Assembly (NCBI GenBank): GCA_964522515.1
Contig: CAZFWC010000003.1
Coordinates: 1-52,691 of the forward strand
Direction: 5' to 3'
Length of the DNA: 52,691 nt
Source of the DNA: an uncultured Gammaproteobacteria bacterium
GTDB taxonomy: Bacteria > Patescibacteriota > Patescibacteriia > UBA2196
Part shown: positions 1 to 52,691 of the stretch, piece by piece
Numbering within the stretch: the stretch's first letter is position 1
How the letters are laid out: each line of letters begins with the position of its first letter
Translations under genes and position numbers: made by a program
The notes under the pieces: model-generated
Databases searched by the model: none
The model's input: the letters and a program-made list of their open reading frames with translations, nothing else
Told to the model about the DNA's origin: nothing

Positions 1-33
1 CCTGTCATTGGAGCCAAAGCCAAAATTGGCTTT

Positions 34-1089
34 TTAATTTTTGACCAAATGTTTTGCATATTTTTTGATAGCTAATTCTATTTGCATATCCAAAAATTCA
101 TTAAAACTAATTCCAATTGCTTTTACTTCTTTTGGGCACAAACTTACTTCTGTTAAACCAGGAATTGTATTAATTTCTAAAAAATAAAATTTATTATTTT
201 TTAAAATAAAATCTGAACGAGTTAAACCATCACATCCTAAAAGGTTGTGAATTTTTTTAGATAAATTTTGGATTTTTTGTGTTATATTTTTAGAAATTTT
301 TGCTGGACAAATTTCTTTAGTTTGTTTTGAAAAATATTTAGAGTCGTAATCAAAAAATTCATTTCCAGGAATAATTTCAACTGGTGGCAGAGCTTCAAGT
401 TTTGTTTGCTTTGAATTTCCTAAAACACCGCAAGTCATTTCTCTTCCTTTAATAAATTCTTCAATTAAAATTGAATTGTCTTCTTTAAATGCTTTTTGGA
501 TTGCTTTTTTTAAGTTTGAAAAAGAATTTACAATTGTAATTCCAATACTTGAACCTGATTCATTTGGTTTTATAACGCAAGGATATTTTATTTTTTGTAA
601 AATTAATTTATCAACTTCTTCTAAATTAATATTTTTATTGTTAAGTGATAAAAAATTTGGAGTTGTAATATTTTGTTGAGTTAAAAATTCAAAAGTTTTA
701 ATTTTATTCATTGCTAAAGCGCTAGCTAAAACACCAGAACCAGTATAAGGAATTTTTAAAATATCCAAAATTGATTGGATTCTTCCGTCTTCGCCAAATT
801 TACCGTGTAAAGCTAGAAATATTACATCAAATTCTTTTAAATCATTTTTAACAATTCCTTGATCTTGATGCATTATTGTTAATGATTTATTTAATGATTT
901 TTTAGAATTTAATTTTAAATTATTTTCTTTTATTACCCAACTACCATTTTTTGCAATTTCAACTAAAGATTTGTTGTATTTTTTATTTGATAAATTATTA
1001 AAAACTTGGCGTCCTGATTTAATGGATACTTCTCTTTCATTTGACAATCCACCACAAACAACAGCAATATTTATTTTTTTATTATGCAT
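34..1089 (-). CDS. ddl: D-alanine--D-alanine ligase
   Basis: 351-aa ORF with ATP-grasp Ddl hallmarks: IAVVCGGLSNEREVSIKSG near the N-terminus, LHGKFGEDG, and C-terminal FLEINTIPGLT. Confidence 0.9.
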   Translation of the reverse strand: MHNKKINIAVVCGGLSNEREVSIKSGRQVFNNLSNKKYNKSLVEIAKNGSWVIKENNLKLNSKKSLNKSLTIMHQDQGIVKNDLKEFDVIFLALHGKFGEDGRIQSILDILKIPYTGSGVLASALAMNKIKTFEFLTQQNITTPNFLSLNNKNINLEEVDKLILQKIKYPCVIKPNESGSSIGITIVNSFSNLKKAIQKAFKEDNSILIEEFIKGREMTCGVLGNSKQTKLEALPPVEIIPGNEFFDYDSKYFSKQTKEICPAKISKNITQKIQNLSKKIHNLLGCDGLTRSDFILKNNKFYFLEINTIPGLTEVSLCPKEVKAIGISFNEFLDMQIELAIKKYAKHLVKN

Positions 1090-1124
1090 AATTTTAGATG
1101 ATTAATTTTTTTAACAGTGATTTT

Positions 1125-1153
1125 ATTGTAGGATATTTTTGTTTTTAAATCAA
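1125..1153 (-). promoter_or_regulatory. candidate sigma70-type promoter for ddl
   Basis: Minus strand reads TTGATT-17 nt-TACAAT, about 35 nt upstream of the ATG at 1089. Confidence 0.45.
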
Positions 1154-1162
1154 TAAATATAA

Positions 1163-1191
1163 AAAGGGTGAACAAATTTCATTCACCCTTT
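1163..1191 (-). terminator. intrinsic terminator after cysS
   Basis: AAAGGGTGAA-loop-TTCACCCTTT, flanked by T/A runs on both strands. Confidence 0.6.
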
Positions 1192-1256
1192 ATTTTTTTA
1201 ATTACGATTTACTTATGGCTCAATTGTGAAAAAAGTTGTCAATAGACACATTTTTT

Positions 1257-2705
1257 TTATTTTTTTAACGAAATTTTACTTTCATCTCCTAAATCTTCAA
1301 CAACAAATCCCAAATTTTTAATCTGACCTCTTAATTGGTCAGCAAGCCCGTAGTCTTTACTGGAGCGGGCTTTTTTTCTTTGCTTAATTAATTTTTGAAT
1401 TTCATCTGGAATTTTAATTTTCTCTCCCGAGTACTTGGGATTAATTTTATTTAAATTTAAACCAAAAATTTTATCAAAATCTAAAATTAATTCTTTTTTT
1501 GTTTTGTAATCTAATTTATTTGATTTAACAATTTCCCAAGTTAAAGCAAGAGCTTGAGGGATATTGAAATTATCAGAAATAAATTGAACAAATTTTTTCT
1601 GGAATTCTTTTTTAGTATTTTTTAAATTAGTTTTAGATTCTTTCCCGAGCATTCGGGACTCAGGACAGGCTAGAAAATTATATAATTTATCTAATCCATT
1701 TTGTGAAGCTTTTAACGCTTCCCAAGTAAAATTTTGTTTTGATTTGTAATGCGCGTTTAAGAAAAAATATCGCAAAGCAAGAGGATTAAAACCTTTGTCA
1801 ATTATTTCTTGTACAGAAAAAGCAGTTCCTTCTGACTTGCTCATTTTTTTATTATCAACCAGCAAATGTTCATTGTGAATCCAATGATTTACAAACTTAA
1901 CTCCATTTGCAGATTCGCTTTGCGCAATTTCATTTGTGTGGTGAATTGAAATGTGTTCAACTCCTCCCATATGAATATCAATTGTTTTTCCTAAAAATTT
2001 ATTAGCCATCACAGAACATTCAATGTGCCAGCCAGGAAAACCTTTTCCATTTTCAACTAATTTTGATTTAAATGGCGAGTTCCAAAATTGTAAAGCATTT
2101 TTGTGTTTTCCAGCTTTAAAAAACCAAAGCGCAAAATCAACTGGATTTTTTTTATTTTTATCTTCAACTTCTGCTTTACCTGCGCCTTGCATTTTATCTT
2201 GTAATTTTTGTCCAGAAAGTTCTCCGTATTTTGTAAATTTTGAAACATCAAAATAAATCGCCAAATCAGTTGTGTAAGCAAAATTTTTATCTAATAAAGT
2301 CTGCGTCATTTTAATAATTTCTGAAATCATTTCAGTTGCTCGCGGTTTAACATCAGCGTCGGGCACATTTAACAGATGAATATCTTTTTCAAATATTTTA
2401 ATATATTTTTCTGCAATTTCAAGAGGATTTAAATTTTCTCTTTTGGAAGCTTTTTCAATTTTATCTTCACCTTCATCAGAATCAGAAGTTAAATGCCCTA
2501 CATCAGTGTAATTTCTAACTAATTTAATTTTGTAATTTAAATATTTAAAACTGCGAACAATTAAATCAGCCAGCACCATTGCCCGCATATTTCCAATGTG
2601 TTGTGTCCAATAAACTGTTGGTCCACAATGATACATTAAAACTTTACCATTTTTAATTGGCTTAAATTTTTGTTTTGATTTTGTTAGTGTGTTGTAGATT
2701 TTCAT
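1257..2705 (-). CDS. cysS: cysteine--tRNA ligase
   Basis: 482 aa. Class I aaRS motifs: CGPTVY..HIGNMRA (HIGH-like), WHIECS, KMSKSEG (KMSKS). Carries a degenerate GC-rich repeat fragment at 1643-1669. Confidence 0.92.
   Translation of the reverse strand: MKIYNTLTKSKQKFKPIKNGKVLMYHCGPTVYWTQHIGNMRAMVLADLIVRSFKYLNYKIKLVRNYTDVGHLTSDSDEGEDKIEKASKRENLNPLEIAEKYIKIFEKDIHLLNVPDADVKPRATEMISEIIKMTQTLLDKNFAYTTDLAIYFDVSKFTKYGELSGQKLQDKMQGAGKAEVEDKNKKNPVDFALWFFKAGKHKNALQFWNSPFKSKLVENGKGFPGWHIECSVMANKFLGKTIDIHMGGVEHISIHHTNEIAQSESANGVKFVNHWIHNEHLLVDNKKMSKSEGTAFSVQEIIDKGFNPLALRYFFLNAHYKSKQNFTWEALKASQNGLDKLYNFLACPESRMLGKESKTNLKNTKKEFQKKFVQFISDNFNIPQALALTWEIVKSNKLDYKTKKELILDFDKIFGLNLNKINPKYSGEKIKIPDEIQKLIKQRKKARSSKDYGLADQLRGQIKNLGFVVEDLGDESKISLKK
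1643..1669 (-). repeat. Degenerate CCCGAG..CTCGGG/ACAGG fragment inside the cysS CDS
   Basis: The plus strand reads TCCCGAGCATTCGGGACTCAGGACAGG. It is GC-rich in an AT-rich gene and is translated as CPESRMLGK. Confidence 0.55.
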
Positions 2706-2711
2706 AAATTA

Positions 2712-2720
2712 ATATTCGCA
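2712..2720 (-). promoter_or_regulatory. extended -10 (TGcGAATAT) 6 nt before the cysS ATG (leaderless arrangement)
   Basis: Minus strand reads TGCGAATAT-TAATTT-ATG. Confidence 0.4.
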
Positions 2721-2753
2721 AAATTAGTTTTAATTAGCATTATTCGCAATTTA

Positions 2754-3683
2754 TTACATCCATTTTTTCTTTTTAAAATAAATTAACATTCCAAAAGCGC
2801 CTACAAACATAATTGCAACAACAAACCAAAAATCATAAACTGAATTAATAAATGGCATTGAATTCATTGTGTTCATTCCAAAAATCGCAGCCATTAAAGT
2901 TAAAGGAAAAACAATCACAGAAAAAATAGTTAAAGTTTTAATAATTTCATTTAACCGATGAGAAAGCAAAGATTCGTGCGCTTCGTGTAAAGCATTAATT
3001 GTCTCTTTGTAATTTTCCAAAAATTCCCAAATGTCTTTTGTGTGATTAATTAAATGTTCAAGATAAATATTTAAATGAGTTGATGAATAAATTATTCCAG
3101 AGTTTTTAATTAATTTTTTAATAATACTTCTGTGCGCTTGCATTATTTTTCTAAAGTTTACAATATTTTTTTTAATGCGCATTATTTCTAAAATAATGTC
3201 TGCTTTGTTTTTTTGAACATTTAAAATTTTATCTTCAATATTATCAAGATCTTGATTAATGTGATTTAAAATTGGGAAACAATAATGCAAAAGTTGATTT
3301 AAAATTTCGTATAAAAGTTTTGAGCTGTCTGATAAAAATTTTGCTTTAGTTTGTTCATTTTTTACGCACTGATTTTGTAAATTTAAAATTGGTTCAAGAT
3401 GATTATTGTGAACTAAAACTATTTTATTTTTAGCAATAAAAAAATCAACTTCAGATGATTTTATTTCTTGAGTTTTTTTATCATAATAAGGAAACATTAA
3501 AATCATAAATAAATAATTTTTTTTCACTGTGACTTTTGGTCTTTGATTTGGTGGCAGACAATCTTGTAAATCTTTTTTATCAAAATCAAAATTTTCACCA
3601 ATCCAACCAATTTGTTTTTTTGTTGGTTTATCAATAATGTGCCAAGTTAAATTTTGGTGACTTATTTTTTGGATGTGATTCAT
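2754..3683 (-). CDS. corA: CorA-family magnesium/cobalt transporter
   Basis: 309 aa. Two C-terminal TM helices with the GMN signature (FGMNTMN) after a long soluble N-terminal domain. Confidence 0.85.
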   Translation of the reverse strand: MNHIQKISHQNLTWHIIDKPTKKQIGWIGENFDFDKKDLQDCLPPNQRPKVTVKKNYLFMILMFPYYDKKTQEIKSSEVDFFIAKNKIVLVHNNHLEPILNLQNQCVKNEQTKAKFLSDSSKLLYEILNQLLHYCFPILNHINQDLDNIEDKILNVQKNKADIILEIMRIKKNIVNFRKIMQAHRSIIKKLIKNSGIIYSSTHLNIYLEHLINHTKDIWEFLENYKETINALHEAHESLLSHRLNEIIKTLTIFSVIVFPLTLMAAIFGMNTMNSMPFINSVYDFWFVVAIMFVGAFGMLIYFKKKKWM

Positions 3684-3689
3684 AAAATA

Positions 3690-3698
3690 ATTATATCA
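3690..3698 (-). promoter_or_regulatory. extended -10 (TGaTATAAT) 6 nt before the corA ATG (leaderless arrangement)
   Basis: Minus strand reads TGATATAAT-TATTTT-ATG. Confidence 0.5.
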
Positions 3699-3713
3699 TA
3701 TTTTTTTTAAATG

Positions 3714-3722
3714 TGCTAAAAT
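3714..3722 (+). promoter_or_regulatory. extended -10 (TGcTAAAAT) 6 nt before the GTG at 3729
   Basis: TGCTAAAAT-AAAACT-GTG. Divergent from the corA promoter within a 45-bp spacer. Confidence 0.4.
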
Positions 3723-3728
3723 AAAACT

Positions 3729-4208
3729 GTGGAAAATCCAAACAGTTTAGAAAAGCAATCTGAAAAAATTTTAAAACCAGAACAAAGATCTGGAGATTTT
3801 GAATTTCAAGAAAAAGATTTTGAAAGTTTAGAAATTGAAAAAGGGAAAAGTGAAAAAGAAAAAATATCAGAAGGAACAGTTCCTAAATCAACTGATCAAG
3901 CAACAGTTGGAGCTCCAGGAATTGATACAAAAGATTCTTCTTTGCATCAAAGCATTGAATCAATTTTAGAATCTGATTTAGAAGATTTGTATTTTCAAAT
4001 GAATGAAAAAGAACAAAAATTATTTAAAGAAAAAGGCGAACAAACTACAAATAAAATTATAAATTTAATTCAATCAACAAAAGCAACATTTAGTAGAGTT
4101 TTTAAATTAATTAAAAATTGGTTAAAAATAATTCCAGGAGTAAACAAATTTTTTATTGAACAAGATGCAAAGATTAAAGCGGATAAAATTATTAATTTGT
4201 CATCTTAA
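3729..4208 (+). CDS. hypothetical acidic protein (GTG start)
   Basis: 159-aa ORF, E/K/D-rich, with an amphipathic C-terminus. The GTG start lies 6 nt after a TGcTAAAAT extended -10. No family recognised. Confidence 0.5.
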   Translation: MENPNSLEKQSEKILKPEQRSGDFEFQEKDFESLEIEKGKSEKEKISEGTVPKSTDQATVGAPGIDTKDSSLHQSIESILESDLEDLYFQMNEKEQKLFKEKGEQTTNKIINLIQSTKATFSRVFKLIKNWLKIIPGVNKFFIEQDAKIKADKIINLSS

Positions 4209-4210
4209 TT

Positions 4211-4258
4211 GTCATCCCGAGCGACTCTTAGAGTTGTTAGAAGCGATGGGATCCCGTG
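4211..4258 (-). repeat. Family-4 ~48-nt element (CGGGATCCCATC..CTAACAAC..AGTCGCTCGGGATGAC), inverted copy
   Basis: GTCATCCCGAGCGACTCTTAGAGTTGTTAGAAGCGATGGGATCCCGT. It starts 3 nt after the stop of ORF 3729-4208. Confidence 0.85.
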
Positions 4259-4270
4259 GAAAAAGAGAAT

Positions 4271-4303
4271 AAGATTTATGATTTAAGATTTAAGATTTAT
4301 GAA
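4271..4303. repeat. Heptamer microsatellite (A[AT]GATTT)n
   Basis: AAGATTTATGATTTAAGATTTAAGATTTATGAA, intergenic. Confidence 0.8.
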
Positions 4304-4334
4304 TATTTTTTTAAAATTTTTTTAAAATAAAAAA

Positions 4335-4425
4335 TAGCACGCAGATAAACACAGACTAAAGCGCAGATAAACGCTGATAAAAAAATCTGCGAAAATCAGT
4401 TTAATCTGCGTTAATCTGTGTTCTA
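4335..4425. repeat. Family-5 long imperfect palindrome with ~10-11-nt phased words
   Basis: TAGCACGCAGATAAACACAGACTAAAGCGCAGATAAACGCTGATAAAAAAATCTGCGAAAATCAGTTTAATCTGCGTTAATCTGTGTTCTA. The arms are AGCACGCAGATAAACACAG / CTGCGTTAATCTGTGTTCT. Confidence 0.8.
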
Positions 4426-4440
4426 TTAAAAAATTTTTTA

Positions 4441-4482
4441 AAAATAAAATAAAAAGGTGGGCTGAATAATCAACTCACCTTT
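4441..4482 (-). terminator. intrinsic terminator after gene 4501-4845
   Basis: Minus strand reads AAAGGTGAG-loop-CCCACCTTT followed by TTATTTTATTTT. Confidence 0.6.
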
Positions 4483-4500
4483 AAGTGGATGTGAAAAAAA

Positions 4501-4845
4501 TTAAACATAAAGTCCTGCTTTTCGTGCAATTTCTTTATCTTCAACTGCAGGCCAAATTGCAACATTATTTGATAAAGAATTTTTCCAAACATCTGTTGCT
4601 TTTCTAAACATTACTCTGATTTTTTTCTGCTCGCGTAATTTTTTGTATTCCTGATGTAACTTATCATTTTTAGTTACATTTGTTGCAAAATAGTATTTTA
4701 CGCCTTTAATTGTTTGAGGTTTGGGCCAACTGTATTTACCGCATTTTGGACATCCTTCTTCAGTGCCGTTGTCCCAACATTCTACACAAAGATCATTCCA
4801 ATAATTATCATAATATTCATCTTCTTCATAATGTTCATTTTCCAT
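4501..4845 (-). CDS. hypothetical protein with CxxC-x9-CxxC zinc-knuckle
   Basis: 114 aa. CVECWDNGTEEGCPKCGK motif followed by a basic C-terminal half. AAGGAG RBS 6 nt upstream, TTGACA-17-TACACT promoter, and a downstream terminator. Confidence 0.7.
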   Translation of the reverse strand: MENEHYEEDEYYDNYWNDLCVECWDNGTEEGCPKCGKYSWPKPQTIKGVKYYFATNVTKNDKLHQEYKKLREQKKIRVMFRKATDVWKNSLSNNVAIWPAVEDKEIARKAGLYV

Positions 4846-4902
4846 TATTTGTCTCCTTAATTTGATTAATGTAAAAGTAAAAGATTTTTTTGTAATTATT
4901 TT

Positions 4903-4931
4903 AGTGTATCAAATTAAATTATTTTTGTCAA
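4903..4931 (-). promoter_or_regulatory. candidate promoter for gene 4501-4845
   Basis: Minus strand reads TTGACA-17 nt-TACACT. An AAGGAG RBS follows. Confidence 0.55.
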
Positions 4932-4992
4932 GCTCAAAACTGTGGAAAACTTTAAAAAATAAATTATTTTACCTAAAATTAGCCAAATATTT

Positions 4993-7572
4993 ATGAATAA
5001 TTATTATTCTGAACCAAGTTTTTTAGAAACAATATTTTCAAACCCAATTATTGTAGTTGGTTTGTTTTTGTTGCTAATAATTATCGCAATTTTTATTGCT
5101 TTAAATATTTGGAAATATTTTGCGCGAAAAGGATTTAATTTACCCACAGAATTTAGAAAAATAATTTTAATGGTTTCAGTTCCAAAAGAATCAACAGCTG
5201 AAAAAACAGAAAATGAAGAAGGAGTAAAAGCAAGTAAAATTCAAGAACAAATTTCCTGGGCAGAAAATTTGTGGTCAAGTTTAGGTGGATTAAAAGAATC
5301 AAAAAGTTTTAAAACTTGGCTTTATGGAAGATTTGATGAATTGTCTTTAGAAATTGTAGCGCAAAACAAAATGATTTATTTTTATGTTGTTGTTCCGCAA
5401 TATTTACAACAATTTATTGAACAACAAATTCAAGCTCAGTACCCGCATTCACAAATTGAACAAGTTGAAGATTATAATATTTTTATTCCAAACGGACAAA
5501 CAAGTTCAGCGTATTTAAAATTAACAAAATCAGATGTTTTTCCATTTAAAACTTTTCGCAAAATGGAAGCAGATCCGTTAAACGCTTTAACAAATATTTT
5601 ATCAAAATTAAATGAAAACGAAGGCGCTGTAATTCAATTAATTATTAGACCAGCAAATAAAAATTGGAGCAGTAAAGCAAGAAAAGTTTCTGATCAAGTT
5701 TTGTCTGGAAAAAAAATAAAAGAAGCAGTTGGCGGTTCAGGTGACAAAGCTTGGTACGATAAAATTGCAAAATTAACAATTAAAGGAGTTGGAAGTGTTG
5801 CTTCAACAATTACGACTTCGCCTGAAAATCAAAAACAAGATTTACAAAATCAAAATCAACTTTCTTCAATGGATCAAGAGTCATTAAAATCAATTGAAGA
5901 AAAATCTTCAAAAGCAGTTGCTCAAGTAAATTTGCGAGTTGTTGTTTCATCTGAAAATGAAATTTCAGTTAAAACAAATTTGGAAAATATCTTAAATTCT
6001 TTTTCACAATATAATATTTACGAATACGGAAACAGTTTTAAAGCAGTAAAAATGTCTAAAAATAATAAATTAATAAATTCTTTTATTCACCGTTCATTAA
6101 TTAAAAATCAAAGTTATGTTTTAAACACTGAAGAAATCGCGTCAATTTTTCATTTTCCTTTGCCAAATTGTCCAACGCCAAATATTCATTGGTTAGGGGC
6201 GCGAAAAGCTCCTGCGCCAGTTAATTCGCCTCAAGAAGGTTTAATTTTAGGAAAAAATATTTATCGCGGAAAAGAAACAATTATTAGAATTAAAAAAGAT
6301 GACAGACGAAGACACGCGTATATTGTTGGAATGACAGGAACTGGAAAATCAAAATTAATGGTAAATATGATAATGCAAGATATTCAAAACGGAGAAGGTG
6401 TTTGTTACATTGATCCTCACGGCGAAGAAGTTGAAGATATTGCTTCAGCAATTCCAAAACACAGAATAAAAGATGTGATTTATTTTGATCCAGCAGACAC
6501 TGAAAGACCAATTGGATTAAATATGCTTGAAGCAAAAACAATTGAACAAAAAGATTTTGCCGCGCAAGAAATGATTCAGATTTTTTATAAAATTGTAAGT
6601 GACCCAGCAATGCTTGGTCCAATGTTTGAACATTATATGAGAAACGCGATGTTGCTTTTAATGGCTGACAAAGAAAATCAAGGAACTATTGTTGAAATTC
6701 CAAGAGTTTTTGTTGATGATGATTTTAGAAAAGCAAAATTAGAAAAATGTGATGACATTTTAGTTAAATCATTTTGGGAAAAAGAATACACAGCTTCGCA
6801 AAAAGGTTCAACTGGCGCAGATATGTTGTCGTATGTGATTTCAAAAGTTGGAAGATTTATTGAAAATGAAATGATGCGAAATGTTATTGGACAGCCGTAT
6901 TCTGGTTTTAATATTCGCGAAATAATGGATAATAAAAAAATTCTTTTAGTAAATTTATCAAAAGGAAAAGTTGGGGAAGTAAATAGTAATTTGTTGGGTT
7001 TAATTTTAGTTTCAAAACTTCAAATGGCTGCAATGGGTCGCGCAGATATTCCTCAAGAACAGCGACACGATTTTTATTTATATATTGATGAATTTCAAAA
7101 TTATGTTACAGATTCAATCGCTGTGATTTTAGCAGAAGCTAGAAAATATCGGTTAAATTTAAATATGGCTCATCAATATATTAGTCAGTTAGTTAAAAAT
7201 AATGACGCGTCAGTTAAGGAAGCGGTTTTTGGAAATGTTGGCACAATGATTTCGTTTCGTGTTGGTGTTGAAGATACTGAAGTTTTAACAAAACAATTTG
7301 CGCCGGTTTTTAATGAATTTGATTTAATGAATATTGAAAAATATAATGCTTACACTCGTTTGTTGGTGAACAACGAGCCGGTGCGTCCGTTTAATATGCA
7401 AGCGTTTCCACCAGTTCAGGGTGATTTAAAAACAGCAGAAATTATTAAAAATTATTCTCGTCAAAAATATGGAAGGCCAAAAGATGTTGTTGAACAAGAA
7501 ATTTTAGAAAGATCTAAACTCGGTCAACAAAGTGAAAATGTTGAAACAAAAGATAAAATGGATTTGAGATAG
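4993..7572 (+). CDS. membrane-anchored TraD/VirD4-like (FtsK/HerA-superfamily) P-loop ATPase, fused form
   Basis: 859 aa. N-terminal TM helix (IIVVGLFLLLIIIAIFIALNIW), then a ~350-aa domain homologous to ORF 27948-29384. Walker A is GMTGTGKS (nt 6328-6351), followed by DPHGEE. Walker B-like is FYLYIDEFQN. ARKYRLNLNMAHQYISQL resembles type IV coupling proteins. Confidence 0.75.
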   Translation: MNNYYSEPSFLETIFSNPIIVVGLFLLLIIIAIFIALNIWKYFARKGFNLPTEFRKIILMVSVPKESTAEKTENEEGVKASKIQEQISWAENLWSSLGGLKESKSFKTWLYGRFDELSLEIVAQNKMIYFYVVVPQYLQQFIEQQIQAQYPHSQIEQVEDYNIFIPNGQTSSAYLKLTKSDVFPFKTFRKMEADPLNALTNILSKLNENEGAVIQLIIRPANKNWSSKARKVSDQVLSGKKIKEAVGGSGDKAWYDKIAKLTIKGVGSVASTITTSPENQKQDLQNQNQLSSMDQESLKSIEEKSSKAVAQVNLRVVVSSENEISVKTNLENILNSFSQYNIYEYGNSFKAVKMSKNNKLINSFIHRSLIKNQSYVLNTEEIASIFHFPLPNCPTPNIHWLGARKAPAPVNSPQEGLILGKNIYRGKETIIRIKKDDRRRHAYIVGMTGTGKSKLMVNMIMQDIQNGEGVCYIDPHGEEVEDIASAIPKHRIKDVIYFDPADTERPIGLNMLEAKTIEQKDFAAQEMIQIFYKIVSDPAMLGPMFEHYMRNAMLLLMADKENQGTIVEIPRVFVDDDFRKAKLEKCDDILVKSFWEKEYTASQKGSTGADMLSYVISKVGRFIENEMMRNVIGQPYSGFNIREIMDNKKILLVNLSKGKVGEVNSNLLGLILVSKLQMAAMGRADIPQEQRHDFYLYIDEFQNYVTDSIAVILAEARKYRLNLNMAHQYISQLVKNNDASVKEAVFGNVGTMISFRVGVEDTEVLTKQFAPVFNEFDLMNIEKYNAYTRLLVNNEPVRPFNMQAFPPVQGDLKTAEIIKNYSRQKYGRPKDVVEQEILERSKLGQQSENVETKDKMDLR

Positions 7573-7637
7573 ATTAATATAGCAGTTATAATCGGGTCAT
7601 CTTGACTTAATTTTAAGATAATGATAGTATATATATG

Positions 7638-7680
7638 AAGAGGAAAACAACCGTTAAATAGCGGTTTTTCTCTTTTTTTT
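7638..7680 (+). terminator. intrinsic terminator after the 859-aa ATPase gene
   Basis: AGAGGAAAACAACCG-TTAAATA-GCGGTTTTTCTCT followed by T8. Confidence 0.6.
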
Positions 7681-7745
7681 AAAAAAAGGTCGTGTTCTTT
7701 TATAATTAATAAAATGACAAGATGTGTCATTAATAAGAGATTTTT

Positions 7746-8012
7746 ATGATACTCTTTTTTATTGGCATTCTTGAAATGCTTATCGTAACAGCTTGGACAA
7801 AGACAGTTACTAAAACCAGAATTTTTACTAGTGGAGCAATTACTTTGCTTAATGTAGTTATCTGGTATTATGTTCTGCAAACTATTGTTGATAACATTAG
7901 TAATTGGAAATTGGTTGTATTATATGCTTTTGGTTGTGCCATTGGCACAATTCTAACTACTTCTTTTTATAAATTTAGAGAAGGGAAAAAGCATGAATTA
8001 TCCAAGCTTTAA
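7746..8012 (+). CDS. small membrane protein, DUF5698/UPF0316 N-terminal-domain-like
   Basis: 88 aa with three predicted TM segments. The pattern resembles the membrane half of UPF0316 proteins, judged from memory only. Followed by a hairpin plus T-run. Confidence 0.5.
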   Translation: MILFFIGILEMLIVTAWTKTVTKTRIFTSGAITLLNVVIWYYVLQTIVDNISNWKLVVLYAFGCAIGTILTTSFYKFREGKKHELSKL

Positions 8013-8061
8013 AACCTCTATGTTTATTTTACACGAGGATGAGCCGTTTCCGGATAATTAG

Positions 8062-8099
8062 AAACCGTTGATTTTTTTAAATTATCAACGGTTTTTAGT
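8062..8099 (+). terminator. intrinsic terminator after gene 7746-8012
   Basis: AAACCGTTGAT-loop-ATCAACGGTTT followed by TTAGTTT. Confidence 0.65.
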
Positions 8100-8186
8100 T
8101 TGAAAAAATAATTTAAAAGTGATTTTGTAAAAGAGTTTGAAGTTTGGGAGGATTAAAGAATAAGAAAATAAGCATTTTTCAAAAGT

Positions 8187-8219
8187 TGGCTCCATTCCTG
8201 AGCACTTGGGATGGAACCA
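8187..8219 (+). repeat. Family-3 hairpin (GGCTCCA..GGATGGA[AG]CC), variant
   Basis: TTGGCTCCATTCCTGAGCACTTGGGATGGAACCA followed by a T-run, upstream of the alaS promoter. Confidence 0.7.
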
Positions 8220-8226
8220 TTTTTAT

Positions 8227-8255
8227 TTGATTTTTTTGTTTGTTTTTGATAATAT
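8227..8255 (+). promoter_or_regulatory. candidate promoter for alaS (leaderless arrangement)
   Basis: TTGATT-17 nt-(TGa)TAATAT, then AAATTC, then the ATG at 8262. Confidence 0.5.
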
Positions 8256-8261
8256 AAATTC

Positions 8262-10085
8262 ATGACCTCGCAAGAATTAAGACGAAAATACATAGATTTT
8301 TTTGTAAAAAAAGGGCACACTGAAATTCCTTCTGCTTCTTTGGTTCCTGAAAATGATCCTTCAACTTTATTTATTTCAGCAGGAATGCAACCAATTGCTT
8401 CTTTTTTAATGGGTGAAAAACATCCATCTGGAAATAAATTAGTTAATTCTCAAAAATGTATTCGCACTGATGATATTGACGAAGTTGGTGATAAATTTCA
8501 CCACACTTTTTTTGAAATGCTTGGGCACTGGTCGCTCGGAGATTATTGGAAAAAACAAGCAATAAAAATGAGCTGGGAGTTTTCAACACAAGAGTTGGGT
8601 TTAGATAAAAATAAATTAGCAGTAACGGTTTTTGAAGGAAATGTGAATGCTTCTAAAGATGAAGAATCAATTCAAGTTTGGAAAAGTTTAGGTTTTCCAG
8701 AGCAGAGAATTATTAAATTAAATAAAAAAGAAAATTGGTGGGAGCCAGCAGGTGAAAGTGGTCCGTGTGGTCCAGACACAGAAATGTTTTATTGGACAGA
8801 TAATAAAAATCCTGCGCCAGAAAAGTTTAATCCAGAAGATTCTCGCTGGTTTGAAATCGGAAATGATGTGCTGATGCAATATAATAAAATTGCTAAAAAT
8901 AAATATATTCCAGCTAAACAGAAAAATATTGATAATGGTACAGGTTTTGAAAGGGTTGTAGCTGTTACGAATAATTTAGATGATAATTATTTAACTGATT
9001 TGTTTTTGCCTATTATTAAAAAAATTGAAGAGTTAAGTGAAAAAAATTACAAAAATGTTTCTGAAGAAATTAAAAAAAGTATAAGAATAATTGCAGATCA
9101 TTTAAGAGCAGCGACTTTTATTTTAGCAGACAACACAAAAATTATTCCGTCAAACACAGATCAAGGATATGTTATTAGAAAATTAATTCGCAGAGCAATT
9201 CGGCACGGACGAATGATTGGAATTAAAGAAAATTTTACGCGCAAAATCGCAGAAGTTGTAATTAATTTAATGTCAGAAATTTATCCAGAATTAGAAAAAA
9301 ACAAAAAATTTGTTTTAGATAATTTTGAATTAGAAGAAGAAAAATTTACAAAAACTTTGCAACAGGGGTTAAAAAAATTTCAGAAATTAGAAATCAGAAA
9401 TCAGAAATTAGGACAGAAAAAAATTAGCGGCGCAGAAGTATTTGATTTATTTCAAACTTACGGTTTTCCAATTGAATTAACAAAAGAACTAGCAAGTGAA
9501 AAAGGTTTAGAAGTTGATGAAAAAGGTTTTGAAAAAGAAATGAAAAAACATCAAGAACTTTCTAGAACCGCGACAGCTGGAAAATTTAAAGGTGGTTTAG
9601 CAAATCAATCTGAACAAACAATTAAATATCACACAACAGCGCATTTAATGTTGGCTGCTTTGCGAAAAGTTTTAAATGAAAATATTCAACAAAAAGGTTC
9701 AAATATAAATGAGGAAAGATTGCGATTTGATTTTTCTTATTCTGAAAAAATGACAGATGAACAAAAAGCAGAAGTTGAAAATTTAGTTAATAATTGGATT
9801 AAACAAGATTTAAAAATTATTTGTGAAGAAATGAGTTTGGACGAAGCTAAAAAACAAGGAGCAACCGGAGCTTTTGAAAATAAATACGGAGAAAAAGTTA
9901 AAGTTTTTACAATTGGCTCCTCCTTCGCTAAAGCTACGGCGGACAGGGAAAATAATAATATTGTTAGTAAAGAAATTTGCGGAGGTCCGCACATTAAACG
10001 CACAGGAAATTTAGGAAAATTTAAAATTAAAAAAGAACAATCAAGTTCTGCTGGGATTAGGAGAATTAAAGCAGTTTTGGAATAA
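8262..10085 (+). CDS. alaS: alanine--tRNA ligase, short form lacking the C-terminal C-Ala/DHHA1 region
   Basis: 607 aa. The N-terminal class II catalytic core (FFVKKGHTEIPSASLVP, FHHTFFEMLGHWS) and the editing domain (HTTAHLM, ICGGPH) are present. The ORF ends shortly after the editing domain. Contains repeat insertions at 9381-9413 and 9919-9947. Confidence 0.9.
   Translation: MTSQELRRKYIDFFVKKGHTEIPSASLVPENDPSTLFISAGMQPIASFLMGEKHPSGNKLVNSQKCIRTDDIDEVGDKFHHTFFEMLGHWSLGDYWKKQAIKMSWEFSTQELGLDKNKLAVTVFEGNVNASKDEESIQVWKSLGFPEQRIIKLNKKENWWEPAGESGPCGPDTEMFYWTDNKNPAPEKFNPEDSRWFEIGNDVLMQYNKIAKNKYIPAKQKNIDNGTGFERVVAVTNNLDDNYLTDLFLPIIKKIEELSEKNYKNVSEEIKKSIRIIADHLRAATFILADNTKIIPSNTDQGYVIRKLIRRAIRHGRMIGIKENFTRKIAEVVINLMSEIYPELEKNKKFVLDNFELEEEKFTKTLQQGLKKFQKLEIRNQKLGQKKISGAEVFDLFQTYGFPIELTKELASEKGLEVDEKGFEKEMKKHQELSRTATAGKFKGGLANQSEQTIKYHTTAHLMLAALRKVLNENIQQKGSNINEERLRFDFSYSEKMTDEQKAEVENLVNNWIKQDLKIICEEMSLDEAKKQGATGAFENKYGEKVKVFTIGSSFAKATADRENNNIVSKEICGGPHIKRTGNLGKFKIKKEQSSSAGIRRIKAVLE
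9381..9413. repeat. Heptamer array ([CT]AGAAAT)x4 inside the alaS CDS
   Basis: CAGAAATTAGAAATCAGAAATCAGAAATTAGGA, translated as KLEIRNQKLG. Confidence 0.8.
9919..9947 (+). repeat. Family-1 fragment inside the alaS CDS
   Basis: CCTCCTTCGCTAAAGCTACGGCGGACAGG is identical to 41425-41453. It is translated as SSFAKATADR within the editing-domain region. Confidence 0.9.
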
Positions 10086-10139
10086 AATAAAAAAGCCAAA
10101 CGCAATGCGAGTGGCGTTAGCTTTAAGTAGATTATTTTT

Positions 10140-10304
10140 TTAATCTAATTCTTCTTTGTTTGGCATTCGCCCGGGTTCAAGATAGAAATTTAATATTTCT
10201 GGACTTTGGAAATTAGCCTGGCAATCTTTTTCTTCAATTTTGTCCCAGCAATTGCGACTGTTAATTACTGCCGGACATTTTTTACATTTTTCTAGAATTT
10301 CCAT
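10140..10304 (-). CDS. small Cys-rich hypothetical protein
   Basis: 54-aa version of ORF 10140-10388, starting at MEILEKCKKCP. The AAAAGGAGAAAA RBS lies just upstream of this ATG. A TTGACA-17-TAAGTT promoter lies inside the longer ORF prediction. Confidence 0.5.
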   Translation of the reverse strand: MEILEKCKKCPAVINSRNCWDKIEEKDCQANFQSPEILNFYLEPGRMPNKEELD

Positions 10305-10353
10305 ACCTTTTTCTCCTTTTAATGAATTTTTATTTAGTTTAAGATTTGATTTA

Positions 10354-10382
10354 AACTTAATAAAATTAGAAATTTTTGTCAA
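10354..10382 (-). promoter_or_regulatory. candidate promoter for small Cys-rich gene 10140-10304
   Basis: Minus strand reads TTGACA-17 nt-TAAGTT. Confidence 0.5.
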
Positions 10383-10572
10383 ATCCAAAATTTAAAATAA
10401 TTAATTTTTTGTTTTTTGGGAGATGCTTGTGGATAACTTTTAAACTAAAAATAAATTAAATAAAAACAAAAACCGCTTAAATTAGCGGAATTTGAAAGGG
10501 ATTTGACTTTCCCCAGGAAAGAATCGTTAGGTTTATCATCCAATAATTTAATTATATCAATATTTTAATTTT

Positions 10573-11793
10573 ATGTCTTCATTTAATATAAAAACAATAA
10601 AACCGCAAAATGGTTTTAGATATCGTGTTGAGCCAGAGAAAAAACCAAAATTTGGCTTAAAGATTTTTTTAGCAATAATTTTAATTGCTGTTTTTTATAT
10701 TTTATTTACTTATTTTTTATCAAGTGTTGATGTTTTGGTTGTCCCAGTTACACAAGATTATGAAAAAGAATTTGAAATTCAATTAACAACTGACAAATCA
10801 AAAACTGATTTTGACACAAATATTTTTTTTGCTGAAATTTTAGAAACTAATTTAAATAAAACAGAAACATTTGAAGCAACAGGTGAAAAAGATATTGGAG
10901 ACAAAGCGCAAGGTCAAGCAATTTTTTACAATCACACAGGTCGTTCACAACCAATCACTCCTAATATTGATTTAATAAATGACGCGGGAATTATTTTTGT
11001 AATTAAAGAAAACACAACAATTCCAGGAGCAAAAGTTGATGATGAAGGAAATGTTGTGCCAGGAGAAATTACAGTTTTAATTGAAGCAAAAGAGGCTGGC
11101 GCAAAAGGAAATATTGAATCTGGCAGAATAAATATTTCAGTTTTATTAATTGATAAGCAGGAAAAAATTTTTGGTGATATTTTAGAGCCAACAACTGGCG
11201 GTAATTCAAAAATAGTTAAAGTTGTTTCGCAAGAAGATATTGATAATGCAAAAGATAATTTAACAAAACAGCTTGGGCCAGATTTGAAAGAGAAAATTGA
11301 AAAAAATGCCAATGAAAATTTTATAGTTTCAGAAAAATTAATTATTTATGATGATTCTGAAATTTCAACACAAGCTGAAGTTGATTCCGAAGTAAAAAAA
11401 TTTGAAATTAGTTTAAATTTAAAAGCAAAAGCAATGGTTTTTGATAATAAATCTTTGCGTTTGTTTTTAAAAAATAAAATTTTGCAAGATTTACCAAAAG
11501 AACAAACTATTTCTGAAACAGAATTTGGAAATCTAGAAATTAATGTGCAAGATATAAATATGGATTTGGGTTTGGCAAATTTAAAAATTGATACAATATT
11601 TCCTGTTGCAAAACAAATTGATTTAGAAAATATTAAAAAAAATATTTTAGGAAAAAAAGAATCAGAAGCTAGACGGTATATTTTATCTTTGCCAAATGTG
11701 AAAGACGCGCGGTTTGTATTTTCTTTTTCTTTAAGCGATAAAATTCCAAATAATGAAAAAAGAGTTGAGGTGAAATTGGGAGAAGTTAGATAG
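10573..11793 (+). CDS. membrane-anchored hypothetical protein (possible baseplate-J-like segment)
   Basis: 406 aa with an N-terminal TM (IFLAIILIAVFYILFTYFL). The segment ITVLIEAKEAGAKGNIESGRINI resembles baseplate J/gp47-like proteins; this is recalled from memory and not verified. Confidence 0.55.
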   Translation: MSSFNIKTIKPQNGFRYRVEPEKKPKFGLKIFLAIILIAVFYILFTYFLSSVDVLVVPVTQDYEKEFEIQLTTDKSKTDFDTNIFFAEILETNLNKTETFEATGEKDIGDKAQGQAIFYNHTGRSQPITPNIDLINDAGIIFVIKENTTIPGAKVDDEGNVVPGEITVLIEAKEAGAKGNIESGRINISVLLIDKQEKIFGDILEPTTGGNSKIVKVVSQEDIDNAKDNLTKQLGPDLKEKIEKNANENFIVSEKLIIYDDSEISTQAEVDSEVKKFEISLNLKAKAMVFDNKSLRLFLKNKILQDLPKEQTISETEFGNLEINVQDINMDLGLANLKIDTIFPVAKQIDLENIKKNILGKKESEARRYILSLPNVKDARFVFSFSLSDKIPNNEKRVEVKLGEVR

Positions 11794-11804
11794 CGCAAAA
11801 AAAT

Positions 11805-11833
11805 TTGACATTATTTTTAATATAATTTATACT
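11805..11833 (+). promoter_or_regulatory. candidate promoter of the infA-rpmJ-rpsM-rpsK-rpsD-rpoA-rplQ operon
   Basis: TTGACA-17 nt-TATACT, about 105 nt upstream of the infA ATG. Confidence 0.6.
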
Positions 11834-11942
11834 AAAAGCATAGAAAAAATATTAAACAACAAAATTAAATTAGTATTTAATAAGGAATAAAAATTCTGGT
11901 AAATTTTTTTGCATCCAGAATTTTGCGCATTTAAAATATTTA

Positions 11943-12230
11943 ATGTTAAAACAACAAAATTCAAATCAAAATTTAAATAGTAAAAATACAAATGAAGATT
12001 TTAGTAATTTTAAGATAAATAAAAAAGGATTTATTGAAGTTAGCGGTGAAGTTTTAGAAACCTTGCCAAGTATTACTTTTCGTGTTAAATTAGAAAATGA
12101 TCACGAAATTTTGGCCCGTTTATCAGGCAAGATGAGAATGCACAGAATTTTGCTTCTTCCTGGAGACAAAGTTAAAATAGAAATGAGTCCGTATGATTTA
12201 GATAAAGGTAGAATTACTTACAGGTATTAA
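11943..12230 (+). CDS. infA: translation initiation factor IF-1 with N-terminal extension
   Basis: The C-terminal 70 aa are typical IF-1 S1-like ([63 protein letters not shown]). About 25 extra N/K-rich residues precede this if the ATG at 11943 is used. Confidence 0.85.
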
Positions 12231-12237
12231 AAAATTT

Positions 12238-12281
12238 ATCCGCCGTAGCAATTAAAGGATTGCCAGGGAGCGAAGGCGGGC
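12238..12281 (+). repeat. Family-1 GC-rich arm (CCGCCGTAG...GCGAAGGCGGG) upstream of rpmJ
   Basis: TATCCGCCGTAGCAATTAAAGGATTGCCAGGGAGCGAAGGCGGG. This is the near-exact reverse complement of the left arm of copies 13479-13668 and 43416-43584. Confidence 0.85.
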
Positions 12282-12290
12282 GCACAATTA

Positions 12291-12404
12291 TGAAAGTTCG
12301 TTCGTCAGTTAAAAAAATGTGTAAAGATTGTAAAGTAATCCGTCGTAAAGGACGGGTTGTTGTTATTTGTAAAAACCCAAGACATAAACAAAGACAAGGA
12401 TAGG
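12291..12404 (+). CDS. rpmJ: 50S ribosomal protein L36
   Basis: Not in the ORF track (37 aa). Translation is [37 protein letters not shown]. Canonical position between infA and rpsM. Confidence 0.9.
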
Positions 12405-12411
12405 AACTTTC

Positions 12412-12506
12412 CCGCCTTCGCCTCTAAAAAACTCTACTGGACTACGGCGGGCGAGTTCCTAGTTCTTTTTAAATAAAATTTTAAATTAAAATTTTATTTA
12501 AAAAGC
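12412..12506 (+). repeat. Family-1 complementary arm plus AT hairpin downstream of rpmJ
   Basis: CCCGCCTTCGCCTCTAAAAAACTCTACTGGACTACGGCGGG, then the perfect AT palindrome CTTTTTAAATAAAATTTT / AAAATTTTATTTAAAAAG. Confidence 0.85.
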
Positions 12507-12517
12507 ATTTAAATTTT

Positions 12518-12907
12518 ATGCCTAGAATTGCAGGATCTAATTTACCAAATGAAAAAAGAGTTGAAATCGGTTTAACTTATATTTTTGGAATTGGAAAAAG
12601 TTTATCTAATAAAATTTTAAAAGAATTAAAAATTAATCCAGACACGCGAGTTAAAGATTTGCAAGAAAATGATGTGAACAAATTAAGACAAAAAATTGAA
12701 AAAGAATTTATTGTTGAAGGTGATTTAAGAAGGGAAAGAGTTGGGAATATTAAACGCTTAAAAGAAATTAATAGTTATCGAGGTTCTCGTCACGCAAAAG
12801 GGTTGCCAAGCAGGGGTCAAAGAACTCGTAGCAATACAAGAACTTTACGCGGAAACAAAAGAGTTGGAGTTGGATCTGGAAGAAAAAGCGCAGATCAAAA
12901 AACATAA
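12518..12907 (+). CDS. rpsM: 30S ribosomal protein S13
   Basis: 129 aa. [26 protein letters not shown] is a typical S13 N-terminus. Operon context agrees. Confidence 0.92.
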
Positions 12908-12965
12908 AGACGCAGAAAAACTCGGAACGCCCCGCTGGGTTTTACGCTGAACTACGCTGAAAAAA

Positions 12966-13478
12966 ATGTCAGAAAATAATAAAAAAAATTTAGAAAATAA
13001 TAAAAAAAAATCTGAAAAAAAAGATGAGGATATTAGTATTGATAAAAAGAAAAAACAAGAATTAGAAAGTGAAGAAACAGCCACAGTAGTTGTTAAAGGT
13101 AAAAAAAAGAAAAAACAAGCGCCTTTTTTAAGAGGCGGAAGAGGTCAAGCTCATATTAAATCATCTTACAATAATACAATTGTTTCAGTCACTGATTTAA
13201 ATGGAGCAGTTTTAATTTGGGCAACTGCTGGAAAATGCGGTTTTAAAGGTCCTAAAAAATCAACACCTTACGCAGCAGGAACAATTATTAAATCACTAGC
13301 AAATAAAATTAAAGAATTAGGGATAAAAGAAGTTGATGTTTTTGTAAAAGGCGTCGGCACTGGTCGAGAGTCGGCAATTCGAGCTTTAGGCACAATTAAT
13401 GTTTCTGTTGTTTCAATTAAAGATGTAACGCCAATTCCTCACGGTGGTTGCAGACCAAAGAAAAAACGAAGAGTTTAA
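12966..13478 (+). CDS. rpsK: 30S ribosomal protein S11 with Lys/Glu-rich N-terminal extension
   Basis: 170 aa. S11 core ([30 protein letters not shown] ... [16 protein letters not shown]) preceded by ~40 low-complexity residues. Confidence 0.9.
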
Positions 13479-13668
13479 ATCGCTTACCCTCCTTCGCTCC
13501 CTAGCAACTCTTTAATTGCTACGGCGCCTGTCCGCCGTAGCTTTAGCGAAGGAGGAGGCAAGCTCCTGTGTTTTTTAAATTTTAAACACAAGAGTTCCTG
13601 CCTGTCGGCAGACAGGTATCCGCCGTAGTCCAGTAGTCCCGAGTACTCGGGATTAGGGGCGAAGACGG
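13479..13668 (+). repeat. Family-1 composite GC-rich palindromic spacer element, copy A (rpsK-rpsD)
   Basis: Modules in order: CCTCCTTCGC..GCTACGGCG/CCGCCGTAGC..AGCGAAGGAGG, the CTCCTGTGTT-loop-AACACAAGAG hairpin, CCTGCCTGTCGGCAGACAGG, CCGCCGTAGTCCAGTAG, CCCGAGTACTCGGG, GCGAAGACGG. Confidence 0.9.
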
Positions 13669-13678
13669 AAAAATTATT

Positions 13679-14311
13679 ATGGCAAAATATTTAGGTCCAA
13701 AATGTAAAATTTGCAGAAGACTTGGTGAAAAACTTTGTTCAAAAGGTGAACGAGGTTTAGGCGCCAAGTGCGCTTTGGTTAAAAGAAATTATCCTCCGGG
13801 ACTTCACGGACAAAAAGGACACTCTCGTTTAACTGATTTTGGAGTGCATTTAAAAGAAAAACAAAAAGTAAAAATAATATATTTTGTTTTAGAAAAACAA
13901 CTTAAAAAATATTTTAATTTAGCGTCTAAAAATAAAATGGACACTGGCTCAAAATTTATAGAACTTTTGGAAAGAAGGTTAGATAATGTGATTTTTCGTT
14001 TAGGTTTAGCAAAATCGCGACCACAAGCTCGTCAAATGGTAAGCCACAGTTTATTTTTAATTAATAATAAAAAAATTAATGTTCCATCTTGTGAAATTAA
14101 ATCAGGAGATGTAATTTCAATTCGTAAAGACAAAAGTTTAAATAAAGGAATTTTAGCTGAGAATTTAAAAAATATTAAACAAGATGAAATTTCAGGTTGG
14201 TTAGATTGGGATGAAAAAGAAAACAAAGCAAAAATTGTTAGTTTGCCAAAAGATAAAGATTTGGAAGTTGGAATTGACACAAGACTTGTTGTAGAATATT
14301 ATTCAAAATAA
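13679..14311 (+). CDS. rpsD: 30S ribosomal protein S4
   Basis: 210 aa. MAKYLGPKCKICRRLGEKLCSKGERG zinc-finger-type N-terminus plus an S4 RNA-binding domain. Confidence 0.92.
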   Translation: MAKYLGPKCKICRRLGEKLCSKGERGLGAKCALVKRNYPPGLHGQKGHSRLTDFGVHLKEKQKVKIIYFVLEKQLKKYFNLASKNKMDTGSKFIELLERRLDNVIFRLGLAKSRPQARQMVSHSLFLINNKKINVPSCEIKSGDVISIRKDKSLNKGILAENLKNIKQDEISGWLDWDEKENKAKIVSLPKDKDLEVGIDTRLVVEYYSK

Positions 14312-14451
14312 TCGCCTAACCCTCCTTCGCTTCAACTCTAAAAAAATTCTAGCTACGGCGGACAGGCTTCTAGTTCTAAATTTAAAAGCATTAAAATTTT
14401 ATCCACCGTAGTCCAGTAGAGTTGTTTAAGGGCGAAGGCGGATAAACAAAT
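14312..14451 (+). repeat. Family-1 composite spacer element, copy B (rpsD-rpoA)
   Basis: TCGCCTAACCCTCCTTCGC...GCTACGGCGGACAGG...CCACCGTAGTCCAGTAG...GGGCGAAGGCGGATAAACAAAT. Confidence 0.9.
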
Positions 14452-14458
14452 AAATTTT

Positions 14459-15247
14459 ATGAATATAATTCCCACTGCTCAAAAAAAAGAATTTATTTTT
14501 TCTGAAACGCCTAACAAAGGCAAATTTATTATTGAACCGCTTTTCCCTGGTTTTGGTTTAACAATTGGAAACGCTTTAAGAAGAGTTTTGCTTTCTTCAC
14601 TTGATGGAGTTGCAATTACTTCAATTAGAATAAAAGGCGCTGACCACGAATTTACAACAATTGACGGAATTAAAGAAGACTTGGTAGATATTATTTTAAA
14701 TTTAAAACAAATTAGATTTGATGTAACTGGAAATTTTGAAGAACCAATTAAAATGCAATTAAAAGTTAAAGGCGCGAAAGAAATTAAGGCAAAAGATTTT
14801 AAAAAAACCGCTGGAGTAAAAGTTGCTAATCCAGATTTAATTATTGCTCAAGCAACTGATTCTAAAGCAGAATTTGAATTAGAAGCTTGGATTGAAAAGG
14901 GCAGAGGTTATTTGCCAACTGAAATGATGGAACACAAAGAAAAAGAAATTGGTGTAATTACAATTGATGCATTTTTTTCACCAATTAAAAGAGTTGCAAT
15001 TGATACTGAAAATGTTCGTGTTGGCGAAATGACAAATTGGGATAAATTAATTTTAAATTTAGAAACTGATAGCACCATTTCTTGTGAGGATGCTTTAAAT
15101 AAAGCTACTCAAATTTTAGTTGAGCAATTTCAGTTTTTGTTAGAGAATAAAATAGAAAGTTCAGAAAAATTAGAAAAAGAAAAAGAAGACTTAGTGGAAG
15201 AAAAGCCAAAGAAAAAAGCTAAATCAAAAAAAGAAGAAATCGCCTAA
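14459..15247 (+). CDS. rpoA: DNA-directed RNA polymerase alpha subunit, N-terminal domain only
   Basis: 262 aa. Alpha-NTD motifs present (FIIEPLFPGFGLTIGNALRRVLLSSL). The C-terminus is a K/E-rich tail. No HhH alpha-CTD sequence is visible. Confidence 0.88.
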   Translation: MNIIPTAQKKEFIFSETPNKGKFIIEPLFPGFGLTIGNALRRVLLSSLDGVAITSIRIKGADHEFTTIDGIKEDLVDIILNLKQIRFDVTGNFEEPIKMQLKVKGAKEIKAKDFKKTAGVKVANPDLIIAQATDSKAEFELEAWIEKGRGYLPTEMMEHKEKEIGVITIDAFFSPIKRVAIDTENVRVGEMTNWDKLILNLETDSTISCEDALNKATQILVEQFQFLLENKIESSEKLEKEKEDLVEEKPKKKAKSKKEEIA

Positions 15248-15401
15248 TCCTCCTACACCTTCAATCCTAAAAAAATTCTAGCTACGGCGGGCAAGCTCCT
15301 GTGTTTTTTAAATTTTAAATACAAGAGTTCCTGCCTGTCGGCAGACAGGTATCCGCCGTAGTCCAGTAGGATTTTTTAAGGGCGAAGGCGGATAAACAAA
15401 T
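15239..15401 (+). repeat. Family-1 composite spacer element, copy C (rpoA-rplQ)
   Basis: ATCGCCTAA (which contains the rpoA stop), TCCTCCTACACCTTC, GCTACGGCGG, central hairpin, CCTGCCTGTCGGCAGACAGG, CCGCCGTAGTCCAGTAG, GGGCGAAGGCGGATAAACAAAT, then the rplQ ATG. Confidence 0.9.
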
Positions 15402-15752
15402 ATGCGACATCAAAAAACAAAAAAAACATTAGGCAGAAAAACTGGACCGCGAAAAGCATTATTTAAAAATTTATTGCAGTCTTTGATTTTGTATGAAAAA
15501 ATAAAAACAACAGAAATAAAAGCAAAAGAAATTAAACCTTTAATGGAAAAAATGGTTACACGCGCTAAAAATGACTCTTTACACAATCGTCGTGAAATAA
15601 TGAAAATAATTCCAACAAAAAATGCTGTTAAAAAATTATTTGAAGTTGTTGGACCAAAGTACAAAGAAAGAAAAGGCGGGTACTTAAGAATTATAAAATT
15701 AAATCCAAGAAAAGGGGACGGAGCTAAAATGGCAATTATAGAATTTATTTAG
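15402..15752 (+). CDS. rplQ: 50S ribosomal protein L17
   Basis: 116 aa. MRHQKTKKTLGRKTGPRKAL is a typical L17 start. Follows rpoA. Confidence 0.92.
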   Translation: MRHQKTKKTLGRKTGPRKALFKNLLQSLILYEKIKTTEIKAKEIKPLMEKMVTRAKNDSLHNRREIMKIIPTKNAVKKLFEVVGPKYKERKGGYLRIIKLNPRKGDGAKMAIIEFI

Positions 15753-15814
15753 TGTTACCCGAATAAAACACGAATTATTTCCAAATAAATCCGAATATTT
15801 TTTTTAAATATTTT

Positions 15815-16162
15815 ATGAACAGAAAAACACACACAATTGATGTTTCTGGAAAAGTGCTTGGTCGAATCGCGACAGAAGTTGTTTTAATTTTGCGTGGAAA
15901 AAATAAGCCAACTTTTACCCCTTATTTAGACGAAGGAGACAATGTAATTATTAAAAATGTTGATAAAATGAAATTCACAGGAAAAAAGTTGGATAAAAAA
16001 GTCTACAAACATCACACAGGATATATTGGACATTTAAAAGTTACAAAAATGGGTCAAGTTTATGAAAAAAATCCACAAAAAGTTTTTATTAAAGCTGTTC
16101 ACAACATGCTTCCAAAAAATAAATTAAGAAAAGAAATGATGAAGCGATTAAGATTTGAATAA
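15815..16162 (+). CDS. rplM: 50S ribosomal protein L13 (short)
   Basis: 115 aa. IDVSGKVLGRIATEVVLILRGKNKPTFTPY and HHTGYIGHLK are L13-like. Paired with rpsI. Confidence 0.88.
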   Translation: MNRKTHTIDVSGKVLGRIATEVVLILRGKNKPTFTPYLDEGDNVIIKNVDKMKFTGKKLDKKVYKHHTGYIGHLKVTKMGQVYEKNPQKVFIKAVHNMLPKNKLRKEMMKRLRFE

Positions 16163-16175
16163 TGAATTAAAAATT

Positions 16176-16652
16176 ATGAATAAAGAAATTAAAAAACAAA
16201 ATAAATTAGTAAAAAAAGTTGTGTCTAAAACAACTAATCTTAAAGTTGAAAAAAACACAAAAAATTTTACTCGCGCTGTGGGTCGGAGAAAAACTTCGTC
16301 AGCTCGAGTTCGTTTGTATCCAAAAGGAAAAGGCAAAATAGAAATTAATAAAAGAGATTTAAAAGAATATTTTCCGCACGATTTATTAAATCAAAAAGTT
16401 TTTGCCCCGCTTGTTGCTGTTGGAAAGAAAAATGATTTTGATTTTACAATAAAAGTTGTTGGTGGGGGACAAACAGGTCAAGCTGATGCTTGCGCGCACG
16501 GAATTGCTAGAGCATTGCTTAAATTTAATTTAGAAGATTATAAAATAATTTTACGCAAAAAAGGATTTTTAACCAGAGATCCTAGACAAAAAGAAAGGAA
16601 AAAACCTGGTTTGAAAAAAGCAAGAAAATCTCCGCAGTGGAGTAAGAGGTAA
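16176..16652 (+). CDS. rpsI: 30S ribosomal protein S9 with basic N-terminal extension
   Basis: ATG at 16176; the ORF-track start at 16155 is a TTG overlapping rplM. S9 core: GRRKTSSARVRLYPKGKGKIEIN, GGGQTGQADACAHGIARAL, and a C-terminal KR tail. Confidence 0.88.
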   Translation: MNKEIKKQNKLVKKVVSKTTNLKVEKNTKNFTRAVGRRKTSSARVRLYPKGKGKIEINKRDLKEYFPHDLLNQKVFAPLVAVGKKNDFDFTIKVVGGGQTGQADACAHGIARALLKFNLEDYKIILRKKGFLTRDPRQKERKKPGLKKARKSPQWSKR

Positions 16653-16664
16653 AATATTTTAAAT

Positions 16665-16692
16665 AAAAAACTGGTTTTAAGCCAGTTTTTTT
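16665..16692 (+). terminator. bidirectional terminator between rpsI and the Mur ligase gene
   Basis: AAAAAACTGG-TTTTAAG-CCAGTTTTTT. Overlaps the stop codon of the minus-strand gene. Confidence 0.6.
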
Positions 16693-17936
16693 ATTTCCTC
16701 TTTAACAATTTTTCTATCATCCCAATCAATCATTTTTCCATTTGCTAAACACATTTTTTGTTCAGCGCCTTTGCCAGTAAGTAAAATTAAATCATTAGGT
16801 TTTGCAAGTAGCAGAGCTTTTTGAATTGCTTCTCTTCTATCTAATATTTTATATAATTTATTTTCTGGAACTTTAGATGCAACTTGATTAATAATTTCTT
16901 GTGGATTTTCATCGTACGGATCTTCGTTGGTTACAATTACAGTGTTTGCATTTTCTGATGTTAATTTTCCAAGAATTTGTCTGCGAGATTTGTCGCGTCC
17001 TCCACCAGCTGATCCTAAAATATGAATTATTTTATTGTGTTCCACATTTTTTACTGTTTCATATAATTTTTCAATTGCTTTTGGTTCAAAAGCGTAATCA
17101 ATTAAAATTTTAATTTTTAAATCATTTTTAATAAATTCTAATCTGCCGGGTAAAGGTTTTAAATTTTCAACTGCTGATTTGACAGGGTAAATTTTATCTT
17201 CTGCAACTTTTAAAACTTTAGCCACAGCAACACCAGCTAAAATATTATATTTATTATAATCACCGAGTAAATTAATTTTTAAATTATTTAATTTAACATC
17301 TGCATTTGAATTTATTCCGTAAGTTATTTTTTTGTCTGCCCAAAAATTTAAAAAATATTCTGCGTGTTCGTCATCTAAATTTGCAATTATTGTTTTTTTT
17401 ATTTCTAATTTCTTTTTTTTGCATTTAGATAAATATTTAAATAATTTGCCTTTTGTAGTTTTATAATTTTCAAAACTGCCGTGTGATTCAATGTGCTCTG
17501 GATAAAGATTTGTAAAAACTAAAATATCATAATTAATTCCCAAATGTCTGAACTGTTTTATTCCTTCTGAACTTGTTTCAATAATTGCGACTTCACATTT
17601 ATTTTTAACCATTTGTTTTAATAATTTTTGCAAACCAAATCTTCCAAGCATTGTCATTTTTTTATTATTTAACCATTCTTTTTTATTTATTTTAAATAAA
17701 GTAGTTGTGCTCATTCCAACTTTAAAACCTGCTTTTTCTAAAATTTGCGCAATAAAATAGCACGAAGAAGATTTTCCAGTTGTGCCGGTTACTCCAATTA
17801 CAATCATTTTGTTTGATGGATAATTATAAACTAAAGCGCTAATTTTAGCCAAGATCCAATGATAAATTGGCTGTAATTTTTCAAACAGTTTTTTTGGAAT
17901 TATTTTTTTAATTAAATTTAGGAGTTTGTTTATCAT
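16677..17936 (-). CDS. Mur ligase family protein (MurE-like, no N-terminal domain)
   Basis: GVTGTTGKSSS P-loop, ETSSEG, and Mur ligase middle and C-terminal domains. Start moved to the ATG at 17936, which has a GGGGAGAG SD-like upstream. Upstream codons run into the repeat at 17941-18052. Confidence 0.8.
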   Translation of the reverse strand: MINKLLNLIKKIIPKKLFEKLQPIYHWILAKISALVYNYPSNKMIVIGVTGTTGKSSSCYFIAQILEKAGFKVGMSTTTLFKINKKEWLNNKKMTMLGRFGLQKLLKQMVKNKCEVAIIETSSEGIKQFRHLGINYDILVFTNLYPEHIESHGSFENYKTTKGKLFKYLSKCKKKKLEIKKTIIANLDDEHAEYFLNFWADKKITYGINSNADVKLNNLKINLLGDYNKYNILAGVAVAKVLKVAEDKIYPVKSAVENLKPLPGRLEFIKNDLKIKILIDYAFEPKAIEKLYETVKNVEHNKIIHILGSAGGGRDKSRRQILGKLTSENANTVIVTNEDPYDENPQEIINQVASKVPENKLYKILDRREAIQKALLLAKPNDLILLTGKGAEQKMCLANGKMIDWDDRKIVKEEIKKLA

Positions 17937-17940
17937 TTTA

Positions 17941-18052
17941 GAGTCTCTCCCCATTTTCAAGGGGGAGATTAAGAGGGGGTTAATAATTTTAATTAAATAA
18001 TTTATTAACCACCCCCAACCCCTCCTTCAAAAGGAGGGGAGGATATTTTTTT
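17941..18052 (-). repeat. Family-2 triple-hairpin GC-rich element, copy 1
   Basis: GAGTCTCTCCCCATTTTCAAGGGGGAGATTAAGAGGGGGTTAATAATTTTAATTAAATAATTTATTAACCACCCCCAACCCCTCCTTCAAAAGGAGGGGAGG. It spans the junction between the Mur ligase gene and the upstream membrane-protein gene. Confidence 0.9.
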
Positions 18053-19042
18053 GTCAAATTGTTTATAAAAAATTAAACCTAAAGGGAAGTAAAGCCAAAA
18101 AGAGAAAAAACGATAAATCAGCATTACTGAAAGTGATAATTCAAAATTTACACCAAGTGAATTAAAAATTAAAACCATTGCGGCATCAAATGCGCCTACC
18201 CCGCCCGGAATAAATGAAATTAAACCAAATAATCTTCCAAACGCAAAAGCAACAACTCCTAATCCAATTGGAACCAGAGATCCAAAAGCTAAAAATATTA
18301 AAAAAATCGTTAAACCATCAGATAAGAATTTTAAAAATTGCATTATTGCTGGATTTAAAATTTTTATTTTATTATTTTTAAGCCAAGATAAACCTTGATA
18401 AAAATCATTAAGCAATTCTTGAATTCTATCTTTTTGTTTTATTCCGTCTTCAGCTTTGTCAACTTTTTCCGCGAGCCAAACAACTCTTTTGTGCGCTCGC
18501 TCTTTTTTCCCAACAAAAAAGTAAATTGTAAAAATAATAAAACCAATAATTAAAACAAAACCAATAACTGCAATTTTTTGTGTGTGGCCAATATCACCAA
18601 GTTTAAAAAATAAATAAATTAAACTTAAAATTAATAAAATAAAAAAAGCAGAATAATAACATATTACTTCAATCACAATTGACAAAAGCGCTTTGCCTTC
18701 TTTTACTCCTTGTTTTTTAAGTTGTTTTAGAAACCAAATATTTCCAGCAAAACCAAGAGAAGGAATAGTAAAATTTAAAAATAAAACAGTGATTCCGATT
18801 TTAATTAATTTTAAAAATGAAAAATTAGGAATTTTTACAATTTTAAATGTTGACTTATAAACTCCAGCTTGCAAAGAAAAATTTAACAGTTGCGAACCAA
18901 AAGCCAAAGCAAGCCAGTACAATTTTGCTTGACCAAAAAGTTGTCCAATTTCTCGCAGTTCTGAAAATTTAAACAAAACAATAAAAATTGCGATTAATAA
19001 TAAAATCGGAAAAAATATTTTTTTGTTTTTAAAAAAATTCAT
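18005..19042 (-). CDS. polytopic membrane protein, lysyl-PG-synthase-TM/flippase-like (UPF0104-like)
   Basis: 345 aa with ~8 TM helices. Family assignment is tentative. The last ~12 codons (SSPPFEGGVGGG) are encoded by the GC-rich repeat at 17941-18052. Confidence 0.55.
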   Translation of the reverse strand: MNFFKNKKIFFPILLLIAIFIVLFKFSELREIGQLFGQAKLYWLALAFGSQLLNFSLQAGVYKSTFKIVKIPNFSFLKLIKIGITVLFLNFTIPSLGFAGNIWFLKQLKKQGVKEGKALLSIVIEVICYYSAFFILLILSLIYLFFKLGDIGHTQKIAVIGFVLIIGFIIFTIYFFVGKKERAHKRVVWLAEKVDKAEDGIKQKDRIQELLNDFYQGLSWLKNNKIKILNPAIMQFLKFLSDGLTIFLIFLAFGSLVPIGLGVVAFAFGRLFGLISFIPGGVGAFDAAMVLIFNSLGVNFELSLSVMLIYRFFSFWLYFPLGLIFYKQFDKKISSPPFEGGVGGG

Positions 19043-19063
19043 TTTAACTTCCCTTAAAGTGGA

Positions 19064-20155
19064 TTAGAAATTTAAAAATTTATTAAAAATTTTGCCTAGT
19101 TTAAATAAATTGTACCATTTTTTATTTAAAATATAATCAAACGAACCAACAAAATTTATTTCTTTTCCAGTTTGTTCTTTAACAAAACCTTTTTTAAATT
19201 TTGTAATTCCTGTCCAATTTTTTGTTGTTTCTGATTCAATTCCCCAAAAATCATAATATTTATAATTATTTTTTTTAGCCCATTTAATCGCTTCCCATTG
19301 AATCAAATAATTTGGCATTAAATTTCTTTTTTCATTTGATGAAGCTCCGTAAAAATATGTTGCTGTGTTGCCAAAACCGACTACGATAATTGATGAGAGG
19401 GGTTGGTTTTTGTGTTCTGCAAAAAAAAGATTTAAGATTAAAGATTTATGATTTATGATTTTATTTTTATTAAAATAATTTAATAAATTTTCATAATAAT
19501 TTTTATTAAAAATATTTATTTTGTCGCGTTCAGCTGTTTGTTTAATTAAATTATAAAAAATATCAATATTTTTTTCTTGTTTAATTATAATTTCTTTTTT
19601 TTCAGAAAGTCTAATATTGTATCTAGTTTTTTGGCGCATTGATTTTAAAATTTCATCTTCTGATCTTTCTAAATTTAAAATTAAAGTATTTTCAGGTTCT
19701 TTTAAGTTTGTTAGGATTTTAGGAAATTTAAAATTGAAAATTGAAAATTGAAAATTATTACAATAAGGTGGCGCAATTCTAAAAAATATTATTTTTTCTT
19801 TTTTACTAATATTCTTAATTTCTTGAATTAATAATTTAAAAATTTTTGAAATTTTATCATTGTTTGAAAATTGAAAATTGAAAATTGAAAATTTTATAAT
19901 TGGTCCTTTTGCACAATTTAAATAAAATTTTTTATTTGGTAAAGTGCGTTTTACAAACAAAGCAACAGAAATTAATTCATCTTCTTGATAAATCGCAAAT
20001 CTAAATAAATTATTTCCACATTTTTCCTTTTCACCTTTTTCCTTAAATTCCCCCCATTCCCAAGATTGCAAAAAACTAGCCGGAGAGCTGCTTTCAATTA
20101 CAAAATTATTCCATTTGTCTTTAAAGTTTTCATCTGTGATTTGTTTGATTTGCAT
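19064..20155 (-). CDS. FemAB-family peptidoglycan bridge peptidyltransferase (FemX-like)
   Basis: 363 aa. SFLQSWEWGEFK and the C-terminal YDFWGI..KFKKGF motifs are typical of FemX/lipid II aminoacyltransferases. Contains three heptamer-repeat insertions. Confidence 0.8.
   Translation of the reverse strand: MQIKQITDENFKDKWNNFVIESSSPASFLQSWEWGEFKEKGEKEKCGNNLFRFAIYQEDELISVALFVKRTLPNKKFYLNCAKGPIIKFSIFNFQFSNNDKISKIFKLLIQEIKNISKKEKIIFFRIAPPYCNNFQFSIFNFKFPKILTNLKEPENTLILNLERSEDEILKSMRQKTRYNIRLSEKKEIIIKQEKNIDIFYNLIKQTAERDKINIFNKNYYENLLNYFNKNKIINHKSLILNLFFAEHKNQPLSSIIVVGFGNTATYFYGASSNEKRNLMPNYLIQWEAIKWAKKNNYKYYDFWGIESETTKNWTGITKFKKGFVKEQTGKEINFVGSFDYILNKKWYNLFKLGKIFNKFLNF
19427..19460. repeat. Heptamer microsatellite (A[AT]GATTT)n inside the FemX-like CDS
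   Basis: AAGATTTAAGATTAAAGATTTATGATTTATGATT uses the same word set as 4271-4303. Translated on the minus strand as INHKSLILNLF. Confidence 0.8.
19730..19757. repeat. Heptamer array (AAAATTG)x4 inside the FemX-like CDS
   Basis: AAAATTGAAAATTGAAAATTGAAAATTA, translated as NFQFSIFNF. Confidence 0.85.
19864..19894. repeat. Heptamer array (GAAAATT)x4 inside the FemX-like CDS
   Basis: TTGAAAATTGAAAATTGAAAATTGAAAATTT, translated as FSIFNFQFS. Confidence 0.85.
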
Positions 20156-20165
20156 AATTTAAATT

Positions 20166-20753
20166 CTATTTTTTCTTTCCTAAATTTTTTAAAGCGGACT
20201 TAATTATTTCATCTTCATTTTCAATTTCATTTGGAACTTGGCGCAAAGAGTCGCGAATTTCTTGAGGCAAATAACCCAAACTTTGCAAAGCCTCAAAAGC
20301 GCCAGCTTGACCATCAGACGCTAAATCAACTTTTTCATCTTTTCCAACAGGCAAGTTATCTAATTTATTTTTCAACTCAACCACAATTCTTTCTGCTGTT
20401 TTAGTTCCAATTCCAGAAACTTTTTTTAACAAACTTGGGTCGTCTCGCAAAATTGCTTTTTTAATTTCTGATAATTTTGCAATTGATAAAGTTTGTAAAG
20501 CTGATTTTGGCCCAACACCAGAAATTGAAATTAGTAATTCAAAAAATCTTTTTTCATTTTGTGTTTCAAAACCGTAAAGATTTAAAGCATCTTCTCTAAC
20601 ATAAGTGTGAATAAAAAATTCTTTTTCTTTATTGATTTTAAGTTTTTCTAAAATTGGTTCAGTTGTAAAAATTTCAAATCCAATATTGTTCACAATTAAA
20701 GTTAGTGATTTAGTGTTTTTAAATTTAATTGCGCCAGATAAATAAGAAATCAT
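20166..20753 (-). CDS. ruvA: Holliday junction DNA helicase RuvA
   Basis: 195 aa. OB N-terminus (MISYLSGAI) and two HhH motifs (ISGVGPKSA, VSGIGTKTAERIV). Confidence 0.9.
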   Translation of the reverse strand: MISYLSGAIKFKNTKSLTLIVNNIGFEIFTTEPILEKLKINKEKEFFIHTYVREDALNLYGFETQNEKRFFELLISISGVGPKSALQTLSIAKLSEIKKAILRDDPSLLKKVSGIGTKTAERIVVELKNKLDNLPVGKDEKVDLASDGQAGAFEALQSLGYLPQEIRDSLRQVPNEIENEDEIIKSALKNLGKKK

Positions 20754-20761
20754 ATTTTTAA

Positions 20762-20927
20762 TTCTCCCCTCCTTTTCAAGGAGAGTTTTATTATTAGGAC
20801 TTTTTAGAGTCTCTCCCCATTTTCAAGGGGGAGACTAAGAGGGGGTTAATAATTTTAATTAAATTATTTATTAACCACCCCCAGCCCCTCCCTGCCTACC
20901 GGACAGGCAGGCTTGAAAAGGAGGGGA
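20762..20927 (-). repeat. Family-2 element, copy 2, with nested palindromic module and an extra hairpin
   Basis: Same core as copy 1 with few substitutions. CCTGCCTACCGGACAGGCAGG is inserted in the loop of the last hairpin. An extra CTCCCCTCCTTTTCAAGGAGAG hairpin abuts the ruvA ATG. Confidence 0.9.
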
Positions 20928-20971
20928 GATTTAATTTAATCTTACCAAATCAGACTTGAAAAATCAATAAT

Positions 20972-21005
20972 TAAAAAAATAAAAAGCGAGGATTAATTCT
21001 CGCTT
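20972..21005 (-). terminator. intrinsic terminator after ORF 21013-21249
   Basis: Minus strand reads AAGCGAG-AATTAATC-CTCGCTT followed by TTTATTTTTTT. Confidence 0.65.
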
Positions 21006-21012
21006 TGCTGTT

Positions 21013-21249
21013 TTAAAAAATAAATTTAATTTTTTTGATTGTGAATTTTCTAGACACCCAACAATCAGAATTAAAAATTACATTAAGTTTTTTTAAAACT
21101 ATTTGTTTTGTTCTGTAATTAAAAAGAAAATTTAAAAAAGAAAGATTTTTTAATGTAAAGAAAAAATTTTGATTTAGTACAATCTCTTTTTGTGTGTCAG
21201 AAGAAACACCAATAAAATTAATTACCACTAATTTTTTTATTTTAAACAT
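21013..21249 (-). CDS. hypothetical 78-aa protein
   Basis: Strong RBS (AAGGAGGAATT before the ATG) and a hairpin plus T-run terminator directly after the stop codon. No similarity recognised. Confidence 0.4.
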   Translation of the reverse strand: MFKIKKLVVINFIGVSSDTQKEIVLNQNFFFTLKNLSFLNFLFNYRTKQIVLKKLNVIFNSDCWVSRKFTIKKIKFIF

Positions 21250-21314
21250 AATTCCTCCTTGTGTTTTATAAAATTTAATAAGAACTTTTTAAGCTTAAAT
21301 CTTTATTAGTAAAT

Positions 21315-21343
21315 TTGTCAAATTTGAATTAAAAGTATAGAAT
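21315..21343 (+). promoter_or_regulatory. candidate promoter for the 21420-22726 operon
   Basis: TTGTCA-17 nt-TAGAAT. The family-3 hairpin would lie in the 5' UTR. Confidence 0.5.
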
Positions 21344-21363
21344 GAAAGTGGTAGCAACAAACA

Positions 21364-21388
21364 GGCTCCACCCAAGAGGGATGGAGCC
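21364..21388 (+). repeat. Family-3 hairpin
   Basis: GGCTCCACCCAAGAGGGATGGAGCC followed by AAC, 32 nt before the ATG at 21420. Confidence 0.85.
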
Positions 21389-21419
21389 AACTAATAATTT
21401 AAAAGTGTAAGATAAAATT

Positions 21420-22004
21420 ATGTTAGAAAAAATTTTTGGTTCCAGAACCAGAGTAAAATTATTAAAAATATTTTTAACTCATCCGGGTGAGTATTTTTTT
21501 GTGCGTGAATTAGCTCGGCAAACAGAAGAAAGATTAAATTCAATTCGCAGAGAATTAGACAACCTTGTTGATTTTGGTTTGATTCGCGTGGAAGATAAAA
21601 TCAAAATGGATTTGGAAAAAGAAAATGAAAAACAAAAAAAGAAATTTTATACAGTTAATACAGATTTTGTGCTTTATAATGAATTTAAAAATTTAATTTT
21701 AAAATCAAAATTGCTTTTGGAAAAATCTTTAGCAAAAGAAATCAAAAATTTAGGAAATGTAAAATTTTTAATGTTGTCTGGAATTTTTGTTGATGATAAA
21801 AACGCAAAAACAGATTTATTAATTGTTGGTGAATTTAGTAAAATTAAATTAGATAAATTAATTAATAAATTAGAAAAAATTTTTGATCAGGAAATTCGTT
21901 ATACAGCAATGGATAATAAAGAATTTGATTACCGAAATGAAATTACTGACAAATTTTTATTTGAAGTTTTGGAAGGGAAGAAAATAGTTGTAGTTGATAA
22001 ATAA
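21420..22004 (+). CDS. winged-helix (ArsR/MarR-like) transcriptional regulator-like protein
   Basis: 194 aa. N-terminal RTRVKLLKIFLTHPGEYFFVRELARQTEERLNSIRRELDNLVDFGLI looks like a wHTH fold. Confidence 0.6.
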   Translation: MLEKIFGSRTRVKLLKIFLTHPGEYFFVRELARQTEERLNSIRRELDNLVDFGLIRVEDKIKMDLEKENEKQKKKFYTVNTDFVLYNEFKNLILKSKLLLEKSLAKEIKNLGNVKFLMLSGIFVDDKNAKTDLLIVGEFSKIKLDKLINKLEKIFDQEIRYTAMDNKEFDYRNEITDKFLFEVLEGKKIVVVDK

Positions 22005-22012
22005 AATTTTTT

Positions 22013-22726
22013 ATGCAAGAACGCCTACAAAAAATTTTATCAAGATTTGGTGTTGCTTCTCGCAGAAAAGCAGAAGAGCTTATTTTAAATAAAAAAGTTT
22101 TAGTAAATAATAAAATTGCAAAATTAGGTCAAAAAGTTGATTTAAAGAAAGATATTGTTGAAGTAAAACACAGAAGCCTGTCCGCCGAAGCTGGGAATTT
22201 TAGGGTTGAAGCGAAGGAGGAACAGGCGGTTTATTATTTAGTTAATAAACCTGTGAATTTTACTTGCTCTGTTTCTGATAAACACGCTAAAAAATTAATT
22301 ACTGATTTAGTCCCTAAAAATCCAAAAGTTTGGCCAGTTGGGAGATTGGATAAAAATTCAACGGGTTTAATAATTTTAACTAATGACGGAAATTTAACAA
22401 ATAAATTAACTCATCCAAAATTTAAACACGAAAAGGAATACGAAGTTGCGGTTGATAAAAAAATTTCTGAAAAATTTTTGCAGAAAATGAAAAAGGGAAT
22501 TAAATTAGATGAAGGAGTTGCTAAAGCTGATAAAATTATTGCGTTAAATAAAAATAAATTTATAATAATTTTACATCAAGGTTGGAAAAGACAAATCCGC
22601 AGAATGTGTGAGAAATTAAATTATAAAGTTTTGGAATTAAAAAGAACAAGAATTGGAAAAATAAAATTAAAAGATTTAAAAGAAGGCAAGTTTGAAGAAA
22701 TAAAAAAGCCACTGGATGTAAATTAG
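22013..22726 (+). CDS. RsuA/RluB-family pseudouridine synthase with S4 domain
   Basis: 237 aa. S4 domain (RLQKILSRFGVASRRKAEELI) and catalytic GRLDKNSTGLIILTNDG. Has an in-frame GC-rich insertion at 22177-22229. Confidence 0.88.
   Translation: MQERLQKILSRFGVASRRKAEELILNKKVLVNNKIAKLGQKVDLKKDIVEVKHRSLSAEAGNFRVEAKEEQAVYYLVNKPVNFTCSVSDKHAKKLITDLVPKNPKVWPVGRLDKNSTGLIILTNDGNLTNKLTHPKFKHEKEYEVAVDKKISEKFLQKMKKGIKLDEGVAKADKIIALNKNKFIIILHQGWKRQIRRMCEKLNYKVLELKRTRIGKIKLKDLKEGKFEEIKKPLDVN
22177..22229 (+). repeat. Family-1 fragment (inverted orientation) inside the pseudouridine synthase CDS
   Basis: CCTGTCCGCCGAAGCTGGGAATTTTAGGGTTGAAGCGAAGGAGGAACAGGCGG, translated as SLSAEAGNFRVEAKEEQA between the S4 and catalytic domains. 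Confidence 0.85.
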
Positions 22727-22754
22727 TGGCAGTGTAAAAGTTTTTTATTTAAAT

Positions 22755-23039
22755 TTAATTTATTTTAAATAAATTTCTTGTTTTAGTTTTAAAAATAGAT
22801 TTCATTGTTTGTTTAATTTTGATAGAGATGATTTGTTGTGGTTGTAAAACTTTTGATGATTCTTTCTTAATCTCAGTTGTAATAATGATTATCTGGTCAT
22901 CTTCTACACAACATTGTCCAATATCTGCAGGTACAAAAAAAGTGTAAGAGCTGTTTTTTAGAATTAATACAGACTTTGTTTGACCGCTGCTGTTTTTGAT
23001 GGGCGTAATTTTTTTGACGATTCCATTAAATTGAGCCAT
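22755..23039 (-). CDS. hypothetical small protein (paralog of 23062-23295)
   Basis: 94 aa. GGAGG RBS upstream. Shares the pattern G-x-[IV]-x-K-[IF] ... K[IV][IL]xP[EQ][EQ]I[FI]xI[EK]I with its neighbour. Confidence 0.55.
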   Translation of the reverse strand: MAQFNGIVKKITPIKNSSGQTKSVLILKNSSYTFFVPADIGQCCVEDDQIIIITTEIKKESSKVLQPQQIISIKIKQTMKSIFKTKTRNLFKIN

Positions 23040-23061
23040 TAAAAAAACCTCCTTGATTTAG

Positions 23062-23295
23062 TTAATTTTTTGGGTAAATAAGTTCGTCGTTTATTTCTAT
23101 TAAAAATATTTCTTCTGGTTTAATTATTTTAGCTCCAGAAAAATTAAATTCAATTCTTACAAGATCAAAAAATTTAAGTTCATTTTCTAATTCAGGCGGT
23201 TTAAATAATAATAATAAATTACCAAGATAAAAATCATTTTCACTTTCAAATTTAGATATTGTTCCAACAGCGTATCTAATTTTAGGTTTAGGCAT
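23062..23295 (-). CDS. hypothetical small protein (paralog of 22755-23039)
   Basis: 77 aa. AGGAGAA RBS upstream. First gene of a two-gene unit. Confidence 0.55.
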   Translation of the reverse strand: MPKPKIRYAVGTISKFESENDFYLGNLLLLFKPPELENELKFFDLVRIEFNFSGAKIIKPEEIFLIEINDELIYPKN

Positions 23296-23397
23296 TTGTT
23301 TCTCCTGATTTTGATTGTTAAATTAAAAATATTTAATTTGTTTATTTAATTTAATCATTGTATTAATTTTTTGTCAATTTTTTATACAAATAAAACA

Positions 23398-23440
23398 GAT
23401 CCTTCGCTCCTAACAACTCTAAAAAGTCGCTCAGGATGAC
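23398..23440 (+). repeat. Family-4 element
   Basis: GATCCTTCGCTCCTAACAACTCTAAAAAGTCGCTCAGGATGAC, 11 nt before the tsaB ATG. Confidence 0.8.
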
Positions 23441-23451
23441 TACTAGTAAAA

Positions 23452-23880
23452 ATGTATTTATTTGTCAACACTTCAAATCACAAAAATATTTTTTTAGCTT
23501 TGATTAATAAAAAAGGTGAGATTTTGGATAAGAAAAAAATAAAAGCAGAATATCAGCAATCTGAAAAATTATTATTTAATATTGAAAATATTTTGCAAAA
23601 TAATAAATTAAGTATTAAAAATTTAAAAGGAGTGATTTGTGTGATTGGTCCCGGTGGGTTCACAAGTTTGCGAATTGGAGTTGCAACGGCAAATGCTTTA
23701 GCGTGGAGTTTAAATATTCCAATTGTTGGGGTGGAGGACAAAAATAATTTGTCTGATGAAAAATTAGTTGACAAAGGATTTAAATTAATATATAATAAAA
23801 AAATATTTAAACAACAGGTTCTGCCGAAATACGGACAGGAACCAAATATTACAATTAAAAATAGTGGAGGCAAAAAATGA
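23452..23880 (+). CDS. tsaB: tRNA t6A37 biosynthesis protein TsaB (short)
   Basis: 142 aa. GPGGFTSLRIGVATANALAWSLNIPIVGV is the TsaB/YeaZ signature. Confidence 0.8.
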   Translation: MYLFVNTSNHKNIFLALINKKGEILDKKKIKAEYQQSEKLLFNIENILQNNKLSIKNLKGVICVIGPGGFTSLRIGVATANALAWSLNIPIVGVEDKNNLSDEKLVDKGFKLIYNKKIFKQQVLPKYGQEPNITIKNSGGKK

Positions 23881-23904
23881 GAAAAAAATGGAAAACATTT
23901 TTGT

Positions 23905-23933
23905 TTGACACAAAAAAATATCTAAGTTAAAAT
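23905..23933 (+). promoter_or_regulatory. candidate promoter for secDF
   Basis: TTGACA-17 nt-TAAAAT. The 5' UTR would contain the TTTAGAAAAGA direct repeat and a family-3 hairpin. Confidence 0.55.
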
Positions 23934-23979
23934 TTAGAAAAGAGAAAATTTAGAAAAGATAAAACTAAAAGAACAAAAT

Positions 23980-24004
23980 GACTCCACCCAAGAGGGATGG
24001 AGCC
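23980..24004 (+). repeat. Family-3 hairpin
   Basis: GACTCCACCCAAGAGGGATGGAGCC followed by AAC, 23 nt before the secD ATG at 24027. Confidence 0.85.
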
Positions 24005-24026
24005 AACATTAGAAATTTGCTTTTTT

Positions 24027-25694
24027 ATGACTACACAAAACAAAAACAGAAGTAAGATTTTAGCTATTTTTATTTTAGCTGTTTTTTGTGCTTTAATTGT
24101 TTTACCAACTGCGCCGAAAGGAACGCCGTTTGAAAATTTTTGGAATAAAACAAAATTTCATTTAGGTTTGGATTTGCAAGGTGGAACGCATTTAGTTTAT
24201 CAAGCAGATGTTTCTGAAATTCCGTCATCAGACCAGGCTTCAGCAGTTGAAGGTGTGCGAGATGTGATTGAACGCAGAGTCAACGCATTTGGAGTAGCAG
24301 AACCAGTTGTGCAAACAAATAAAGTTGGTGGCAAATACAGAGTAATTGTTGAATTAGCAGGAGTTAAAGATGTAAATCAAGCAATTAAAATGATTGGCGA
24401 AACTCCGCTTTTAGAATTTAAAGAACAAGATTCAAATTTTAAACAAGAATTAAATAATGAGCAGAAAAAAGAAATTGAAGATTTTAATTCTCAAACGCAA
24501 GCAAAAGCTGAAGATATTTTAAATAAAGTTTTGCAACCAGGAGCAAATTTTGCAGAATACGCAAAACAATATTCAGAAGATGTTGGTTCAGCAGAAAACA
24601 ATGGTGATTTAGGTTTTGTAAAACGCGAAATGTTTGTGCCAGAATTTGATGAAGTAATTTTTGATAAACAAAAAGAGCCAGGAGTTTATCCTGAATTAGT
24701 TAAGTCGCAATTTGGTTTTCATATTATTAAAAAAATTGAAGAAAGAGGCGAAGGAGATAATTTAGAAATTCATTCAGCTCATATTTTATTTAAAACAAAA
24801 TCAGAACAAGAATATTTAGGCGAAATGCAGTGGGTGCGAACAGATTTGTCTGGAAAACATTTGGCGCGCGCTCAAGTGCAATTTGACCCTCAAACAGGTG
24901 AGCCAGAAGTTGGTTTAGAATTTAATAAAGAAGGAAAAGATTTATTTGCGGAAATTACAACGCGAAATGTTGGAAAACCAGTTGCAATATTTTTAGATGG
25001 TTTTGCAATTTCAATTCCAACTGTGAACGAGCCAATTCGCGAAGGAAACGCAGTAATTTCTGGCAGATTTAATATCCAAGAAGCAAAAGAGTTAGTTCAA
25101 AGATTAAACGCAGGCGCTTTGCCAGTTCCAATTAATATTATTTCACAACAAACAATTGGGGCGTCTTTAGGTGAAGAATCAATGCAAAAAAGTTTGTTTG
25201 CGGGGTTAATTGGTTTGTTGGTTGTGGCTTTATTTATGATTTTGTATTATCGTTTACCAGGTTTGTTAGCGGTTTTTGCTTTAGCAATTTACACAGTGAT
25301 TATTTTAACTATTTTTAAAATCACGCCAGTTACTTTAACTTTAGCTGGTGTTGCTGGTTTTATTTTATCAATTGGAATGGCAGTTGACGCAAATGTTTTG
25401 ATTTTTGAAAGATTAAAAGAAGAATTAAAAAATGGCAGGGAATTATTAGACGCAATTGAACAAGGTTTTAAGCGCGCGTGGACTTCAATTCGTGATTCAA
25501 ATTTATCAACCTTGATAACTTGCGGAATTTTATTTTGGTTTGGAACTTCAATTATTAAAGGATTTGCGTTAACGCTAGGAATTGGTATTTTGGTTTCAAT
25601 GTTTTCTGCGATTGTAATTACAAAAAGTTTTCTGAAATTATTTAATAATAAAAATAACAAATTAAATTGGTTATTTGGAATTAAAAAAATATGA
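24027..25694 (+). CDS. secD: protein translocase subunit SecD with embedded parvulin-like (PpiC-type PPIase) segment
   Basis: Start moved to the ATG at 24027; earlier codons lie in repeat hairpin 23980-24004. SecD motifs: GLDLQGGTHLVYQ, RVNAFGVAEPVVQ, and a C-terminal 6-TM SecD/F domain. Residues ~165-268 (nt 24489-24800) carry GDLGFVKREMFVPEFDEVIF and QFGFHIIKK. Confidence 0.88.
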   Translation: MTTQNKNRSKILAIFILAVFCALIVLPTAPKGTPFENFWNKTKFHLGLDLQGGTHLVYQADVSEIPSSDQASAVEGVRDVIERRVNAFGVAEPVVQTNKVGGKYRVIVELAGVKDVNQAIKMIGETPLLEFKEQDSNFKQELNNEQKKEIEDFNSQTQAKAEDILNKVLQPGANFAEYAKQYSEDVGSAENNGDLGFVKREMFVPEFDEVIFDKQKEPGVYPELVKSQFGFHIIKKIEERGEGDNLEIHSAHILFKTKSEQEYLGEMQWVRTDLSGKHLARAQVQFDPQTGEPEVGLEFNKEGKDLFAEITTRNVGKPVAIFLDGFAISIPTVNEPIREGNAVISGRFNIQEAKELVQRLNAGALPVPINIISQQTIGASLGEESMQKSLFAGLIGLLVVALFMILYYRLPGLLAVFALAIYTVIILTIFKITPVTLTLAGVAGFILSIGMAVDANVLIFERLKEELKNGRELLDAIEQGFKRAWTSIRDSNLSTLITCGILFWFGTSIIKGFALTLGIGILVSMFSAIVITKSFLKLFNNKNNKLNWLFGIKKI

Positions 25695-26593
25695 ATTTAA
25701 AAATAATACAAAATCGAAATAAATTTTTTATATTTTCAAGTGTTTTAGTTGTCTTGAGTATTTTAAGTTTATCAATTTGGGGATTAAATTTAGGAATTGA
25801 TTTTACAGGAGGATCGCTTTTAGAAGTTGAAGTGCAATCTGAAATAAATTTTTCTGGTCAAGATGTTTCAAATCTAATTAAAGAAAAAATATTAGAAATT
25901 GGAGAAATTAGAGCTCAACCGACTGAAGATGGATTTTTAATTAGAACGAAAAATTTATCAGAAAGTGAGCACCAACAAGTTTTAGGTGTGTTAAGTGAAA
26001 ATAATAAAATTGTAGAAAAAAGATTTGAATCAATTGGTCCTGTGATTGGGCAGGAATTAAAAGACAAAGCACTGTGGGCGATTTTATTAGCTTTAATTAT
26101 AATTATTTTTTTTATTGCTTGGACTTTTAGAAAAGTTTCAAAACCAGTTGCTTCGTGGAAATATGGGATTGGAGCAATTATCGCTTTGGCTCATGATGTA
26201 ATTATTGTGACTGGAATTTTTTCTGTGCTTGGACATTTTTTCTTAGGATTTGAAGCAGATATTTTGTTTGTCACAGCGCTTTTAACAATTCTTGGCTACT
26301 CTGTTAACGACACAATTGTTGTGTACGATCGCACTCGTGAAAATTTGATTTATAATCCACAAAAAACTTTTGAAGATACAGTTAACAAATCTGTAAATGA
26401 TACAGTTACTCGTTCAATTAATACAAGTTTAACAACTTTATTAGTTTTAATTTCATTATATTTTTTAGGTGGCGCAACTATTCAAAATTTTGTTTTAACT
26501 TTAATGCTTGGAACTTTAGTTGGTGCTTACTCTTCAGTTTTTATTGCTTCTCCGCTTTTAGTTGTTTGGCAAAAATTTAAAAAGAGAGGATAA
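25691..26593 (+). CDS. secF: protein translocase subunit SecF
   Basis: 300 aa. GIDFTGGSLLEV and a C-terminal 6-TM domain. The ATGA overlap with secD suggests translational coupling. Confidence 0.9.
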   Translation: MNLKIIQNRNKFFIFSSVLVVLSILSLSIWGLNLGIDFTGGSLLEVEVQSEINFSGQDVSNLIKEKILEIGEIRAQPTEDGFLIRTKNLSESEHQQVLGVLSENNKIVEKRFESIGPVIGQELKDKALWAILLALIIIIFFIAWTFRKVSKPVASWKYGIGAIIALAHDVIIVTGIFSVLGHFFLGFEADILFVTALLTILGYSVNDTIVVYDRTRENLIYNPQKTFEDTVNKSVNDTVTRSINTSLTTLLVLISLYFLGGATIQNFVLTLMLGTLVGAYSSVFIASPLLVVWQKFKKRG

Positions 26594-26628
26594 AATAGAA
26601 ATAAAAATTTATTAAATTCGCTAATATT

Positions 26629-26654
26629 ATTCCTGAGTAATCAGGATTTTTTTC
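26629..26654 (+). terminator. intrinsic terminator after secF
   Basis: TCCTGA-GTAA-TCAGGA followed by T8. Confidence 0.7.
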
Positions 26655-26683
26655 TTGACATAAAATTTAAAATGTTGTATTCT
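26655..26683 (+). promoter_or_regulatory. candidate promoter for the sigma-r4/HARE-HTH gene (leaderless arrangement)
   Basis: TTGACA-17 nt-TATTCT, then AAATAAT (7 nt), then the ATG at 26691. Confidence 0.55.
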
Positions 26684-26690
26684 AAATAAT

Positions 26691-27833
26691 ATGCGAGACA
26701 ATCAAGAACAACCTATTTTAGACAAAATTATTGATATTTCTCAAGTTAAAGAAAAAGAAAATTTTTCACCTGAACAGGTGGCAAATACTTTGTTGTCTTT
26801 TCTTTCCAAACGCGAAGCTGAAATTATTAAAATGCGTTACGGTTTTACTAATGAAAAACCAAAAACTTTAGATGCGATTGGAAAAAAAATGAATTTAACT
26901 CGTGAGCGAGTCCGTCAAATTGAAAAGCAAGCTTTAAAAAATATCATAAAAAATAAAGACAGCGCAAAAAATTTAATTTCATTTAAAAAATTAGTTGAAT
27001 CTTTGGTTAACGAATTTGGCGGTTTAATTTCAGAAGAAAAAGTTTCAAATGAAATTATTAGTTTAATTGAAAACAAAGAAAATGCTCACGCTTTTGTAAA
27101 ATTTTTATTAAATAATTTTGTTGACAATGTTGATAAATTTAAACAAAGCAATTTTAAACCAAGTTTGCGTTTTTATGATTTGTCAATTGATCAAGTTGAT
27201 AAAGTTTTAAATGAAATTGAAAAAATTTTTGAAAAAGAAAATAAAATTTTACAAGAATTAGAATTAGTCAAAGCGTTTAAAAAATCTAATTATTATAAAA
27301 ATGATTTTAATTTACCCACATTTTTATCTGAAAAAGAAAACAATTTAGACAAATTTATTTTGTCGTATTTAGATGTAAGCCATAAATTTGCAAATACTCC
27401 TTTTAATCAATGGGGTCTTGCTGGTTGGAGTGTAATTAATCCGCGAAGAATTAATGACAAAATTTATTTAGTAATGCATTCGTGCAAAAAATCTTTGCAT
27501 TTTTCAGAAATCGCAGAATTAATTAATAATGCGTGGAAAGACGCGCGAGATATTAAAACAGCGACTGTTCACAATGAATTAATTTCAGACCCAAGATTTG
27601 TTTTAGTTGGGCGCGGAAAATATGGTTTAAAAGAATGGGGTTTGGAAAGTGGGAATGTTAGTGACACAATTTTTAGTATTCTTAAAAAATCAGCTTTGCC
27701 TTTAACTGAACAAGAAATTATTAAAAAAGTAATTTCTAAAAAAATAGTTAAACCAGCAACTATTAAATTGGCTTTGAAAAATAAAGAAAAGTTTAATTTT
27801 CAAAACGGAAAGTATAGTTTGATTTTAAAATAA
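26691..27833 (+). CDS. sigma-70 region-4-like HTH plus HARE-HTH domain protein
   Basis: 380 aa. REAEIIKMRYGF..LDAIGKKMNLTRERVRQIEKQALKNI matches sigma70 region 4. C-terminal LHFSEIAELI...TVHNELISDPRFVLVGRGKYGLKEWG matches the HARE-HTH pattern (RpoE-delta/ASXL type). Confidence 0.7.
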   Translation: MRDNQEQPILDKIIDISQVKEKENFSPEQVANTLLSFLSKREAEIIKMRYGFTNEKPKTLDAIGKKMNLTRERVRQIEKQALKNIIKNKDSAKNLISFKKLVESLVNEFGGLISEEKVSNEIISLIENKENAHAFVKFLLNNFVDNVDKFKQSNFKPSLRFYDLSIDQVDKVLNEIEKIFEKENKILQELELVKAFKKSNYYKNDFNLPTFLSEKENNLDKFILSYLDVSHKFANTPFNQWGLAGWSVINPRRINDKIYLVMHSCKKSLHFSEIAELINNAWKDARDIKTATVHNELISDPRFVLVGRGKYGLKEWGLESGNVSDTIFSILKKSALPLTEQEIIKKVISKKIVKPATIKLALKNKEKFNFQNGKYSLILK

Positions 27834-27834
27834 T

Positions 27835-27868
27835 GTCATCCTGATTCCGAGTACTCGGGAGAAGGATC
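27835..27868 (-). repeat. Family-4/CCGAGTACTCGGG hybrid element
   Basis: GTCATCCTGATTCCGAGTACTCGGGAGAAGGATC, starting 2 nt after the stop of gene 26691-27833. Confidence 0.7.
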
Positions 27869-27872
27869 TGTT

Positions 27873-27906
27873 AAAGAAATTGCTTGGTAGCAATTTCTTT
27901 TTATTT
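27873..27906 (+). terminator. intrinsic terminator after the sigma-r4/HARE-HTH gene
   Basis: AAAGAAATTGC-TTGGTA-GCAATTTCTTT followed by TTATTT. Confidence 0.7.
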
Positions 27907-27947
27907 ATTGTATAATTAAATTAAATTAAATTAAATTGTCAGTTGCT

Positions 27948-29384
27948 ATGGATTTTCTTTTTAATTTTTTAACTAACGCTGGTCTTGATGCAAGTTCACC
28001 CTTGTCTGTTTTATGGTTTATTTTTAAACACGGAGGATTTATTTTTATTCTAGCTGCTTTATTTTTTGGTTTTAAAGAGATTTGGACTAATTCGCGACAG
28101 GCAAAATACGCTGCTAAATCTGAATGGGTTTATTTAGCAATTGATGTTCCAAAAAATAATGAACAATCTTTTAAAGCAGTGGAACAAATTTTTGCGAATT
28201 TAGCAGGAGCTTCAAAAAATCCAGATACTTTGGATAAATATTGGACAGGTTACCACCAGCCAGCGTTTAGTTTAGAATTAGTTTCAATTGAAGGTTACAT
28301 TCAGTATATTATTCGTTCGCCCAAAGTATTTAGAGATTTAGTTGAAGCCGCAATTTACGCGCAGTATCCTGACGCTCAAATTACTGAAATAGAAGATTAC
28401 ACAAAAGGAATTGATCCGGAAACATTTAAAGAAAAAGGTTACGATCTTTGGGCCGCGCAATTTGGTTTAATAAACGATGAAGCTTATCCAATAAAAACTT
28501 ATCCGCTTTTTGAACATCCAATTTCACAATTAACAGTTGATCCTTTGGCCGCTGTTTTAGAAATTTTTAGCAGAATGAACAAAGGCGAACAAGCTTGGTA
28601 CCAAATTATTATTAAACCAGTTGGCGACAATTGGAAAGAAAAATCTCAAGCAAAAGTTAAAGAACTAATTGGCACTCCAGTTTCAGCTCCCAAGCAAGGA
28701 TTAATTGATAAAACTCTTGACGCGCCAGGAAGATGGGCAGGTCAAGTCGGTGATTTATTTATTCCAGTTGGTGGCAAAGATGATAAAAAAGATGATAAAA
28801 AAATGGAAGTGCCGTCAAAAATGCTTTATTTATCTCCAGGTGAAAAAGCAGCAGTTGAAGCAATTGATCGCAAGACTGACAAAATTGGTTTTATTTGTAA
28901 AATCCGTTACATTTATTTAACTAAAGGAGTAAAGTTAGCTAAAACAAAAGGTGTTTCTGGTTTTATTGGAGCTTTAAAACAATATAATTTATTAAATTCA
29001 AATGGGTTTTATCCAATTGGAGTTACTAAAACAAGCTCTGAGTGGTGGCAGAATTTGTATAAAAAATATGGAGAAAAAGTTGTAACAAAAATTCAGAAAA
29101 AAACTTTAGCAAATTTTAAATCTCGTTCGTCTTGGGCAGGAGCTGATAAAGAAGGCTTTATTTTAAACACAGAAGAATTAGCTTCGCTTTATCATTTTCC
29201 TTTAATGGGAGTTGTTGCGCCAACAGTTAAAACAACAGATGCTAAACGGGGCCAAGCTCCAATGGGTTTGCCAGTTGAAACTGACGAAGTTGTTGAGGAA
29301 AATAATTCCGAGTCCTTGGAAGAAAAAATTGAAATTAATAATGGACAAAAAATAATTGCGCCACCAAGTAATTTACCAATATGA
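27948..29384 (+). CDS. membrane protein homologous to the N-terminal half of ORF 4993-7572
   Basis: ATG at 27948 preferred over the TTG at 27936. TM segment plus a soluble domain. Blocks shared with the 859-aa protein include AQYP[HD][SA]QI.[QE][VI]EDY, W.QIIIKP / VIQLIIRP and NTEE[IL]AS[IL][FY]HFPL. Confidence 0.7.
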   Translation: MDFLFNFLTNAGLDASSPLSVLWFIFKHGGFIFILAALFFGFKEIWTNSRQAKYAAKSEWVYLAIDVPKNNEQSFKAVEQIFANLAGASKNPDTLDKYWTGYHQPAFSLELVSIEGYIQYIIRSPKVFRDLVEAAIYAQYPDAQITEIEDYTKGIDPETFKEKGYDLWAAQFGLINDEAYPIKTYPLFEHPISQLTVDPLAAVLEIFSRMNKGEQAWYQIIIKPVGDNWKEKSQAKVKELIGTPVSAPKQGLIDKTLDAPGRWAGQVGDLFIPVGGKDDKKDDKKMEVPSKMLYLSPGEKAAVEAIDRKTDKIGFICKIRYIYLTKGVKLAKTKGVSGFIGALKQYNLLNSNGFYPIGVTKTSSEWWQNLYKKYGEKVVTKIQKKTLANFKSRSSWAGADKEGFILNTEELASLYHFPLMGVVAPTVKTTDAKRGQAPMGLPVETDEVVEENNSESLEEKIEINNGQKIIAPPSNLPI

Positions 29385-31174
29385 ATAATGATAATCAAAT
29401 AACTTATTTTGCAAAAACAAACTTTCGTAATCAAAACAAAAAGTTTGGAATTATGCTTGACGACCGTCGCAGGCATATGTATGTTGTTGGGAAAACTGGT
29501 GTTGGAAAAACAGTGCTTTTAAAAAATATGATTATTCAAGATATTGAAAACGGACACGGTTTAGCTTATCTTGATCCTCACGGGGATGATGTTCAGGATG
29601 TTTTAGAATGTATTCCTTCAAGCAGAATAAATGATGTTGTTTATTTTAATCCAGCTGACACTTCTTACCCAATTGCTTTTAATGTTTTGGAAAATGTTAA
29701 TCCAGAATACAAGCATTTGGTGGCTGACGGTTTAATGGGAGTGTTCACAAAAATTTGGGCAAATCTTTGGTCAGCAAGAATGGAACACATTTTGCGAAAT
29801 TGTATTTTAGCTTTGCTTGATACACCGGGAAATACTTTATTAGGAATTATGCGTTTGTTAGTTGATAAAGATTTTCGCAGAAAAATTGTAAATAATGTAA
29901 CTGATCCAATTGTTAAATCTTTTTGGATTGATGAATACGCAAATTGGAACGACCGTTTTAGAATTGAAGCGATTCAACCAATTCAAAATAAAATTGGACA
30001 ATTTTTATCTTCGTCAATTATTAGAAATATTGTTGGACAAGCAAAATCAACTGTTGACATTCGTAAAATTATGGATGACAGAAGAATACTTTTAATGAAT
30101 TTGTCAAAAGGCAAAATTGGAGAAGATAATTCTAATTTGTTAGGAGCAATGATGATTACTAGATTACAATTAGCCGCAATGTCAAGAGTTGATATTTCTG
30201 AAAACGAAAGAAACGATTATTTTTTATATGTTGATGAAATGCAAAATTTTGTAACAGAATCTTTTGCTGATATTTTATCAGAAGCCCGAAAATATCATTT
30301 AAATTTAATTTTGTCTCATCAATATATTGCTCAACTTTCTACGCCAGAAAGTTCAAAAGTTCGTGACGCGATTTTTGGAAATGTTGGAACTATTATTTGT
30401 TTTAGAGTTGGCGCGGCTGACGCGTATTTTTTACTTAAAGAATTTGAACCGTATTTTACTGAAGAAGATTTGGTTAATTTAAATAAATATGAAATTTATT
30501 TAAAATTATTAATTAATGGAGTTGCCTCACGACCGTTTTCTGCTTCAACTTTAGCGCCGTTTTTAGAATCTAAAAAAAGTTTGAAAAATATGGAAAAAGT
30601 AATTAAAGTTTCGCGCGAAAGATACACAAATCCAAAACAAGAGGTTGAAGAAAAAATTATTCGTTGGCTTGATTTAGAAGATACATTTAAAACTCAAGCT
30701 GATGAAAGTAAATTATCTGGAGGTGAAGTAATGTTTAAAAAAGGTTTTGGAACTGAAAAATTAGTTGATCAAAAAAGAAAAAAAATAGAAAATAATCCCG
30801 AGTACTTAGAGCAAAAAAAAGTTGAACAAAAAAAAGAGCCAGAGAATCAAAACAAATTAGAAGCAATTTGTGACGCGTGCGGAAAAACAACTTATTTGTC
30901 TTTTGTTCCACAACCGCATCTTAATGTTTTTTGTAAAGATTGTTTGCGTTTGTTTAAAAATGGTAAAATTGATGTTTCAAAATTAGAATTTAAAAATTTA
31001 GATTTGATTAAAAAAAATACAATATTAGATCAAACAAAAATTAAAAATTCAGTTTCTGAAACTGATAAAAAAATAAAATCAGTTAGTCCTATGAAATCTA
31101 CAAATGAAATTCGTGGCACTCAGAAATTTCACGGAACGAATTTTTTACAGCCAAATGAAAAAGTAAAATTTTAA
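29381..31174 (+). CDS. TraD/VirD4-like P-loop ATPase (split form) with C-terminal CxxC-x17-CxxC zinc ribbon
   Basis: 597 aa with an ATGA overlap to the upstream gene. RRRHMYVVGKTGVGKT (Walker A, nt 29489-29512), DPHGDD, YFLYVDEMQN, ARKYHLNLILSHQYIAQL. Collinear with the C-terminal half of ORF 4993-7572. The tail CDACGK-x17-CKDC is at nt 30869-30943. Confidence 0.78.
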   Translation: MNNDNQITYFAKTNFRNQNKKFGIMLDDRRRHMYVVGKTGVGKTVLLKNMIIQDIENGHGLAYLDPHGDDVQDVLECIPSSRINDVVYFNPADTSYPIAFNVLENVNPEYKHLVADGLMGVFTKIWANLWSARMEHILRNCILALLDTPGNTLLGIMRLLVDKDFRRKIVNNVTDPIVKSFWIDEYANWNDRFRIEAIQPIQNKIGQFLSSSIIRNIVGQAKSTVDIRKIMDDRRILLMNLSKGKIGEDNSNLLGAMMITRLQLAAMSRVDISENERNDYFLYVDEMQNFVTESFADILSEARKYHLNLILSHQYIAQLSTPESSKVRDAIFGNVGTIICFRVGAADAYFLLKEFEPYFTEEDLVNLNKYEIYLKLLINGVASRPFSASTLAPFLESKKSLKNMEKVIKVSRERYTNPKQEVEEKIIRWLDLEDTFKTQADESKLSGGEVMFKKGFGTEKLVDQKRKKIENNPEYLEQKKVEQKKEPENQNKLEAICDACGKTTYLSFVPQPHLNVFCKDCLRLFKNGKIDVSKLEFKNLDLIKKNTILDQTKIKNSVSETDKKIKSVSPMKSTNEIRGTQKFHGTNFLQPNEKVKF

Positions 31175-31192
31175 AAATTTCTAATTCATATG

Positions 31193-31225
31193 AGTTGGCT
31201 CCATCGCTCTCGCGTGGAGCCAACT
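31193..31225 (+). repeat. Family-3-related hairpin
   Basis: AGTTGGCTCCATCGCTCTCGCGTGGAGCCAACT. Confidence 0.7.
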
Positions 31226-31268
31226 TGTTAAGTCAACTAATAAAAATTTTTTACTGAAATAACAAATA

Positions 31269-31327
31269 GACTCCACCCCCCCAACCTGCCCGCCAGTGAT
31301 CTTTGGCAGGCGGGGAGGGATGGAGCC
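31269..31327 (+). repeat. Family-3 hairpin with nested GC-rich palindrome in its loop
   Basis: GACTCCACCCCCCCAACCTGCCCGCCAGTGATCTTTGGCAGGCGGGGAGGGATGGAGCC followed by AAC, 24 nt before the ruvX ATG. Confidence 0.85.
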
Positions 31328-31350
31328 AACAATCAGGTGGAGAAACTTAT

Positions 31351-31719
31351 ATGAAAATTCTTGCAATTGATTACGGAACAAAAAATATTGGTTTAGCTTT
31401 GTCAGATGATGAACAAAAGTTAGGGTTTGCGTACAAAACAATCAATAATTTTTTAGAATTAAAAAATATTTGTGAAAAAGAAAAAGTAGAAAAAATTATT
31501 ATTGGTTTGCCAATTAATTTATCTGGCACAAAAACCAAATCAACAGAGATGGTTTTTAATTTTATTAAAAAATTAAAAAAAGAGTTAGATCTGCCAATTG
31601 AAACAGTTGACGAAAGATTAAGCACAGTGGAAGCTGAAAAAATAAAAACTAAGAAACAAAAAAATATTGATGAACTTACTGCGCAGATTTTGTTGCAAAG
31701 TTATTTGGATAAAAAATAG
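31351..31719 (+). CDS. ruvX: Holliday junction resolvase-like protein YqgF/RuvX
   Basis: MKILAIDYGTKNIGLALSD is the YqgF N-terminus. AGGTGGAG RBS upstream. The ORF-track start at 31303 reads through a repeat hairpin. Confidence 0.85.
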   Translation: MKILAIDYGTKNIGLALSDDEQKLGFAYKTINNFLELKNICEKEKVEKIIIGLPINLSGTKTKSTEMVFNFIKKLKKELDLPIETVDERLSTVEAEKIKTKKQKNIDELTAQILLQSYLDKK

Positions 31720-31802
31720 CACGCGAATTTCCAGAATTACCTAAAATTTTCACGAATTTAAATTCTGGTTTATTCTGGTCATTTTGGTAATTCGTGTTCT
31801 TA
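31717..31802. repeat. Family-5 long imperfect palindrome, upstream flank of the WecA-like gene
   Basis: TAGCACGCGAATTTCCAGAATTACC...ATTCTGGTTTATTCTGG...GGTAATTCGTGTTCTTA. It shares the AAAATAGCACGC...GTGTTCT termini with 4335-4425. Confidence 0.8.
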
Positions 31803-31815
31803 CTTAATATGTAAT

Positions 31816-32922
31816 ATGCAAAATTTATTTTTTTTAATTTATATAATTCCTTTTATTATTTCACTAACCTTAGCGATAATCTTAACTTTAATAATTAAAA
31901 AATTAGCAAAGAAATTTAATATTTTTGACAAACCTAATGAAAGCAGAAAAGTGCATTTAAAACCAATTCCACTTTTAGGCGGAGTCGCAGTTTTTATTTC
32001 TTTTTTTATAACTTTATTAATTAGCTGGAATTTGGGCTGGCTAAGTGACGGAATTTTGCAAAAAGGACAAATTTTAGGAATAATTTTTGGCAGTTTAATT
32101 TTAATTATTGGTGGAGCGCTTGACGACAAATTTAAATTAAAACCTTGGCAATCATTTTTGTTCCCTTTTCTGGCAGTTGTGGTTGCTGTTGGTTTTGGAA
32201 TTGCAATAAAATATATTACAAATCCATTAATTTCTGGCACTGGTCCTTTTGGTCGGTCACTTTTTTATTTTGATTGGGTGAATTTAAAAATAATTTCTTT
32301 TAGCGCTTTATTTAGTTTTCTCTGGATTTTAGGAATGATTTACACAACAAAATTTTTAGATGGACTTGATGGGTTGGTTTCTGGAATTGGCGCGATTGGC
32401 GCGATTATTTTATTTATTGTTTCTTTATTTTGGAACGAACCAATGAGCGCGATGTCAATTTTGTGTTTAATTTTTGCTGGAGCGTTATTAGGATTTTTAT
32501 TTTTTAATTTTCATCCAGCTAAAATTTTTTTAGGAGAGGGAGGGGCCACTTTTGTTGGTTTTATGTTGGGTGCGCTTTCGATTATTTCAGGAGGAAAAAT
32601 CGCAACTGCTTTATTAATAATGGGAATTCCAATTTTAGATGTTGTTTGGATTATTTTTCGTCGCATTTTTTCAGGAAAACATTTTTACCAAGCTGACCGC
32701 AAACATTTGCACCACCGTTTTTTAGATATTGGATTGTCGCATCGCCAAACAGTTTTATTTTTATATTTAGTAACTTTAATTTTTGGCGCGTCATCAATTT
32801 TTTTACAAAGTAAGGATAAAATATTTGCGTTAGGATTTGTTGTTTTTGTGATGATTATTTTAGCAGTTAGTTTAGTTAAAATTCACAAAAAGGACAGCAC
32901 ACGAATTTCCAGAATTGCCTAA
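31816..32922 (+). CDS. WecA/MraY-family polyprenyl-phosphate N-acetylhexosamine-1-phosphate transferase (GT4 family)
   Basis: 368 aa, ~10 TM. VHLKPIPLLGGVA, DDKFKLKPW, and NFHPAKIFLGEGGATFVGF motifs. The last codons (STRISRIA) lie inside repeat 32895-33006. Confidence 0.8.
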   Translation: MQNLFFLIYIIPFIISLTLAIILTLIIKKLAKKFNIFDKPNESRKVHLKPIPLLGGVAVFISFFITLLISWNLGWLSDGILQKGQILGIIFGSLILIIGGALDDKFKLKPWQSFLFPFLAVVVAVGFGIAIKYITNPLISGTGPFGRSLFYFDWVNLKIISFSALFSFLWILGMIYTTKFLDGLDGLVSGIGAIGAIILFIVSLFWNEPMSAMSILCLIFAGALLGFLFFNFHPAKIFLGEGGATFVGFMLGALSIISGGKIATALLIMGIPILDVVWIIFRRIFSGKHFYQADRKHLHHRFLDIGLSHRQTVLFLYLVTLIFGASSIFLQSKDKIFALGFVVFVMIILAVSLVKIHKKDSTRISRIA

Positions 32923-33006
32923 AATTTTCATGAATTAAAATTCTGGTTTATTCTGGCTCAAAAGTAAAATCATTTACTTTTTCGCTTTTGGTAATTCGCG
33001 TGCTAT
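32895..33006. repeat. Family-5 long imperfect palindrome, downstream flank of the WecA-like gene
   Basis: CAGCACACGAATTTCCAGAATTGCCTAAAATTTTCATGAATTAAAATTCTGGTTTATTCTGG...GGTAATTCGCGTGCT. The first ~65 nt are near-identical to 31718-31782. Overlaps the last 9 codons of the CDS. Confidence 0.85.
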
Positions 33007-33021
33007 TTTTTAATAAAATTT

Positions 33022-33459
33022 ATGAAAAAATTTGTTTTAGTGTTTTTTTGTTTTAGTGTTTTAATATTAGGTGGTTGCGCAACAAACAAAAATACGCCAA
33101 CAATAAAAATTAATAATCATATTTTTAAAGTTGAATTAGCTCAAACTTCAGCAGAGCATTTTCAAGGTCTTTCTGATCGTAAAAGTTTAGGTAAAAATTC
33201 AGGAATGTTTTTTGTTTTTCCAGATTATAAAATAAGAACTTTTGTAATGCGAAAAATGAATTTTCCATTAGATATTATTTGGATTAAAGATAATTTTGTT
33301 GTGGCTTGTGAAAAAAATGTGCAAATATTTGATAAAAATAAAAATATCTCACAAGTTGTTTCTTCCGAGCCAATTAATTATGTTTTAGAAGTGAACGCAG
33401 GGGTTTGTGAGAAATATAAAATAAAATCAAACGATACGGTTTACCTGCCGACTTGGTAG
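33022..33459 (+). CDS. DUF192-family lipoprotein
   Basis: 145 aa. Signal peptide with lipobox (LILGGC). GLSDRKSL..GMFFVF...MRKMNFPLDIIWI resembles DUF192/COG1430. Confidence 0.7.
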   Translation: MKKFVLVFFCFSVLILGGCATNKNTPTIKINNHIFKVELAQTSAEHFQGLSDRKSLGKNSGMFFVFPDYKIRTFVMRKMNFPLDIIWIKDNFVVACEKNVQIFDKNKNISQVVSSEPINYVLEVNAGVCEKYKIKSNDTVYLPTW

Positions 33460-33460
33460 G

Positions 33461-33489
33461 TTGACATAAATTTTTAATTAAGTTAAAAT
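33461..33489 (+). promoter_or_regulatory. candidate promoter for rplU
   Basis: TTGACA-17 nt-TAAAAT. Confidence 0.55.
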
Positions 33490-33524
33490 AAAATTATTAT
33501 GATTAACTAAGATTAGTAAAATTT

Positions 33525-33848
33525 ATGAGTAAAATTACAGTAATAAAAACAGGCGGCAAACAATATATTGTTAAACAAGGTGATGAAATAAAAATTGAAA
33601 AATTGTCTGATGAACAAGGCAAAAATTTTGTATTTGAAAATGTTTTAATGATTAGTGATGAAAAAGGTAATGATTTAAAAATTGGCAACCCATTTATTAA
33701 AGACGCAAAAGTTGAAGCTAAAATTTTAGAGCAGGGAAGAGATAAAAAAATTCGGGTTGTAAAATATAAAAATAAAACTCGTTACCACAAAGTTCAGGGA
33801 CACCGACAATTATTTACAAAAGTAAAAATAAATAAAATAATTAATTAA
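33525..33848 (+). CDS. rplU: 50S ribosomal protein L21
   Basis: 107 aa. ITVIKTGGKQYIVKQGDEIKIEKL and KKIRVVKYKNKTRYHKVQGHRQ. Confidence 0.9.
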   Translation: MSKITVIKTGGKQYIVKQGDEIKIEKLSDEQGKNFVFENVLMISDEKGNDLKIGNPFIKDAKVEAKILEQGRDKKIRVVKYKNKTRYHKVQGHRQLFTKVKINKIIN

Positions 33849-33877
33849 AAGTCCAAAGAAGTATTCTAAAAAATATT

Positions 33878-34042
33878 TTACAAAAAAACAAAACTCCTTT
33901 CTAAATTATGATATGAAAAAATTATTCCAATTAAAATTCCAGAAAATATAAAAATCAAGTTCAAACTATACAAACCAATTATTATCATTAAAATGCTTAT
34001 AATAATTATAAAAATAATTGAACCCAAAATAAATTTATCCAT
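33878..34042 (-). CDS. possible 54-aa two-TM membrane peptide
   Basis: Not in the ORF track. AGGAGGGACAA lies before the ATG at 34042, 16 nt downstream of the recR stop. Translation is MDKFILGSIIFIIIISILMIIIGLYSLNLIFIFSGILIGIIFSYHNLERSFVFL. Confidence 0.35.
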   Translation of the reverse strand: MDKFILGSIIFIIIISILMIIIGLYSLNLIFIFSGILIGIIFSYHNLERSFVFL

Positions 34043-34058
34043 TTGTCCCTCCTAAATT

Positions 34059-34706
34059 TTAAATCTCTGTCCTTCCTTTAAACGCGTTAGCTAAAGTAAT
34101 TTCATCAGCGTATTCTAAATCAGCGCCTTGAGGAAGTCCGCGAGCAAGTTTACTGATTTTAATGTGAGGAAATTTTTTAAAAAGTTTTGTTAAATATAAA
34201 TTGGTTGTTTCGCCTTCAATTGTTGGATTTAAAGCTAAAATTATTTCTTTAATATTATTTTGGCTTGCACGCCGTAGCCCTGTCTTGCCGACAGGCAGGC
34301 TTGGCGTAGGAGGGTTGATTCTATTTTCTAAATTTTTAATATTTAATTTATCAGGAGTTACTCCTTCAATTGAATTTAAAACGCCATTTAAAATATGGTA
34401 AACTCCATTAAATTCTTTAGATTTTTCAAGCGGAACAACATCTGAACTTTCAGCAACAACACAAATTATTGTGTGGTCTCGTTGTGAATTAGAACAAATT
34501 GAACACAAATCATTTTCAGAAATTTGTCCGCATTGTGAACAATTTTTAATATTATCTTTAATATGCAATAAAGTGTTTGCAAAATCTGACAAAGTTTTTT
34601 TGTCTTTTTTAAGTAAATAAAAAACTAACCGTTCGGCAGTTTTTTGACCAATGTTGGGTAAAGAAGAAAAATGTTGAATTAAATTTTCTATTGATGTTGG
34701 TAGCAT
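34059..34706 (-). CDS. recR: recombination protein RecR
   Basis: 215 aa. HhH (LPNIGQKTAERLVFYLL), C4 zinc finger (CSQCGQISENDLCSICS) and Toprim domain. Has a ~16-aa GC-rich insertion (PPTPSLPVGKTGLRRAS). Confidence 0.9.
   Translation of the reverse strand: MLPTSIENLIQHFSSLPNIGQKTAERLVFYLLKKDKKTLSDFANTLLHIKDNIKNCSQCGQISENDLCSICSNSQRDHTIICVVAESSDVVPLEKSKEFNGVYHILNGVLNSIEGVTPDKLNIKNLENRINPPTPSLPVGKTGLRRASQNNIKEIILALNPTIEGETTNLYLTKLFKKFPHIKISKLARGLPQGADLEYADEITLANAFKGRTEI
34268..34315 (-). repeat. Family-1 fragment inside the recR CDS
   Basis: On the gene strand: CCCTCCTACGCCAAGCCTGCCTGTCGGCAAGACAGGGCTACGGCGTGC, translated as PPTPSLPVGKTGLRRA. Confidence 0.85.
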
Positions 34707-34738
34707 AAAAAAAGAAATTGAGAAATAAATTATTTTTT

Positions 34739-34778
34739 TAAGATTTAGGCTGGGTTTTAAAACCCAGCTTAAATCTTA
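34739..34778. repeat. 40-nt near-perfect palindrome between ybaB and recR
   Basis: TAAGATTTAGGCTGGGTTTTAAAACCCAGCTTAAATCTTA gives an 18-bp stem with 1 mismatch. Uses the AAGATTT word. Confidence 0.75.
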
Positions 34779-34783
34779 TTTTT

Positions 34784-35035
34784 TTAACTCATCATTTGTT
34801 TAGCCATTAATTGTTGAACTTTATGAATCGCGTCATTAAATAATTCAACAAGATTTTTTTCTTGTTCTTGTTGAGATAATTCAGAATTTAATTCAATAGA
34901 CAAAACTTCTTGTTTTCCATTTATTTTTAATTTGATTCCATTTTTTTCAACTTTAATTATTTCGTCTTTTAAACGCTGTTGAATTTCTTTTGCTTTTGAT
35001 TGGAGTTGGTATAAATTTTTTAGGTTGTTTAACAT
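34784..35035 (-). CDS. ybaB: YbaB/EbfC-family nucleoid-associated protein (short)
   Basis: 83 aa. Pattern resembles YbaB and it sits in the conserved position upstream of recR. Confidence 0.75.
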   Translation of the reverse strand: MLNNLKNLYQLQSKAKEIQQRLKDEIIKVEKNGIKLKINGKQEVLSIELNSELSQQEQEKNLVELFNDAIHKVQQLMAKQMMS

Positions 35036-35070
35036 AAATTTTATTTTTAATTATTTTTTAATTATTTATT

Positions 35071-36468
35071 TTAATTTGTTGTGTTTTCTTGAGTTAATTT
35101 TTTTTCTAAATTTTTAAATGTTACTTTATTTTCATCCCAAAAAAGTGACACAACGCCAGTTGGTCCATTTCTGTGTTTAGCAATAAAAATATCTGTTTCA
35201 TCTCCGCGCGGACTGTCTTTTTTATAATATTTATCGCGATAAATAAACATCACAACATCAGCGTCTTGTTCAATTGATCCAGATTCGCGAAGGTCAGCTA
35301 ATTTTGGAATTGGTGTTGGCCGTGATTCAACTTGTCGTGAAAGTTGTGATAAAGCTAAAAAAGGAACATTTAATTCACGCGCGATTGCTTTTAAACCACG
35401 AGAGATTTCTGAAACAATTTGCACTCGGTTGTCTGAAGCGCTTGGGCTTTCCATTAATTGCAAATAATCAAGAACAATTAATCCAATATTGTATTCAGCT
35501 TGTAACCGTCTGGCCTTGGTTCTAATTTCCATTATATTTGCTGTTGGAGAATCGTCAATAAAAATTTGCGCTTCTGCCAATTCTCCCATTGCGTGTCCGA
35601 TTTTTGAAAAATCAGATTCACCTCCAGAGTCTTCTTTGTCAGATAATTTTCCTGTTCTCATTTTCCAAGAATCAATGTTTGCCTGCGCGCAAAGCATTTT
35701 ATCAACCATTTGTTCCTTGCTCATTTCTAATGAAAAAATTCCAACTGGGGTTTTTTGTTGAACAGCAACTTGTCGCGCAATATCTAATGCTAAAGTTGAT
35801 TTTCCCATTGAAGGTCGCGCAGCTAAAATAATTAAATCTGCTTTTTGCAAACCAGCTAGTTTATTATCTAAATGATAAAAACCAGTTGGCATTCCACGCA
35901 ATTTTCCTGAATCACGATGCAACTCATCAATTCTGTCAAAAGCAGAATTTAATAATTCTTTCATTGAACTGAATTTACTTTTTAAATATTTATGTGAAAC
36001 ACTAAACAATCTACTTTCCGCGCGGTCTAAAATTTTTTGCAAACCTTGTTCTTCATTGTATCCCATTTGCACAATTTCTGTTGCAGCTTTTATTAAATTA
36101 TTTAAAGTTGATTTTTTTTGAATTATTTTTGCGTAATGAAGAATATGTGAGGCAGTTGGAATACTGCTTGCTAAAGATGTTAAAAAACTTCTTCCACCAA
36201 TATTTTGCAGTTGTTTTTTTTCTTCTAATCTTGAACTTAAACTTAAAACATCAATTGGTTCTCGTTCAGAATACAAATCTAAAATTGCTTCATAAATTTT
36301 TCCGTGCGCGTCTTTATAAAAATCTTTTGGCGTTAAAATATCAGCAATTTTAATAATCGCTTCTTTATCAATTAAAAGAGCGCCTAAAACTGATTGTTCA
36401 GCTTCTAAATTTTGTGGAGGTATTCTAGTAGCAGGGTTTATTATTGTTGGAGATTTTTTATTACTCAT
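35071..36468 (-). CDS. dnaB: replicative DNA helicase DnaB
   Basis: 465 aa. PPQNLEAEQSVLGALL N-terminus, Walker A ARPSMGKST, and the RecA-like C-terminal domain (DLRESGSIEQDADVV). Confidence 0.93.
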   Translation of the reverse strand: MSNKKSPTIINPATRIPPQNLEAEQSVLGALLIDKEAIIKIADILTPKDFYKDAHGKIYEAILDLYSEREPIDVLSLSSRLEEKKQLQNIGGRSFLTSLASSIPTASHILHYAKIIQKKSTLNNLIKAATEIVQMGYNEEQGLQKILDRAESRLFSVSHKYLKSKFSSMKELLNSAFDRIDELHRDSGKLRGMPTGFYHLDNKLAGLQKADLIILAARPSMGKSTLALDIARQVAVQQKTPVGIFSLEMSKEQMVDKMLCAQANIDSWKMRTGKLSDKEDSGGESDFSKIGHAMGELAEAQIFIDDSPTANIMEIRTKARRLQAEYNIGLIVLDYLQLMESPSASDNRVQIVSEISRGLKAIARELNVPFLALSQLSRQVESRPTPIPKLADLRESGSIEQDADVVMFIYRDKYYKKDSPRGDETDIFIAKHRNGPTGVVSLFWDENKVTFKNLEKKLTQENTTN

Positions 36469-36627
36469 TTAAGTTTTCCGCCTTCGCCCATAATCCCGAG
36501 TACTCGGGACTACTGGACTACGGCGGATACCTGTCTGCCGACAGGCAGGAAATTTTAATGTTTTTAAATAAAAAATTTTAATCTAAAGATATTATTGTTA
36601 GAGTTTGAGCGAAGGAGGTTAGCGACT
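36469..36627 (-). repeat. Family-1 composite spacer element, copy E (upstream of dnaB, minus orientation)
   Basis: Read on the minus strand: AGTCGCTAACCTCCTTCGC...CCTGCCTGTCGGCAGACAGG..CCGCCGTAGTCCAGTAGTCCCGAGTACTCGGG..GGGCGAAGGCGGAAAACTTAA, then the dnaB ATG. Confidence 0.9.
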
Positions 36628-36701
36628 ATTTAATTTTAGCAAATATTAAAATATATTCAACCCATTTTTTTTACACATTCTATTAACTTTTAATGCACAT
36701 C

Positions 36702-36710
36702 TGTTATAAT
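36702..36710 (+). promoter_or_regulatory. perfect extended -10 (TGtTATAAT) 6 nt before the ATG at 36717 (leaderless arrangement)
   Basis: TGTTATAAT-ATAATT-ATG. Confidence 0.5.
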
Positions 36711-36716
36711 ATAATT

Positions 36717-38387
36717 ATGAAAGCATTTAAAGATAAATATTTTAGAATTTTAGTGATTTTAGCAATTATATTTTTTTGTGTTTATTCGTTTTTGCCAATT
36801 TCACAACTAATTTTTCAAAATCAAAATAATATTAAATCATCATTAAAATTTAACACACCAGATGAAGTAATTAATTATTATTTTACAACGCAGTATACAA
36901 AAACAAGCGAATTATACTATTTTGAGCCGTTAAATAATTTTGTTAATCGTGTAATTTTTCCGCGCTGGGCTTTTGTAAAAGATGGTAGAATTACGCCAGG
37001 AAATTTTTTAGGAATTGATTTAATTTACGGAAATTTAGCTAAAATTTTTTCTCCCGAGTACTCGGGATTAATTATTCCATTTTTAACTCCAATTTTTGCT
37101 GTGATTGGAATTTTGTTTTTTTATTTATTATTAAAATATTTTTTTGAAAAACGCGTGGCTTTTGTGTCTGCGTTGTTAGTTTTTATTTTTCCAGGATTTT
37201 GGTACTACGCGTCAAGGACAATGTTTCACAATATTTTATTTTTATCTTTATTAATAATTGGACTTTATTTTTTATTTAGATTATTTAAAACAAATAAAAA
37301 TAAATTATTTTTATCTTTTTTGTGTGGTTTATTTGTTGGTCTGGCTTTAATCACTCGCACTTCTGAAATTGTTTGGGTGTTTTTAATGGTTTTAATAATT
37401 TTGATATTTAATTTTAAAAAATTAAAAGATTTGTGGTTATATTTGTTGTTAAGTTTAGTAATTTTTAGTTTTTGTTTTGTTCCGGTTTTTTACCAGCACA
37501 AAATTTTATATAATAATTATTTTTCAACTGGTTACCCGATTCACACAGTAAGTTCAAATTTAGAATCAGGTCAAGTTAAATCAATAAATTATTTTCAAGC
37601 TTTAATTTTACCATTTGGATTTCATCCTCGCGTAATAATTACTCACACATTTTACAAATATATTTTAAATTTGTTTTGGCCTTGGATAATTTTGTGGTTA
37701 ATTGGATTAGCAGTATTTTTTAAAACAAAAAAAACAAAACAAGAAAAAAATTATTTTCCTTTGTTTTTTGTTCCTTGTTTTTTATTAATTTATTATGGTT
37801 CTTGGTTTTTTCGAGATTCAATTGATCCTAATTTAGTTAGTTTAGGCTCGTCTTATGTTAGATATTTTTTACCTTTATTTATTTTTAATATTCCAATTAT
37901 TGGGTTTTTGATTGTTAAAATATTTAATATAAAAAAATGGTCAAAAATAAATAAGTGTTTTTGTGTTTTTGTGTTTTTGTCTTTAAGCGTTTTTTCTTTT
38001 TATCAAGTTTATTTTGCTAATTCTGAATCTTTAATAAATATTAAAAATCAGCTAATTAAATATCAAATCCAAAATCAAAGTTTTTTGAAAAAAATTGATC
38101 AAGATGATATAATATATTTAAGCGCAGGAACTGATAAAATTTTATTTCCAGAATTTAAGCATTTAATCGTACAACAAAATAAAGTAGAATTTGTAGAAAT
38201 TAAAAAACTTTTGTTTTACAGAAATGTTTATTATTTTCATCACAATGAAAACACAAGTTTAAAAGAATTAAATAAAAATATTTTTAATCCAGAAAATTTA
38301 AAATTAGAAAATGAAGTTTTGATTAACGGGGGAGGGAAGCTTTTTCAAATTGTTCAAGACAAGCTTAAAACAAATGTTAAAAAATAA
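36717..38387 (+). CDS. GT-C fold membrane glycosyltransferase (ArnT/PMT, GT39-like)
   Basis: ~556 aa, more than 10 TM, with a DE-containing first loop (NTPDEV). The ATG at 36717 lies 6 nt after a perfect TGtTATAAT. Contains the 16-nt palindrome TCCCGAGTACTCGGGA in-frame. Confidence 0.6.
   Translation: MKAFKDKYFRILVILAIIFFCVYSFLPISQLIFQNQNNIKSSLKFNTPDEVINYYFTTQYTKTSELYYFEPLNNFVNRVIFPRWAFVKDGRITPGNFLGIDLIYGNLAKIFSPEYSGLIIPFLTPIFAVIGILFFYLLLKYFFEKRVAFVSALLVFIFPGFWYYASRTMFHNILFLSLLIIGLYFLFRLFKTNKNKLFLSFLCGLFVGLALITRTSEIVWVFLMVLIILIFNFKKLKDLWLYLLLSLVIFSFCFVPVFYQHKILYNNYFSTGYPIHTVSSNLESGQVKSINYFQALILPFGFHPRVIITHTFYKYILNLFWPWIILWLIGLAVFFKTKKTKQEKNYFPLFFVPCFLLIYYGSWFFRDSIDPNLVSLGSSYVRYFLPLFIFNIPIIGFLIVKIFNIKKWSKINKCFCVFVFLSLSVFSFYQVYFANSESLINIKNQLIKYQIQNQSFLKKIDQDDIIYLSAGTDKILFPEFKHLIVQQNKVEFVEIKKLLFYRNVYYFHHNENTSLKELNKNIFNPENLKLENEVLINGGGKLFQIVQDKLKTNVKK
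37052..37067 (+). repeat. Perfect 16-nt palindrome TCCCGAGTACTCGGGA inside the GT-C CDS
   Basis: Same module as at 13638-13653, 36494-36509 and 43543-43558. Translated as SPEYSG. Confidence 0.85.
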
Positions 38388-39810
38388 AAAAAAATTCAAA
38401 CCAAAATCAATTACTTCTTTTGTTGTTCCTGAAAAAAAAGATCAGGAAGAATTAAATTTAGATTTAGATAAAGAAAAAAAAGAATTAGAATTAGATGAAG
38501 TAGAAGCGCTAACAGAAATTAATAATTCCCAGGATTTGAGTGAAGAAATAAAAACAGAACCAGAATCTGAAGAAGAAAAAAAAGTTAAAGAAATAATTAA
38601 AAAAAAGAAAAAAAATAATTTTAAGGATTCAGAAGATGAAATTTTAGAAGAAATTGATAAAAGTAAATTAGCTGATGAGGAAAAAATAAACAACAACAAA
38701 AACAGTAACGAGGAAAAACAAAAAAAACAATTTTTAAACAATATTAATGTTCATAAATATTTAAACTATTTGCAAAAAGTTAGTTTAAAAGATAAAATAT
38801 TTTTTACAAAAAATCTTACTGTAATGCTTAAAGCTGGATTATCAATTGGGAAAGCTTTGCAAGCATTAGCTGAACAAACTCAAAATAAAAAATTTAAAAA
38901 AATATTACAAGAAATTGAAAAAAAAGTTAAAAAAGGAAATAGTTTTGCTGAAAGTTTAAAAACTTATCCAAAAACATTTAATAATCTTTTTGTTTCAATG
39001 GTTGAATCTGGTGAAGAAACTGGAAATTTAGAAAATGTATTAAAACAAATTCATAAACAAATGACTCGCGACCACGCGCTAATTAGTAAAATTCGCGGAG
39101 CAATGATTTATCCAATAATCGTAATTTCAGCAATGATTGGGATTGGAATTGGAATGATTGTTTTTGTAATTCCTAAATTTATAACTATTTTTGAAGAAGT
39201 TGATGCTCAGCTTCCATTTGCAACAAGGATGTTAATGAATCTTTCTGATTTTATTTTAGCAAATGGATTATTTCTTTTTATTTCTGTTGTAATTATTACA
39301 ATTGCGTTGATAAAAATTTTTAAAACAAAAAAAGGCAAATTATTTTTGCATAATATTTTTTTAAAATTACCAATTTTATCTAGAATAGTTAAAAAAATTA
39401 ATTTAGCAAGATTTTCGCGCACACTTTCTTCTCTTTTAAAAACTGATATTCCAATTGTTAAAGCATTTGAAATTACAGCAAAAGTTTTAGGAAATGTCCA
39501 TTATAAAAACGCTTTAAATGAAGCTAAAGAAAAAATTCAAAAAGGAGAACATATTCGTAAATGTTTAGAAAAATATAATAAATTATTTCCAGCTGTTGTG
39601 ATTCAAATGGTAACTGTTGGTGAAGAAACAGGCGCTTTGGATTCTGTTTTAGATGAATTAGCTAATTTTTATGAAGAAGATATTGATCAAACAATGAAAA
39701 ATTTGCCAACAATTATTGAACCAGTCTTAATGCTTGTGTTAGGAGTTGGCGTTGGCTTAATGGCTGTTGCTGTTTTAATGCCAATGTATTCTTTGTCGCA
39801 AGCTTTCTAA
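38350..39810 (+). CDS. pilC: type IV pilus / T2SS platform protein PilC (GspF family) with acidic/Lys-rich N-terminal extension
   Basis: Two T2SSF repeats (FFTKNLTVMLKAGLSIGKAL; FSRTLSSLLKTDIPIVKAF) and 3 TM. The exact start is uncertain; the ATG at 38377 is also possible. Confidence 0.85.
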   Translation: MFKTSLKQMLKNKKKFKPKSITSFVVPEKKDQEELNLDLDKEKKELELDEVEALTEINNSQDLSEEIKTEPESEEEKKVKEIIKKKKKNNFKDSEDEILEEIDKSKLADEEKINNNKNSNEEKQKKQFLNNINVHKYLNYLQKVSLKDKIFFTKNLTVMLKAGLSIGKALQALAEQTQNKKFKKILQEIEKKVKKGNSFAESLKTYPKTFNNLFVSMVESGEETGNLENVLKQIHKQMTRDHALISKIRGAMIYPIIVISAMIGIGIGMIVFVIPKFITIFEEVDAQLPFATRMLMNLSDFILANGLFLFISVVIITIALIKIFKTKKGKLFLHNIFLKLPILSRIVKKINLARFSRTLSSLLKTDIPIVKAFEITAKVLGNVHYKNALNEAKEKIQKGEHIRKCLEKYNKLFPAVVIQMVTVGEETGALDSVLDELANFYEEDIDQTMKNLPTIIEPVLMLVLGVGVGLMAVAVLMPMYSLSQAF

Positions 39811-39814
39811 AAAA

Positions 39815-41152
39815 ATGTCAAATCAAAATAAAAATTCAGCGTCTACCAAGGGTTTTACTCTAATCGAAGTCTTAGTTGGTATTGTAATTCTTGCGCTGAT
39901 TTCTTTAAGTTTTTACAGCTTAATTAATTTTACTTTAAAAACAATTTGGGAAGCAAAAGCAAAAATTACCGCAACACAATTAGCAAATCAAAAAATAGAA
40001 ATGGCTAGAAATTTAAGCTACCAAGCCGTTGGAACACAAAACGGAATTCCTTTTGGAACAATTCCAAACACTGAAACTGTTTTAAGAAATAATATTGAAT
40101 ACATAGTGAACACGCAAGTAATTTATATTGACGACGAATTTGACGGAGTTTTAGATGGCGAGCCAAATGACACTTTAAATACTGATTATAAAAAAGTCAG
40201 AGTTGAAGTAAGTTGGAATTATCGGCTCCAGCACAAACCAGTAATTTTAATTACAAATATTGTTCCACCTGGGTTAGAAAGTTCTGTTGGTGGAGGAACT
40301 TTAAAAATTTTAGTCTACAACGCAAGCGGTCAACCTGTTTCGCAAGCAAATGTTTTTATTCAAAATACAGATCTTGATCCAAATATTAATATTAATACTT
40401 TAACTGACGACCAAGGTTTTGTAATTTTACCTGGCTCTCCAGAATCAATTGAAAATTACCAAATCACAGCGACTAAAAATAATTATTCAACTGATCAAAC
40501 AAGAAATTCTACAACAGAACTCCCAAGCCCTGAAAAACCGCACGCAAGTATTTTTGAAGACCAAACAACAAATATTAGTTTTTCAATTGATTTGCTGTCT
40601 AATTTAAATTTAGTAATTCAAAACGAAAATGAGATTAATTTATCAAATATTGAATTAAATATTCAAGGTGAAAAAACAATTGGGTTTGATGCGGAAGAAC
40701 TGCCAGTTTATAAATTTAATCAAAATTATTTTTCAAATTATTTAGGGCAAATTATTTTAAACAATATTGAATGGGATACTTACAATTTTATAATGCCAAC
40801 AAACGCGGTCTACAATATTTCAGAAACAGTTCCAATTCAGCCCTTAAATTTACTGCAAAATACAACGACTGCCGTCTTAATTACTTTAGTTCCAAAAGCT
40901 CAACACTCTGCTTTAATTATTGTTAAAGATATTAATGAACAACCTTTGCCTGACGCGCAAGTTCATTTTTATAATTATTCAAAAGGATTAGATCAAACAA
41001 TTATTACTGATGAATCTGGTCAAGCTTTTTTTACTCCTTGGCAAAATACAACTTCAACTTTAGATATTATAAAAACAGGATTTGAAAATTTTTTAGATGA
41101 ATTTGAGATTGACGGCTACCACATAGAATCAATTGTTCTTACGGAACAATAA
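39815..41152 (+). CDS. large pilin-like protein with prepilin-type N-terminal methylation motif
   Basis: 445 aa. Leader MSNQNKNSASTK followed by GFTLIEVLVGIVILALISL. The C-terminal part has carboxypeptidase-regulatory-like beta-sandwich signatures (LKILVYNASGQPVSQANVFI; ALIIVKDINEQPLPDAQVHF). Confidence 0.8.
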   Translation: MSNQNKNSASTKGFTLIEVLVGIVILALISLSFYSLINFTLKTIWEAKAKITATQLANQKIEMARNLSYQAVGTQNGIPFGTIPNTETVLRNNIEYIVNTQVIYIDDEFDGVLDGEPNDTLNTDYKKVRVEVSWNYRLQHKPVILITNIVPPGLESSVGGGTLKILVYNASGQPVSQANVFIQNTDLDPNININTLTDDQGFVILPGSPESIENYQITATKNNYSTDQTRNSTTELPSPEKPHASIFEDQTTNISFSIDLLSNLNLVIQNENEINLSNIELNIQGEKTIGFDAEELPVYKFNQNYFSNYLGQIILNNIEWDTYNFIMPTNAVYNISETVPIQPLNLLQNTTTAVLITLVPKAQHSALIIVKDINEQPLPDAQVHFYNYSKGLDQTIITDESGQAFFTPWQNTTSTLDIIKTGFENFLDEFEIDGYHIESIVLTEQ

Positions 41153-41194
41153 TTTTCAATTTTCAATTTTCAAACCTGTCTGCCGACAGGCAGG
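41151..41194 (+). repeat. Heptamer array (AATTTTC)x3 fused to an isolated CCTGTCTGCCGACAGGCAGG module
   Basis: Starts within the stop codon of pilin-like gene 39815-41152. Combines two repeat types seen elsewhere in the window. Confidence 0.8.
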
Positions 41195-41382
41195 CAATTA
41201 TTTATTTAATTAATTTTAAAAATTTAAAAATAAAAAACCCCGTCCAATGCGTAATTTTTATGTGTAGTTGTGCCACTTTCATCGTACCAAACAATTAGAT
41301 ATCTTTTCGTTATCTTTATCCTCCAATTTTAAATTTTTAACTCCAATTAATTATAAATTATTTTTAGCACACCATTAAAAAA

Positions 41383-42048
41383 ATGTCAAATCAAAAAAAT
41401 TCAGCGTTAAATCAGCGCACAAATCCTCCTTCGCTAAAGCTACGGCGGACAGGTCAGCGTCAGTCAGCGTCTAAGGGATTTACTTTAGTAGAATTAATGG
41501 TTGCGATTTCAATTTTTCTTTTAGCTACTTTTGTGGTAAGTGTTTTTATAATTCAAAATTTTCAAACTCAAAATTTTTCTTTAGAACAATCTTCTGCAAT
41601 TACTGAAGCGCGACGAGGAGTTGAAACTTTAGTTAAAGAACTGCGCGAAGCTTTGCCAGCAGACACTGGCGCTTATCCAATTGAATTTGCAAATGACCAA
41701 GAAATAATTTTTTACGCAGATTACGATCGCGACAACGCAATTGAAAAAGTTCATTATTGGTTAGATGAAAGTGATTTTAAAAAAAATGTGATTGAAGCAG
41801 GCGGAAGTCCACTTTCTTATTCTGGTGCAGGAGAAACAGAAATAATTTCTCGTTTTGTTAGAAATAATACAACAACAATTTTTACTTATTTTAACGGCGA
41901 TTACGCAACAAGCGCAACTCCTGCTGATCCAAATACCGTTAAACTAATTAATATTTATTTAAAAATTAATGTTAAACCACAACACGCGCCAACTGATTTT
42001 GAACTAGAATCTGATGTGAGTTTAAGGAATTTGAAAGAAAATCTATGA
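41383..42048 (+). CDS. minor pilin / pseudopilin with repeat-expanded leader peptide
   Basis: 221 aa. GFTLVELMVAISIFLL prepilin motif. The leader is 19 aa longer than in the paralogous upstream pilin because of a GC-rich insertion at 41408-41464. Confidence 0.8.
   Translation: MSNQKNSALNQRTNPPSLKLRRTGQRQSASKGFTLVELMVAISIFLLATFVVSVFIIQNFQTQNFSLEQSSAITEARRGVETLVKELREALPADTGAYPIEFANDQEIIFYADYDRDNAIEKVHYWLDESDFKKNVIEAGGSPLSYSGAGETEIISRFVRNNTTTIFTYFNGDYATSATPADPNTVKLINIYLKINVKPQHAPTDFELESDVSLRNLKENL
41408..41464 (+). repeat. 57-nt GC-rich in-frame insertion in the pilin leader
   Basis: Absent from the otherwise matching 5' end of paralog 39815. Contains the 29-nt core CCTCCTTCGCTAAAGCTACGGCGGACAGG. 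TCAGCG(T/C) is reiterated at both borders. Confidence 0.85.
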
Positions 42049-43415
42049 AAAACAAAGGAACAATTTTAATGCTGACTTTAATAATGACTTCTGTTTTTAC
42101 AATTGCTTCTTTATCAATCGCGAGTTTAGCAATTTCACAAAATAAATTGGCAAATCAAAAAATTTCTTGGCACAACGCTTTAAATATTGCAGAAGCTGGA
42201 TTAAATTATTACCGTTGGCATTTGGCGCACGCTCCGGAAGATTATGAAAATAATATTGGAATTCACGATTACACTGATCCGCAAAGTGGCGTTGTTGGAC
42301 ATTACAATTTAGAAATAACTGCGCCGTCTGAGTGTTCAAGTGTTGTAACAATTAAGTCAACTGGCTGGACAAATAAATTTCCAGATACAAAAAGAGTTGT
42401 GCAAGCAAAATACGGTTTAGCTTCTTTAGCTTCTTTTGCGTTTATTACAAATTCAGATGTTTGGTTTGGCGACGAAGAAGTTTTACACGGACCAGTTCAT
42501 TCAAATGGAGGAATTAGACAAGACGGAATAAATGATTCTTTAACAACTTCAGCAAAAGAAACTTATTCTTGCCAATCACACCACGGCTGTTCACCAGCGC
42601 AAACAAAAGACGGAATTTGGGGAACTGGAGGTGACCAAGAACTTTGGGAGTATCCAACTTCAAATATTGATTTTGATATGCTAACTGTTGATTTAGCAGA
42701 ATTAAAATCCTTAGCAGAGACATCTGGAATTTATTTGCCACAAAAAGGATTAGGTTACAGAATAAATTTTAAATCAGACGGAACAATTGATGTGTACCGA
42801 GTAACTAAATTAAAAAATAATGTTACTTATTATGATATAAATTTTAAAAAACATAAAGGCTCTTGGGATATTGATCGCCAAACTTTTTTTGCAAATTATT
42901 CTTTACCTTCAGAATGTGCTATAATATTTGTGCAAGACAATGTTTGGGTTGACGGAATTATAAATGGAAAAATGACTTTAGTGGTTGCAAAACTTCCAGA
43001 AGTTCCAAACAACAGAAGAAATATAATTATAAATGGAAATTTAACTTACTTAGAAAAAAATGGACAGCACTCGTTAGGTTTAATCGCGCAACAAGATATT
43101 ATTGTTCCGCTTTATTCTGCTCCGGAAAATTTAGAAATTGACGCTGTTCTTTTAGCTCAAAATGGTTCGGTGTACAGACCTTATTATGATTCGCCTTGGC
43201 CTTATTATATTCGCGATTCAATTACAATTTACGGAACAATAATTACTAATCAAGTTTGGACTTGGTCTTGGGTCAACAGTAGTGGTAGTTGTATTTCAGG
43301 ATATTGCAACACAAACACAATTTACGATTCACATTTAAATTACAATCCACCACCTGGTTTCCCGACTTACGGAGATTACAAATTTTTACAGTGGGAGGAA
43401 ATAACTGAAAAATAA
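42045..43415 (+). CDS. PilX-like pilus-associated protein
   Basis: 456 aa with an ATGA overlap to the upstream pilin gene. Has an N-terminal hydrophobic helix (GTILMLTLIMTSVFTIASLSIASLAI) in PilX_N style and a large C-terminal domain. Confidence 0.6.
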   Translation: MKNKGTILMLTLIMTSVFTIASLSIASLAISQNKLANQKISWHNALNIAEAGLNYYRWHLAHAPEDYENNIGIHDYTDPQSGVVGHYNLEITAPSECSSVVTIKSTGWTNKFPDTKRVVQAKYGLASLASFAFITNSDVWFGDEEVLHGPVHSNGGIRQDGINDSLTTSAKETYSCQSHHGCSPAQTKDGIWGTGGDQELWEYPTSNIDFDMLTVDLAELKSLAETSGIYLPQKGLGYRINFKSDGTIDVYRVTKLKNNVTYYDINFKKHKGSWDIDRQTFFANYSLPSECAIIFVQDNVWVDGIINGKMTLVVAKLPEVPNNRRNIIINGNLTYLEKNGQHSLGLIAQQDIIVPLYSAPENLEIDAVLLAQNGSVYRPYYDSPWPYYIRDSITIYGTIITNQVWTWSWVNSSGSCISGYCNTNTIYDSHLNYNPPPGFPTYGDYKFLQWEEITEK

Positions 43416-43584
43416 GTCGCAACCCTCCTTCGCTCTCTAACAACTTTTTAATTGCTACGGCGGGCAAGCTCCTGTGTTTTTTAAATTTTAAACACAAGAG
43501 TTCCTGCCTGTCGGCAGACAGGTATCCGCCGTAGTCCAGTAGTCCCGAGTACTCGGGACTAGGAACAAAGGCGGAAAACTCAAT
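43416..43584 (+). repeat. Family-1 composite spacer element, copy D (PilX-like gene to pilM)
   Basis: GTCGCAACCCTCCTTCGC..GCTACGGCGG..central hairpin..CCTGCCTGTCGGCAGACAGG..CCGCCGTAGTCCAGTAGTCCCGAGTACTCGGG..AAAGGCGGAAAACTCAAT, then the pilM ATG. Long stretches are near-identical to copy A. Confidence 0.9.
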
Positions 43585-44682
43585 ATGTTTTTTAGCACAC
43601 AAATTAAAACTTTTGGTTTGGATATTTCTGATCAATCCATAAAAATCGCGCAGATTCAAAAAATACGCGACAATTTGCAATTAACAAGTTTTAATAAAAC
43701 ATCGTTACCTCAAGGAATTTTAGTTAACGGTGAAATTCAAAATCAAGAACAATTAATTAAATATATTAAAAACACAATTAACCAAAGCAAAACTAAAATA
43801 GAAAATAATTATGTTGTGGCTTGTTTGCCAGAAGTTAAAACCTTTATTAAATTAATCAAAATAAAACTTGAAGATAAAAATTTGTCAGATAAATACTCAA
43901 TCAAAGAATTAATAAAAAAATGTTTACCAAAACATATTCCAATGCCAATTGAAGAAGTAGTTTTTGATTGGCAAATTATTAATAAAAAACAAAATTATAT
44001 TGAAGTTTTAATTGGTGTGGCTCCCAAAAACACAGTTTTAGCCTTTAATGATTTAATTAAAAAATGCGGATTAATGCCGATTTCTCTTGAAATTGAAGCT
44101 GGCTCAATAACTCGTTCTATTTTTACTTTGTCAAATAAAAAATTGCCAACAAAAATTGAAAATTCTTGCGACACTGTTTATTTTATTATTGATTGTGGCG
44201 CTTCTCGCTCAGGGTTAATTGTTTGGTCTGATCAAACAATTAAATTTACAACTAGTTTAAAAATTTGTGGTACAGAATTAACAAAAAAAATAAGTCAAGA
44301 TTTAAAACTTGATTTTAAAAAAGCTGAAAAATTAAAAAATATTTATGGACTTGAAATAAAAAACAATAAATCGAAAATTAAAAAAATTCTTAATCCATTA
44401 ATTACTGAATTAACAGATGAAATTACAAAAGCAAAAGAATTTTATGAAAATAATTTTGACAAAGATAAAAAGAAGTATGAAATTATTTTAAGCGGTGGTT
44501 CTTCAAATCTAAAAGCACTTGATACAGAATTAGCCCAAATATTAAATATGAAAGTTAGTTTAGCTAATCCTTTAATAAATTTAGCTTTAAAACAAAAAAT
44601 AAAAATAAACCAACAAGAAATTCAAAGCTACACAACAGCAATTGGTTTAGCTTTAAGATCTTTTTTTGTAAAAAATTATTAA
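43585..44682 (+). CDS. pilM: type IV pilus assembly protein PilM
   Basis: 365 aa. Actin-like ATPase fold signatures (FGLDISDQSIKIAQI; IIDCGASRSGL; ILSGGSSNLKALD). Confidence 0.85.
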   Translation: MFFSTQIKTFGLDISDQSIKIAQIQKIRDNLQLTSFNKTSLPQGILVNGEIQNQEQLIKYIKNTINQSKTKIENNYVVACLPEVKTFIKLIKIKLEDKNLSDKYSIKELIKKCLPKHIPMPIEEVVFDWQIINKKQNYIEVLIGVAPKNTVLAFNDLIKKCGLMPISLEIEAGSITRSIFTLSNKKLPTKIENSCDTVYFIIDCGASRSGLIVWSDQTIKFTTSLKICGTELTKKISQDLKLDFKKAEKLKNIYGLEIKNNKSKIKKILNPLITELTDEITKAKEFYENNFDKDKKKYEIILSGGSSNLKALDTELAQILNMKVSLANPLINLALKQKIKINQQEIQSYTTAIGLALRSFFVKNY

Positions 44683-44688
44683 AAAATT

Positions 44689-45216
44689 ATGATAATTCTT
44701 AATTTGCTACCAACATCAGGAAAAAAGAAAATTGTAAATCATTATTTACTGCTTTTAATAAAAGATGTTGTTTTTTTGTTTCTTTTAACAAGCGCTATTT
44801 TAGCAATTTTATTTTTAATTTGTTATTTTATTTTAATTAAAAATTTTATTACAACTACTGAACAAAATTTATCAGTGATGAAAAATACGGGATTAATCAC
44901 AAGTAAAATAAGAAAAGTAAATAGAAAATTAAATTCAATTGAAAAAATTCAAAATGATTACACAAATTGGGTTCAATTTATTGTTGAGTTAAATTCACTA
45001 ATTCCACAAAATGAAATTCAAATTACAAAATTAAATATTGATAAACACCAGAAAATAATTACAATCAATGGTAAAGCTTTAGAAAGAGATGGTTTTTTAA
45101 TTTTTAAAAAAAATCTAGAAAATTCTAAAATATTTACAGAAATTAATTCTCCTTTATCAAATTTATTATTAGAAAAAAACATAAATTTTTCTTTAGAAAT
45201 AAAATATGAAATTTAA
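44689..45216 (+). CDS. pilN: PilN-like pilus assembly protein
   Basis: 175 aa. Single TM after a short N-terminus. Position immediately after pilM. Confidence 0.65.
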   Translation: MIILNLLPTSGKKKIVNHYLLLLIKDVVFLFLLTSAILAILFLICYFILIKNFITTTEQNLSVMKNTGLITSKIRKVNRKLNSIEKIQNDYTNWVQFIVELNSLIPQNEIQITKLNIDKHQKIITINGKALERDGFLIFKKNLENSKIFTEINSPLSNLLLEKNINFSLEIKYEI

Positions 45217-45817
45217 TTTAAATTTAAAATATAATAAAGTTGTAATTATTTTTATTGCTGTAATTATTAATTTTAGCATTATTTTTTTAATTATTTTACC
45301 AACAATTAAAAAAATAAAACAGTTAACAAACGACACTTACAGTCAACGGGTTGCTTTAGAAAAATTATATTTACGCGGACAAAGTATTAAAAAATCAAAA
45401 CAAAATTATGAAAAAATTAAAGATAAAGTTGAAAATTTAGAAACTGTTTTTAATAAGGTTGGAAAAGAATTAGATTTTATTAAATCTTTAGAACAAATTG
45501 CGCAAAAACAAAATATCCAACAAATAATTGAAATAAAAAATAATAAAACAGAAACAGAAAAATTTGAAAATGAAAATTATAAAGAAATTCAAGTATCTGT
45601 TAATTTAAATGGTGACTTTAATAATATTATAAATTATTTAGAACAAGCGCAACTCTTAGATTATTATTTTAATATTAATTATCTTGATTTTTATTATTCA
45701 AAAGCAAAATCTTTTAAACAAATAAAAGAATCTATTGATGAAAATGAATTATACGAAAAATCAAACACTTTTCCTAAAATAAATGCTGTATTTTCTGGAT
45801 TAACTTATTGGAAATAA
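45206..45817 (+). CDS. pilO: PilO-like pilus assembly protein
   Basis: 203 aa. Single TM, coiled coil, then an alpha/beta domain. Overlaps the pilN end. Assigned by position. Confidence 0.6.
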   Translation: MKFNLNLKYNKVVIIFIAVIINFSIIFLIILPTIKKIKQLTNDTYSQRVALEKLYLRGQSIKKSKQNYEKIKDKVENLETVFNKVGKELDFIKSLEQIAQKQNIQQIIEIKNNKTETEKFENENYKEIQVSVNLNGDFNNIINYLEQAQLLDYYFNINYLDFYYSKAKSFKQIKESIDENELYEKSNTFPKINAVFSGLTYWK

Positions 45818-45837
45818 AAAAATCACAAAATAATTTT

Positions 45838-46122
45838 ATGAAAATATTTATTATTACAAAATATTCATATTACACAATTATTATTGTTGCAATTTTAATG
45901 CTTAGCGCGAGTTTTTATTTTTTGTATAATAATTTTTATCAGACTTTAATCCAAGCAAAAATAATTTATGTTCTTAAAAGTCAAGTTGCTTTTGAATCAG
46001 TAAATATTGAACTTTGGGATAAAGTTGCTCAAAATTTAGAAAACAAAAAAATTTCAATTTTATCAACTGAAAAAAAATTAAATAACCCATTTGTAGAATT
46101 TGTTAAAGTTGAAGAAGAATAA
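45838..46122 (+). CDS. small single-TM protein at the end of the pilus operon
   Basis: ATG at 45838; the ORF-track start at 45808 is a TTG overlapping pilO. TM segment is YYTIIIVAILMLSASFYFLY. Confidence 0.5.
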   Translation: MKIFIITKYSYYTIIIVAILMLSASFYFLYNNFYQTLIQAKIIYVLKSQVAFESVNIELWDKVAQNLENKKISILSTEKKLNNPFVEFVKVEEE

Positions 46123-46126
46123 AAGT

Positions 46127-46256
46127 CAGTAAAAATAAAATTTAAAACCTTTGAAAAGTTAAAATTGCTTGGTTCACCTTTGGTGAAATTTTGACTTTTC
46201 AAGAGTAAATTTTTCGCAGGAAAAAATTTGCGTGTTTTAAAATTTATTTTTACTAG
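46127..46256. other. AT-rich nested-palindrome region (possible structured RNA or bidirectional terminator complex)
   Basis: Outer arms: CAGTAAAAATAAAATTTAAAAC / GTTTTAAAATTTATTTTTACTAG. Inner arms: CTTTGAAAAGTTAAAATT / AAATTTTGACTTTTCAAGAG around TTCACC-TTTG-GTGAA. There is also an AAATTTTT-CGCAGG-AAAAAATTT hairpin. Confidence 0.5.
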
Positions 46257-46270
46257 TTTAAAGACTGCAA

Positions 46271-47419
46271 TTATTTTGGTGCTATTTTTCTATATTTTTT
46301 TACTAAATCAGATAATTTTTTTACAAAATACTCAATTTCAGTTTGAGTATTTTCTTTTCCTAAAGTAATTCGCAAACTTCCGTGAGATTGTTCTGAAGAA
46401 AGTTTAATTGCTGTTAAAACATATGAAGTTTTGTGCAAGTTAGAAGAACAAGCAGATCCTGTTGAAACTGCGATTCCTTGTAAATCTAGTCCTAACAACA
46501 AAGCTTCGCCTTCAACACCAGCAACACTAAAATTCAAATTATTTGGCAATCTTTTTTCTAAACTGCCATTTAATTTTACATTTTTAATTTTTTTTTGAAT
46601 TAATTTCCACAAATAATTTCGCAATTTTTCTATATTTTTATTATTTTGAATTTTGGTTAACTCAACTGCTTTACCCAAACCAACAATTGCTGGCGTATTT
46701 AAAGTTCCTGGTCGTAGACCAAACTCTTGATGACCTCCAAATTGAATATTTTTAATTTTAGTTTCTTTTTTTACAAATAAAACTCCAATTCCTTTTGGTC
46801 CGTAAATTTTGTGTCCTGAAAAAGATAACAAATCAACACCCAATTTTTTCACATCTAAATTTAAATAATTTATTGTTTGAGTCGCGTCAGTGTGAAAAAT
46901 GATTTTTTTCAACCTGTTCTTATTTTTTTCTTTTATCATTTTTCCTATTTTTTCAATTGGTTGAACAGTTCCAATTTCATTATTTGCGTACATTATTGAA
47001 ATTAGTTTAGTATTTTTTTTAATTTCTTTTTCAACATCTTTAACTTTTATACTTCCATCTGATTGCGGTTTTATAAAACTGACTTCAACTTCTTTTTTTT
47101 CTAAATATTTAGAAACTTCTAAAACTGAGGGGTGTTCAATCGCAGAAGTAATAATATGCTCGTGTTTTTTTACTATTCCTTGAATTGCGATATTATTTGC
47201 TTCTGTTGCGCCAGATGTAAAAATAACTTCTTCTGGTTTACAATTTAAAAATTCAGCAATTTTTGTTCGCACATTTTCTACTGCTTTTTTAGCTTCTTGT
47301 CCAAATAAATGTAAAGACGACGCGTTACCAAATTTATCACAAAAATAAGGTTTCATTATTTTAAAAACCTCTTTATCAACTTGTGTTGTTGCCGCGTGGT
47401 CTAAATAAATTCTTTGCAT
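46271..47419 (-). CDS. nifS: cysteine desulfurase (NifS/IscS class V aminotransferase)
   Basis: IYLDHAATT, PLP-lysine motif SGHKIYGPKGIG, and active-site SGSACSS. Start set at MQRIYLD (47419) to avoid overlap with nfu. Confidence 0.9.
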   Translation of the reverse strand: MQRIYLDHAATTQVDKEVFKIMKPYFCDKFGNASSLHLFGQEAKKAVENVRTKIAEFLNCKPEEVIFTSGATEANNIAIQGIVKKHEHIITSAIEHPSVLEVSKYLEKKEVEVSFIKPQSDGSIKVKDVEKEIKKNTKLISIMYANNEIGTVQPIEKIGKMIKEKNKNRLKKIIFHTDATQTINYLNLDVKKLGVDLLSFSGHKIYGPKGIGVLFVKKETKIKNIQFGGHQEFGLRPGTLNTPAIVGLGKAVELTKIQNNKNIEKLRNYLWKLIQKKIKNVKLNGSLEKRLPNNLNFSVAGVEGEALLLGLDLQGIAVSTGSACSSNLHKTSYVLTAIKLSSEQSHGSLRITLGKENTQTEIEYFVKKLSDLVKKYRKIAPK

Positions 47420-47426
47420 AAAATTT

Positions 47427-47654
47427 TTAAACACCAACAACTTCTTTAACTTCTGAAATTTCTTTTTTAATTGTTTGTCCAATTCCTTCTTGCAAAGTTA
47501 TTTGACTCATTGGACATCCAACACACGCGCCTTGCAAACGCAATTTTAAAATTCCAGTTTTTTCATCAAAATCAACAAATTCAACATCGCCTCCATCCAT
47601 TTTAAGATGTGGACGAATTTTATCTAATTCTTGTTTTATTTTATTTTTTATCAT
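47427..47654 (-). CDS. NifU C-terminal-domain (Nfu-type) Fe-S carrier
   Basis: 75 aa. IRPHLKMDGGDVEFV and CVGCPMSQITL (CxxC). Confidence 0.85.
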   Translation of the reverse strand: MIKNKIKQELDKIRPHLKMDGGDVEFVDFDEKTGILKLRLQGACVGCPMSQITLQEGIGQTIKKEISEVKEVVGV

Positions 47655-47675
47655 AAAACTCCGGATTAATTATTT

Positions 47676-48077
47676 TTATTTTTTATAAGTATTCTTAATG
47701 CGATAATTTTCAATTGCTTTTTTTAAACCATCAACTGCTAAAACAGAACAATGCACTTTTGGTTTTGGCAGACCACCAAGTGAATCAACAACTTCTTGTT
47801 TTGTAATTTTTAATGATTCACCTATTGTTTTATTTTTTATTAAATCAGTTAACATTGAAGTTGAAGCAATTGCGGCTCCACAACCTAATGTTTCAAATTT
47901 TACATCTTTAATAATATGATTGTCAATGTTTTGCAAGCCATTTGATTTAATTTTCAAATATATTTTCATTTTGTCGCCACAAACAGGATTTCCAACTTCA
48001 CCAATACCATCAGCATTAGGAATTGAACCTTGATTGTGCGGATTTTGAAAATGGTCTAGAACTTTTTTAGAATACAT
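47676..48077 (-). CDS. iscU: IscU/NifU-N Fe-S cluster scaffold
   Basis: 133 aa. NPVCGDKM, LGCGAAIASTS and KVHCSVLA give the three conserved Cys. Confidence 0.9.
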   Translation of the reverse strand: MYSKKVLDHFQNPHNQGSIPNADGIGEVGNPVCGDKMKIYLKIKSNGLQNIDNHIIKDVKFETLGCGAAIASTSMLTDLIKNKTIGESLKITKQEVVDSLGGLPKPKVHCSVLAVDGLKKAIENYRIKNTYKK

Positions 48078-48232
48078 AAAAATTAAGTTTAATTTAAAAT
48101 TATTAAAAAATTATTTTATTTTTCTTTATTTTAAAATTAAATAGAGCAAACAGTACAGTTGCGTCGCTTGGATGTTTTTATTTACATTATTTTAAATCTA
48201 CCACAATTTAAAAATAAACACAAAAAATTAAT

Positions 48233-48261
48233 TTGACATAAATTTATTGATTTGCTAAACT
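48233..48261 (+). promoter_or_regulatory. candidate promoter for rpmA
   Basis: TTGACA-17 nt-TAAACT, 9 nt before the ATG at 48271. Confidence 0.55.
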
Positions 48262-48270
48262 AAAAATTAT

Positions 48271-48543
48271 ATGGCACATATAAAAGCTGGCGGTTCAACA
48301 AAATACGGTCGCGATTCCATTTCAAAAAGATTAGGTGTTAAACTTTACGAAAACCAGATTGCAAAAGCTGGCGCTATTTTAGTTCGCCAACGCGGAACAA
48401 AATTTCAACCTGGTAAAAATGTTAAAAAAGGAAACGATGACACTTTATTTGCGATTAAAACAGGAAAAATTCATTTTTATCGCAGAAAAAAAATAAAACA
48501 TGATGGAAGTTTAAAATACACAAAATATATTTCAATAATTTAA
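48271..48543 (+). CDS. rpmA: 50S ribosomal protein L27
   Basis: 90 aa. [48 protein letters not shown]. Confidence 0.92.
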
Positions 48544-48552
48544 AATAATCTT

Positions 48553-48639
48553 ATGCCAAATTCAGCAAAACGCGCTCGCAACAAACAAATGGCTAAACTT
48601 GAAAAAAAGAAAAAAAATAAATCTAAGCACAAAAAATAA
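48553..48639 (+). CDS. possible 28-aa highly basic peptide
   Basis: MPNSAKRARNKQMAKLEKKKKNKSKHKK. Lies 9 nt after the rpmA stop and upstream of the operon terminator. No RBS and no family recognised. Confidence 0.3.
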   Translation: MPNSAKRARNKQMAKLEKKKKNKSKHKK

Positions 48640-48673
48640 ATTTTATTAGATTAAATTTATTTAATTTAAATAA

Positions 48674-48700
48674 AAAATCTCAGATAGTTGAGATTTTTTG
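48674..48700 (+). terminator. intrinsic terminator after rpmA and the small ORF
   Basis: AATCTCA-GATAGT-TGAGATT followed by TTTT. Confidence 0.7.
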
Positions 48701-48778
48701 TTTATTTAATTTTATATTTATAAATTCTGAACCTATAAATCGGTTTATCGGTTTATTTTAAAAATAAAATTTTGCAAT

Positions 48779-49222
48779 CTATTTTTTGCAAACTTCAATA
48801 ATCAAATTAATTTTTTTATCTTTTATTTTTAAATTTAATTTGTGCTCACCAATTTTTTTTAAATGTTCTTTAATTTTAATTTTGTAATTACTCAAATCAA
48901 CTTTAAAATTATTTTTAACAGCTAACAAAATTTCGTCTTGAGAAATTGAGGCAAAAAGTTTTCCTTTTTCAGACGCTTGTTTTAAAATTTTAATTTTTTT
49001 ATTATTTATTTTTTTAATTATATTTTCTAAATTATCTGTTAATTGAATTTTCTTTTTTTGAATTTTCTGATTTTCTTTTTCTAATTCTTTTATTTTTTTT
49101 GGCGTAGCTAAAACCGCAATTTTTTGCGGAATTAAAAAATTCATTGCATAACCACTTTTTACTTCAATAATATTTCCTGAATTTCCAAGTTTTTTTATAT
49201 TTTTTAGTAAAATCAGTTTCAT
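48779..49222 (-). CDS. rplI: 50S ribosomal protein L9
   Basis: 147 aa. MKLILLKNIKKLGNSGNIIEVKSGYAMNFLIPQKIA. Confidence 0.9.
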   Translation of the reverse strand: MKLILLKNIKKLGNSGNIIEVKSGYAMNFLIPQKIAVLATPKKIKELEKENQKIQKKKIQLTDNLENIIKKINNKKIKILKQASEKGKLFASISQDEILLAVKNNFKVDLSNYKIKIKEHLKKIGEHKLNLKIKDKKINLIIEVCKK

Positions 49223-49257
49223 AAAGAATTAAGAAATTAAGAAAGGAGAAATTGAGG
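49223..49257. repeat. Purine-rich word repeat (AAGAAWT)n in the rplI 5' region
   Basis: AAAGAATTAAGAAATTAAGAAAGGAGAAATTGAGG, between the rplI start and the ctpA stop. Confidence 0.6.
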
Positions 49258-49297
49258 TTAAATCAAAATTTTAGCAAAGCTAGAATTTTAATAGTCC

Positions 49298-50608
49298 TTA
49301 ATTTTTTAATTTCTCACTTTCTCCTAATATTTCAATTGCTTTTTCAAGTTGTGGATCTTTTTCATTTTTAAAATCTTCTTCAGTTAAATCAATAATTTCA
49401 TCTGGTTCAATTCCAACTGAATCAATTTGTCGGTTATTTGGAGTTAGCCATCGCGCAATTGTTAATTTAATTGCTGAACCATCTGAAAAATTGCGTAAAG
49501 TTTGCACAGAACCTTTTCCAAAAGTTTTCATTCCAATTATTGTCGCAATTTTATAATCTTGCAAAGCGCCTGCAACAATTTCTGAAGCTGACGCAGAACC
49601 TTGATTAACCAAAACAACAGTTGGATAATTTTTTAATTGAGCTTGACCGTTTGCTAAATATTGTTTTTTGTCGCCAGTAGCTGATTCTTCTTGCACAACT
49701 GTTTTTCCAATCTCCAACCAATACGAAGCAATTGTAACTGAACGATCCAAATAACCACCAGGATTATTTCGTAAATCTAAAATCACGCCTTTTGGATTTT
49801 GTAAAATTATTTCGTTCACTGCTTGTTTAAATCTTGCGTCAGTGTCGTGGTTAAAATTTGTTATTTTAATGTAACCAATATTATTTTCTTTTATCTCCCA
49901 TTTAACGCTTACTATTTTAATTTCATCACGAATAATTGTAATCTCGTGGAATTGATTGTCACTTTCTCTGTAAATTTTTAAAACAACTGGTGTTCCTTTT
50001 TCTCCTCTAATTTTTAAAACAGCGTCGTTTAAAGAAATTCCCTGTGTGTTTTCTTTATTAATTTCAACAACTCTGTCTTTTGGTTTTAGTCCGGCTTTTT
50101 CTGCTGGTGATTCTGACAAAGGAGAAATAATTGTTAAAACACTGTCTCGAATTCCAATTTCCGCTCCAATTCCTTCAAACTTTCCTTTTAAATCATCTTG
50201 AAATTCTTTTGCTGGTTCAGGAGTTAAAAAAACAGAATAAGGATCTTTTAATGCTGAAACTAAACCGCTGGTTGCTCCGTAAAGCAATTTTGTTTCACCG
50301 ACTGGTTTGTCAATATATTCATTTTGAATTGTGTTCCAAACTTCCCAAAACAAACTAAAATTTACATCTTTTTTAAAATACTCTGGCAAATTTGTGTTTT
50401 TATCATTTACTTTTCCAAATTCTTCTCCGTTTTGAATTACTGTTTCTGGTTCTGTTACAACAGTTAATTTTCCTTGTTTTTTACCAATTAAAATTCCAGC
50501 CCCAAACGAAATAATTAATAAAATTACAACAAAATACAAAACAAATGGTTTTTTTAACCACGCAAATTTATTTTTATTTTCTATTTTTTCTATAAAGTTA
50601 TTTTCCAT
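49298..50608 (-). CDS. ctpA: S41-family carboxyl-terminal processing protease with PDZ domain
   Basis: GVILDLRNNPGGYL and NQGSASASEIVAGALQD (catalytic Ser) plus a PDZ (SPAEKAGLKPKD). The ATG at 50608 lies 7 nt after TGaTATAAT. The ORF-track GTG start at 50653 sits inside a terminator hairpin. Confidence 0.88.
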   Translation of the reverse strand: MENNFIEKIENKNKFAWLKKPFVLYFVVILLIISFGAGILIGKKQGKLTVVTEPETVIQNGEEFGKVNDKNTNLPEYFKKDVNFSLFWEVWNTIQNEYIDKPVGETKLLYGATSGLVSALKDPYSVFLTPEPAKEFQDDLKGKFEGIGAEIGIRDSVLTIISPLSESPAEKAGLKPKDRVVEINKENTQGISLNDAVLKIRGEKGTPVVLKIYRESDNQFHEITIIRDEIKIVSVKWEIKENNIGYIKITNFNHDTDARFKQAVNEIILQNPKGVILDLRNNPGGYLDRSVTIASYWLEIGKTVVQEESATGDKKQYLANGQAQLKNYPTVVLVNQGSASASEIVAGALQDYKIATIIGMKTFGKGSVQTLRNFSDGSAIKLTIARWLTPNNRQIDSVGIEPDEIIDLTEEDFKNEKDPQLEKAIEILGESEKLKN

Positions 50609-50615
50609 TGTTTTT

Positions 50616-50624
50616 ATTATATCA
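50616..50624 (-). promoter_or_regulatory. extended -10 (TGaTATAAT) 7 nt before the ctpA ATG at 50608 (leaderless arrangement)
   Basis: Minus strand reads TGATATAAT-AAAAACA-ATG. Confidence 0.5.
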
Positions 50625-50631
50625 CACAATT

Positions 50632-50666
50632 TAAAAAATAAAAAAGCCGCCACGCAATTGTGACGG
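50632..50666 (-). terminator. intrinsic terminator after gene 50713-51153
   Basis: Minus strand reads CCGTCAC-AATTGC-GTGGCGG followed by CTTTTTTATTTTTT. Confidence 0.65.
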
Positions 50667-50712
50667 ATTAAATTTGTTAAAAAAATTAAATTTCAATTCT
50701 AGAAGATGTGCG

Positions 50713-51153
50713 TCAAATTGGCAAATCTTTATGAAGTGTATCATCTTTTTTTGCCATAAAAAGATAAGGGACTGGTCTAACTGGTCTATCGTGTAAAGAC
50801 CATTTATGAATTTCATTTTTAAATTTCAAATGAAATTTGCCAATACGATCGAAAACAATTATTTGATCATTGTCTTCTAATGAATCCAAAAAATAAAAAA
50901 TTTCTTCTGCTTTTCCATAATAATAATTATGATATTTTTTGACAAAAAATAAAACCACGAGTGTAATAATTGCCAAAAATAAAAACTCCAAATCAATTGG
51001 TGAAGAAAAATGTTTTACAATCACAGAAATTACTAACAGTCCAAGAAAACACAAAAAAAATACATACAATATTTTGTCTTTGTATCTTGGCGTTTGAACG
51101 AAATTCATATATTCTAACTCTTTTTCAGAATAAAATTTTTCCTTTTTTTTCAT
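50713..51153 (-). CDS. hypothetical two-TM membrane protein
   Basis: 146 aa. AAGGAGGA RBS upstream and a terminator hairpin downstream. Confidence 0.6.
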   Translation of the reverse strand: MKKKEKFYSEKELEYMNFVQTPRYKDKILYVFFLCFLGLLVISVIVKHFSSPIDLEFLFLAIITLVVLFFVKKYHNYYYGKAEEIFYFLDSLEDNDQIIVFDRIGKFHLKFKNEIHKWSLHDRPVRPVPYLFMAKKDDTLHKDLPI

Positions 51154-51270
51154 TTTTAAATCCTCCTTGATAATTTGATTTTTAATGATTTTTTTGGTAA
51201 ATTAATTATGTACAAACCTTACAAAATTTTTAAAAAAATGTCAAATTTAAATTGTATTGTTCAAAATATA

Positions 51271-51317
51271 ACGGGATCCCATCACCCCTAACAACCTTAA
51301 AAGTCGTTCGGGATGAC
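51271..51317 (+). repeat. Family-4 element
   Basis: ACGGGATCCCATCACCCCTAACAACCTTAAAAGTCGTTCGGGATGAC, 12 nt before the ATG at 51330. Confidence 0.85.
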
Positions 51318-51329
51318 ACCTTTAAAAAA

Positions 51330-52643
51330 ATGACCCTACTTCATCGCAGAATTTTATATTCTTTATTTTTTCTTGTATTTTTTATCACAGCGCCAATTGT
51401 AATTTTGTGGGCGCAAGGATACAGATACAATTTTAGCCAACATTGTTTGCAAAAAACAGGTGTTTTATTTTTAGAATCAAAACCTTCAAAAGCTAATATA
51501 TTTTTAAATAAAAAATTGCAAAACGAAACAACAACAGCGCGATTAAAAAATCTTTTACCAGATGATTATTTTGTTGAAGTTAAAAAAGACAATTTTCAAA
51601 CTTGGCAAAAAAATTTAAAAGTTAATGAAAGTCAAACAACTTTTGCGCAATACATTAGATTGTTTAAACAAAATCCAAAAATTGAAAATATTTTTTCAGA
51701 AAAAATTATTCAAACAAGCGAAAAAATAAATGATAATTTAGCGATTATCTATGAAAAAGACAAACAAAATCATTTAGGAATTTTAAATTTTGAAAATCAA
51801 AATTTAACTGAATTAACTTTGCTTAATTTTACTCCTGAAAAAATTATTTTATCACAGGATTCATTATTTATTTTATTAATTACTTCTTTTAATGAAAATT
51901 TAATTTTTGATGTTAAAAATAAAAAAATAATTGATTTAACAAAAATTACTAAGCAAAATATAAAAAAAATAAATTGGTTTAAAAATAATGAAGATGAAAT
52001 TATTTATATTCAAACCAATAATAGTTTACTTGAATCAAATTTAATTTCTAATAAATCAATTGTTTTAATTAGTCAACCAATTTTAGATTTTTATTTAATA
52101 AATAATTCTATTTTTTGGTTGCAGAAAACTTCTTCACAAATTTTATTAAACAAAGTTGAATTAAATAATTTAAAAAATATCCAAACTATTTCAACTTTGC
52201 CAATTTCAGATAGTTATGAATTTCAAAAAACCCCTGAAACACATTTATCACTTTTAGATAAAAATAATAATATTTTTTATTTAATTGATATTAAAGACAA
52301 CACAAAACAGATATTTCCAGAAATAAATTATATGAGTTGGTCGCCAAATAATAAAAATATTTTATTAATTAATGATTTTGAAATTATTGTTTTTGATTTA
52401 GAAAAACAAGAAAAAAATTTAATTGTTAGGTTAAGTAATAAAATTTTACAGACTTTTTGGTATCCTGTTTCAACTCATATTATTTATTTAACAAATGAAA
52501 ATATTAAAGCTGTTGAAAATATTAGTGATGAAAAACAATTTAATATTTTAGTTAACCAAAAAAATATTCAACAATTTTTTATTTTTAATAAAAACAAAAT
52601 TTATTTTATAAATGAGCAAGGAATAAATTCCGCTGAAATATAG
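51330..52643 (+). CDS. TM-anchored PEGA-domain protein with beta-propeller-like C-terminal region
   Basis: Start at MTLLHRRILY; earlier codons lie in repeat 51271-51317. PEGA-like segment: SKPSKANIFLNKKLQNETTTARLKNLLPDDYFVEVKKDNFQTWQKNLKV. TolB/WD40-like repeats follow (SWSPNNKNILLI). Confidence 0.6.
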   Translation: MTLLHRRILYSLFFLVFFITAPIVILWAQGYRYNFSQHCLQKTGVLFLESKPSKANIFLNKKLQNETTTARLKNLLPDDYFVEVKKDNFQTWQKNLKVNESQTTFAQYIRLFKQNPKIENIFSEKIIQTSEKINDNLAIIYEKDKQNHLGILNFENQNLTELTLLNFTPEKIILSQDSLFILLITSFNENLIFDVKNKKIIDLTKITKQNIKKINWFKNNEDEIIYIQTNNSLLESNLISNKSIVLISQPILDFYLINNSIFWLQKTSSQILLNKVELNNLKNIQTISTLPISDSYEFQKTPETHLSLLDKNNNIFYLIDIKDNTKQIFPEINYMSWSPNNKNILLINDFEIIVFDLEKQEKNLIVRLSNKILQTFWYPVSTHIIYLTNENIKAVENISDEKQFNILVNQKNIQQFFIFNKNKIYFINEQGINSAEI

Positions 52644-52691
52644 CACTCGCATTTTAAATCCAACCAAACAATCTTTTAAACTTAATTGAAC

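Follow-up and report, generated by a model that had tools for sequence, protein, structure and literature searches.

The two complementary arms that flank rpmJ, the gene for ribosomal protein L36, are in our judgement probably incomplete copies of a palindromic repeat that is GC-rich, mosaic, non-autonomous and confined to this lineage, a repeat of the REP/REPIN/BIME/MITE kind whose effect on L36 would be incidental. The DNA analysed, referred to below as the window, is a 52.7 kb stretch of a Patescibacteria contig with a GC content of 28%. Both arms belong to a family found elsewhere in this window, both are insertions relative to close relatives, and alternative pairings are available to them. 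The original prediction had placed rpmJ in the loop of a split cassette; comparative evidence does not support such a regulatory reading, and folding supports it only conditionally. We read the 'gene in a hairpin loop' instead as the outcome of palindromic repeats colonising consecutive operon spacers, a deflationary explanation that urges caution in structure-based scans of AT-rich genomes.

The locus lies at the start of the gene row infA, rpmJ, rpsM, rpsK, rpsD, rpoA and rplQ. infA (11943-12230, plus strand), recognised as an open reading frame and by PF01176 on orthologous genes, encodes IF-1 (95 aa, with an N-terminal extension) and ends with a stop codon at 12228-12230. The upstream arm (12240-12280, plus strand), 41 nt of sequence CCGCCGTAGCAATTAAAGGATTGCCAGGGAGCGAAGGCGGG running from CCGCCGTAG to GCGAAGGCGGG, is a forward repeat unit (CCGCC-GTAG ... 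GCGAA-GGCGG) with an alpha-type interior; it is a solo copy, the infA-rpmJ spacer holding no partner for it. rpmJ itself (12290-12403, plus strand) spans 114 nt including the stop codon and encodes 37 aa, an open reading frame whose orthologue in the relative L081 matches PF00444. After its stop codon stands GAACTTT (12404-12410, plus strand), which can pair with AAAGTTC in rpmJ codons 2-3 (12293-12299), giving a long-range fold, or with GAGTTC (12453-12458), giving a local one. The downstream arm (12411-12451, plus strand), 41 nt of sequence CCCGCCTTCGCCTCTAAAAAACTCTACTGGACTACGGCGGG running from CCCGCCTTCGC to CTACGGCGGG, is a reverse unit (CCCGCC-TTCGC ... CTAC-GGCGGG) with a beta-type interior and is 77% complementary over 61 nt to 14381-14441. 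Behind it, where relatives have only 5-8 nt, folding identifies a cassette-centre remnant (12452-12517, plus strand) that includes a 19-bp A/T hairpin (~12463-12507) and resembles the centre of the cassette at 14312-14458; the right arm is absent and the ATG of rpsM (S13; 12518-12907, plus strand; open reading frame, PF00416) follows directly.

The geometry originally described for this locus proved exact. The upstream arm ends 9 nt before the rpmJ ATG at 12290 and the downstream arm starts 7 nt past the stop codon, while the inner ends (12270-12280 and 12411-12421) are complementary at 11 of 11 positions and the outer ends (12240-12248 and 12442-12450) at 9 of 9. This complementarity is beyond chance, the duplex between the two flanks of rpmJ having a z-score of -7.5 against shuffles. 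Independent assemblies of this population, 8 in number, agree in all 287 nt from 12231 to 12517, which excludes an assembly artefact. The claim that arms are modules re-used in either orientation was likewise confirmed by repeat search and arm alignment: read in reverse complement, the upstream arm corresponds to a left arm found elsewhere (13487-13526, 90% complementary across 40 nt), and the left arms at 13486 and 43422 can be aligned with it. The term 'split cassette' does not describe the arrangement, which is actually a solo right-type arm and then, in the consecutive spacer, a left arm and centre without a right arm.

Across the window, CCGCCGTAG occurs 12 times against 0.00 expected and GCGAAGGMGG 13 times against 0.05 expected. 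The basic unit is ~41 nt long (CCGCC-GTAG-[interior]-GCGAA-GGCGG), and 11 long arms of 41-51 nt, brought into one orientation, align as a single family, CC(G/T)CCTTCGC-[interior]-CTACGGCGG, with interiors of an alpha subtype, a beta subtype or a third form that carries the nested palindrome CCCGAGTACTCGGG. Another 4-6 copies of the beta arm, with ~93% identity and different flanks, are present in the same lake metagenomes. When complete, a cassette consists of two units in inverted orientation with a structured centre between them, and it spans the whole spacer from stop to start codon, with (A)TCGCYTAA at the stop codon and GGCGGAWAAACWWAAT at the start codon as its boundaries; its centre holds an A/T hairpin and, in 4 of 5 cases, the palindrome CCTGCCTGTCGGCAGACAGG, which the rpsD-rpoA cassette is without. 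Four of the five full cassettes stand in the spacers before rpsD, rpoA, rplQ and pilM, and the fifth lies upstream of dnaB. The structured centres of these inverted dimers measure 40-90 nt, and each cassette folds into an extended compound hairpin (-40 to -87 kcal/mol).

The cassette of the rpsK-rpsD spacer (13479-13678, plus strand), where relatives have 6-10 nt, was recognised by its repeats and its fold of -87.3 kcal/mol and consists of a left arm (13486-13526), an inverted short module (13528-13557), the A/T hairpin, the CCTGCCTGTCGGCAGACAGG palindrome and a right arm (13619-13669) that carries CCCGAGTACTCGGG. Alignment and folding delimit those of the rpsD-rpoA spacer (14312-14458, plus strand; left arm 14320-14362, right arm 14402-14442) and the rpoA-rplQ spacer (15240-15401, plus strand; left arm 15249-15291, right arm 15352-15392), the left boundary of the latter, TCGCCTAA, being the last two rpoA codons and the stop codon. 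Upstream of dnaB, a cassette identified by repeats and folding (36469-36625, minus strand) ends 9 nt before the ATG, and the one between the open reading frame 42045-43415 and pilM (43416-43584, plus strand) shares 94% identity with the rpsD cassette across 125 nt. The rpsM-rpsK spacer contains a 40-nt GC-rich insertion of another module type (12920-12959, plus strand), whose flanking AGACGCAGAAAA is common to L081 while the insert is absent there. Modules are also nested within modules, as in the recR copy at 34262-34320 described below and in the arms carrying CCCGAGTACTCGGG; a sub-module GTAG-TCCCGAG-TA-CTCGGGA (13633-13652 and copies) lies inside arms. The rpmJ arms are thus members of one dispersed GC-rich modular palindromic repeat family and no rpmJ-specific device.

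The unit also has a short form, CCTCCTTCGC-TAAAG-CTACGGCGG-ACAGG, which is found in four places in the window. A short module (CCTCCTTCGCTAAAGCTACGGCGGACAGG) lies in frame in alaS (9917-9958, plus strand), where alignment with three orthologues shows 14 extra residues, SSFAKATADRENNN, that all three lack; the alaS gene of the closest relative carries a short module as well, at another position. In the Toprim domain of recR, an in-frame module with a nested palindrome (34262-34320, minus strand) coincides exactly with a 17-residue gap relative to PDB 3vdp. Motif matches point to a variant module that occupies, in frame, the linker of an S4/pseudouridine-synthase protein (22170-22232, plus strand) and to a short module in the leader of a prepilin-like gene or just upstream of it (41420-41453, plus strand). 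Copies within genes occur in both orientations. The short hairpin core measures ~24-30 nt; the in-gene modules, of 30-60 nt, are far more GC-rich than the genome.

The S13 protein marks the source as a Patescibacteria/Parcubacteria-type bacterium of lake water. The nearest relatives, with S13 85-88% identical and an unchanged gene order from a TrwB-like ATPase via alaS and a 406-aa open reading frame to rpsI, have no cassettes in the operon: their six infA-to-rplQ junctions are AT-only and 3-30 nt long. The infA-rpmJ spacer of these relatives is 18 or 10 nt and AT-only, and four related lineages have 5-8 nt between rpmJ and rpsM. In a third lineage (S13 87%), rpmJ is followed by 8 nt but preceded by a GC-rich element of unrelated sequence, and a relative with S13 at 80% has long spacers of different sequence. 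Farther away, the repeat family was absent from this operon in 80 species-level genomes (S13 at most 73% identical). Because the spacers of the nearest relatives are without cassettes, these were gained in the lineage of the window. Flanking complementarity around rpmJ is absent from the nearest relatives and from 77 of 79 species representatives, which counts against the looped-out gene as originally predicted; in the two representatives where it is significant (L045 and L057), it stems from unrelated repeats.

At the population level, sequence variation over the region is nil (8 assemblies), and the lake-metagenome contigs compared with the locus contained no empty-site or inverted alleles. 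The contigs returned by this comparison mostly carried the rpmJ of other organisms or other copies of the arms. A DNA-level event, in which a recombinase or replication slippage would invert or excise the rpmJ segment, is suggested by the 11- and 9-bp inverted repeats around a segment of 130 bp, but these repeats are too short for homologous recombination, the orientation of rpmJ is constant in 8 of 8 independent assemblies, inversion or deletion joints were not seen in contig-level data and the scan of the window's open reading frames found no nearby recombinase gene. We consider such an event almost certainly not to be the explanation.

Folding of the isolated segment 12231-12517 yields a minimum free energy of -83.1 kcal/mol (z = -5.6, with 0 of 200 shuffles as stable) in a structure that loops out rpmJ, its long-range helices having pair probabilities of ~0.99. 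When the pair span is limited to 100 nt, the energy is -76.1 kcal/mol, 7 kcal/mol worse, so the prediction for this segment is the proposed long-range loop and not a set of local hairpins only. An extra 7-bp helix, AAAGTTC/GAACTTT, would leave the AUG in a 12-nt internal loop beside the 11-bp helix. Such a fold is what one might look for in an exapted RNA switch or coupling device, whose arms would bury the rpmJ initiation region until a ribosome completing infA, whose end is 10 nt before the outer helix, unwinds the structure, or in which cleavage of the helix by RNase III would separate rpmJ from its neighbours. Besides the stability of the long-range fold and the placement of the AUG between the 11-bp and 7-bp helices, this idea draws on the fact that both arms are partnerless in their own spacers and that the A/A' pairing is perfect at rpmJ, where the left/right A:A' pairing of an ordinary cassette has a U.C mismatch.

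The pairing partner shifts with transcript context, however. The predicted duplex of the upstream arm with the alpha-type left arm of the rpsD cassette (13487-13526) amounts to -69.0 kcal/mol, against -47.6 kcal/mol with the rpmJ partner, and in a fold of 12200-14470 (2.3 kb) the upstream arm takes 13487-13525, ~1.2 kb away, as the downstream arm folds on itself. The looping-out of rpmJ is therefore seen with the isolated 287 nt and is lost in the 2.3-kb operon context. The arms that bracket rpsD and rpoA are also complementary (-35.7 and -31.6 kcal/mol); the rpmJ pair, at -46.8 kcal/mol, is the strongest and shortest-range of the flanking pairs, and the only one without partners in its own spacers. 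Cassettes in consecutive spacers suffice to put a gene in a loop, rpsD and rpoA being likewise bracketed. In these models the rpmJ loop is one of several competing structures, and the structure adopted in vivo will depend on the kinetics of transcription and translation. Beyond the shifting partner, an RNA switch is at odds with the absence of the rpmJ arms from all close relatives and with the like complementarity around rpsD and rpoA; translation of rpmJ itself would keep the helix open, and energy models probably give too little credit to the GUA/GAA internal loop of the competing local hairpins. Taking both sides together, we regard an exapted switch as unlikely.

According to the original prediction, looping would also sequester an SD-like sequence of rpmJ. 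A census of 56 gene starts in the window found that ~45 have purely A/T leaders without a Shine-Dalgarno (SD) sequence and ~6 a canonical AAGGAGG-type site 4-8 nt from the start. With most genes of the window lacking an SD, sequestration becomes a weak idea, and the candidate sequence itself, GAAGGCGG, is a poor, mismatched SD; the cassette end GCGAAGGCGG at positions -19 to -10 of rpmJ mismatches the anti-SD core, and the rpmJ genes of relatives have no SD. As modelled, a stable helix 9 nt from the AUG could hinder initiation. A promoter-like site, TTGACA-17-TATACT (11805-11833, plus strand), matches the consensus at 11 of 12 positions upstream of infA and is likely to be the start of the arm-bearing transcript; the number of such sites in the region does not exceed the expectation from shuffled sequence. 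Known RNA families were not recognised: Rfam gave 0 matches at gathering thresholds in the whole window and no relevant match in a permissive search of 12200-15450 (to E = 5), and ARAGORN detected no tRNA or tmRNA in the window. In a simple scan for intrinsic terminators, no stem with a T-tract was found at the arms. The locus was looked for in RNA runs and found in none.

The arrangement of the cassettes raises the separate idea of intergenic mRNA punctuation, with stable GC hairpins kept between ribosomal-protein cistrons of a 28% GC transcript as stabilisers, processing sites or attenuators, the rpmJ arms counting as two among many. Cassettes stand in nearly all spacers of one highly expressed operon, between co-directional genes, and the five full cassettes share one orientation relative to the downstream gene, which as 5 of 5 is weak statistics; REPs, moreover, have been reported as RNA elements (PMC3733652). 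Relatives do without the cassettes, though, the arms carry no terminator-like T-tracts and copies also lie inside genes in both orientations, and we judge punctuation to be highly unlikely. All 6 start-proximal arms end 9-17 nt from an ATG, a distance that could reflect selection for a role at the RNA level.

Several known systems offer points of comparison. Rickettsia palindromic elements (RPEs) are 100-150 bp long, AT-rich like their host, and lie in frame in essential protein genes. The family described here is like them in that an in-frame palindromic insert adds a tolerated peptide segment, in this case to AlaS and RecR, and differs from them in its modules of 30-60 nt, which are GC-richer than the genome and unrelated in sequence. 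Correia/NEMIS elements of Neisseria, the pneumococcal BOX and RUP elements and the enterobacterial ERIC sequences are modular, co-transcribed and MITE-like, and RNase III can act on their hairpins; among them, BOX elements are built from modules in the A/B/C style. Common ground with the Correia, BOX, RUP and ERIC elements lies in the non-autonomous character, the terminal inverted repeats, the position near gene starts and ends and the transcription with neighbouring genes, whereas for the present repeat no target-site duplication or defined target was found, and its sequences are unrelated. In the infC-rpmI-rplT operon of Escherichia coli, a conserved long-range mRNA pairing is linked to autoregulation by L20, and complementary segments that lie far apart block an initiation site until they are opened by translation from upstream. 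There too a small ribosomal-protein cistron follows an initiation-factor gene, and the mechanism resembles the one proposed for rpmJ; the rpmJ arms, however, are repeat copies that are absent from the nearest relatives, so that complementary segments conserved as in infC-rpmI-rplT are not what they represent, and no regulator is implied.

The literature searched contained no description of such repeats for Patescibacteria/CPR. Closest to the family are the REP, REPIN and BIME elements (Di Nocera et al. 2013, PMC3733652; Bertels and Rainey 2011, PMC3116915), with which it has in common short GC-rich palindromic units of high copy number with a GTAG tetranucleotide, inverted pairs 20-100 bp apart that enclose conserved, stem-loop-bearing spacers and form one large hairpin, mosaics of several module types, a location between co-directional open reading frames and some copies in replication or repair genes. 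The published REP superfamilies comprise dimers with structured spacers, copies within repair genes and placement between co-directional open reading frames (PMC3733652). The window's repeat occurs, as REPINs do, in dispersed, mostly extragenic, inverted dimers that can fold as one hairpin. GTAG-tagged REPs have as their unit a stem-loop of 20-40 bp, in which the stem measures 6-13 bp and an unpaired GTAG stands at one terminus (PMC3733652). In the arms, by contrast, GTAG is internal, between a 5-bp outer stem, short of the published 6-13 bp, and a 2-bp inner stem, the units have interiors of 20-30 nt, and the canonical layout with an unpaired terminal GTAG is seen only in the GTAG-TCCCGAG-TA-CTCGGGA sub-module. 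The host, at 28% GC, is a Patescibacterium, and the window holds no RAYT, a further difference from REPs. Given the internal GTAG, the short outer stem and a RAYT search that covered the window, membership in the GTAG-tagged REP superfamily is not established.

Terminal inverted repeats, a trait of MITEs, are present (CCKCCTTCGC / GCGAAGGMGG), and comparison of the junctions with the empty sites of relatives revealed no recognisable target-site duplication. Neither a Y1 or other transposase nor a RAYT was found among 40 open reading frames of the window (Pfam) or the annotated genes of contigs from the same population. With no transposase or RAYT in 52.7 kb and no recognisable target-site duplication, the mobility of the elements is an inference. 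The repeat is a further case of a known type of element, in an under-studied phylum. Two other array systems were considered and rejected. TIGR arrays, reported from CPR bacteria, are tandem interspaced arrays beside a Tas (Nop-domain) gene (PMC12045711); the copies seen here are dispersed, one per spacer and not in tandem, and the window encodes no Tas protein. Integron attC-like sites likewise do not fit, there being no tandem array, no integrase gene and no GTTRRRY-type core.

In our reading, the family entered infA-rplQ spacers that were originally 3-30 nt long, the infA-rpmJ spacer gaining one forward unit and the rpmJ-rpsM spacer a reverse unit with a cassette centre. The termini CC(G/T)CCTTCGC and CTACGGCGG are common to all units, so that opposite units are complementary at both ends wherever they stand; it is this shared terminal complementarity that makes rpmJ seem looped, the arm interiors not being complementary. 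On the polycistronic mRNA, an arm can take the other arm, itself or a further copy as its partner, and any effect on L36 synthesis or mRNA processing would be a by-product. The family may have spread by hairpin or single-strand DNA transposition with the help of a trans-acting enzyme, or by recombination. The genomes of Patescibacteria, small, streamlined and commonly regarded as densely packed, can hold bursts of GC-rich mosaic repeats, and the burst in this window lengthens almost all spacers of a core ribosomal operon and inserts in frame into AlaS and RecR.

The hairpin core of the arms is found beyond this contig. It comprises 24 nt in its short form, with a 5-bp outer stem, a 3x3 GUA/GAA internal loop, a 2-bp stem and a tetraloop. 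A gapped pattern run on metagenomes and IMG/VR was too permissive for long arms and exposed a short module: the form with a 5-nt gap, CCGCCGTAG-CYTTR-GCGAAGG, is strongly over-represented, making up 32 of 121 and 20 of 116 matches, on contigs of 39-73% GC with unrelated flanks. With the 14-nt centre as anchor, fully paired 5-nt flanks were present in 12 of 102 and 12 of 98 distinct IMG/VR matches against ~0.7 expected. The outer-stem flanks covary among unrelated contigs (CCGCC/GGCGG, CCTCC/GGAGG, CCCCC/GGGGG, ATTCC/GGAAT and CCGAC/GTCGG). One contig with three copies (L289) is a phage with a P22-like portal; it has no transposase, nor was a transposase found beside other multi-copy loci, and PLSDB plasmids gave near-chance matches only. 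The core is unnamed in Rfam and in the literature searched. One could suppose that this core, N5-GTAGC-YTTR-GCGAA-N5', is an undescribed structured module spread across phyla. It might define a REP-like superfamily not recognised before and mobilised by an enzyme of its own, or be a DNA or RNA motif to which proteins bind, and in the present lineage it would have been built up into cassettes through which expression of the ribosomal operon, rpmJ included, is organised; we hold this broader proposal to be doubtful and rather improbable. Since genomes of widely different kinds and phage contigs carry the short core, where it came from and which enzyme mobilises it are tractable questions.

The repeats also leave a trace in the sequence data themselves, as they break metagenome assemblies: contigs stop at a cassette, and assemblies frequently end at the one downstream of rpsK.

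Analysis of metagenome and IMG/VR loci matching a gapped hairpin pattern showed that the short hairpin core of the repeat arms, N5-GTAGC-YTTR-GCGAA-N5' (~24 nt), is found again outside the window. The contigs bearing it range from 39 to 73% GC, and it is also present in a P22-like phage contig, L289, with example copies at 3262-3275, 5643-5663 and 6742-6765. Across these loci the outer stem of the hairpin covaries, and no name for it turned up in Rfam or in the literature searched.

Within the window, GC-rich modules also lie inside genes. In-frame modules were observed in AlaS (9917-9958, + strand), where the module adds 14 residues, in the RecR Toprim domain (34262-34320, - strand), where 17 residues are extra relative to PDB 3vdp, and in an S4/pseudouridine-synthase protein, within its linker (22170-22232); a further module occupies the leader of a prepilin-like gene or the stretch just ahead of it (41420-41453). 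Reading frame and orientation vary between these four copies. At the 3' end of rpoA, the left boundary of the cassette supplies the final two codons and the stop (ATC GCC TAA, 15240-15247), and rpoA of relatives stops two codons sooner. A second GC-rich hairpin cassette family, unrelated to that of the rpmJ arms, was noted at 17936-18048 and 20802-20933. It features the motifs CTCCCC..GGGGGAG, GAGGGGG..CCACCCCC and CCCCTCC..GGAGGGG, and its two copies, both placed at gene ends, are 97% identical over 90 nt. Additional GC-rich module families map to 21343-21397, 23971-24014, 31184-31347, 4211-4257 versus 51271-51318, 41164-41204 and 12920-12959; they comprise a GACTCCACCC...GGGATGGAGCC family, a GTCATCCCGAGCGA inverted pair with 85% complementarity, lone CCTGTCTGCCGACAGGCAGG palindromes and ACGCTGA-type modules. 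A whole library of GC-rich module elements is present in this genome. Several independent assemblies of the same species (L091-L098) stop inside or just past the cassette 3' of rpsK; the GC-rich cassette repeats break up metagenome assemblies.

Some other Patescibacteria have repeats of their own around rpmJ, unrelated to those of the window. The representative L045 has AT-rich GATTATTAGGATTTTTGGGATAA-type repeats, direct and inverted, at 3649-3994, L057 has CCTGCCCGCCATAGCC at 3612-4000, and L099 has GC-rich elements ahead of rpmJ (1-57) and within the 5' end of rpsK (596-631). The infA-rpmJ spacer seems to be a repeated landing site for repeats.

In a window-wide census, ~45 of 56 gene starts have an A/T-only leader lacking a Shine-Dalgarno sequence and ~6 carry the canonical AAGGAGG, so translation initiation in this organism is mostly SD-independent. 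IF-1 (95 residues in total) has an N/Q/K-rich N-terminal extension of about 25 residues (11943-12020), common to close relatives. Two paralogous TrwB/VirD4-like coupling-ATPase genes (4993-7572 and 29381-31174) share 71% identity across 300 nt, and the 482-residue ORF preceding the second has no Pfam match. In the SecD-like protein encoded at 23997-25694, the N-terminal P1 segment is separated from the P1 head by a PpiC-type peptidyl-prolyl isomerase domain (roughly residues 159-249), an uncommon fusion.

Follow-up and report, generated by a model that had tools for sequence, protein, structure and literature searches.

The locus examined here raises the question of why three consecutive junctions of a ribosomal operon, those between rpsK, rpsD, rpoA and rplQ (12966..15752, + strand), are bridged from stop codon to start codon by GC-rich palindromic cassettes, and whether these cassettes serve gene expression or are merely put up with by it. 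Given how small and compact Patescibacteria genomes are, one would not expect a repeat family to take up a large share of their operon junctions, essential ribosomal ones among them. Our analysis of the window, the whole 52.7 kb stretch of DNA, together with other DNA of the same population and of its relatives, indicates that the cassettes probably belong to one family of nested GC-rich palindromes that is specific to the lineage. This family would be a mosaic pieced together from smaller units, similar in kind to REP, BIME or MITE elements and filtered by selection for harmless placement. The copies look like tolerated selfish DNA and not like a built-in translation switch.

The spacers 13479-13678, 14312-14458 and 15248-15401 (200, 147 and 154 nt) align as versions of one composite element, as a preliminary description of this DNA had proposed (Table 1). 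The rpoA TAA (15245-15247) does lie inside ATCGCCTAA, the left end of copy C, which supplies Ile-Ala and the stop codon of rpoA where relatives have gaagaaTAA. The distances from GAAGGCGG to the ATG likewise stand at 10, 17 and 10 nt, the middle value being that from GGCGG to the rpoA ATG in copy B. The shared composite is thus real, but its module layout required correction: copy B has no CCTGCCTG...CAGG module and its right box reads CCACCGTAG, the left box of copy C is degenerate (CCTCCTACAC), and in copy A GCTACGGCGC is followed by a nested short unit. In copy A the left arm and a nested short hairpin unit (CCGCCGTAGCTTTAGCGAAGGAGG) come first, an A/T-rich central hairpin and the module CCTGCCTGTCGGCAGACAGG follow, and the right arm, which contains the palindrome CCCGAGTACTCGGG, is succeeded by a 10-nt A/T tail; copy B comprises left arm, A/T-rich centre and right arm, also without the CCCGAG palindrome. 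The three copies are, moreover, part of a longer series, since the infA-rpmJ and rpmJ-rpsM spacers carry co-oriented partial copies. The former stands 10 nt before the rpmJ ATG, and the latter fills a spacer that has 8 nt in the relative L011. In all, five of the seven spacers from infA to rplQ are filled by the family, with four more in the S10/spc operon. An assembly artefact was ruled out, as the same sequences, with identical copies, occur in independent JGI, ENA and Logan assemblies; the variants L006 and L007 and the rpsH-rpsD junction of L002 may be assembly jumps between copies.

Table 1. Host genes, element copies and intragenic units in the window (dG and z, predicted folding; E, nhmmer).
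Feature	Position	Strand	Basis
rpsK	12966-13478	+	Pfam
rpsD	13679-14311	+	Pfam
rpoA	14459-15247	+	Pfam
rplQ	15402-15752	+	Pfam
Copy A, rpsK-rpsD spacer	13479..13678	+	dG -88.3, z -6.1; nhmmer E 1e-55
Copy B, rpsD-rpoA spacer	14312..14458	+	alignment, nhmmer; dG -40, z -3.6
Copy C, rpoA-rplQ	15239..15401	+	comparison with relatives; dG -63.5, z -6.8
Full copy D, between hypothetical gene and pilM	43416..43584	+	nhmmer E 2e-58
Full copy E, divergent intergenic region by dnaB	36469..36627	-	alignment, nhmmer
Partial copy F, infA-rpmJ spacer, right arm only (CCGCCGTAG...GCGAAGGCGG)	12231..12289	+	sequence, nhmmer
Partial copy G, rpmJ-rpsM spacer, left arm (CCGCCTTCGC...ACTACGGCGG type) and A/T-rich centre	12404..12517	+	sequence, nhmmer
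Fragment, central part and CCTGCCTG module, downstream of gene 39815-41152	41174..41246	-	sequence, nhmmer
Short hairpin unit in frame in alaS	9918..9947	+	ORF and orthologue comparison
Identical 30-nt unit in leader peptide of prepilin	41424..41453	+	ORF translation
Left-arm-type unit in linker of S4-domain pseudouridine synthase	22165..22234	-	nhmmer E 1e-9, orthologue comparison
Arm and CCTG...CAGG-type unit in recR Toprim domain	34259..34321	-	sequence, ORF

The basic unit of the family would be an arm hairpin, CCKCC-TTC-GC...GC-TAC-GGCGG or its complement CCGCC-GTA-G...C-GAA-GGCGG. Two such arms, inverted, would flank an A/T-rich hairpin, with small palindromes (CCTGCCTGTCGGCAGACAGG, CCCGAGTACTCGGG) as optional additions and with asymmetric ends, putatively TCGCCTAA as left end and A(A/G/T)AAAC..AAT as right end. 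The arms form subterminal inverted repeats of ~45 nt, the outermost 9-11 nt of the element (TCGCCTAAC, AAAAACTCAAT) being non-complementary, and the CCTGCCTG...CAGG and CCCGAGTACTCGGG modules are not only dispensable but also found alone. Folding predictions bear out the pairing of the arms suggested earlier (z -3.6 to -6.8 for copies A-C): copies B and C fold as rods, the last 10-17 nt and the ATG are left unpaired, and the stem has the stop codon at its foot and the ATG 9-12 nt beyond. Covariation did not accompany this stability, RNAalifold finding 0 compensatory pairs among 12 arm pairs, although the copies are young paralogues whose little variation limits such tests. A permutation test on duplex energies of cognate and non-cognate arms gave p=0.16, and sense and antisense folding showed no asymmetry (p=0.21); with the sense strand folding no better than its complement, the folds give no indication of G.U-based selection acting on the RNA. 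Rfam yielded no match in the window at gathering thresholds, nor in the region 12200-15450 at E<=1.

The element is not specific to the rpsK-rplQ operon, as copies lie elsewhere in the window and in the same population genome. With up to one mismatch allowed, module GCTACGGCGG has 15 matches in the window versus 0.18 expected; module CCTCCTTCGC has 15 versus 0.52, and module CCTGCCTGTCGGCAGACAGG five versus 0. The window total comes to five full, three partial and four intragenic copies. These are short palindromes of hairpin type at high copy, the arm boxes occurring 15 times in 52.7 kb against <1 expected. The right end of full copy E lies 9 nt before the dnaB start (36468). A further ~80 kb of DNA from the same population genome contributed ~20 more copies, in operons as unrelated as secE-nusG-rplK, S10/spc, pilus, ftsZ-nrd, smpB and dnaB, with modules found singly and in varied combinations. 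In another sample, a variant of copy C carries an additional nested unit. After the gene at 39815-41152 stands an isolated CCTGTCTGCCGACAGGCAGG hairpin with a T-rich run behind it.

Units of the family also lie inside genes. The alaS insert adds 14 aa (SSFAKATADRENNN) that are missing in orthologues, and the identical unit in the prepilin leader is read in another frame (PPSLKLRRTG), upstream of the G/FTLVEL cleavage motif. The insert in the pseudouridine synthase amounts to 10 aa relative to the orthologue of L009, and the ORFs of recR and the prepilin leader stay open despite their units.

Placement from stop to start and a fixed orientation with respect to genes were first noticed at three spacers and hold well beyond them. 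Among the full copies in the ~80 kb of additional population DNA, ~19 run in the direction of their genes and one against it (binomial p ~4e-5); this orientation is not fully separable from orientation relative to replication. The stop codon lies 1-10 nt before the left end of the element or within it, the ATG follows GGCGG by 9-12 nt in 16 of the 19 copies, and three copies at operon-first genes also abut the ATG. Antisense copies are also tolerated between co-directional genes: one of them is full, and several are half copies.

Comparison with relatives tells against the idea of a conserved regulatory cassette. The relatives L011 and L009 are fully syntenic with the window, with RpoA 72-78% identical, and have spacers of 5-30 nt of pure A/T at the three sites; an nhmmer search of 67 kb of relatives' DNA found no copy. 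Since these spacers are empty in syntenic relatives, the three copies are lineage-specific insertions, and members of the family also occur inside ORFs and as fragments. Empty and filled sites compared at the three junctions revealed no target-site duplication. At the rpoA-rplQ junction the native stop and spacer (8 nt) were replaced outright, and most junctions keep ~0 nt of native spacer. Replacement this exact would not easily result from random insertion and later selection, and it hints that the mechanism was targeted or based on recombination. No transposase, target-site duplication or within-population empty/filled polymorphism was found, so that mobility is an inference; a Pfam scan of the 40 window ORFs likewise returned no transposase.

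The elements had further been credited with a role in translation, GAAGGCGG acting as ribosome-binding site and CCTCCTT as an anti-SD mimic that pairs with it. This does not suit a genome that is essentially without SD use. GGAG or GAGG occurs at -18..-5 in 7 of 100 element-free genes, and G has a frequency of 0.03-0.20 from -14 to -1, down to 0.03-0.08 within 8 nt of the start, with no enrichment. Because SD sequences are rarely used and native spacers are pure A/T, GAAGGCGG is unlikely to be a ribosome-binding site here, and CCTCCTT unlikely to be an anti-SD mimic. The start context of the genome is instead A-rich at -8..-3 with T at -1, and the tail of the element agrees with it. In a promoter scan that as a whole gave no more sites than shuffled sequence, no strong promoter-like site, defined by a match at 10 or more of the 12 hexamer positions, fell inside a copy or between copy B and the terminator after rpsI; the sole strong match before rpoA lies at 14274-14302, upstream of copy B. 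With no strong promoter between copy B and that terminator, rplQ, rplM, rpsI and probably rpoA would be read through the copies.

The reading that we favour is therefore one of tolerated repeats. The family has multiplied recently in this 28%-GC Patescibacteria population, has replaced tiny A/T spacers between operon genes, and also stands in frame in tolerant protein loops. Copies in operons would be co-transcribed and would fold on themselves, bringing the upstream stop codon, sometimes donated by the element, close to a downstream ATG with an A-rich unpaired tail. SD-independent initiation could then continue, and selection would remove copies of other orientation or position. Acting on spacers only 5-30 nt long, this selection filter yields the stop-to-start look.

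Much of the same evidence can be read, with considerably less probability, as the signature of an exapted cis-acting RNA module. A ribosome ending at the stop codon would melt the left arm, free the region before the next ATG and so keep coupling or re-initiation going across 150-200 nt; alternatively, the element would be an RNase III/E processing or stabilising site that tunes subunit stoichiometry. The strong orientation bias, the exact abutment even at operon-first genes, the position of the stop codon at the predicted stem foot with the ATG shortly beyond it, and the enrichment of the family in essential, highly expressed operons are all consistent with such a module. In other Patescibacteria, moreover, the same right arm, in the form GAAGGAGG, lies 9-25 nt before the start codon of GIY-YIG genes, where an SD-sequestering hairpin may be ancestral. 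However, the elements are missing at the orthologous junctions of close relatives, SD sequences are not used in this genome, significant covariation is lacking and antisense folds are as stable as sense ones. The same units also occur within ORFs and as fragments, and antisense copies, one full and several half, persist between co-directional genes.

The arm hairpin, CYTGT-CCGCC-GTAG...CGAA-GGCGG, recurs across many phyla. In this cross-phylum form an upper-stem pair covaries (UA 11, GC 4, CG 3, none unpaired), a conserved CYTGT flank precedes the stem, and GTAG is internal (CCGCC-GTAG-C...). Rfam places known RNA families in 18 hairpin loci, none of them covering the hairpins. In Patescibacteria and one Babeliales (Dependentiae) contig the hairpin accompanies small GIY-YIG nuclease genes behind tRNA-Ser genes.

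For the family of tolerated repeats, the best candidate for a mobilising enzyme is such a small GIY-YIG nuclease travelling with the same hairpin. Taken further, this leads to a nuclease-linked mobile element, an explanation we regard as possible but doubtful, in which the nuclease of a small mobile GIY-YIG cassette would recognise or cut the arm hairpins, or these would form the ends of the cassette, and the copies in the window would derive from it, lacking the ORF and mobilised in trans. The precise stop-to-start replacement would then result from break repair, and the orientation from the mechanism itself. The window contains no GIY-YIG gene and no tRNA or tmRNA, while its population genome has two GIY-YIG genes. 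In a set of 8 GIY-YIG genes (79-118 aa) picked on protein homology alone, arm 9-mers lie within -250..+200 nt of all 8, versus 2 of 112 background windows (p ~5e-12), and the arm is linked in 11 of 12 GIY-YIG loci outside the window. The ORF stands between left and right arm in L151, L249 and, within the window's own population, L137 (2766-3165, with a 93-aa GIY-YIG ORF at 2837-3118); no classical IS was found. Furthermore, the cassettes lie behind tRNA-Ser, tRNA-Gln or tmRNA genes with partial t(m)RNA gene duplications, as is typical of site-specific insertion.

Other observations weigh against the nuclease. For most copies of the hairpin there is no such gene in the neighbourhood, and for almost none outside Patescibacteria and the one Babeliales contig: of 209 hairpin loci, 5 carry a GIY-YIG gene, and it is close only in the two Patescibacteria loci. 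The GIY-YIG copy L149 has no arm, the 80-aa catalytic domain has no obvious DNA-binding module, and we know of no precedent for a GIY-YIG transposase. The association may simply reflect a build-up of hairpins and genes alike behind tRNA genes, or insertion of the gene into hairpins already present, much as REPs are targets of some IS elements. Beyond Patescibacteria and Dependentiae, the GIY-YIG gene was not found to be a general companion of the hairpin. By analogy with RAYT and REPIN, one may tentatively picture arm hairpin and small single-domain nuclease as a previously undescribed partnership, anchored behind tRNA-Ser/tmRNA genes in Patescibacteria and Dependentiae. Its ORF-less doubled derivatives would spread by break repair that replaces stop-to-start junctions, and their folded RNA might let terminating ribosomes restart across ~150 nt. 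Literature searches on the box sequences gave nothing beyond 16S rRNA primers and matches of no relevance, and no account was found of Patescibacteria repeats of this kind or of small GIY-YIG genes linked to palindromes.

That the copies are transcription terminators or attenuators between genes is highly improbable: GC-rich hairpins do sit directly after stop codons and tRNA 3' ends, copies A and C contain weak hairpin-plus-T-run matches and the lone CCTGTCTGCCGACAGGCAGG hairpin precedes a T-rich run, but the arms have no T-run or U-tract, the one clear terminator comes after rpsI, and with five consecutive copies in an essential operon that has a single strong promoter-like match, efficient termination at the copies would be lethal.

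Among known systems, the REP, BIME and REPIN elements of Proteobacteria resemble the tolerated repeats described here in being many-copy, short, GC-rich imperfect palindromes with a GTAG tetranucleotide, whose units form inverted doublets that fold into a larger hairpin and mix with other short motifs. REP and BIME elements lie mainly between co-directional or convergent genes, are co-transcribed and sometimes occur in genes (PMC3733652, PMC3116915, PMC2817692). In REP, GTAG is an unpaired 5' tag, whereas here it belongs to a GUA/GAA internal loop within the stem and fits none of the families in PMC3733652. The present family further differs in its asymmetric ends, in the lack of a RAYT gene among the 40 window ORFs, in its 28%-GC Patescibacteria host, in the replacement of the whole stop-to-start interval in one orientation, and in that its companion gene, if any, encodes a GIY-YIG nuclease. 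Rickettsia palindromic elements are described in PMC3184786 as palindromic repeats of ~100-150 bp in a reduced AT-rich genome, both intergenic and fused in frame, where they add short peptides. The in-frame inserts in intact genes reported here (alaS, pseudouridine synthase) are comparable, but the element does not enter genes as a whole here, its intragenic copies being short units 30-70 nt in length. To our knowledge, strict stop-to-start placement has not been described for the Rickettsia elements.

Correia elements of Neisseria and the ERIC repeats (ERIC/YPAL in Yersinia) are reportedly, in work by De Gregorio and co-workers, transcribed together with operon genes as long hairpins with an orientation-dependent effect on mRNA processing or stability. 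Neisseria REP2 lies immediately upstream of genes with a ribosome-binding site and ATG context (PMC3184786). Unlike these three, the elements here have no detected promoter and no TA target duplication, and their SD-like box is not meaningful in an SD-less genome. The mobile GC clusters and double-hairpin elements of fungal mitochondria are GC-rich palindromic modules in AT-rich DNA that combine with one another in intergenic spacers and sometimes in coding or rRNA sequence; their host and sequences are different, and strict gene orientation and stop/start abutment are not among their known features. T4 segB is a free-standing GIY-YIG homing endonuclease gene in a tRNA gene cluster. Cassettes of this type likewise place a small GIY-YIG gene among or behind tRNA genes and behave selfishly, whereas the proteins considered here have 79-93 aa, consist of the catalytic domain only and constantly accompany a conserved hairpin.

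Selfish palindromes can thus invade streamlined genomes, and the copies illustrate which placements are tolerated, namely those that set the stop codon at the foot of the structure and leave the A-rich tail preceding the ATG unpaired. The repeats also break metagenome assemblies, with contigs ending or jumping inside them, and give annotated proteins spurious extra peptides. A causal GIY-YIG link would amount to a new way for short palindromes to spread and would account for the cross-phylum hairpin sequence.

Among minor observations, anecdotal compensation is seen in CAACTCTA/TAGAGTTG versus CAATCCTA/TAGGATT, and in three copies the CCNCC/GGNGG box has G-C, A-T or T-A at its position 3, the rest having T.C.

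The cassettes belong to a young mosaic family of GC-rich palindromic repeats that, in a single Patescibacteria lineage, has taken the place of short operon junctions. The host window has a G+C content of 28%. Matches to its RpoA are Patescibacteria (CPR) proteins, Kuenenbacteria being among the nearest named ones, and Pfam assignments give the order infA, rpmJ, rpsM, rpsK, rpsD, rpoA, rplQ, rplM, rpsI. The three spacers between rpsK and rplQ (copies A, B and C) align as versions of a single composite element, as the preliminary description had proposed, and element boxes occur 5-15 times in the window, where shuffled sequence would lead one to expect no more than 0.5. The proposed module layout stands overall with small corrections: copy B lacks the CCTGCCTG module and has one mismatch in its right box, copy A holds a nested short unit, and the left box of copy C is degenerate.

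Because partial copies also occupy the infA-rpmJ and rpmJ-rpsM spacers, five consecutive operon junctions are filled. Compared with orthologues, the unit within alaS is a true insertion of 14 residues and that in the pseudouridine synthase one of 10. The same 30 nt encode SSFAKATADR in AlaRS but, in the prepilin leader, PPSLKLRRTG. Rather than being a device specific to one operon, the cassettes form a dispersed family. The optional palindrome CCCGAGTACTCGGG is also found alone at 1426, 27846 and 37053, two of the three sites being within ORFs.

Element architecture, copies and associated loci (window positions unless a contig handle, L, is given)
Feature	Location	Detail
Element left end		(A)TCGCYTAA(C)
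Left arm		CCTCCTTCGC, ~20 nt, then GCTACGGCGG
Centre		A/T-rich hairpin, optionally then CCTGCCTGTCGGCAGACAGG
Right arm		TATCCGCCGTAG-TCCAGTAG, CCCGAGTACTCGGG optional, then GCGAAGGCGG
Right end		A-rich tail, then ATG
Copy A	13479-13678	rpsK-rpsD, 200 nt
Copy B	14312-14458	rpsD-rpoA, 147 nt
Copy C	15248-15401	rpoA-rplQ, 154 nt
Full copy D	43416-43584	before pilM
Full copy E	36469-36627	opposite strand; right end abuts dnaB start
Partial copies		infA-rpmJ and rpmJ-rpsM spacers
Fragment	41174-41246	
Units within ORFs (four)		alaS, prepilin leader, S4-domain pseudouridine synthase, recR
Junctions in many unrelated operons of the population		S3-L16, L5-S14, S14-S8; secE-nusG-rplK; pilus genes, ftsZ-nrdA, glutaredoxin-dsbA, upstream of smpB
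Hairpin loci	L015-L134 (species genomes), L158-L237 (IMG/VR, viral contigs)	CYTGT-CCGCC-GTAG-C..G-CGAA-GGCGG-A
Small GIY-YIG genes (Patescibacteria and one Babeliales contig)	L137 2837-3118; L023 6332-6565; L035 927-1154; L151-L154; L247-L249	arm hairpins almost always <=250 nt away

Further copies were retrieved with a right-arm 20-mer, gene orientation being no part of the query. The search returned 16 metagenome contigs of 28-34% G+C, most of them mutually overlapping, one of which overlaps the window at 99.8% identity. Stop-to-start placement and fixed orientation, first described for three spacers, hold well beyond them. Among non-redundant full-length copies, about 19 run with the flanking gene(s) and one is antisense (L137 3607-3846; two-sided binomial p ~4e-5), alongside a few antisense half copies. 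Separation of the stop codon from the CCKCC box is 1 nt for five copies, in which the stop falls within the TCGCCTAA/TGA box, 6-10 nt for twelve and 19 nt for another; of 19 copies, 16 have GGCGG 9-12 nt before the ATG and three have it 15-17 nt before. Even the three copies ahead of first genes, in divergent regions of 210-330 nt, abut the ATG. Native spacer is reduced to about zero in most copies, which is tighter than expected from random insertion into 5-30-nt spacers alone. The arms belong to a few discrete types shuffled among copies, which fits modular recombination. Contigs from other samples vary at the repeats (L002/L147 4211-4411, L006 1546-1720, L007 1-273): one links rpsH straight to rpsD via an A-type copy, one carries an additional nested unit in copy C, and one has an alternative CCTGCCTGTCAGCTAGACAGG module in copy A. 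Such differences could reflect true variation or gene conversion, or could arise where the assembly jumped from one repeat to another.

Contigs of two relatives, L011 and L009 (RpoA identity 72% and 78%), are fully syntenic with the window, and at the three sites their spacers consist purely of A/T and are 6/10, 17/30 and 5/6 nt long. In the relatives the rpoA-rplQ junction reads gaagaaTAA-ATTTT-ATG, whereas in the window it reads gaagaa-[ ATCGCCTAA...GGCGGATAAACAAAT ]-ATG; the native stop and spacer have thus been replaced, and the element supplies the stop. No element copy was found by nhmmer in 67 kb of the relatives' DNA, and no target-site duplication is visible between window and L011/L009 junctions. 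These alignments indicate that the copies are lineage-specific insertions. A third relative (L014 5839-5978) carries an unrelated GC-rich palindrome, GTCATCCCGAGC...GTCGGAATGAC, in its rpsD-rpoA spacer; such repeats may land repeatedly at operon junctions of this kind.

The preliminary description envisaged a folded element pairing an SD-like ribosome-binding site with an anti-SD mimic. Among 100 genes free of the element and encoding 100 aa or more, only seven have GGAG or GAGG at -18 to -5, and the start context of these 100 is depleted in G, A-rich at -8 to -3, with T at -1. Given this rarity of SD motifs, the G depletion near starts and the pure A/T native spacers of the genome and its relatives, GAAGGCGG, which is buried within a predicted stem, is unlikely to act as an RBS here. 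The element tail (AAAAACTCAAT, ATAAACAAAT) is similar to the native start context of the genome, offering a simple reason why a single orientation is tolerated.

RNAfold predicts a chain of hairpins for copy A (-88.3 kcal/mol, z -6.1) and rods with paired arms for B and C (-40 and -63.5 kcal/mol; z -3.6 and -6.8, respectively), the final 10-17 nt and ATG being unpaired in all three. RNAalifold detected no compensatory pairs in 12 arm pairs, cognate arms pair no better than non-cognate ones (p=0.16), and the sense fold is better than the antisense one in just 7 of 19 copies (p=0.21). Evidence for selection on the element's RNA structure is therefore lacking. An acquired RNA-level role, compatible with a selfish origin, is an improbable but live reading.

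The element arm is a local version of a hairpin found across phyla, whose stem is CCGCC/GGCGG, whose internal loop is GUA/GAA and whose top varies. Scanning one genome per species with CCGCCGTAGY-N(4-34)-GCGAAGGMGG gave matches that, among those listed, include Alphaproteobacteria (Bradyrhizobium among them), Acidobacteriota, Verrucomicrobiota, Bacteroidota, Planctomycetota, Actinomycetota, Omnitrophota and Patescibacteria. Gap lengths among the matches listed peak sharply at 4 nt (at least 50) and 7 nt (at least 29), each other length having 1-6; by our own estimate, chance would give roughly 4-40 matches per gap length across the whole collection. The unconstrained flanks are conserved (CYTGT 5' of the stem, A/G 3'), and the free upper-stem pair covaries (UA 11, GC 4, CG 3, unpaired 0). 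IMG/VR likewise has the motif, in 89 stretches, and no description of it was found in Rfam or the literature searched. In Bradyrhizobium, a GTAG-GGTGGGC...GCCCACC REP has the hairpin nested within its loop.

One element copy from the window's own population (L137 2766-3165) has a 93-aa GIY-YIG ORF between its arms, and Patescibacteria commonly encode homologues of 79-118 aa. Eight GIY-YIG genes at seven loci were chosen solely by protein similarity; arm 9-mers occurred within -250 to +200 nt of 8/8, against 2/112 background windows (p ~5e-12). The usual order is tRNA-Ser, arm hairpins, GIY-YIG gene, with tRNA-Gln once (the Babeliales contig) and tmRNA once; the hairpin CCGCC overlaps the final bases of the tRNA, and the t(m)RNA gene is partly duplicated at several loci. 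Outside Patescibacteria and Dependentiae the hairpin almost never adjoins such a gene. The association itself is solid. The nuclease could be the mobiliser, the hairpin may be its target, or both may share a niche behind tRNA genes. Mobilisation of the element linked to GIY-YIG, likewise compatible with a selfish origin, is an improbable but live reading. The GAAGGAGG of the right arm lies 9-25 nt upstream of the nuclease ATG in SD-using organisms, so the sequestration idea may apply to the ancestral cassette.

Partial duplicates of the adjacent gene flank GIY-YIG cassettes at L149 5050-5600, L035 860-1310 and L152 1200-1800 (the anticodon-to-T-arm segment of tRNA-Arg, the 5' end of tRNA-Ser and a 13-nt piece of the tmRNA 3' end), a pattern resembling site-specific insertion in t(m)RNA genes. 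A Levybacteria contig (L248) holds two tandem tRNA-Ser/hairpin/GIY-YIG units. The population's tRNA-Ser(CGA) (L141 4367-4458) ends in CCTCCTCCGCCA, 9/10 identical to the left box CCTCCTTCGC, and the L137 left arm is exactly CCTCCTCCGC; the acceptor end of tRNA-Ser may be the source of the left box, or its target.

The family is probably tolerated selfish DNA shaped by selection. Its nearest known kinds are REP/BIME/REPIN elements, together with RPEs in the case of the in-frame copies and, for the co-transcribed, gene-abutting ones, Neisseria REP2, Correia and ERIC repeats. We infer mobility, co-transcription and folding of the copies; no transposase was present among 40 window ORFs scanned.

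A dissimilar 90-nt GC-rich repeat with CCCC/GGGG palindromes (17936-18025 and 20802-20891, 97% identical) is intergenic on either side of the murC-like to ruvA block, its second copy adjoining a CCTGCCTACCGGACAGGCAGG hairpin. The rpsM-rpsK spacer (12908-12965) has a ~40-nt GC-rich insert missing in L011, and a CCCGAATAAAACA unit is common to the rplQ-rplM (15753-15814) and L24-L5 (L147 2662-2728) spacers. A 68-nt direct repeat (31711-31778 and 32889-32956, 90% identical) flanks a glycosyltransferase family 4 gene (31816-32922), and TraG/VirD4-like coupling-protein paralogues (4993-7572 and 29381-31174) share 71% identity across 300 nt. Promoter-like sequences, each with 11/12 consensus positions, precede infA (TTGACA-17-TATACT, 11805-11833) and lie within the rpsD 3' end immediately upstream of copy B (TTGACA-17-TATTAT, 14274-14302). 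RpoA (14459-15247) is just 262 aa long and lacks the alpha C-terminal domain (PF03118), as do most close homologues (239-300 aa).

Follow-up and report, generated by a model that had tools for sequence, protein, structure and literature searches.

Two repeat copies and their gene neighbourhood

The window, as we call the whole stretch of 52,691 nucleotides (52.7 kb) that was analysed, has a GC content of about 28%. Its core genes, assigned with Pfam, include Ddl, CysRS, CorA, AlaRS, a ribosomal-protein/RpoA block, SecDF, DnaB, RecR and the type IV pilus. Homologues of its proteins bear the labels Parcubacteria or Patescibacteria, and lake-water metagenomes contain the same DNA. The features around the two copies of the repeat are collected in Table 1; every gene there lies on the minus strand, which corrects the preliminary description of this DNA. 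A search of the sequence for tRNA and tmRNA found none, and Rfam returned 0 matches over the whole window at the gathering threshold. A permissive Rfam scan of positions 17700-21500 gave only sub-threshold matches to microRNA precursors, i.e. to a generic long hairpin. Phage records contain no match to the element.

Table 1. Position of genes, repeat copies and repeat parts in the window
Feature	Position	Strand	Remarks
78-aa ORF	21013-21249	minus	upstream of ruvA
ruvA	20166-20753	minus	ATG at 20753
FemAB-family gene	19064-20155	minus	
LPG_synthase_TM membrane-protein gene	18005-19042	minus	345 aa; Pfam domain ends at residue 322
Mur ligase gene	16677-17936	minus	ATG at 17936
Copy 1, short form	17936-18041	minus	106 nt; between LPG_synthase_TM and Mur ligase genes
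H1 unit of copy 1	17946-17978	plus	TCTCCCC / loop ATTTTCAAG / GGGGAGA / TTA / AGAGGGG
H2	17975-18016		G/C-clamped AT-rich stem-loop GGGGGTTAATAA...TTATTAACCACCCCC between both units; from inverted repeats and fold
H3 unit of copy 1	18009-18039	minus	CCCCTCC / TTTTGAA / GGAGGGG / TTG / GGGGTGG; T·A triplet
C-terminal tail and stop	18005-18043	minus	(S)SPPFEGGVGGG; repeat-encoded
Copy 2, long form	20763-20929	minus	167 nt; presumed ruvA 5' UTR
Extra H3-like hairpin	20764-20785	minus	CTCTCC TTGAAAA GGAGGGGAG (gene strand); pairs with 5' end of long form
H1 unit of copy 2	20812-20844	plus	perfect triplex unit; loop 2 is CTA
Nested palindrome CCTGCCTACCGGACAGGCAGG	20891-20911		junction of H3 hairpin loop and 3' arm; placement ambiguous by 1-2 nt

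Some other sequences of the window have peculiarities of their own. The 78-aa ORF and about 80 nt upstream of it are 95% identical at the DNA level to the related L032, while the neighbour genes are 76-83% identical; the ORF differs from L032 by 6 synonymous and 6 non-synonymous codon changes, has no match in Pfam or Rfam, and may be non-coding for protein. Two diverged paralogues of a TraG/VirD4/TrwB-like coupling protein (4993-7572 and 29381-31174), whose DNA repeats are 71-79% identical, are set in an otherwise housekeeping region. An AT-rich short tandem-like repeat of the AAGATTTATGATTT type occurs inside the FemAB-family gene (19427-19491) and again at 4271-4321; the alignment of the FemAB-family gene to L032 has 120 gap columns.

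The two copies of the repeat are 97% identical over 90 nt (17936-18025 and 20802-20891), and RNAfold predicts exactly three hairpins for copy 1 (-45.8 kcal/mol, z = -4.2). This agrees with the original claim of about 100 nt common to two triple-hairpin copies. The boundaries were taken from the alignment of one copy with the other and from the loose ends of metagenome contigs, which fall at 17936/18041 in copy 1 and at 20801-2/20929 in copy 2. For the 21-mers of H1 and H3, 0 chance matches are expected (100 shuffles). Read on the gene strand, the short form consists of an H3 unit, the AT-rich H2 and an H1 unit; its inverted units are imperfect and about 40 nt long. In the long form the H3 unit with its nested palindrome is followed by H2, the H1 unit, a spacer and the extra H3-like hairpin, and the arms pair into one closed structure (-85.3 kcal/mol, z = -8.4). 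The long form has terminal inverted repeats of 23 nt that are 96% complementary (20758-20780 and 20912-20934). The hairpin before ruvA, which had been described as an addition, is the 3' end of this form. A long form with a trailing half-hairpin is also present at locus L041; L038 carries one from a sister lineage with a large central loop, its own trailing (half-)hairpin and no CCTGCC insert.

The alignment shows copy 2 to be copy 1 with an additional 21-nt palindrome, which separates CCCCTC from CTTGAAAAGGAGGGG of the last hairpin. The nesting of a CCTGCC module in this hairpin had been claimed and is real, only that the insert sits at the junction of the loop and the 3' arm and not in the middle of the loop. 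The orthologous copy at the ruvA site of L030-L033 keeps hairpin 3 intact and has no CCTGCC..GGCAGG insert, and the palindrome is therefore a secondary insertion. In L030-L033 another palindrome (AGTTCCAAAGAGCCAGTGGCTCTTTGGAAC) lies between the hairpin and the next G-run, and the central loop is larger. The nested composite recurs, with an insert that differs by 1 nt, at the unrelated locus L041. Therefore, the view that palindromic modules insert into each other holds as far as a secondary insertion is concerned, while the nesting need not be an independent event at the ruvA site. Either the composite at L041 was copied whole or the loop site is a preferred target.

Two other palindromic families occur in the window. 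A hairpin family of the form GGCTCCACCC-AAGA-GGGATGGAGCC is found at 21364-21388, 23984-24004, 31194-31225 and 31267-31331; the last of these copies is a second case of nesting, with a palindrome CCTGCCCGCC...GGCAGGCGGG in its loop. A different composite G/C-rich family, with modules CCTGCCTGTCGGCAGACAGG, CCCGAGTACTCGGG and GCTACGGCGG, occupies 13437-13668, 15277-15414, 36478-36550 and 43416-43587 as well as 9918-9947 and 41424-41453. It fills intergenic gaps in the ribosomal-protein/RpoA block and in other operons, and it frequently has GAAGGCGGA as its end, located 14-20 nt 5' of a start codon.

Triplex-motif units and their dispersal

Each half of the element is a predicted triplex motif of the BoxC/PIT type, i.e. 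a hairpin followed by a mirrored third strand, which the preliminary description missed. The ViennaRNA folds comprise secondary structure only, and the triplex assignment follows a sequence rule: a pyrimidine arm, a Watson-Crick purine arm and a third strand that is antiparallel to the purine arm, all triplets being of the types G·G:C, A·A:T or T·A:T. In an ITxF-like scan H1 of copy 1 comes out as a perfect triplex unit of the class-II purine motif. H3 of the same copy, which codes for most of a protein tail (see below), is also perfect. Together with the H1 unit of copy 2, these are the only perfect triplex motifs with 7-nt stems in the 52.7-kb window; 30 dinucleotide shuffles contained 0. 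Two units of about 33 nt (oligo sequences TCTCCCCATTTTCAAGGGGGAGATTAAGAGGGG and CCCCTCCTTTTGAAGGAGGGGTTGGGGGTGG), a G/T-type H3 and a G/A-type H1, form the element as an inverted doublet around an AT-rich spacer, and H2 is made up of this spacer and the third-strand segments of both units. The H3-type unit is always paired with an H1-type unit in the window, L030, L038, L041, L042 and L045.

An exact scan of GTDB genomes for the 21-nt H1 hairpin, in a representative set that does not include the source genome, gave 29 loci in highly diverse phyla, among them Vibrio, Photobacterium, Pirellulales, Chloroflexi, Flavobacteriales, Berkelbacteria and Nomurabacteria. GAGGGGG, the mirror of the purine arm GGGGGAG, follows 24 of 31 H1 hairpins within 40 nt, where the background rate is 0.4%. 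Likewise, in hairpin 3 GGAGGGG is followed by GGGGTGG. The correct third strand is present in 63 of the 162 pyrimidine/purine hairpins of the fetched loci, and the A/T position of the third strand co-varies with the purine arm across about 8 stem types; this hairpin set is biased because the loci were picked by pattern.

Several observations concern related units in other genomes. Extra small palindromes are found in loop 2 of triplex units from Chloroflexi, Pirellulales and Parcubacteria (L012, L015, L021, the ruvA site of L030-L033, and a loose end after 20834 in run X3), one recurring type having a GCCAGTGGC centre. Among plasmid records, only H1-like units of Photobacterium sp. GJ3 match; its 1.69-Mb record NZ_CP073579.1 has 26 matches to the H1 unit, the best with about 90% identity. 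Vibrio jasicida (L005) has H1-like units at intervals of 200-850 nt, and this array looks similar to integron cassette sites.

Logan contigs of four lake metagenomes were placed on either copy and their depths summed to give a word depth. This depth was 7-9.5 in the flanks and 300-390 in the H1 unit over the four metagenomes, about 150-185 in the H3 unit, and about 90-135 in the nested palindrome in three runs, the fourth, X3, having about 23. The H1 unit thus reaches up to about 40 times and the nested palindrome about 13 times the depth of the flanks; because whole communities contribute, such ratios are upper bounds for one genome. Each run has 18 to 38 contigs on the stretch, of which roughly half continue into unrelated flanks. 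Further loci in AT-rich relatives came from an exact-pattern scan of JGI metagenomes: the element follows a sigma/anti-sigma gene pair (L041), tsaE (L046) and an S1-domain gene (L039), and adjoins a secreted-protein gene (L038). The proposal of a multi-copy family was therefore correct, and a local duplication is rejected as the origin of the pair, since many copies have foreign flanks in the metagenomes and at other loci. Two copies per 52.7 kb would extrapolate to tens in a CPR-sized genome. A search of the literature on palindromic repeats of CPR/Parcubacteria found nothing relevant.

The element of L032 shares 91% identity with that of the window, and all stem and third-strand bases are unchanged; this compares with 76-83% for the neighbour genes and 62-71% for their third codon positions. 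Some variants are shared within a genome, GAAAATGGGGAG by both window copies and GAAAAGGGGGAG by both copies of L032. This sharing and the conservation of the stems would fit either concerted evolution among the copies or selection on the fold. A clean empty site was not found; L034-L037, which form a third lineage, carry unrelated palindromes of the ...GGGATGACA type at both sites.

Pfam detected no transposase, Y1_Tnp included, among the approximately 50 genes of the 52.7-kb window, and there is no IS element in it. The copies examined show no consistent target-site duplication and provide no pair of donor and empty site. TTTAAT abuts copy 2 on both sides (20757-20762 and 20930-20935). It may mark a target-site duplication, or it may match by chance in DNA so rich in A and T; nothing comparable flanks copy 1, L030, L038 or L041. 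The mobility of the element is therefore deduced from its distribution only. One contig of run X1 joins 20761 to 21013 and omits the ruvA leader; its support on one side is 21 nt, and it was not relied on.

Gene ends, leaders and coding sequences

The 345-aa ORF of the LPG_synthase_TM protein ends with ...KKISSPPFEGGVGGG and a stop; the gene strand reads ...YKQFDKKI-SSPPFEGGVGGG-TAA. The codons that derive from the repeat start at the last base of the first Ser codon of the tail, so that the repeat contributes the last 11-12 codons, and the TAA (18007-18005) falls within the stem of the middle hairpin, H2. Among about 47 full-length orthologues only two have the tail, namely the near-identical P0001 and P0002 (80% identity; C-terminus SSPPFQGGAGGG). 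The other approximately 45, among them P0003 (81% identity), end near ...YKQFEK or ...YKQLDK. The genomes of P0002 (L030-L033) carry the repeat at both equivalent sites. The fact that only repeat-bearing lineages have the tail means that it is repeat-encoded and lineage-specific. The comparison of C-termini thereby upholds the earlier claim that the repeat donates the C-terminus and the stop of this protein; the objection that orthologues might share the GGVGGG tail independently of the repeat does not apply, because P0002 has the repeat at the same site. Where L034 has its TAA, the aligned codon is AAA in the window and CAA in L031. The repeat may have replaced the former end of the gene, or else a repeat was already present and the stop codon upstream of it was lost.

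The second contribution claimed for the repeat was a Shine-Dalgarno (SD) sequence for the Mur ligase and ruvA genes. SD-like motifs are indeed present at both places: GGGGAGAG lies 10 nt 5' of the Mur ligase ATG, and the 3' arm of the extra hairpin is an SD-like GGAGG situated 10-14 nt before the ATG of ruvA. An SD-like motif, meaning one of the GGAG/GAGG/AGGA type located 7-18 nt 5' of the start codon, occurs in 6 of the 50 genes of the window, and two of these six are derived from the repeat. L034-L037 lack an SD before their ruvA and Mur ligase orthologues, and in copy 2 no start codon follows GGGGAGAG. The G-rich arms look SD-like because of their own composition. Taken together, the small number of SD genes, the SD-less orthologues and the GGGGAGAG without a start codon in copy 2 argue that the donation of a ribosome-binding site is weak and probably incidental, with an effect on translation still possible. 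Most gene leaders in the window are plain A/T, and from its sequence the organism seems to rely little on Shine-Dalgarno pairing.

The hairpins were also considered as intrinsic terminators. No T-run follows them on the gene (minus) strand; terminator-like matches are found on the plus strand only, where a T-run comes after hairpin 3. With the T-runs on the non-transcribed strand, the hairpins are not terminators and this reading was rejected. The upstream ORF has a separate canonical terminator at 21006-20983.

Single units are also found in frame inside genes of relatives. In PheT of L047 the unit reads ...LGIK-PPLNLPLEKGER-IVEV...; in Xth of L048 there are about 25 additional residues between conserved blocks in comparison with the structure 3g91. 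The GT4 glycosyltransferase of L040, a relative with 28% GC and a gene that has no orthologue in the window, contains SPPIFKGGLGGV and SLPIFKGEIKRGL, neither of which is present in PimB'. The inserts in PheT, Xth and GT4 are missing from PDB homologues and from closer orthologues. Among 15 aligned GT4 orthologues, only the 72%-identical P0052 shares the first insert, and the second position has differing repeat-like inserts in at least 8 lineages. As we read the sequence, the unit has four open frames out of six.

Palindromic families other than the present one also seem to have entered genes of related CPR. TsaD and TsaE (L046, 401-1651 and 1756-2262) and GT4 contain several in-frame repeat-like inserts, for example ...DSRFRGNDIRK..., ...IPAQAGIQ... 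and ...TPSPSLKMRGDK..., which recur at the same loop positions across lineages.

Origin of the element and known repeat systems

The explanation that we consider likely is that of a non-autonomous, dispersed doublet of triplex motifs, i.e. selfish or structural DNA. Such an element would multiply to tens of copies in a Parcubacteria chromosome of about 28% GC and land in the short intergenic spaces of core operons. Single units would be able to land in frame in tolerant gene loops because four of their six frames are open. At the first site the membrane-protein ORF reads 11-12 codons into the repeat, up to the TAA in its AT-rich centre; at the second site the ruvA leader is filled by the long form with its terminal inverted repeats. 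Hairpin-shaped inserts in the unit loops would preserve the geometry of the fold. Copying may occur by a fold-back process on single-stranded DNA at replication or repair, or by an enzyme that acts in trans from a gene elsewhere. Neither the protein tail nor the SD-like arms would be selected functions; both would be by-products. A counterpoint to this selfish-DNA reading is the strong conservation of the stems, which could reflect a selected function of the RNA or DNA.

It is unlikely, in our opinion, that the element is a selected cis-acting RNA of the ruvA-femAB-LPG_TM-mur operon, which like REP would protect mRNA ends or adjust relative expression, and whose hairpins would tune the translation of ruvA and the Mur ligase by sequestering the SD-like GGAGG. 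The orientation of both window copies, L041 and L046, which is that of the upstream gene, would suit such a role, and so would the folds, far stabler than those of shuffled sequences (z = -4.2 and -8.4), and the complete (100%) conservation of the stems while third codon positions are 62-71% identical. The element also begins a few nt past a putative promoter-like TTGATT-17-TAAGAT, which is conserved in L030. However, the copies at L038 and L039 are antisense to the neighbour gene, units lie inside coding sequences as well, the sites in L034-L037 have unrelated palindromes and no SD, and of 50 genes only 6 have an SD-like motif. Rfam gave no match, and PIT elements are without promoter or terminator activity in E. 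coli (PMC4666352).

Copying in trans by a transposase encoded elsewhere, either a RAYT-like HUH/Y1 enzyme or that of an end-matched IS, would make the element a REPIN or MITE. The inverted doublet of short palindromic units with a spacer is the architecture of a REPIN, the long form has 23-nt terminal inverted repeats with TTTAAT on both sides, and the within-genome variants GAAAATGGGGAG and GAAAAGGGGGAG suggest recent copying or conversion. Nevertheless, we regard this origin as unlikely: the units have no GTAG or CGTC tag, neither Y1_Tnp nor another transposase was found among the approximately 50 genes of the window, the other copies have no consistent target-site duplication, the element is not strictly extragenic, and the unit type occurs in many phyla, whereas REPINs are lineage-specific. 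There is practically no chance that the copies are a local duplication, or two ordinary intrinsic terminators that belong to no family. The copies do lie 2.9 kb apart in one operon, and a plus-strand T-run does follow hairpin 3, but many copies exist elsewhere, the T-run is on the non-transcribed strand, and the upstream ORF has its own terminator.

A wider proposal, which must be called quite unlikely, sees in the units an old self-propagating DNA that crosses phyla, with the fold as the substrate of copying (fold-back or template switch at forks or in repair gaps), in-frame colonisation of genes in CPR, and loop inserts that must be hairpins. If this were true, CPR would have taken an RPE-like turn in which essential genes (PheT, TsaD/TsaE, Xth, GT4 and the terminus of the membrane protein) are colonised in frame; furthermore, loop 1 or loop 2 would tolerate only hairpin inserts, which would explain the nesting.

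The preferred reading, a dispersed doublet of triplex motifs, would tie the G/C-rich hairpin islands of AT-rich CPR genomes to the BoxC/PIT/TMECO repeat class of E. coli. In CPR the units go beyond intergenic DNA, and core proteins are lengthened or interrupted in frame, as with Rickettsia palindromic elements. This affects gene calling and the comparison of protein lengths in metagenome-assembled genomes, where repeat-derived tails or loops such as SSPPFEGGVGGG or PPLNLPLEKGER are not functional motifs. The element may also help to explain assembly breaks at such sites, and its many presence/absence states are a natural data set on how triplex-motif repeats multiply.

PIT elements are a rediscovery of BoxC, and the class was later investigated under the name TMECO in E. 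coli (Holder et al. 2015, PMC4666352). The TMECO pattern is CCCTCNCCC N3-6 GGGNGAGGG N3 GGGNGAGGG with 9-nt stems, and the loops of ITxF are 1-6 nt (PMC4666352). As an isolated single strand TMECO forms a stable triplex in vitro, and none was detected in vivo; PIT/TMECO lack promoter and terminator activity in E. coli and are linked to variable intergenic regions (PMC4666352). E. coli K-12 has five inverted pairs of TMECO, each always of type A plus type B (PMC4666352). The present element resembles this class in its C-rich arm, complementary G-rich arm and mirrored third strand with A or T opposite A. It is likewise dispersed, multi-copy and arranged in inverted heterotypic pairs, sits at intergenic sites that vary between relatives, and has no known mobility gene. 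Unlike TMECO, it has 7-nt stems (CTCCCCC/GGGGGAG/GAGGGGG and CCCCTCC/GGAGGGG/GGGGTGG) and not the 9 nt of CCCTCNCCC; its loop 1 of 7-9 nt departs from the TMECO/ITxF definitions, and the strict pattern does not match. The scan of Hoyne & Maher (2000, 2002) allowed loops of 0-10 nt and worded the perfect-triplet stem as ">7 nt"; the units lie within this loop limit, and their 7-nt stems are borderline. The host here is an AT-rich CPR, further palindromes are nested in the loops, and whereas TMECO is always intergenic in E. coli, the element overlaps a gene end and occurs in frame inside genes of relatives.

REP units, as they are introduced in PMC3733652, carry a GTAG or CGTC tetranucleotide at one end. 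The units of the present element have neither; their ends are CTCCCC or CCCCTCC on one side and GAGGGGG or GGGGTGG on the other, and they obey the triplex mirror rule, which REPs do not need. Similar to REPINs are the two inverted palindromic units around a spacer, the long hairpin, the tens of copies and the existence of single units; the mosaic with other palindromic modules resembles BIMEs, and the terminal inverted repeats of the long form (23 nt, 96% complementary) resemble a MITE. In contrast to REPINs, no RAYT gene was seen in the 52.7-kb window, and the element is not strictly extragenic.

Two further systems can be compared by description. Rickettsia palindromic elements (RPE) reportedly insert in frame into protein-coding genes, as Ogata et al. 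described in 2000. They are AT-rich, 100-150 bp long, and add peptide segments in tolerant loops or termini in a small AT-rich genome; to our knowledge they are confined to Rickettsia. The element shares with RPE a palindromic repeat in frame in ORFs, as a C-terminal tail in the window and as internal inserts in relatives, but most of its insertions into coding sequence are single units, G/C-rich and about 36 nt long. The mobile GC clusters of yeast mitochondria are G/C-rich palindromic modules scattered in a very AT-rich genome; they are nested in one another and sometimes lie within genes. They differ from the element in their location in an organelle genome and in their sequence families, and we know of no triplex mirror rule described for them. 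Judged by its sequence, the element belongs with the BoxC/PIT triplex-motif repeats as their variant in CPR, built as a REPIN-like doublet and RPE-like in coding regions.

Follow-up and report, generated by a model that had tools for sequence, protein, structure and literature searches.

Cassettes upstream of dnaB and pilM in a Patescibacterium as probable copies of a mobile, GC-rich inverted-repeat element

Why should one and the same GC-rich cassette of 150-200 nt be found, in gene-sense orientation, directly 5' of dnaB, pilM, rpsD, rpoA and rplQ, with an arm, GCGAAGGCGG, lying 9-17 nt upstream of the ATG? This is the question raised by the window analyzed here (the whole stretch of DNA, 52,691 nt in length and of 28% GC), and the answer arrived at, to which we would assign a probability of roughly three in four, is that what precedes dnaB and pilM are copies of a GC-rich inverted-repeat element, mobile and non-coding, which is REPIN/MITE-like and, when found in genes, RPE-like (Rickettsia palindromic elements). 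We take it to be a new family within a known kind of selfish repeat.

The cassette and its building block

The preliminary description of this locus had placed copies of the cassette before dnaB and pilM and stated that they share long near-identical stretches, which the sequences bear out, the copies having 106-125 nt in common at 84-94% identity (repeat pairs D2, I1 and I2). Three places and no others carry the 32-mer CCGCCGTAGTCCAGTAGTCCCGAGTACTCGGG: 13620 (+), 36495-36526 (-) and 43526 (+), i.e., before rpsD, dnaB and pilM, with no occurrence expected in shuffled sequence (100 shuffles). It was likewise correctly seen that six SD-like arms in the window face the downstream ATG at 9-17 nt (9 nt for dnaB; 10 nt for rpmJ, rpsD, rplQ and pilM; 17 nt for rpoA), and that they do so regardless of the DNA strand. 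Since independent assemblies of the same strain (L001, L003 and L004) agree on an identical 224-nt dnaB spacer, the cassette is not an assembly artefact. Absent from the preliminary description are the window copies lying in the opposite orientation right after stop codons (12412, 13488, 14321 and 43424) and those lying inside ORFs (9919, 22182, 34269 and 41425); the features are collected in Table 1.

Table 1. Repeat units, cassettes and adjoining genes in the window (strand as noted; sister loci named by their handles)
Feature	Position	Strand	Remarks
dnaB	35071..36468	-	Pfam DnaB and DnaB_C (DnaB_C, 4.6e-101)
dnaB cassette	36469..36627	-	~156-nt insertion between the dnaB promoter-like site and ATG; clean gap with conserved flanks vs L020
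A-rich tail AAAACTTAA of dnaB cassette	36469..36477	-	Part of the element, from alignment of 28 start-side units
Forward unit CCGCCGTAG...GCGAAGGCGG of dnaB cassette	36478..36526	-	SD-like arm ends 9 nt before ATG
16-nt palindrome TCCCGAGTACTCGGGA nested in dnaB forward unit	36494-36509	-
Hairpin module C, CCTGCCTGTCGGCAGACAGG, of dnaB cassette	36530..36549	-
Decayed stop-side (inverse) unit GTCGCTAACCTCCTTCGCTC of dnaB cassette	36601..36627	-	CTACGGCGG arm lost to AT-rich sequence; vs intact 43416-43463 and 14312-14361
Promoter-like TTGAAT-16-TAAAAT upstream of dnaB cassette	36633..36660	-	Conserved in sister locus, there 9 nt from ATG
pilM	43585..44682	+	Pfam PilM_2 (1.5e-45)
pilM cassette	43416..43584	+	Whole stop-to-start spacer; sister L093 = TAA-ttt-ATG
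pilM cassette parts	43424-43463; 43464-43502; 43503-43522; 43526-43574; 43575-43584	+	Inverse unit; hairpin B; hairpin C; forward unit; tail
rpsK/rpsD cassette	13479..13678	+	200 nt; three units plus hairpins B and C
rpsD/rpoA cassette	14312..14458	+	Inverse unit plus forward unit
rpoA/rplQ cassette	15239..15401	+	First 9 nt, ATCGCCTAA, = last two rpoA codons plus stop (TAA)
Single forward unit	12240..12279	+	10 nt before rpmJ ATG
Single inverse unit	12412..12450	-	Just after rpmJ stop, 67 nt before rpsM
Short unit in alaS	9915..9956	-	42-nt in-frame insertion, inverse relative to gene; alignment with two sister alaS genes
Unit in recR Toprim domain	34269..34327	+	51-nt in-frame insertion, inverse relative to gene
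Unit in RluA-like gene	22176..22229	+	In-frame, about +30 nt vs sister; rare forward orientation inside an ORF
Short unit in prepilin leader	41425..41448	-	In-frame; leader 32 aa vs the sister's 5-aa MKNKG

The building block is an imperfect palindrome of 24-50 nt, CCGCCGTAG-loop-GCGAAGGNGG; a forward (F) unit is defined here as CCGCCGTAG-loop-GCGAAGG(A/C/T)GG and an inverse (I) unit as the reverse complement of this, CCNCCTTCGC-loop-CTACGGCGG. In a full cassette, two such palindromic units form an inverted dimer, with an AT-rich hairpin between them and, often, small palindromes nested within. The GCGAAGGNGG arms and ~10-nt tails make up the outer ends, the SD-like arm facing outward at both of them (toward the upstream stop and toward the downstream start), and one unit in inverted copies supplies the outer arms, CC(T/G)CCTTCGC... 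and ...GCGAAGGNGG, i.e., terminal inverted repeats. Read in gene sense, the upstream stop codon is followed by a ~9-nt tail, (A/G)TCGCYTAAC, and the I unit, then by the AT-rich hairpin B and, in some copies, by additional palindromes (C, CCTGCCTGTCGGCAGACAGG; a short 24-nt unit; or TCCCGAGTACTCGGGA nested in the loop), and then by the F unit, a ~10-nt tail and the ATG, the consensus of this second tail, A(A/G/T)AAAC-AAT, being derived from an alignment of 28 start-side units. All 12 regex-defined composites (an inverse plus a forward unit) span exactly from stop to start with their arms outward.

The cassettes are predicted to fold as a row of hairpins far stabler than shuffled sequence (z = -5.4 to -6.3). 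The consensus F-unit stem, (U)CCGCC/GGCGG(A), is closed by a GUA/GAA internal loop, and it is in this loop (GUA opposite GAA), inside the unit and 3' of the CCGCC stem arm, that a nearly invariant GTAG is located. No covariation was seen in the F-unit stem, which is essentially invariant, a double change being found at only one of its eight consensus pairs. An intrinsic terminator was considered and rejected, as the sole terminator-like match is hairpin C in antisense and no U-tract follows the hairpins in gene sense.

Presence and absence of the cassette among relatives

To judge by its DnaB homologues, the organism belongs in Patescibacteria near Candidatus Kuenenbacteria, and the sister loci available for comparison are L020 and L092 (DnaB 89% and RpoA 78% identical, also 28% GC), L022 and L023 (DnaB 76% and 78% identical), L094 (RpoA 72%) and L093 (PilM 68%). 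The comparison of orthologous dnaB and pilM upstream regions that had been proposed as a check was made for seven intergenic sites (dnaB, pilM, rpsD, rpoA, rplQ, rpmJ and rpsM): no cassette is present in L020/L092, L022, L023, L093 or L094 at the sites checked, the coding sequence in the sisters being kept up to the stop and from the ATG on with the cassette missing in between. Upstream of dnaB, the sister has 91 nt with the same promoter-like block, to which the window adds 156 nt, and elsewhere the sister spacers compare with those of the window as follows: 3 nt vs 169 nt before pilM, 10 and 6 nt vs 200 nt for rpsK/rpsD, 30 and 17 nt vs 147 nt for rpsD/rpoA, 6 and 5 nt vs 154 nt for rpoA/rplQ, 18 nt vs 59 nt for infA/rpmJ and 8 nt vs 112 nt for rpmJ/rpsM.

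The in-frame blocks of recR, alaS, rluA and the prepilin gene are, in turn, absent from the sister genes compared; these insertions add 8-17 residues (the window RecR is 215 aa long vs 200-204 aa in the sisters), and the prepilin leader is 27 aa longer than the sister's. There are 14 regex-defined units in the 52.7-kb window vs 0-1 per sister locus of 12-21 kb, or 2.7 vs 0-0.8 per 10 kb, and the few sister-locus copies are short units within ORFs.

Recent insertion and expansion in this lineage is the parsimonious account, because several outgroups lack each insertion and the copies within the genome are more alike than orthologues between genomes. The cassette is, then, not ancestral; the family expanded recently in a Kuenenbacteria-related lineage, its cassettes came to fill the few nt between a stop and the next start (or, as at dnaB, the gap between promoter and start), and single units were inserted in-frame into genes. 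Ancestral presence followed by loss in the sisters is unparsimonious, as it needs at least nine precise independent deletions, some of them in-frame, in several lineages. A candidate strain-level empty/filled pair (L062/L091) was set aside, its 39-nt indel being unrelated coding sequence with no unit.

Orientation of the units and translation initiation

The orientation-neutral 17-mer CCGCCGTAGTCCAGTAG was used as the probe for scans of genome contigs and metagenomes. Thirteen matches were obtained in the genome contigs, ten of which are chance matches in GC-rich genomes and three of which are true and AT-rich: in L015, another Patescibacterium, the cassette layout recurs (rplK stop, I unit, F unit, ATG), L011 carries a unit in-frame in a tgt-like ORF and L007 carries one inside an ORF. 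The metagenomes yielded 31 AT-rich loci, belonging to this population or to related ones, and the resulting census, covering the window and the fetched loci (~270 kb), comprises 81 non-redundant units. Twenty-seven are forward units before an ATG that starts an ORF of 35 aa or more (9-17 nt from it, with a mode of 10 and 22 of the 27 at 10-12 nt; 27 different genes), and at most two inverse units lie within 30 nt of a start. The arm of 19 inverse units lies 1-10 nt from an upstream stop on the opposite strand, the stop being inside the element in five; 17 inverse and two forward units are found inside long ORFs (L011 would bring the latter to three), and 16 units are internal to cassettes or unclassified. 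The binomial p is 1.6e-6 for the orientation at starts and 7e-4 for that in ORFs.

The regularity noticed in the window thus reaches past it, 17 of the 23 matches of the 17-mer in metagenomes outside the window being forward and 9-17 nt before an ATG and none inverse at a start (the others are four inverse in ORFs, one inverse at a stop and one other). The preliminary description had named roughly equal orientations together with many copies away from start codons as the census outcome that would count against its claim, and what was found is divided: two thirds of the units are not beside a start, and 19 are in ORFs, but orientations at starts are far from equal. What did not stand is the use of one-sided orientation as an argument against a selfish palindrome, as an inverted dimer of one unit presents its arm outward at both ends whichever way it is inserted. 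The view of the cassette as something non-selfish that implies a function is, beyond a residual polarity, not supported.

The best reading of the orientation rule is that it arises mostly from inverted-repeat geometry, with translation-level selection added. With one outward arm at each end of the element, one would always point toward the downstream ATG at about the length of a tail (10-12 nt), and it is because the inverted dimer fills the spacer that its outer arm always meets that ATG at roughly this distance. Lone units keep the arm-outward orientation beside the boundary they adjoin, as expected of half-decayed composites, and such decay is visible in the stop-side unit of the dnaB cassette. 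Replication-strand bias was rejected as the cause, as the units, inside the window, turn around together with the local gene strand, their orientation tracking this and not the DNA strand.

Two biases exceed geometry. About 85% of the composites have one polarity (an A-type GGAGG unit at the stop and a T-type GTAGTCCAGTAG/GGCGG unit with the AAAAAC-AAT tail at the start), ~15% showing the opposite tail arrangement (e.g., L069 6680-6944), and inside ORFs inverse units outnumber forward ones 17:2. As the 24-nt unit has two open frames in either orientation, and yet seven out of seven in-ORF copies are inverse, the ORF bias of this unit is not a matter of stop codons. Both biases fit translation-level selection, and the weaker residual polarity on the start side, where ~85% of the units are of the GTAGTCCAGTAG/GGCGG type with the AAAAAC-AAT tail, needs either selection or a polar mechanism. 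Such selection would probably filter insertions on top of the geometry, with sense-strand SD-like copies (GAAGGAGG) being disfavoured in, and purged from, ORFs.

How might a gene tolerate the arrival of a cassette directly before its start? Insertion at a junction would part the start from the stop or the promoter on which it depended. No SD is present in or near the spacers of the sister orthologues of rpsD, rpoA, rplQ, pilM, rpmJ and dnaB, and the sister dnaB, with its -10 box 9 nt from the ATG, looks leaderless; in the window, canonical AAGGAGG is seen at ~8 genes, and ~35 out of 57 genes have no SD at all. The upstream end of the element carries TAA or TGA, which could be used as a stop codon, and the GAAGGCGG motif and the unstructured A-rich tail of its downstream end may rescue initiation, the genes so rescued being, presumably, those formerly reliant on stop-start coupling or a leaderless mRNA. 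That the arm and the A-rich tail supply a new initiation region is conceivable at best, and the arm as a putative working ribosome-binding site is doubtful. Its spacing of 9-17 nt (mode 10) fits an SD position 5-13 nt upstream of the start, and the tail and the start codon stay open in the predicted ensembles. The start-side arms, however, are GGCGG and not GGAGG in 23 of 27 cases (partly an effect of ascertainment, the fetching 17-mer being of the GGCGG subtype), the predicted arm duplex is worth -7.4 kcal/mol vs -11 to -12 at native sites (with a canonical anti-SD assumed, the 16S rRNA gene lying outside the window), and the SD-like motif is predicted to be mostly paired (P(unpaired) of 0.17-0.36 vs 0.4-0.8 for five of six native SDs).

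Origin of the cassettes and kinship with known repeats

The functional reading implied by the preliminary description is that of a conserved cis-regulatory RNA, a translational operator or leader in which an anti-SD-like 5' arm, CCUCCUUCGC, pairs with the SD-like 3' arm and thereby controls the downstream gene. The folding far above shuffled sequence, the gene-sense orientation and constant spacing to the ATG, and a centroid fold of the pilM copy that does pair the two outer arms are all in its favor, but none of the orthologous sites in the five sister loci has the cassette, and this presence/absence record largely refutes it. The stems are, moreover, invariant rather than covarying, units also occur in ORFs and after stops, and the outer arms mismatch (CCUCC vs GGCGG), each unit pairing perfectly with itself. 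Rfam gave no match at the gathering threshold for the whole window and no family at E <= 1-5 for the cassettes (the best matches, snoR18 with E = 0.22 and cyano-S1 with E = 1.5, are far below threshold), and a tRNA/tmRNA scan of the window returned nothing; we regard such an RNA as barely credible. A mobile origin followed by exaptation as an intercistronic module is unlikely, too, if less starkly so. The stop-side hairpin of such a module would guard the 3' end of the upstream cistron and the start-side hairpin the 5' end of the downstream one after cleavage in the AU-rich middle, and the arm and tail would make initiation independent and tunable, so that genes whose translation is coupled in relatives would become uncoupled. 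The persistence of cassettes in essential operons (r-proteins, rpoA, dnaB) and their prevailing polarity are consistent with this, as are a junction downstream of rplK that is occupied by internally differing cassettes in the genomes L015 and L053, the retention of GC-rich start-side arms while other parts decay to AT (dnaB copy) and the known role of REPs as mRNA stabilisers (PMC3733652), and yet the sisters manage without cassettes, some composites have their tails reversed and the SD-like motif is predicted to be sequestered.

It could also be that the insertion mechanism itself sets orientation and placement, i.e., that a site- and strand-specific enzyme (an HUH/RAYT-type one recognizing the GTAG-bearing hairpin, or a homing nuclease) acts at stop-start junctions or just before starts, with post-insertion selection being minor, although we consider this rather improbable. 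The element ends abut the stop or start with 0-2 residual nt in most cases, which is tighter than selection alone obviously predicts and leaves room for a targeting mechanism; the conserved GTAG adjoins the stem, and no target-site duplication is visible at the four clean empty/filled pairs (dnaB, pilM, rpsD and rplQ), as with IS200/IS605 and REP-type elements, a possible TAAAT at the dnaB insertion being indistinguishable from chance in AT-rich DNA. Spacers of 3-10 nt, on the other hand, would make any tolerated insertion look precise, copies in ORFs and in mid-spacer indicate that insertion is not confined to junctions, and orientation follows the gene strand and not a fixed DNA strand. No HUH/Y1 (RAYT-like) protein was found in 467 kb of related loci by a crude scan for HUH and Y..NP motifs, nor any transposase among the annotated ORFs of the window or the sisters (Pfam, including the unannotated window ORFs). 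A 93-aa GIY-YIG nuclease ORF does lie between the two arms of one cassette (L039, 2767-3165) and is a candidate for the mobilizing enzyme, which is to be taken as a lead, not as evidence; a second GIY-YIG copy (L084), beside a tRNA gene, has no flanking units. Decidedly unlikely, finally, is a polar “operon-junction” element that would home to stop-start junctions or start-proximal sites, bring its own stop and a hairpin-gated ribosome-binding site and give coupled or leaderless genes (r-proteins, rpoA, dnaB, pilM) an initiation of their own as structure-gated cistrons, perhaps being mobilized by the GIY-YIG enzyme and partly domesticated.

Returning to the preferred reading of a mobile inverted-repeat element, the described repeats that come nearest are those of the GTAG-tagged REP/REPIN class (repetitive extragenic palindromes, mobilised by RAYT transposases). 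REPs form inverted dimers, donate stop codons, are inserted in tRNA synthetase, pseudouridine synthase and DNA repair genes and are found in transcribed spacers next to the 3' ends of ORFs (PMC3733652). The window element is, similarly, a short GC-rich imperfect palindrome with a conserved GTAG and many copies (81 in ~270 kb), mostly arranged as inverted dimers able to fold into a larger hairpin (12 composites plus the window cassettes), lying in co-directional transcribed spacers near the 3' end of the upstream ORF, sometimes donating its stop, and with some copies inside tRNA synthetase (alaS), pseudouridine synthase (rluA) and repair (recR) genes. It differs in that its GTAG is internal, between stem and loop, whereas the REP tag is an unpaired end and is defined as terminal (PMC3733652), and in that its cassettes stand at a fixed 10-12 nt from the downstream start, the distance of REPs being variable. 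A RAYT gene was, as noted, not found in the crude motif scan, which covered 467 kb of related loci, and the host is a Patescibacterium of 28% GC, not a proteobacterium.

With the Rickettsia palindromic elements (RPE), reportedly described by Ogata et al. in 2000 (see also PMC3733652), the element shares being a palindromic repeat of a small AT-rich genome, found in-frame in essential genes as well as intergenically, which is a resemblance only. The units of the window are, at 24-50 nt, shorter than RPE-1, have a strong orientation bias in ORFs and come in a junction-filling composite form; the host phylum is unrelated, and no sequence relationship is to be expected. MITEs such as the Correia elements of Neisseria and ERIC are alike in being non-coding, 140-265 nt long and bounded by terminal inverted repeats, in occurring in many copies and in being present in one close relative and absent from another. 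MITEs are also co-transcribed with flanking genes, with orientation-dependent consequences, which is a further likeness. Unlike them, the window element shows no target-site duplication, has no parent IS with matching ends among the loci covered and is modular, with small palindromes nested in it. The mobile GC clusters of yeast and other fungal mitochondria are GC-rich palindromes that spread in a very AT-rich genome, intergenically and occasionally in-frame, but belong to another domain of life and have another sequence, making this an analogy only. Because the GTAG is internal, no RAYT was found and there is no target-site duplication, the element is not filed in the REP/REPIN or MITE families; it is unusual in adjoining start codons so tightly and in having a CPR host. 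The literature covered yielded papers on REPs and REPINs but none on such repeats in Patescibacteria, which may nonetheless have been described elsewhere.

Repeats of this kind have practical consequences as well. Assemblies break at them, three contigs of the same strain stopping at the dnaB cassette, and one contig is apparently chimeric at a cassette; they also burden CPR protein sets with small ORFs that are spurious and with odd peptides of low complexity (PPSLKLRRTG, SSFAKATAD).

Patescibacteria are regarded as highly streamlined organisms whose operons are tightly packed and often coupled, and here a selfish repeat has inflated seven operon or promoter junctions within 52 kb from 3-30 nt to 59-200 nt and has lengthened AlaRS, RecR, a pseudouridine synthase and a prepilin by extra peptides, whereas almost no copies are present in a sister whose DnaB is 89% identical. 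This amounts to a natural before/after experiment on how initiation is kept up once coupling or a leaderless start has been destroyed, and, if the polar “operon-junction” reading were true, it would mean a mobile element rewiring translation initiation across a streamlined CPR genome.

Surroundings of the dnaB cassette and breaks in the assemblies

Although the DnaB proteins differ by 11%, the block upstream of dnaB is near-identical between the window (36628-36700, minus strand) and the sister locus L020 (L020:9930-10003), which lacks the cassette (the GC-rich mobile inverted-repeat element), and it contains TTGAAT-16-TAAAAT as well as two TGTGCA/TGTGTA motifs. As the -10 box lies just 9 nt from the dnaB ATG in the sister, its sequence suggests a leaderless dnaB mRNA there. 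Three same-strain contigs (L002, L005 and L006) start 43-145 nt upstream of dnaB, and the assemblies therefore break at the dnaB cassette. The fetched locus L076, which matches the window (99.8%) only from the rpsK/rpsD cassette on (L076:1-4206 against 4207-6470), appears to be a chimera whose two parts were joined at a repeat.

Nuclease ORFs within and outside cassettes

The cassette at L039:2767-3165, present in L044 too, encloses a 93-aa GIY-YIG nuclease ORF (Pfam PF01541, 2.1e-11), the layout being upstream stop, inverse unit (one of the two imperfect palindromes of a cassette), half of the AT-rich hairpin B, GIY-YIG ORF, forward-type unit and downstream ATG; the element may here take an autonomous form, or else a second selfish element may be nested in it. 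A second GIY-YIG ORF (39% identical) at L084:5050-5600, the flanks of which are devoid of cassette units, adjoins a tRNA gene. A duplicate of the tRNA 3' segment accompanies this ORF, as does a tandem ccataaaccataaagatttatgg array, and the ORF has the appearance of a mobile nuclease that inserted independently.

Small palindromes, other repeats and translation initiation

The 16-nt palindrome TCCCGAGTACTCGGGA seems to be a distinct mini-element nesting in the loops of forward units. It also stands alone in the window, with no unit surrounding it, and a lone copy of hairpin C, an optional extra palindrome of cassettes, is seen as well (see table). A second GC-rich repeat of 90 nt, differing from the cassette and carrying GGGGAG/CTCCCC and ACCCCC/GGGGGT hairpins, occurs in two copies (97% identical), both held in the spacers of minus-strand genes; a hairpin of one copy, upstream of ORF 20166-20753, harbors a canonical AAGGAGGGG.

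Lone palindromes and further repeats in the window
Feature	Position	Context or similarity
Lone TCCCGAGTACTCGGGA	1425-1440, 1643-1658, 37052-37067	within ORFs
Lone TCCCGAGTACTCGGGA	27845-27860	3' of a stop
Lone hairpin C (CCTGCCTGTCGGCAGACAGG)	41175-41194	antisense; 230-nt spacer preceding prepilin gene
90-nt repeat	17936-18025, 20802-20891	
Third hairpin family (GGCTCCACCCAAGAGGGATGGAGCC)	8185-8218, 21356-21391, 31189-31229, 31261-31343	
Third hairpin family (GGCTCCACCCAAGAGGGATGGAGCC)	23972-24007	overlaps ATG of ORF 23997
Direct repeat pair	31711-31778 / 32889-32956	90% identity
Inverted repeat pair	4210-4257 / 51271-51318	85% complementary

Across all gene starts of the window, a canonical AAGGAGG is found at only about 8 of the 57 called genes, and for approximately 35 no SD can be recognised at a distance of up to 25 nt from the start; this organism appears to initiate translation mostly without an SD.
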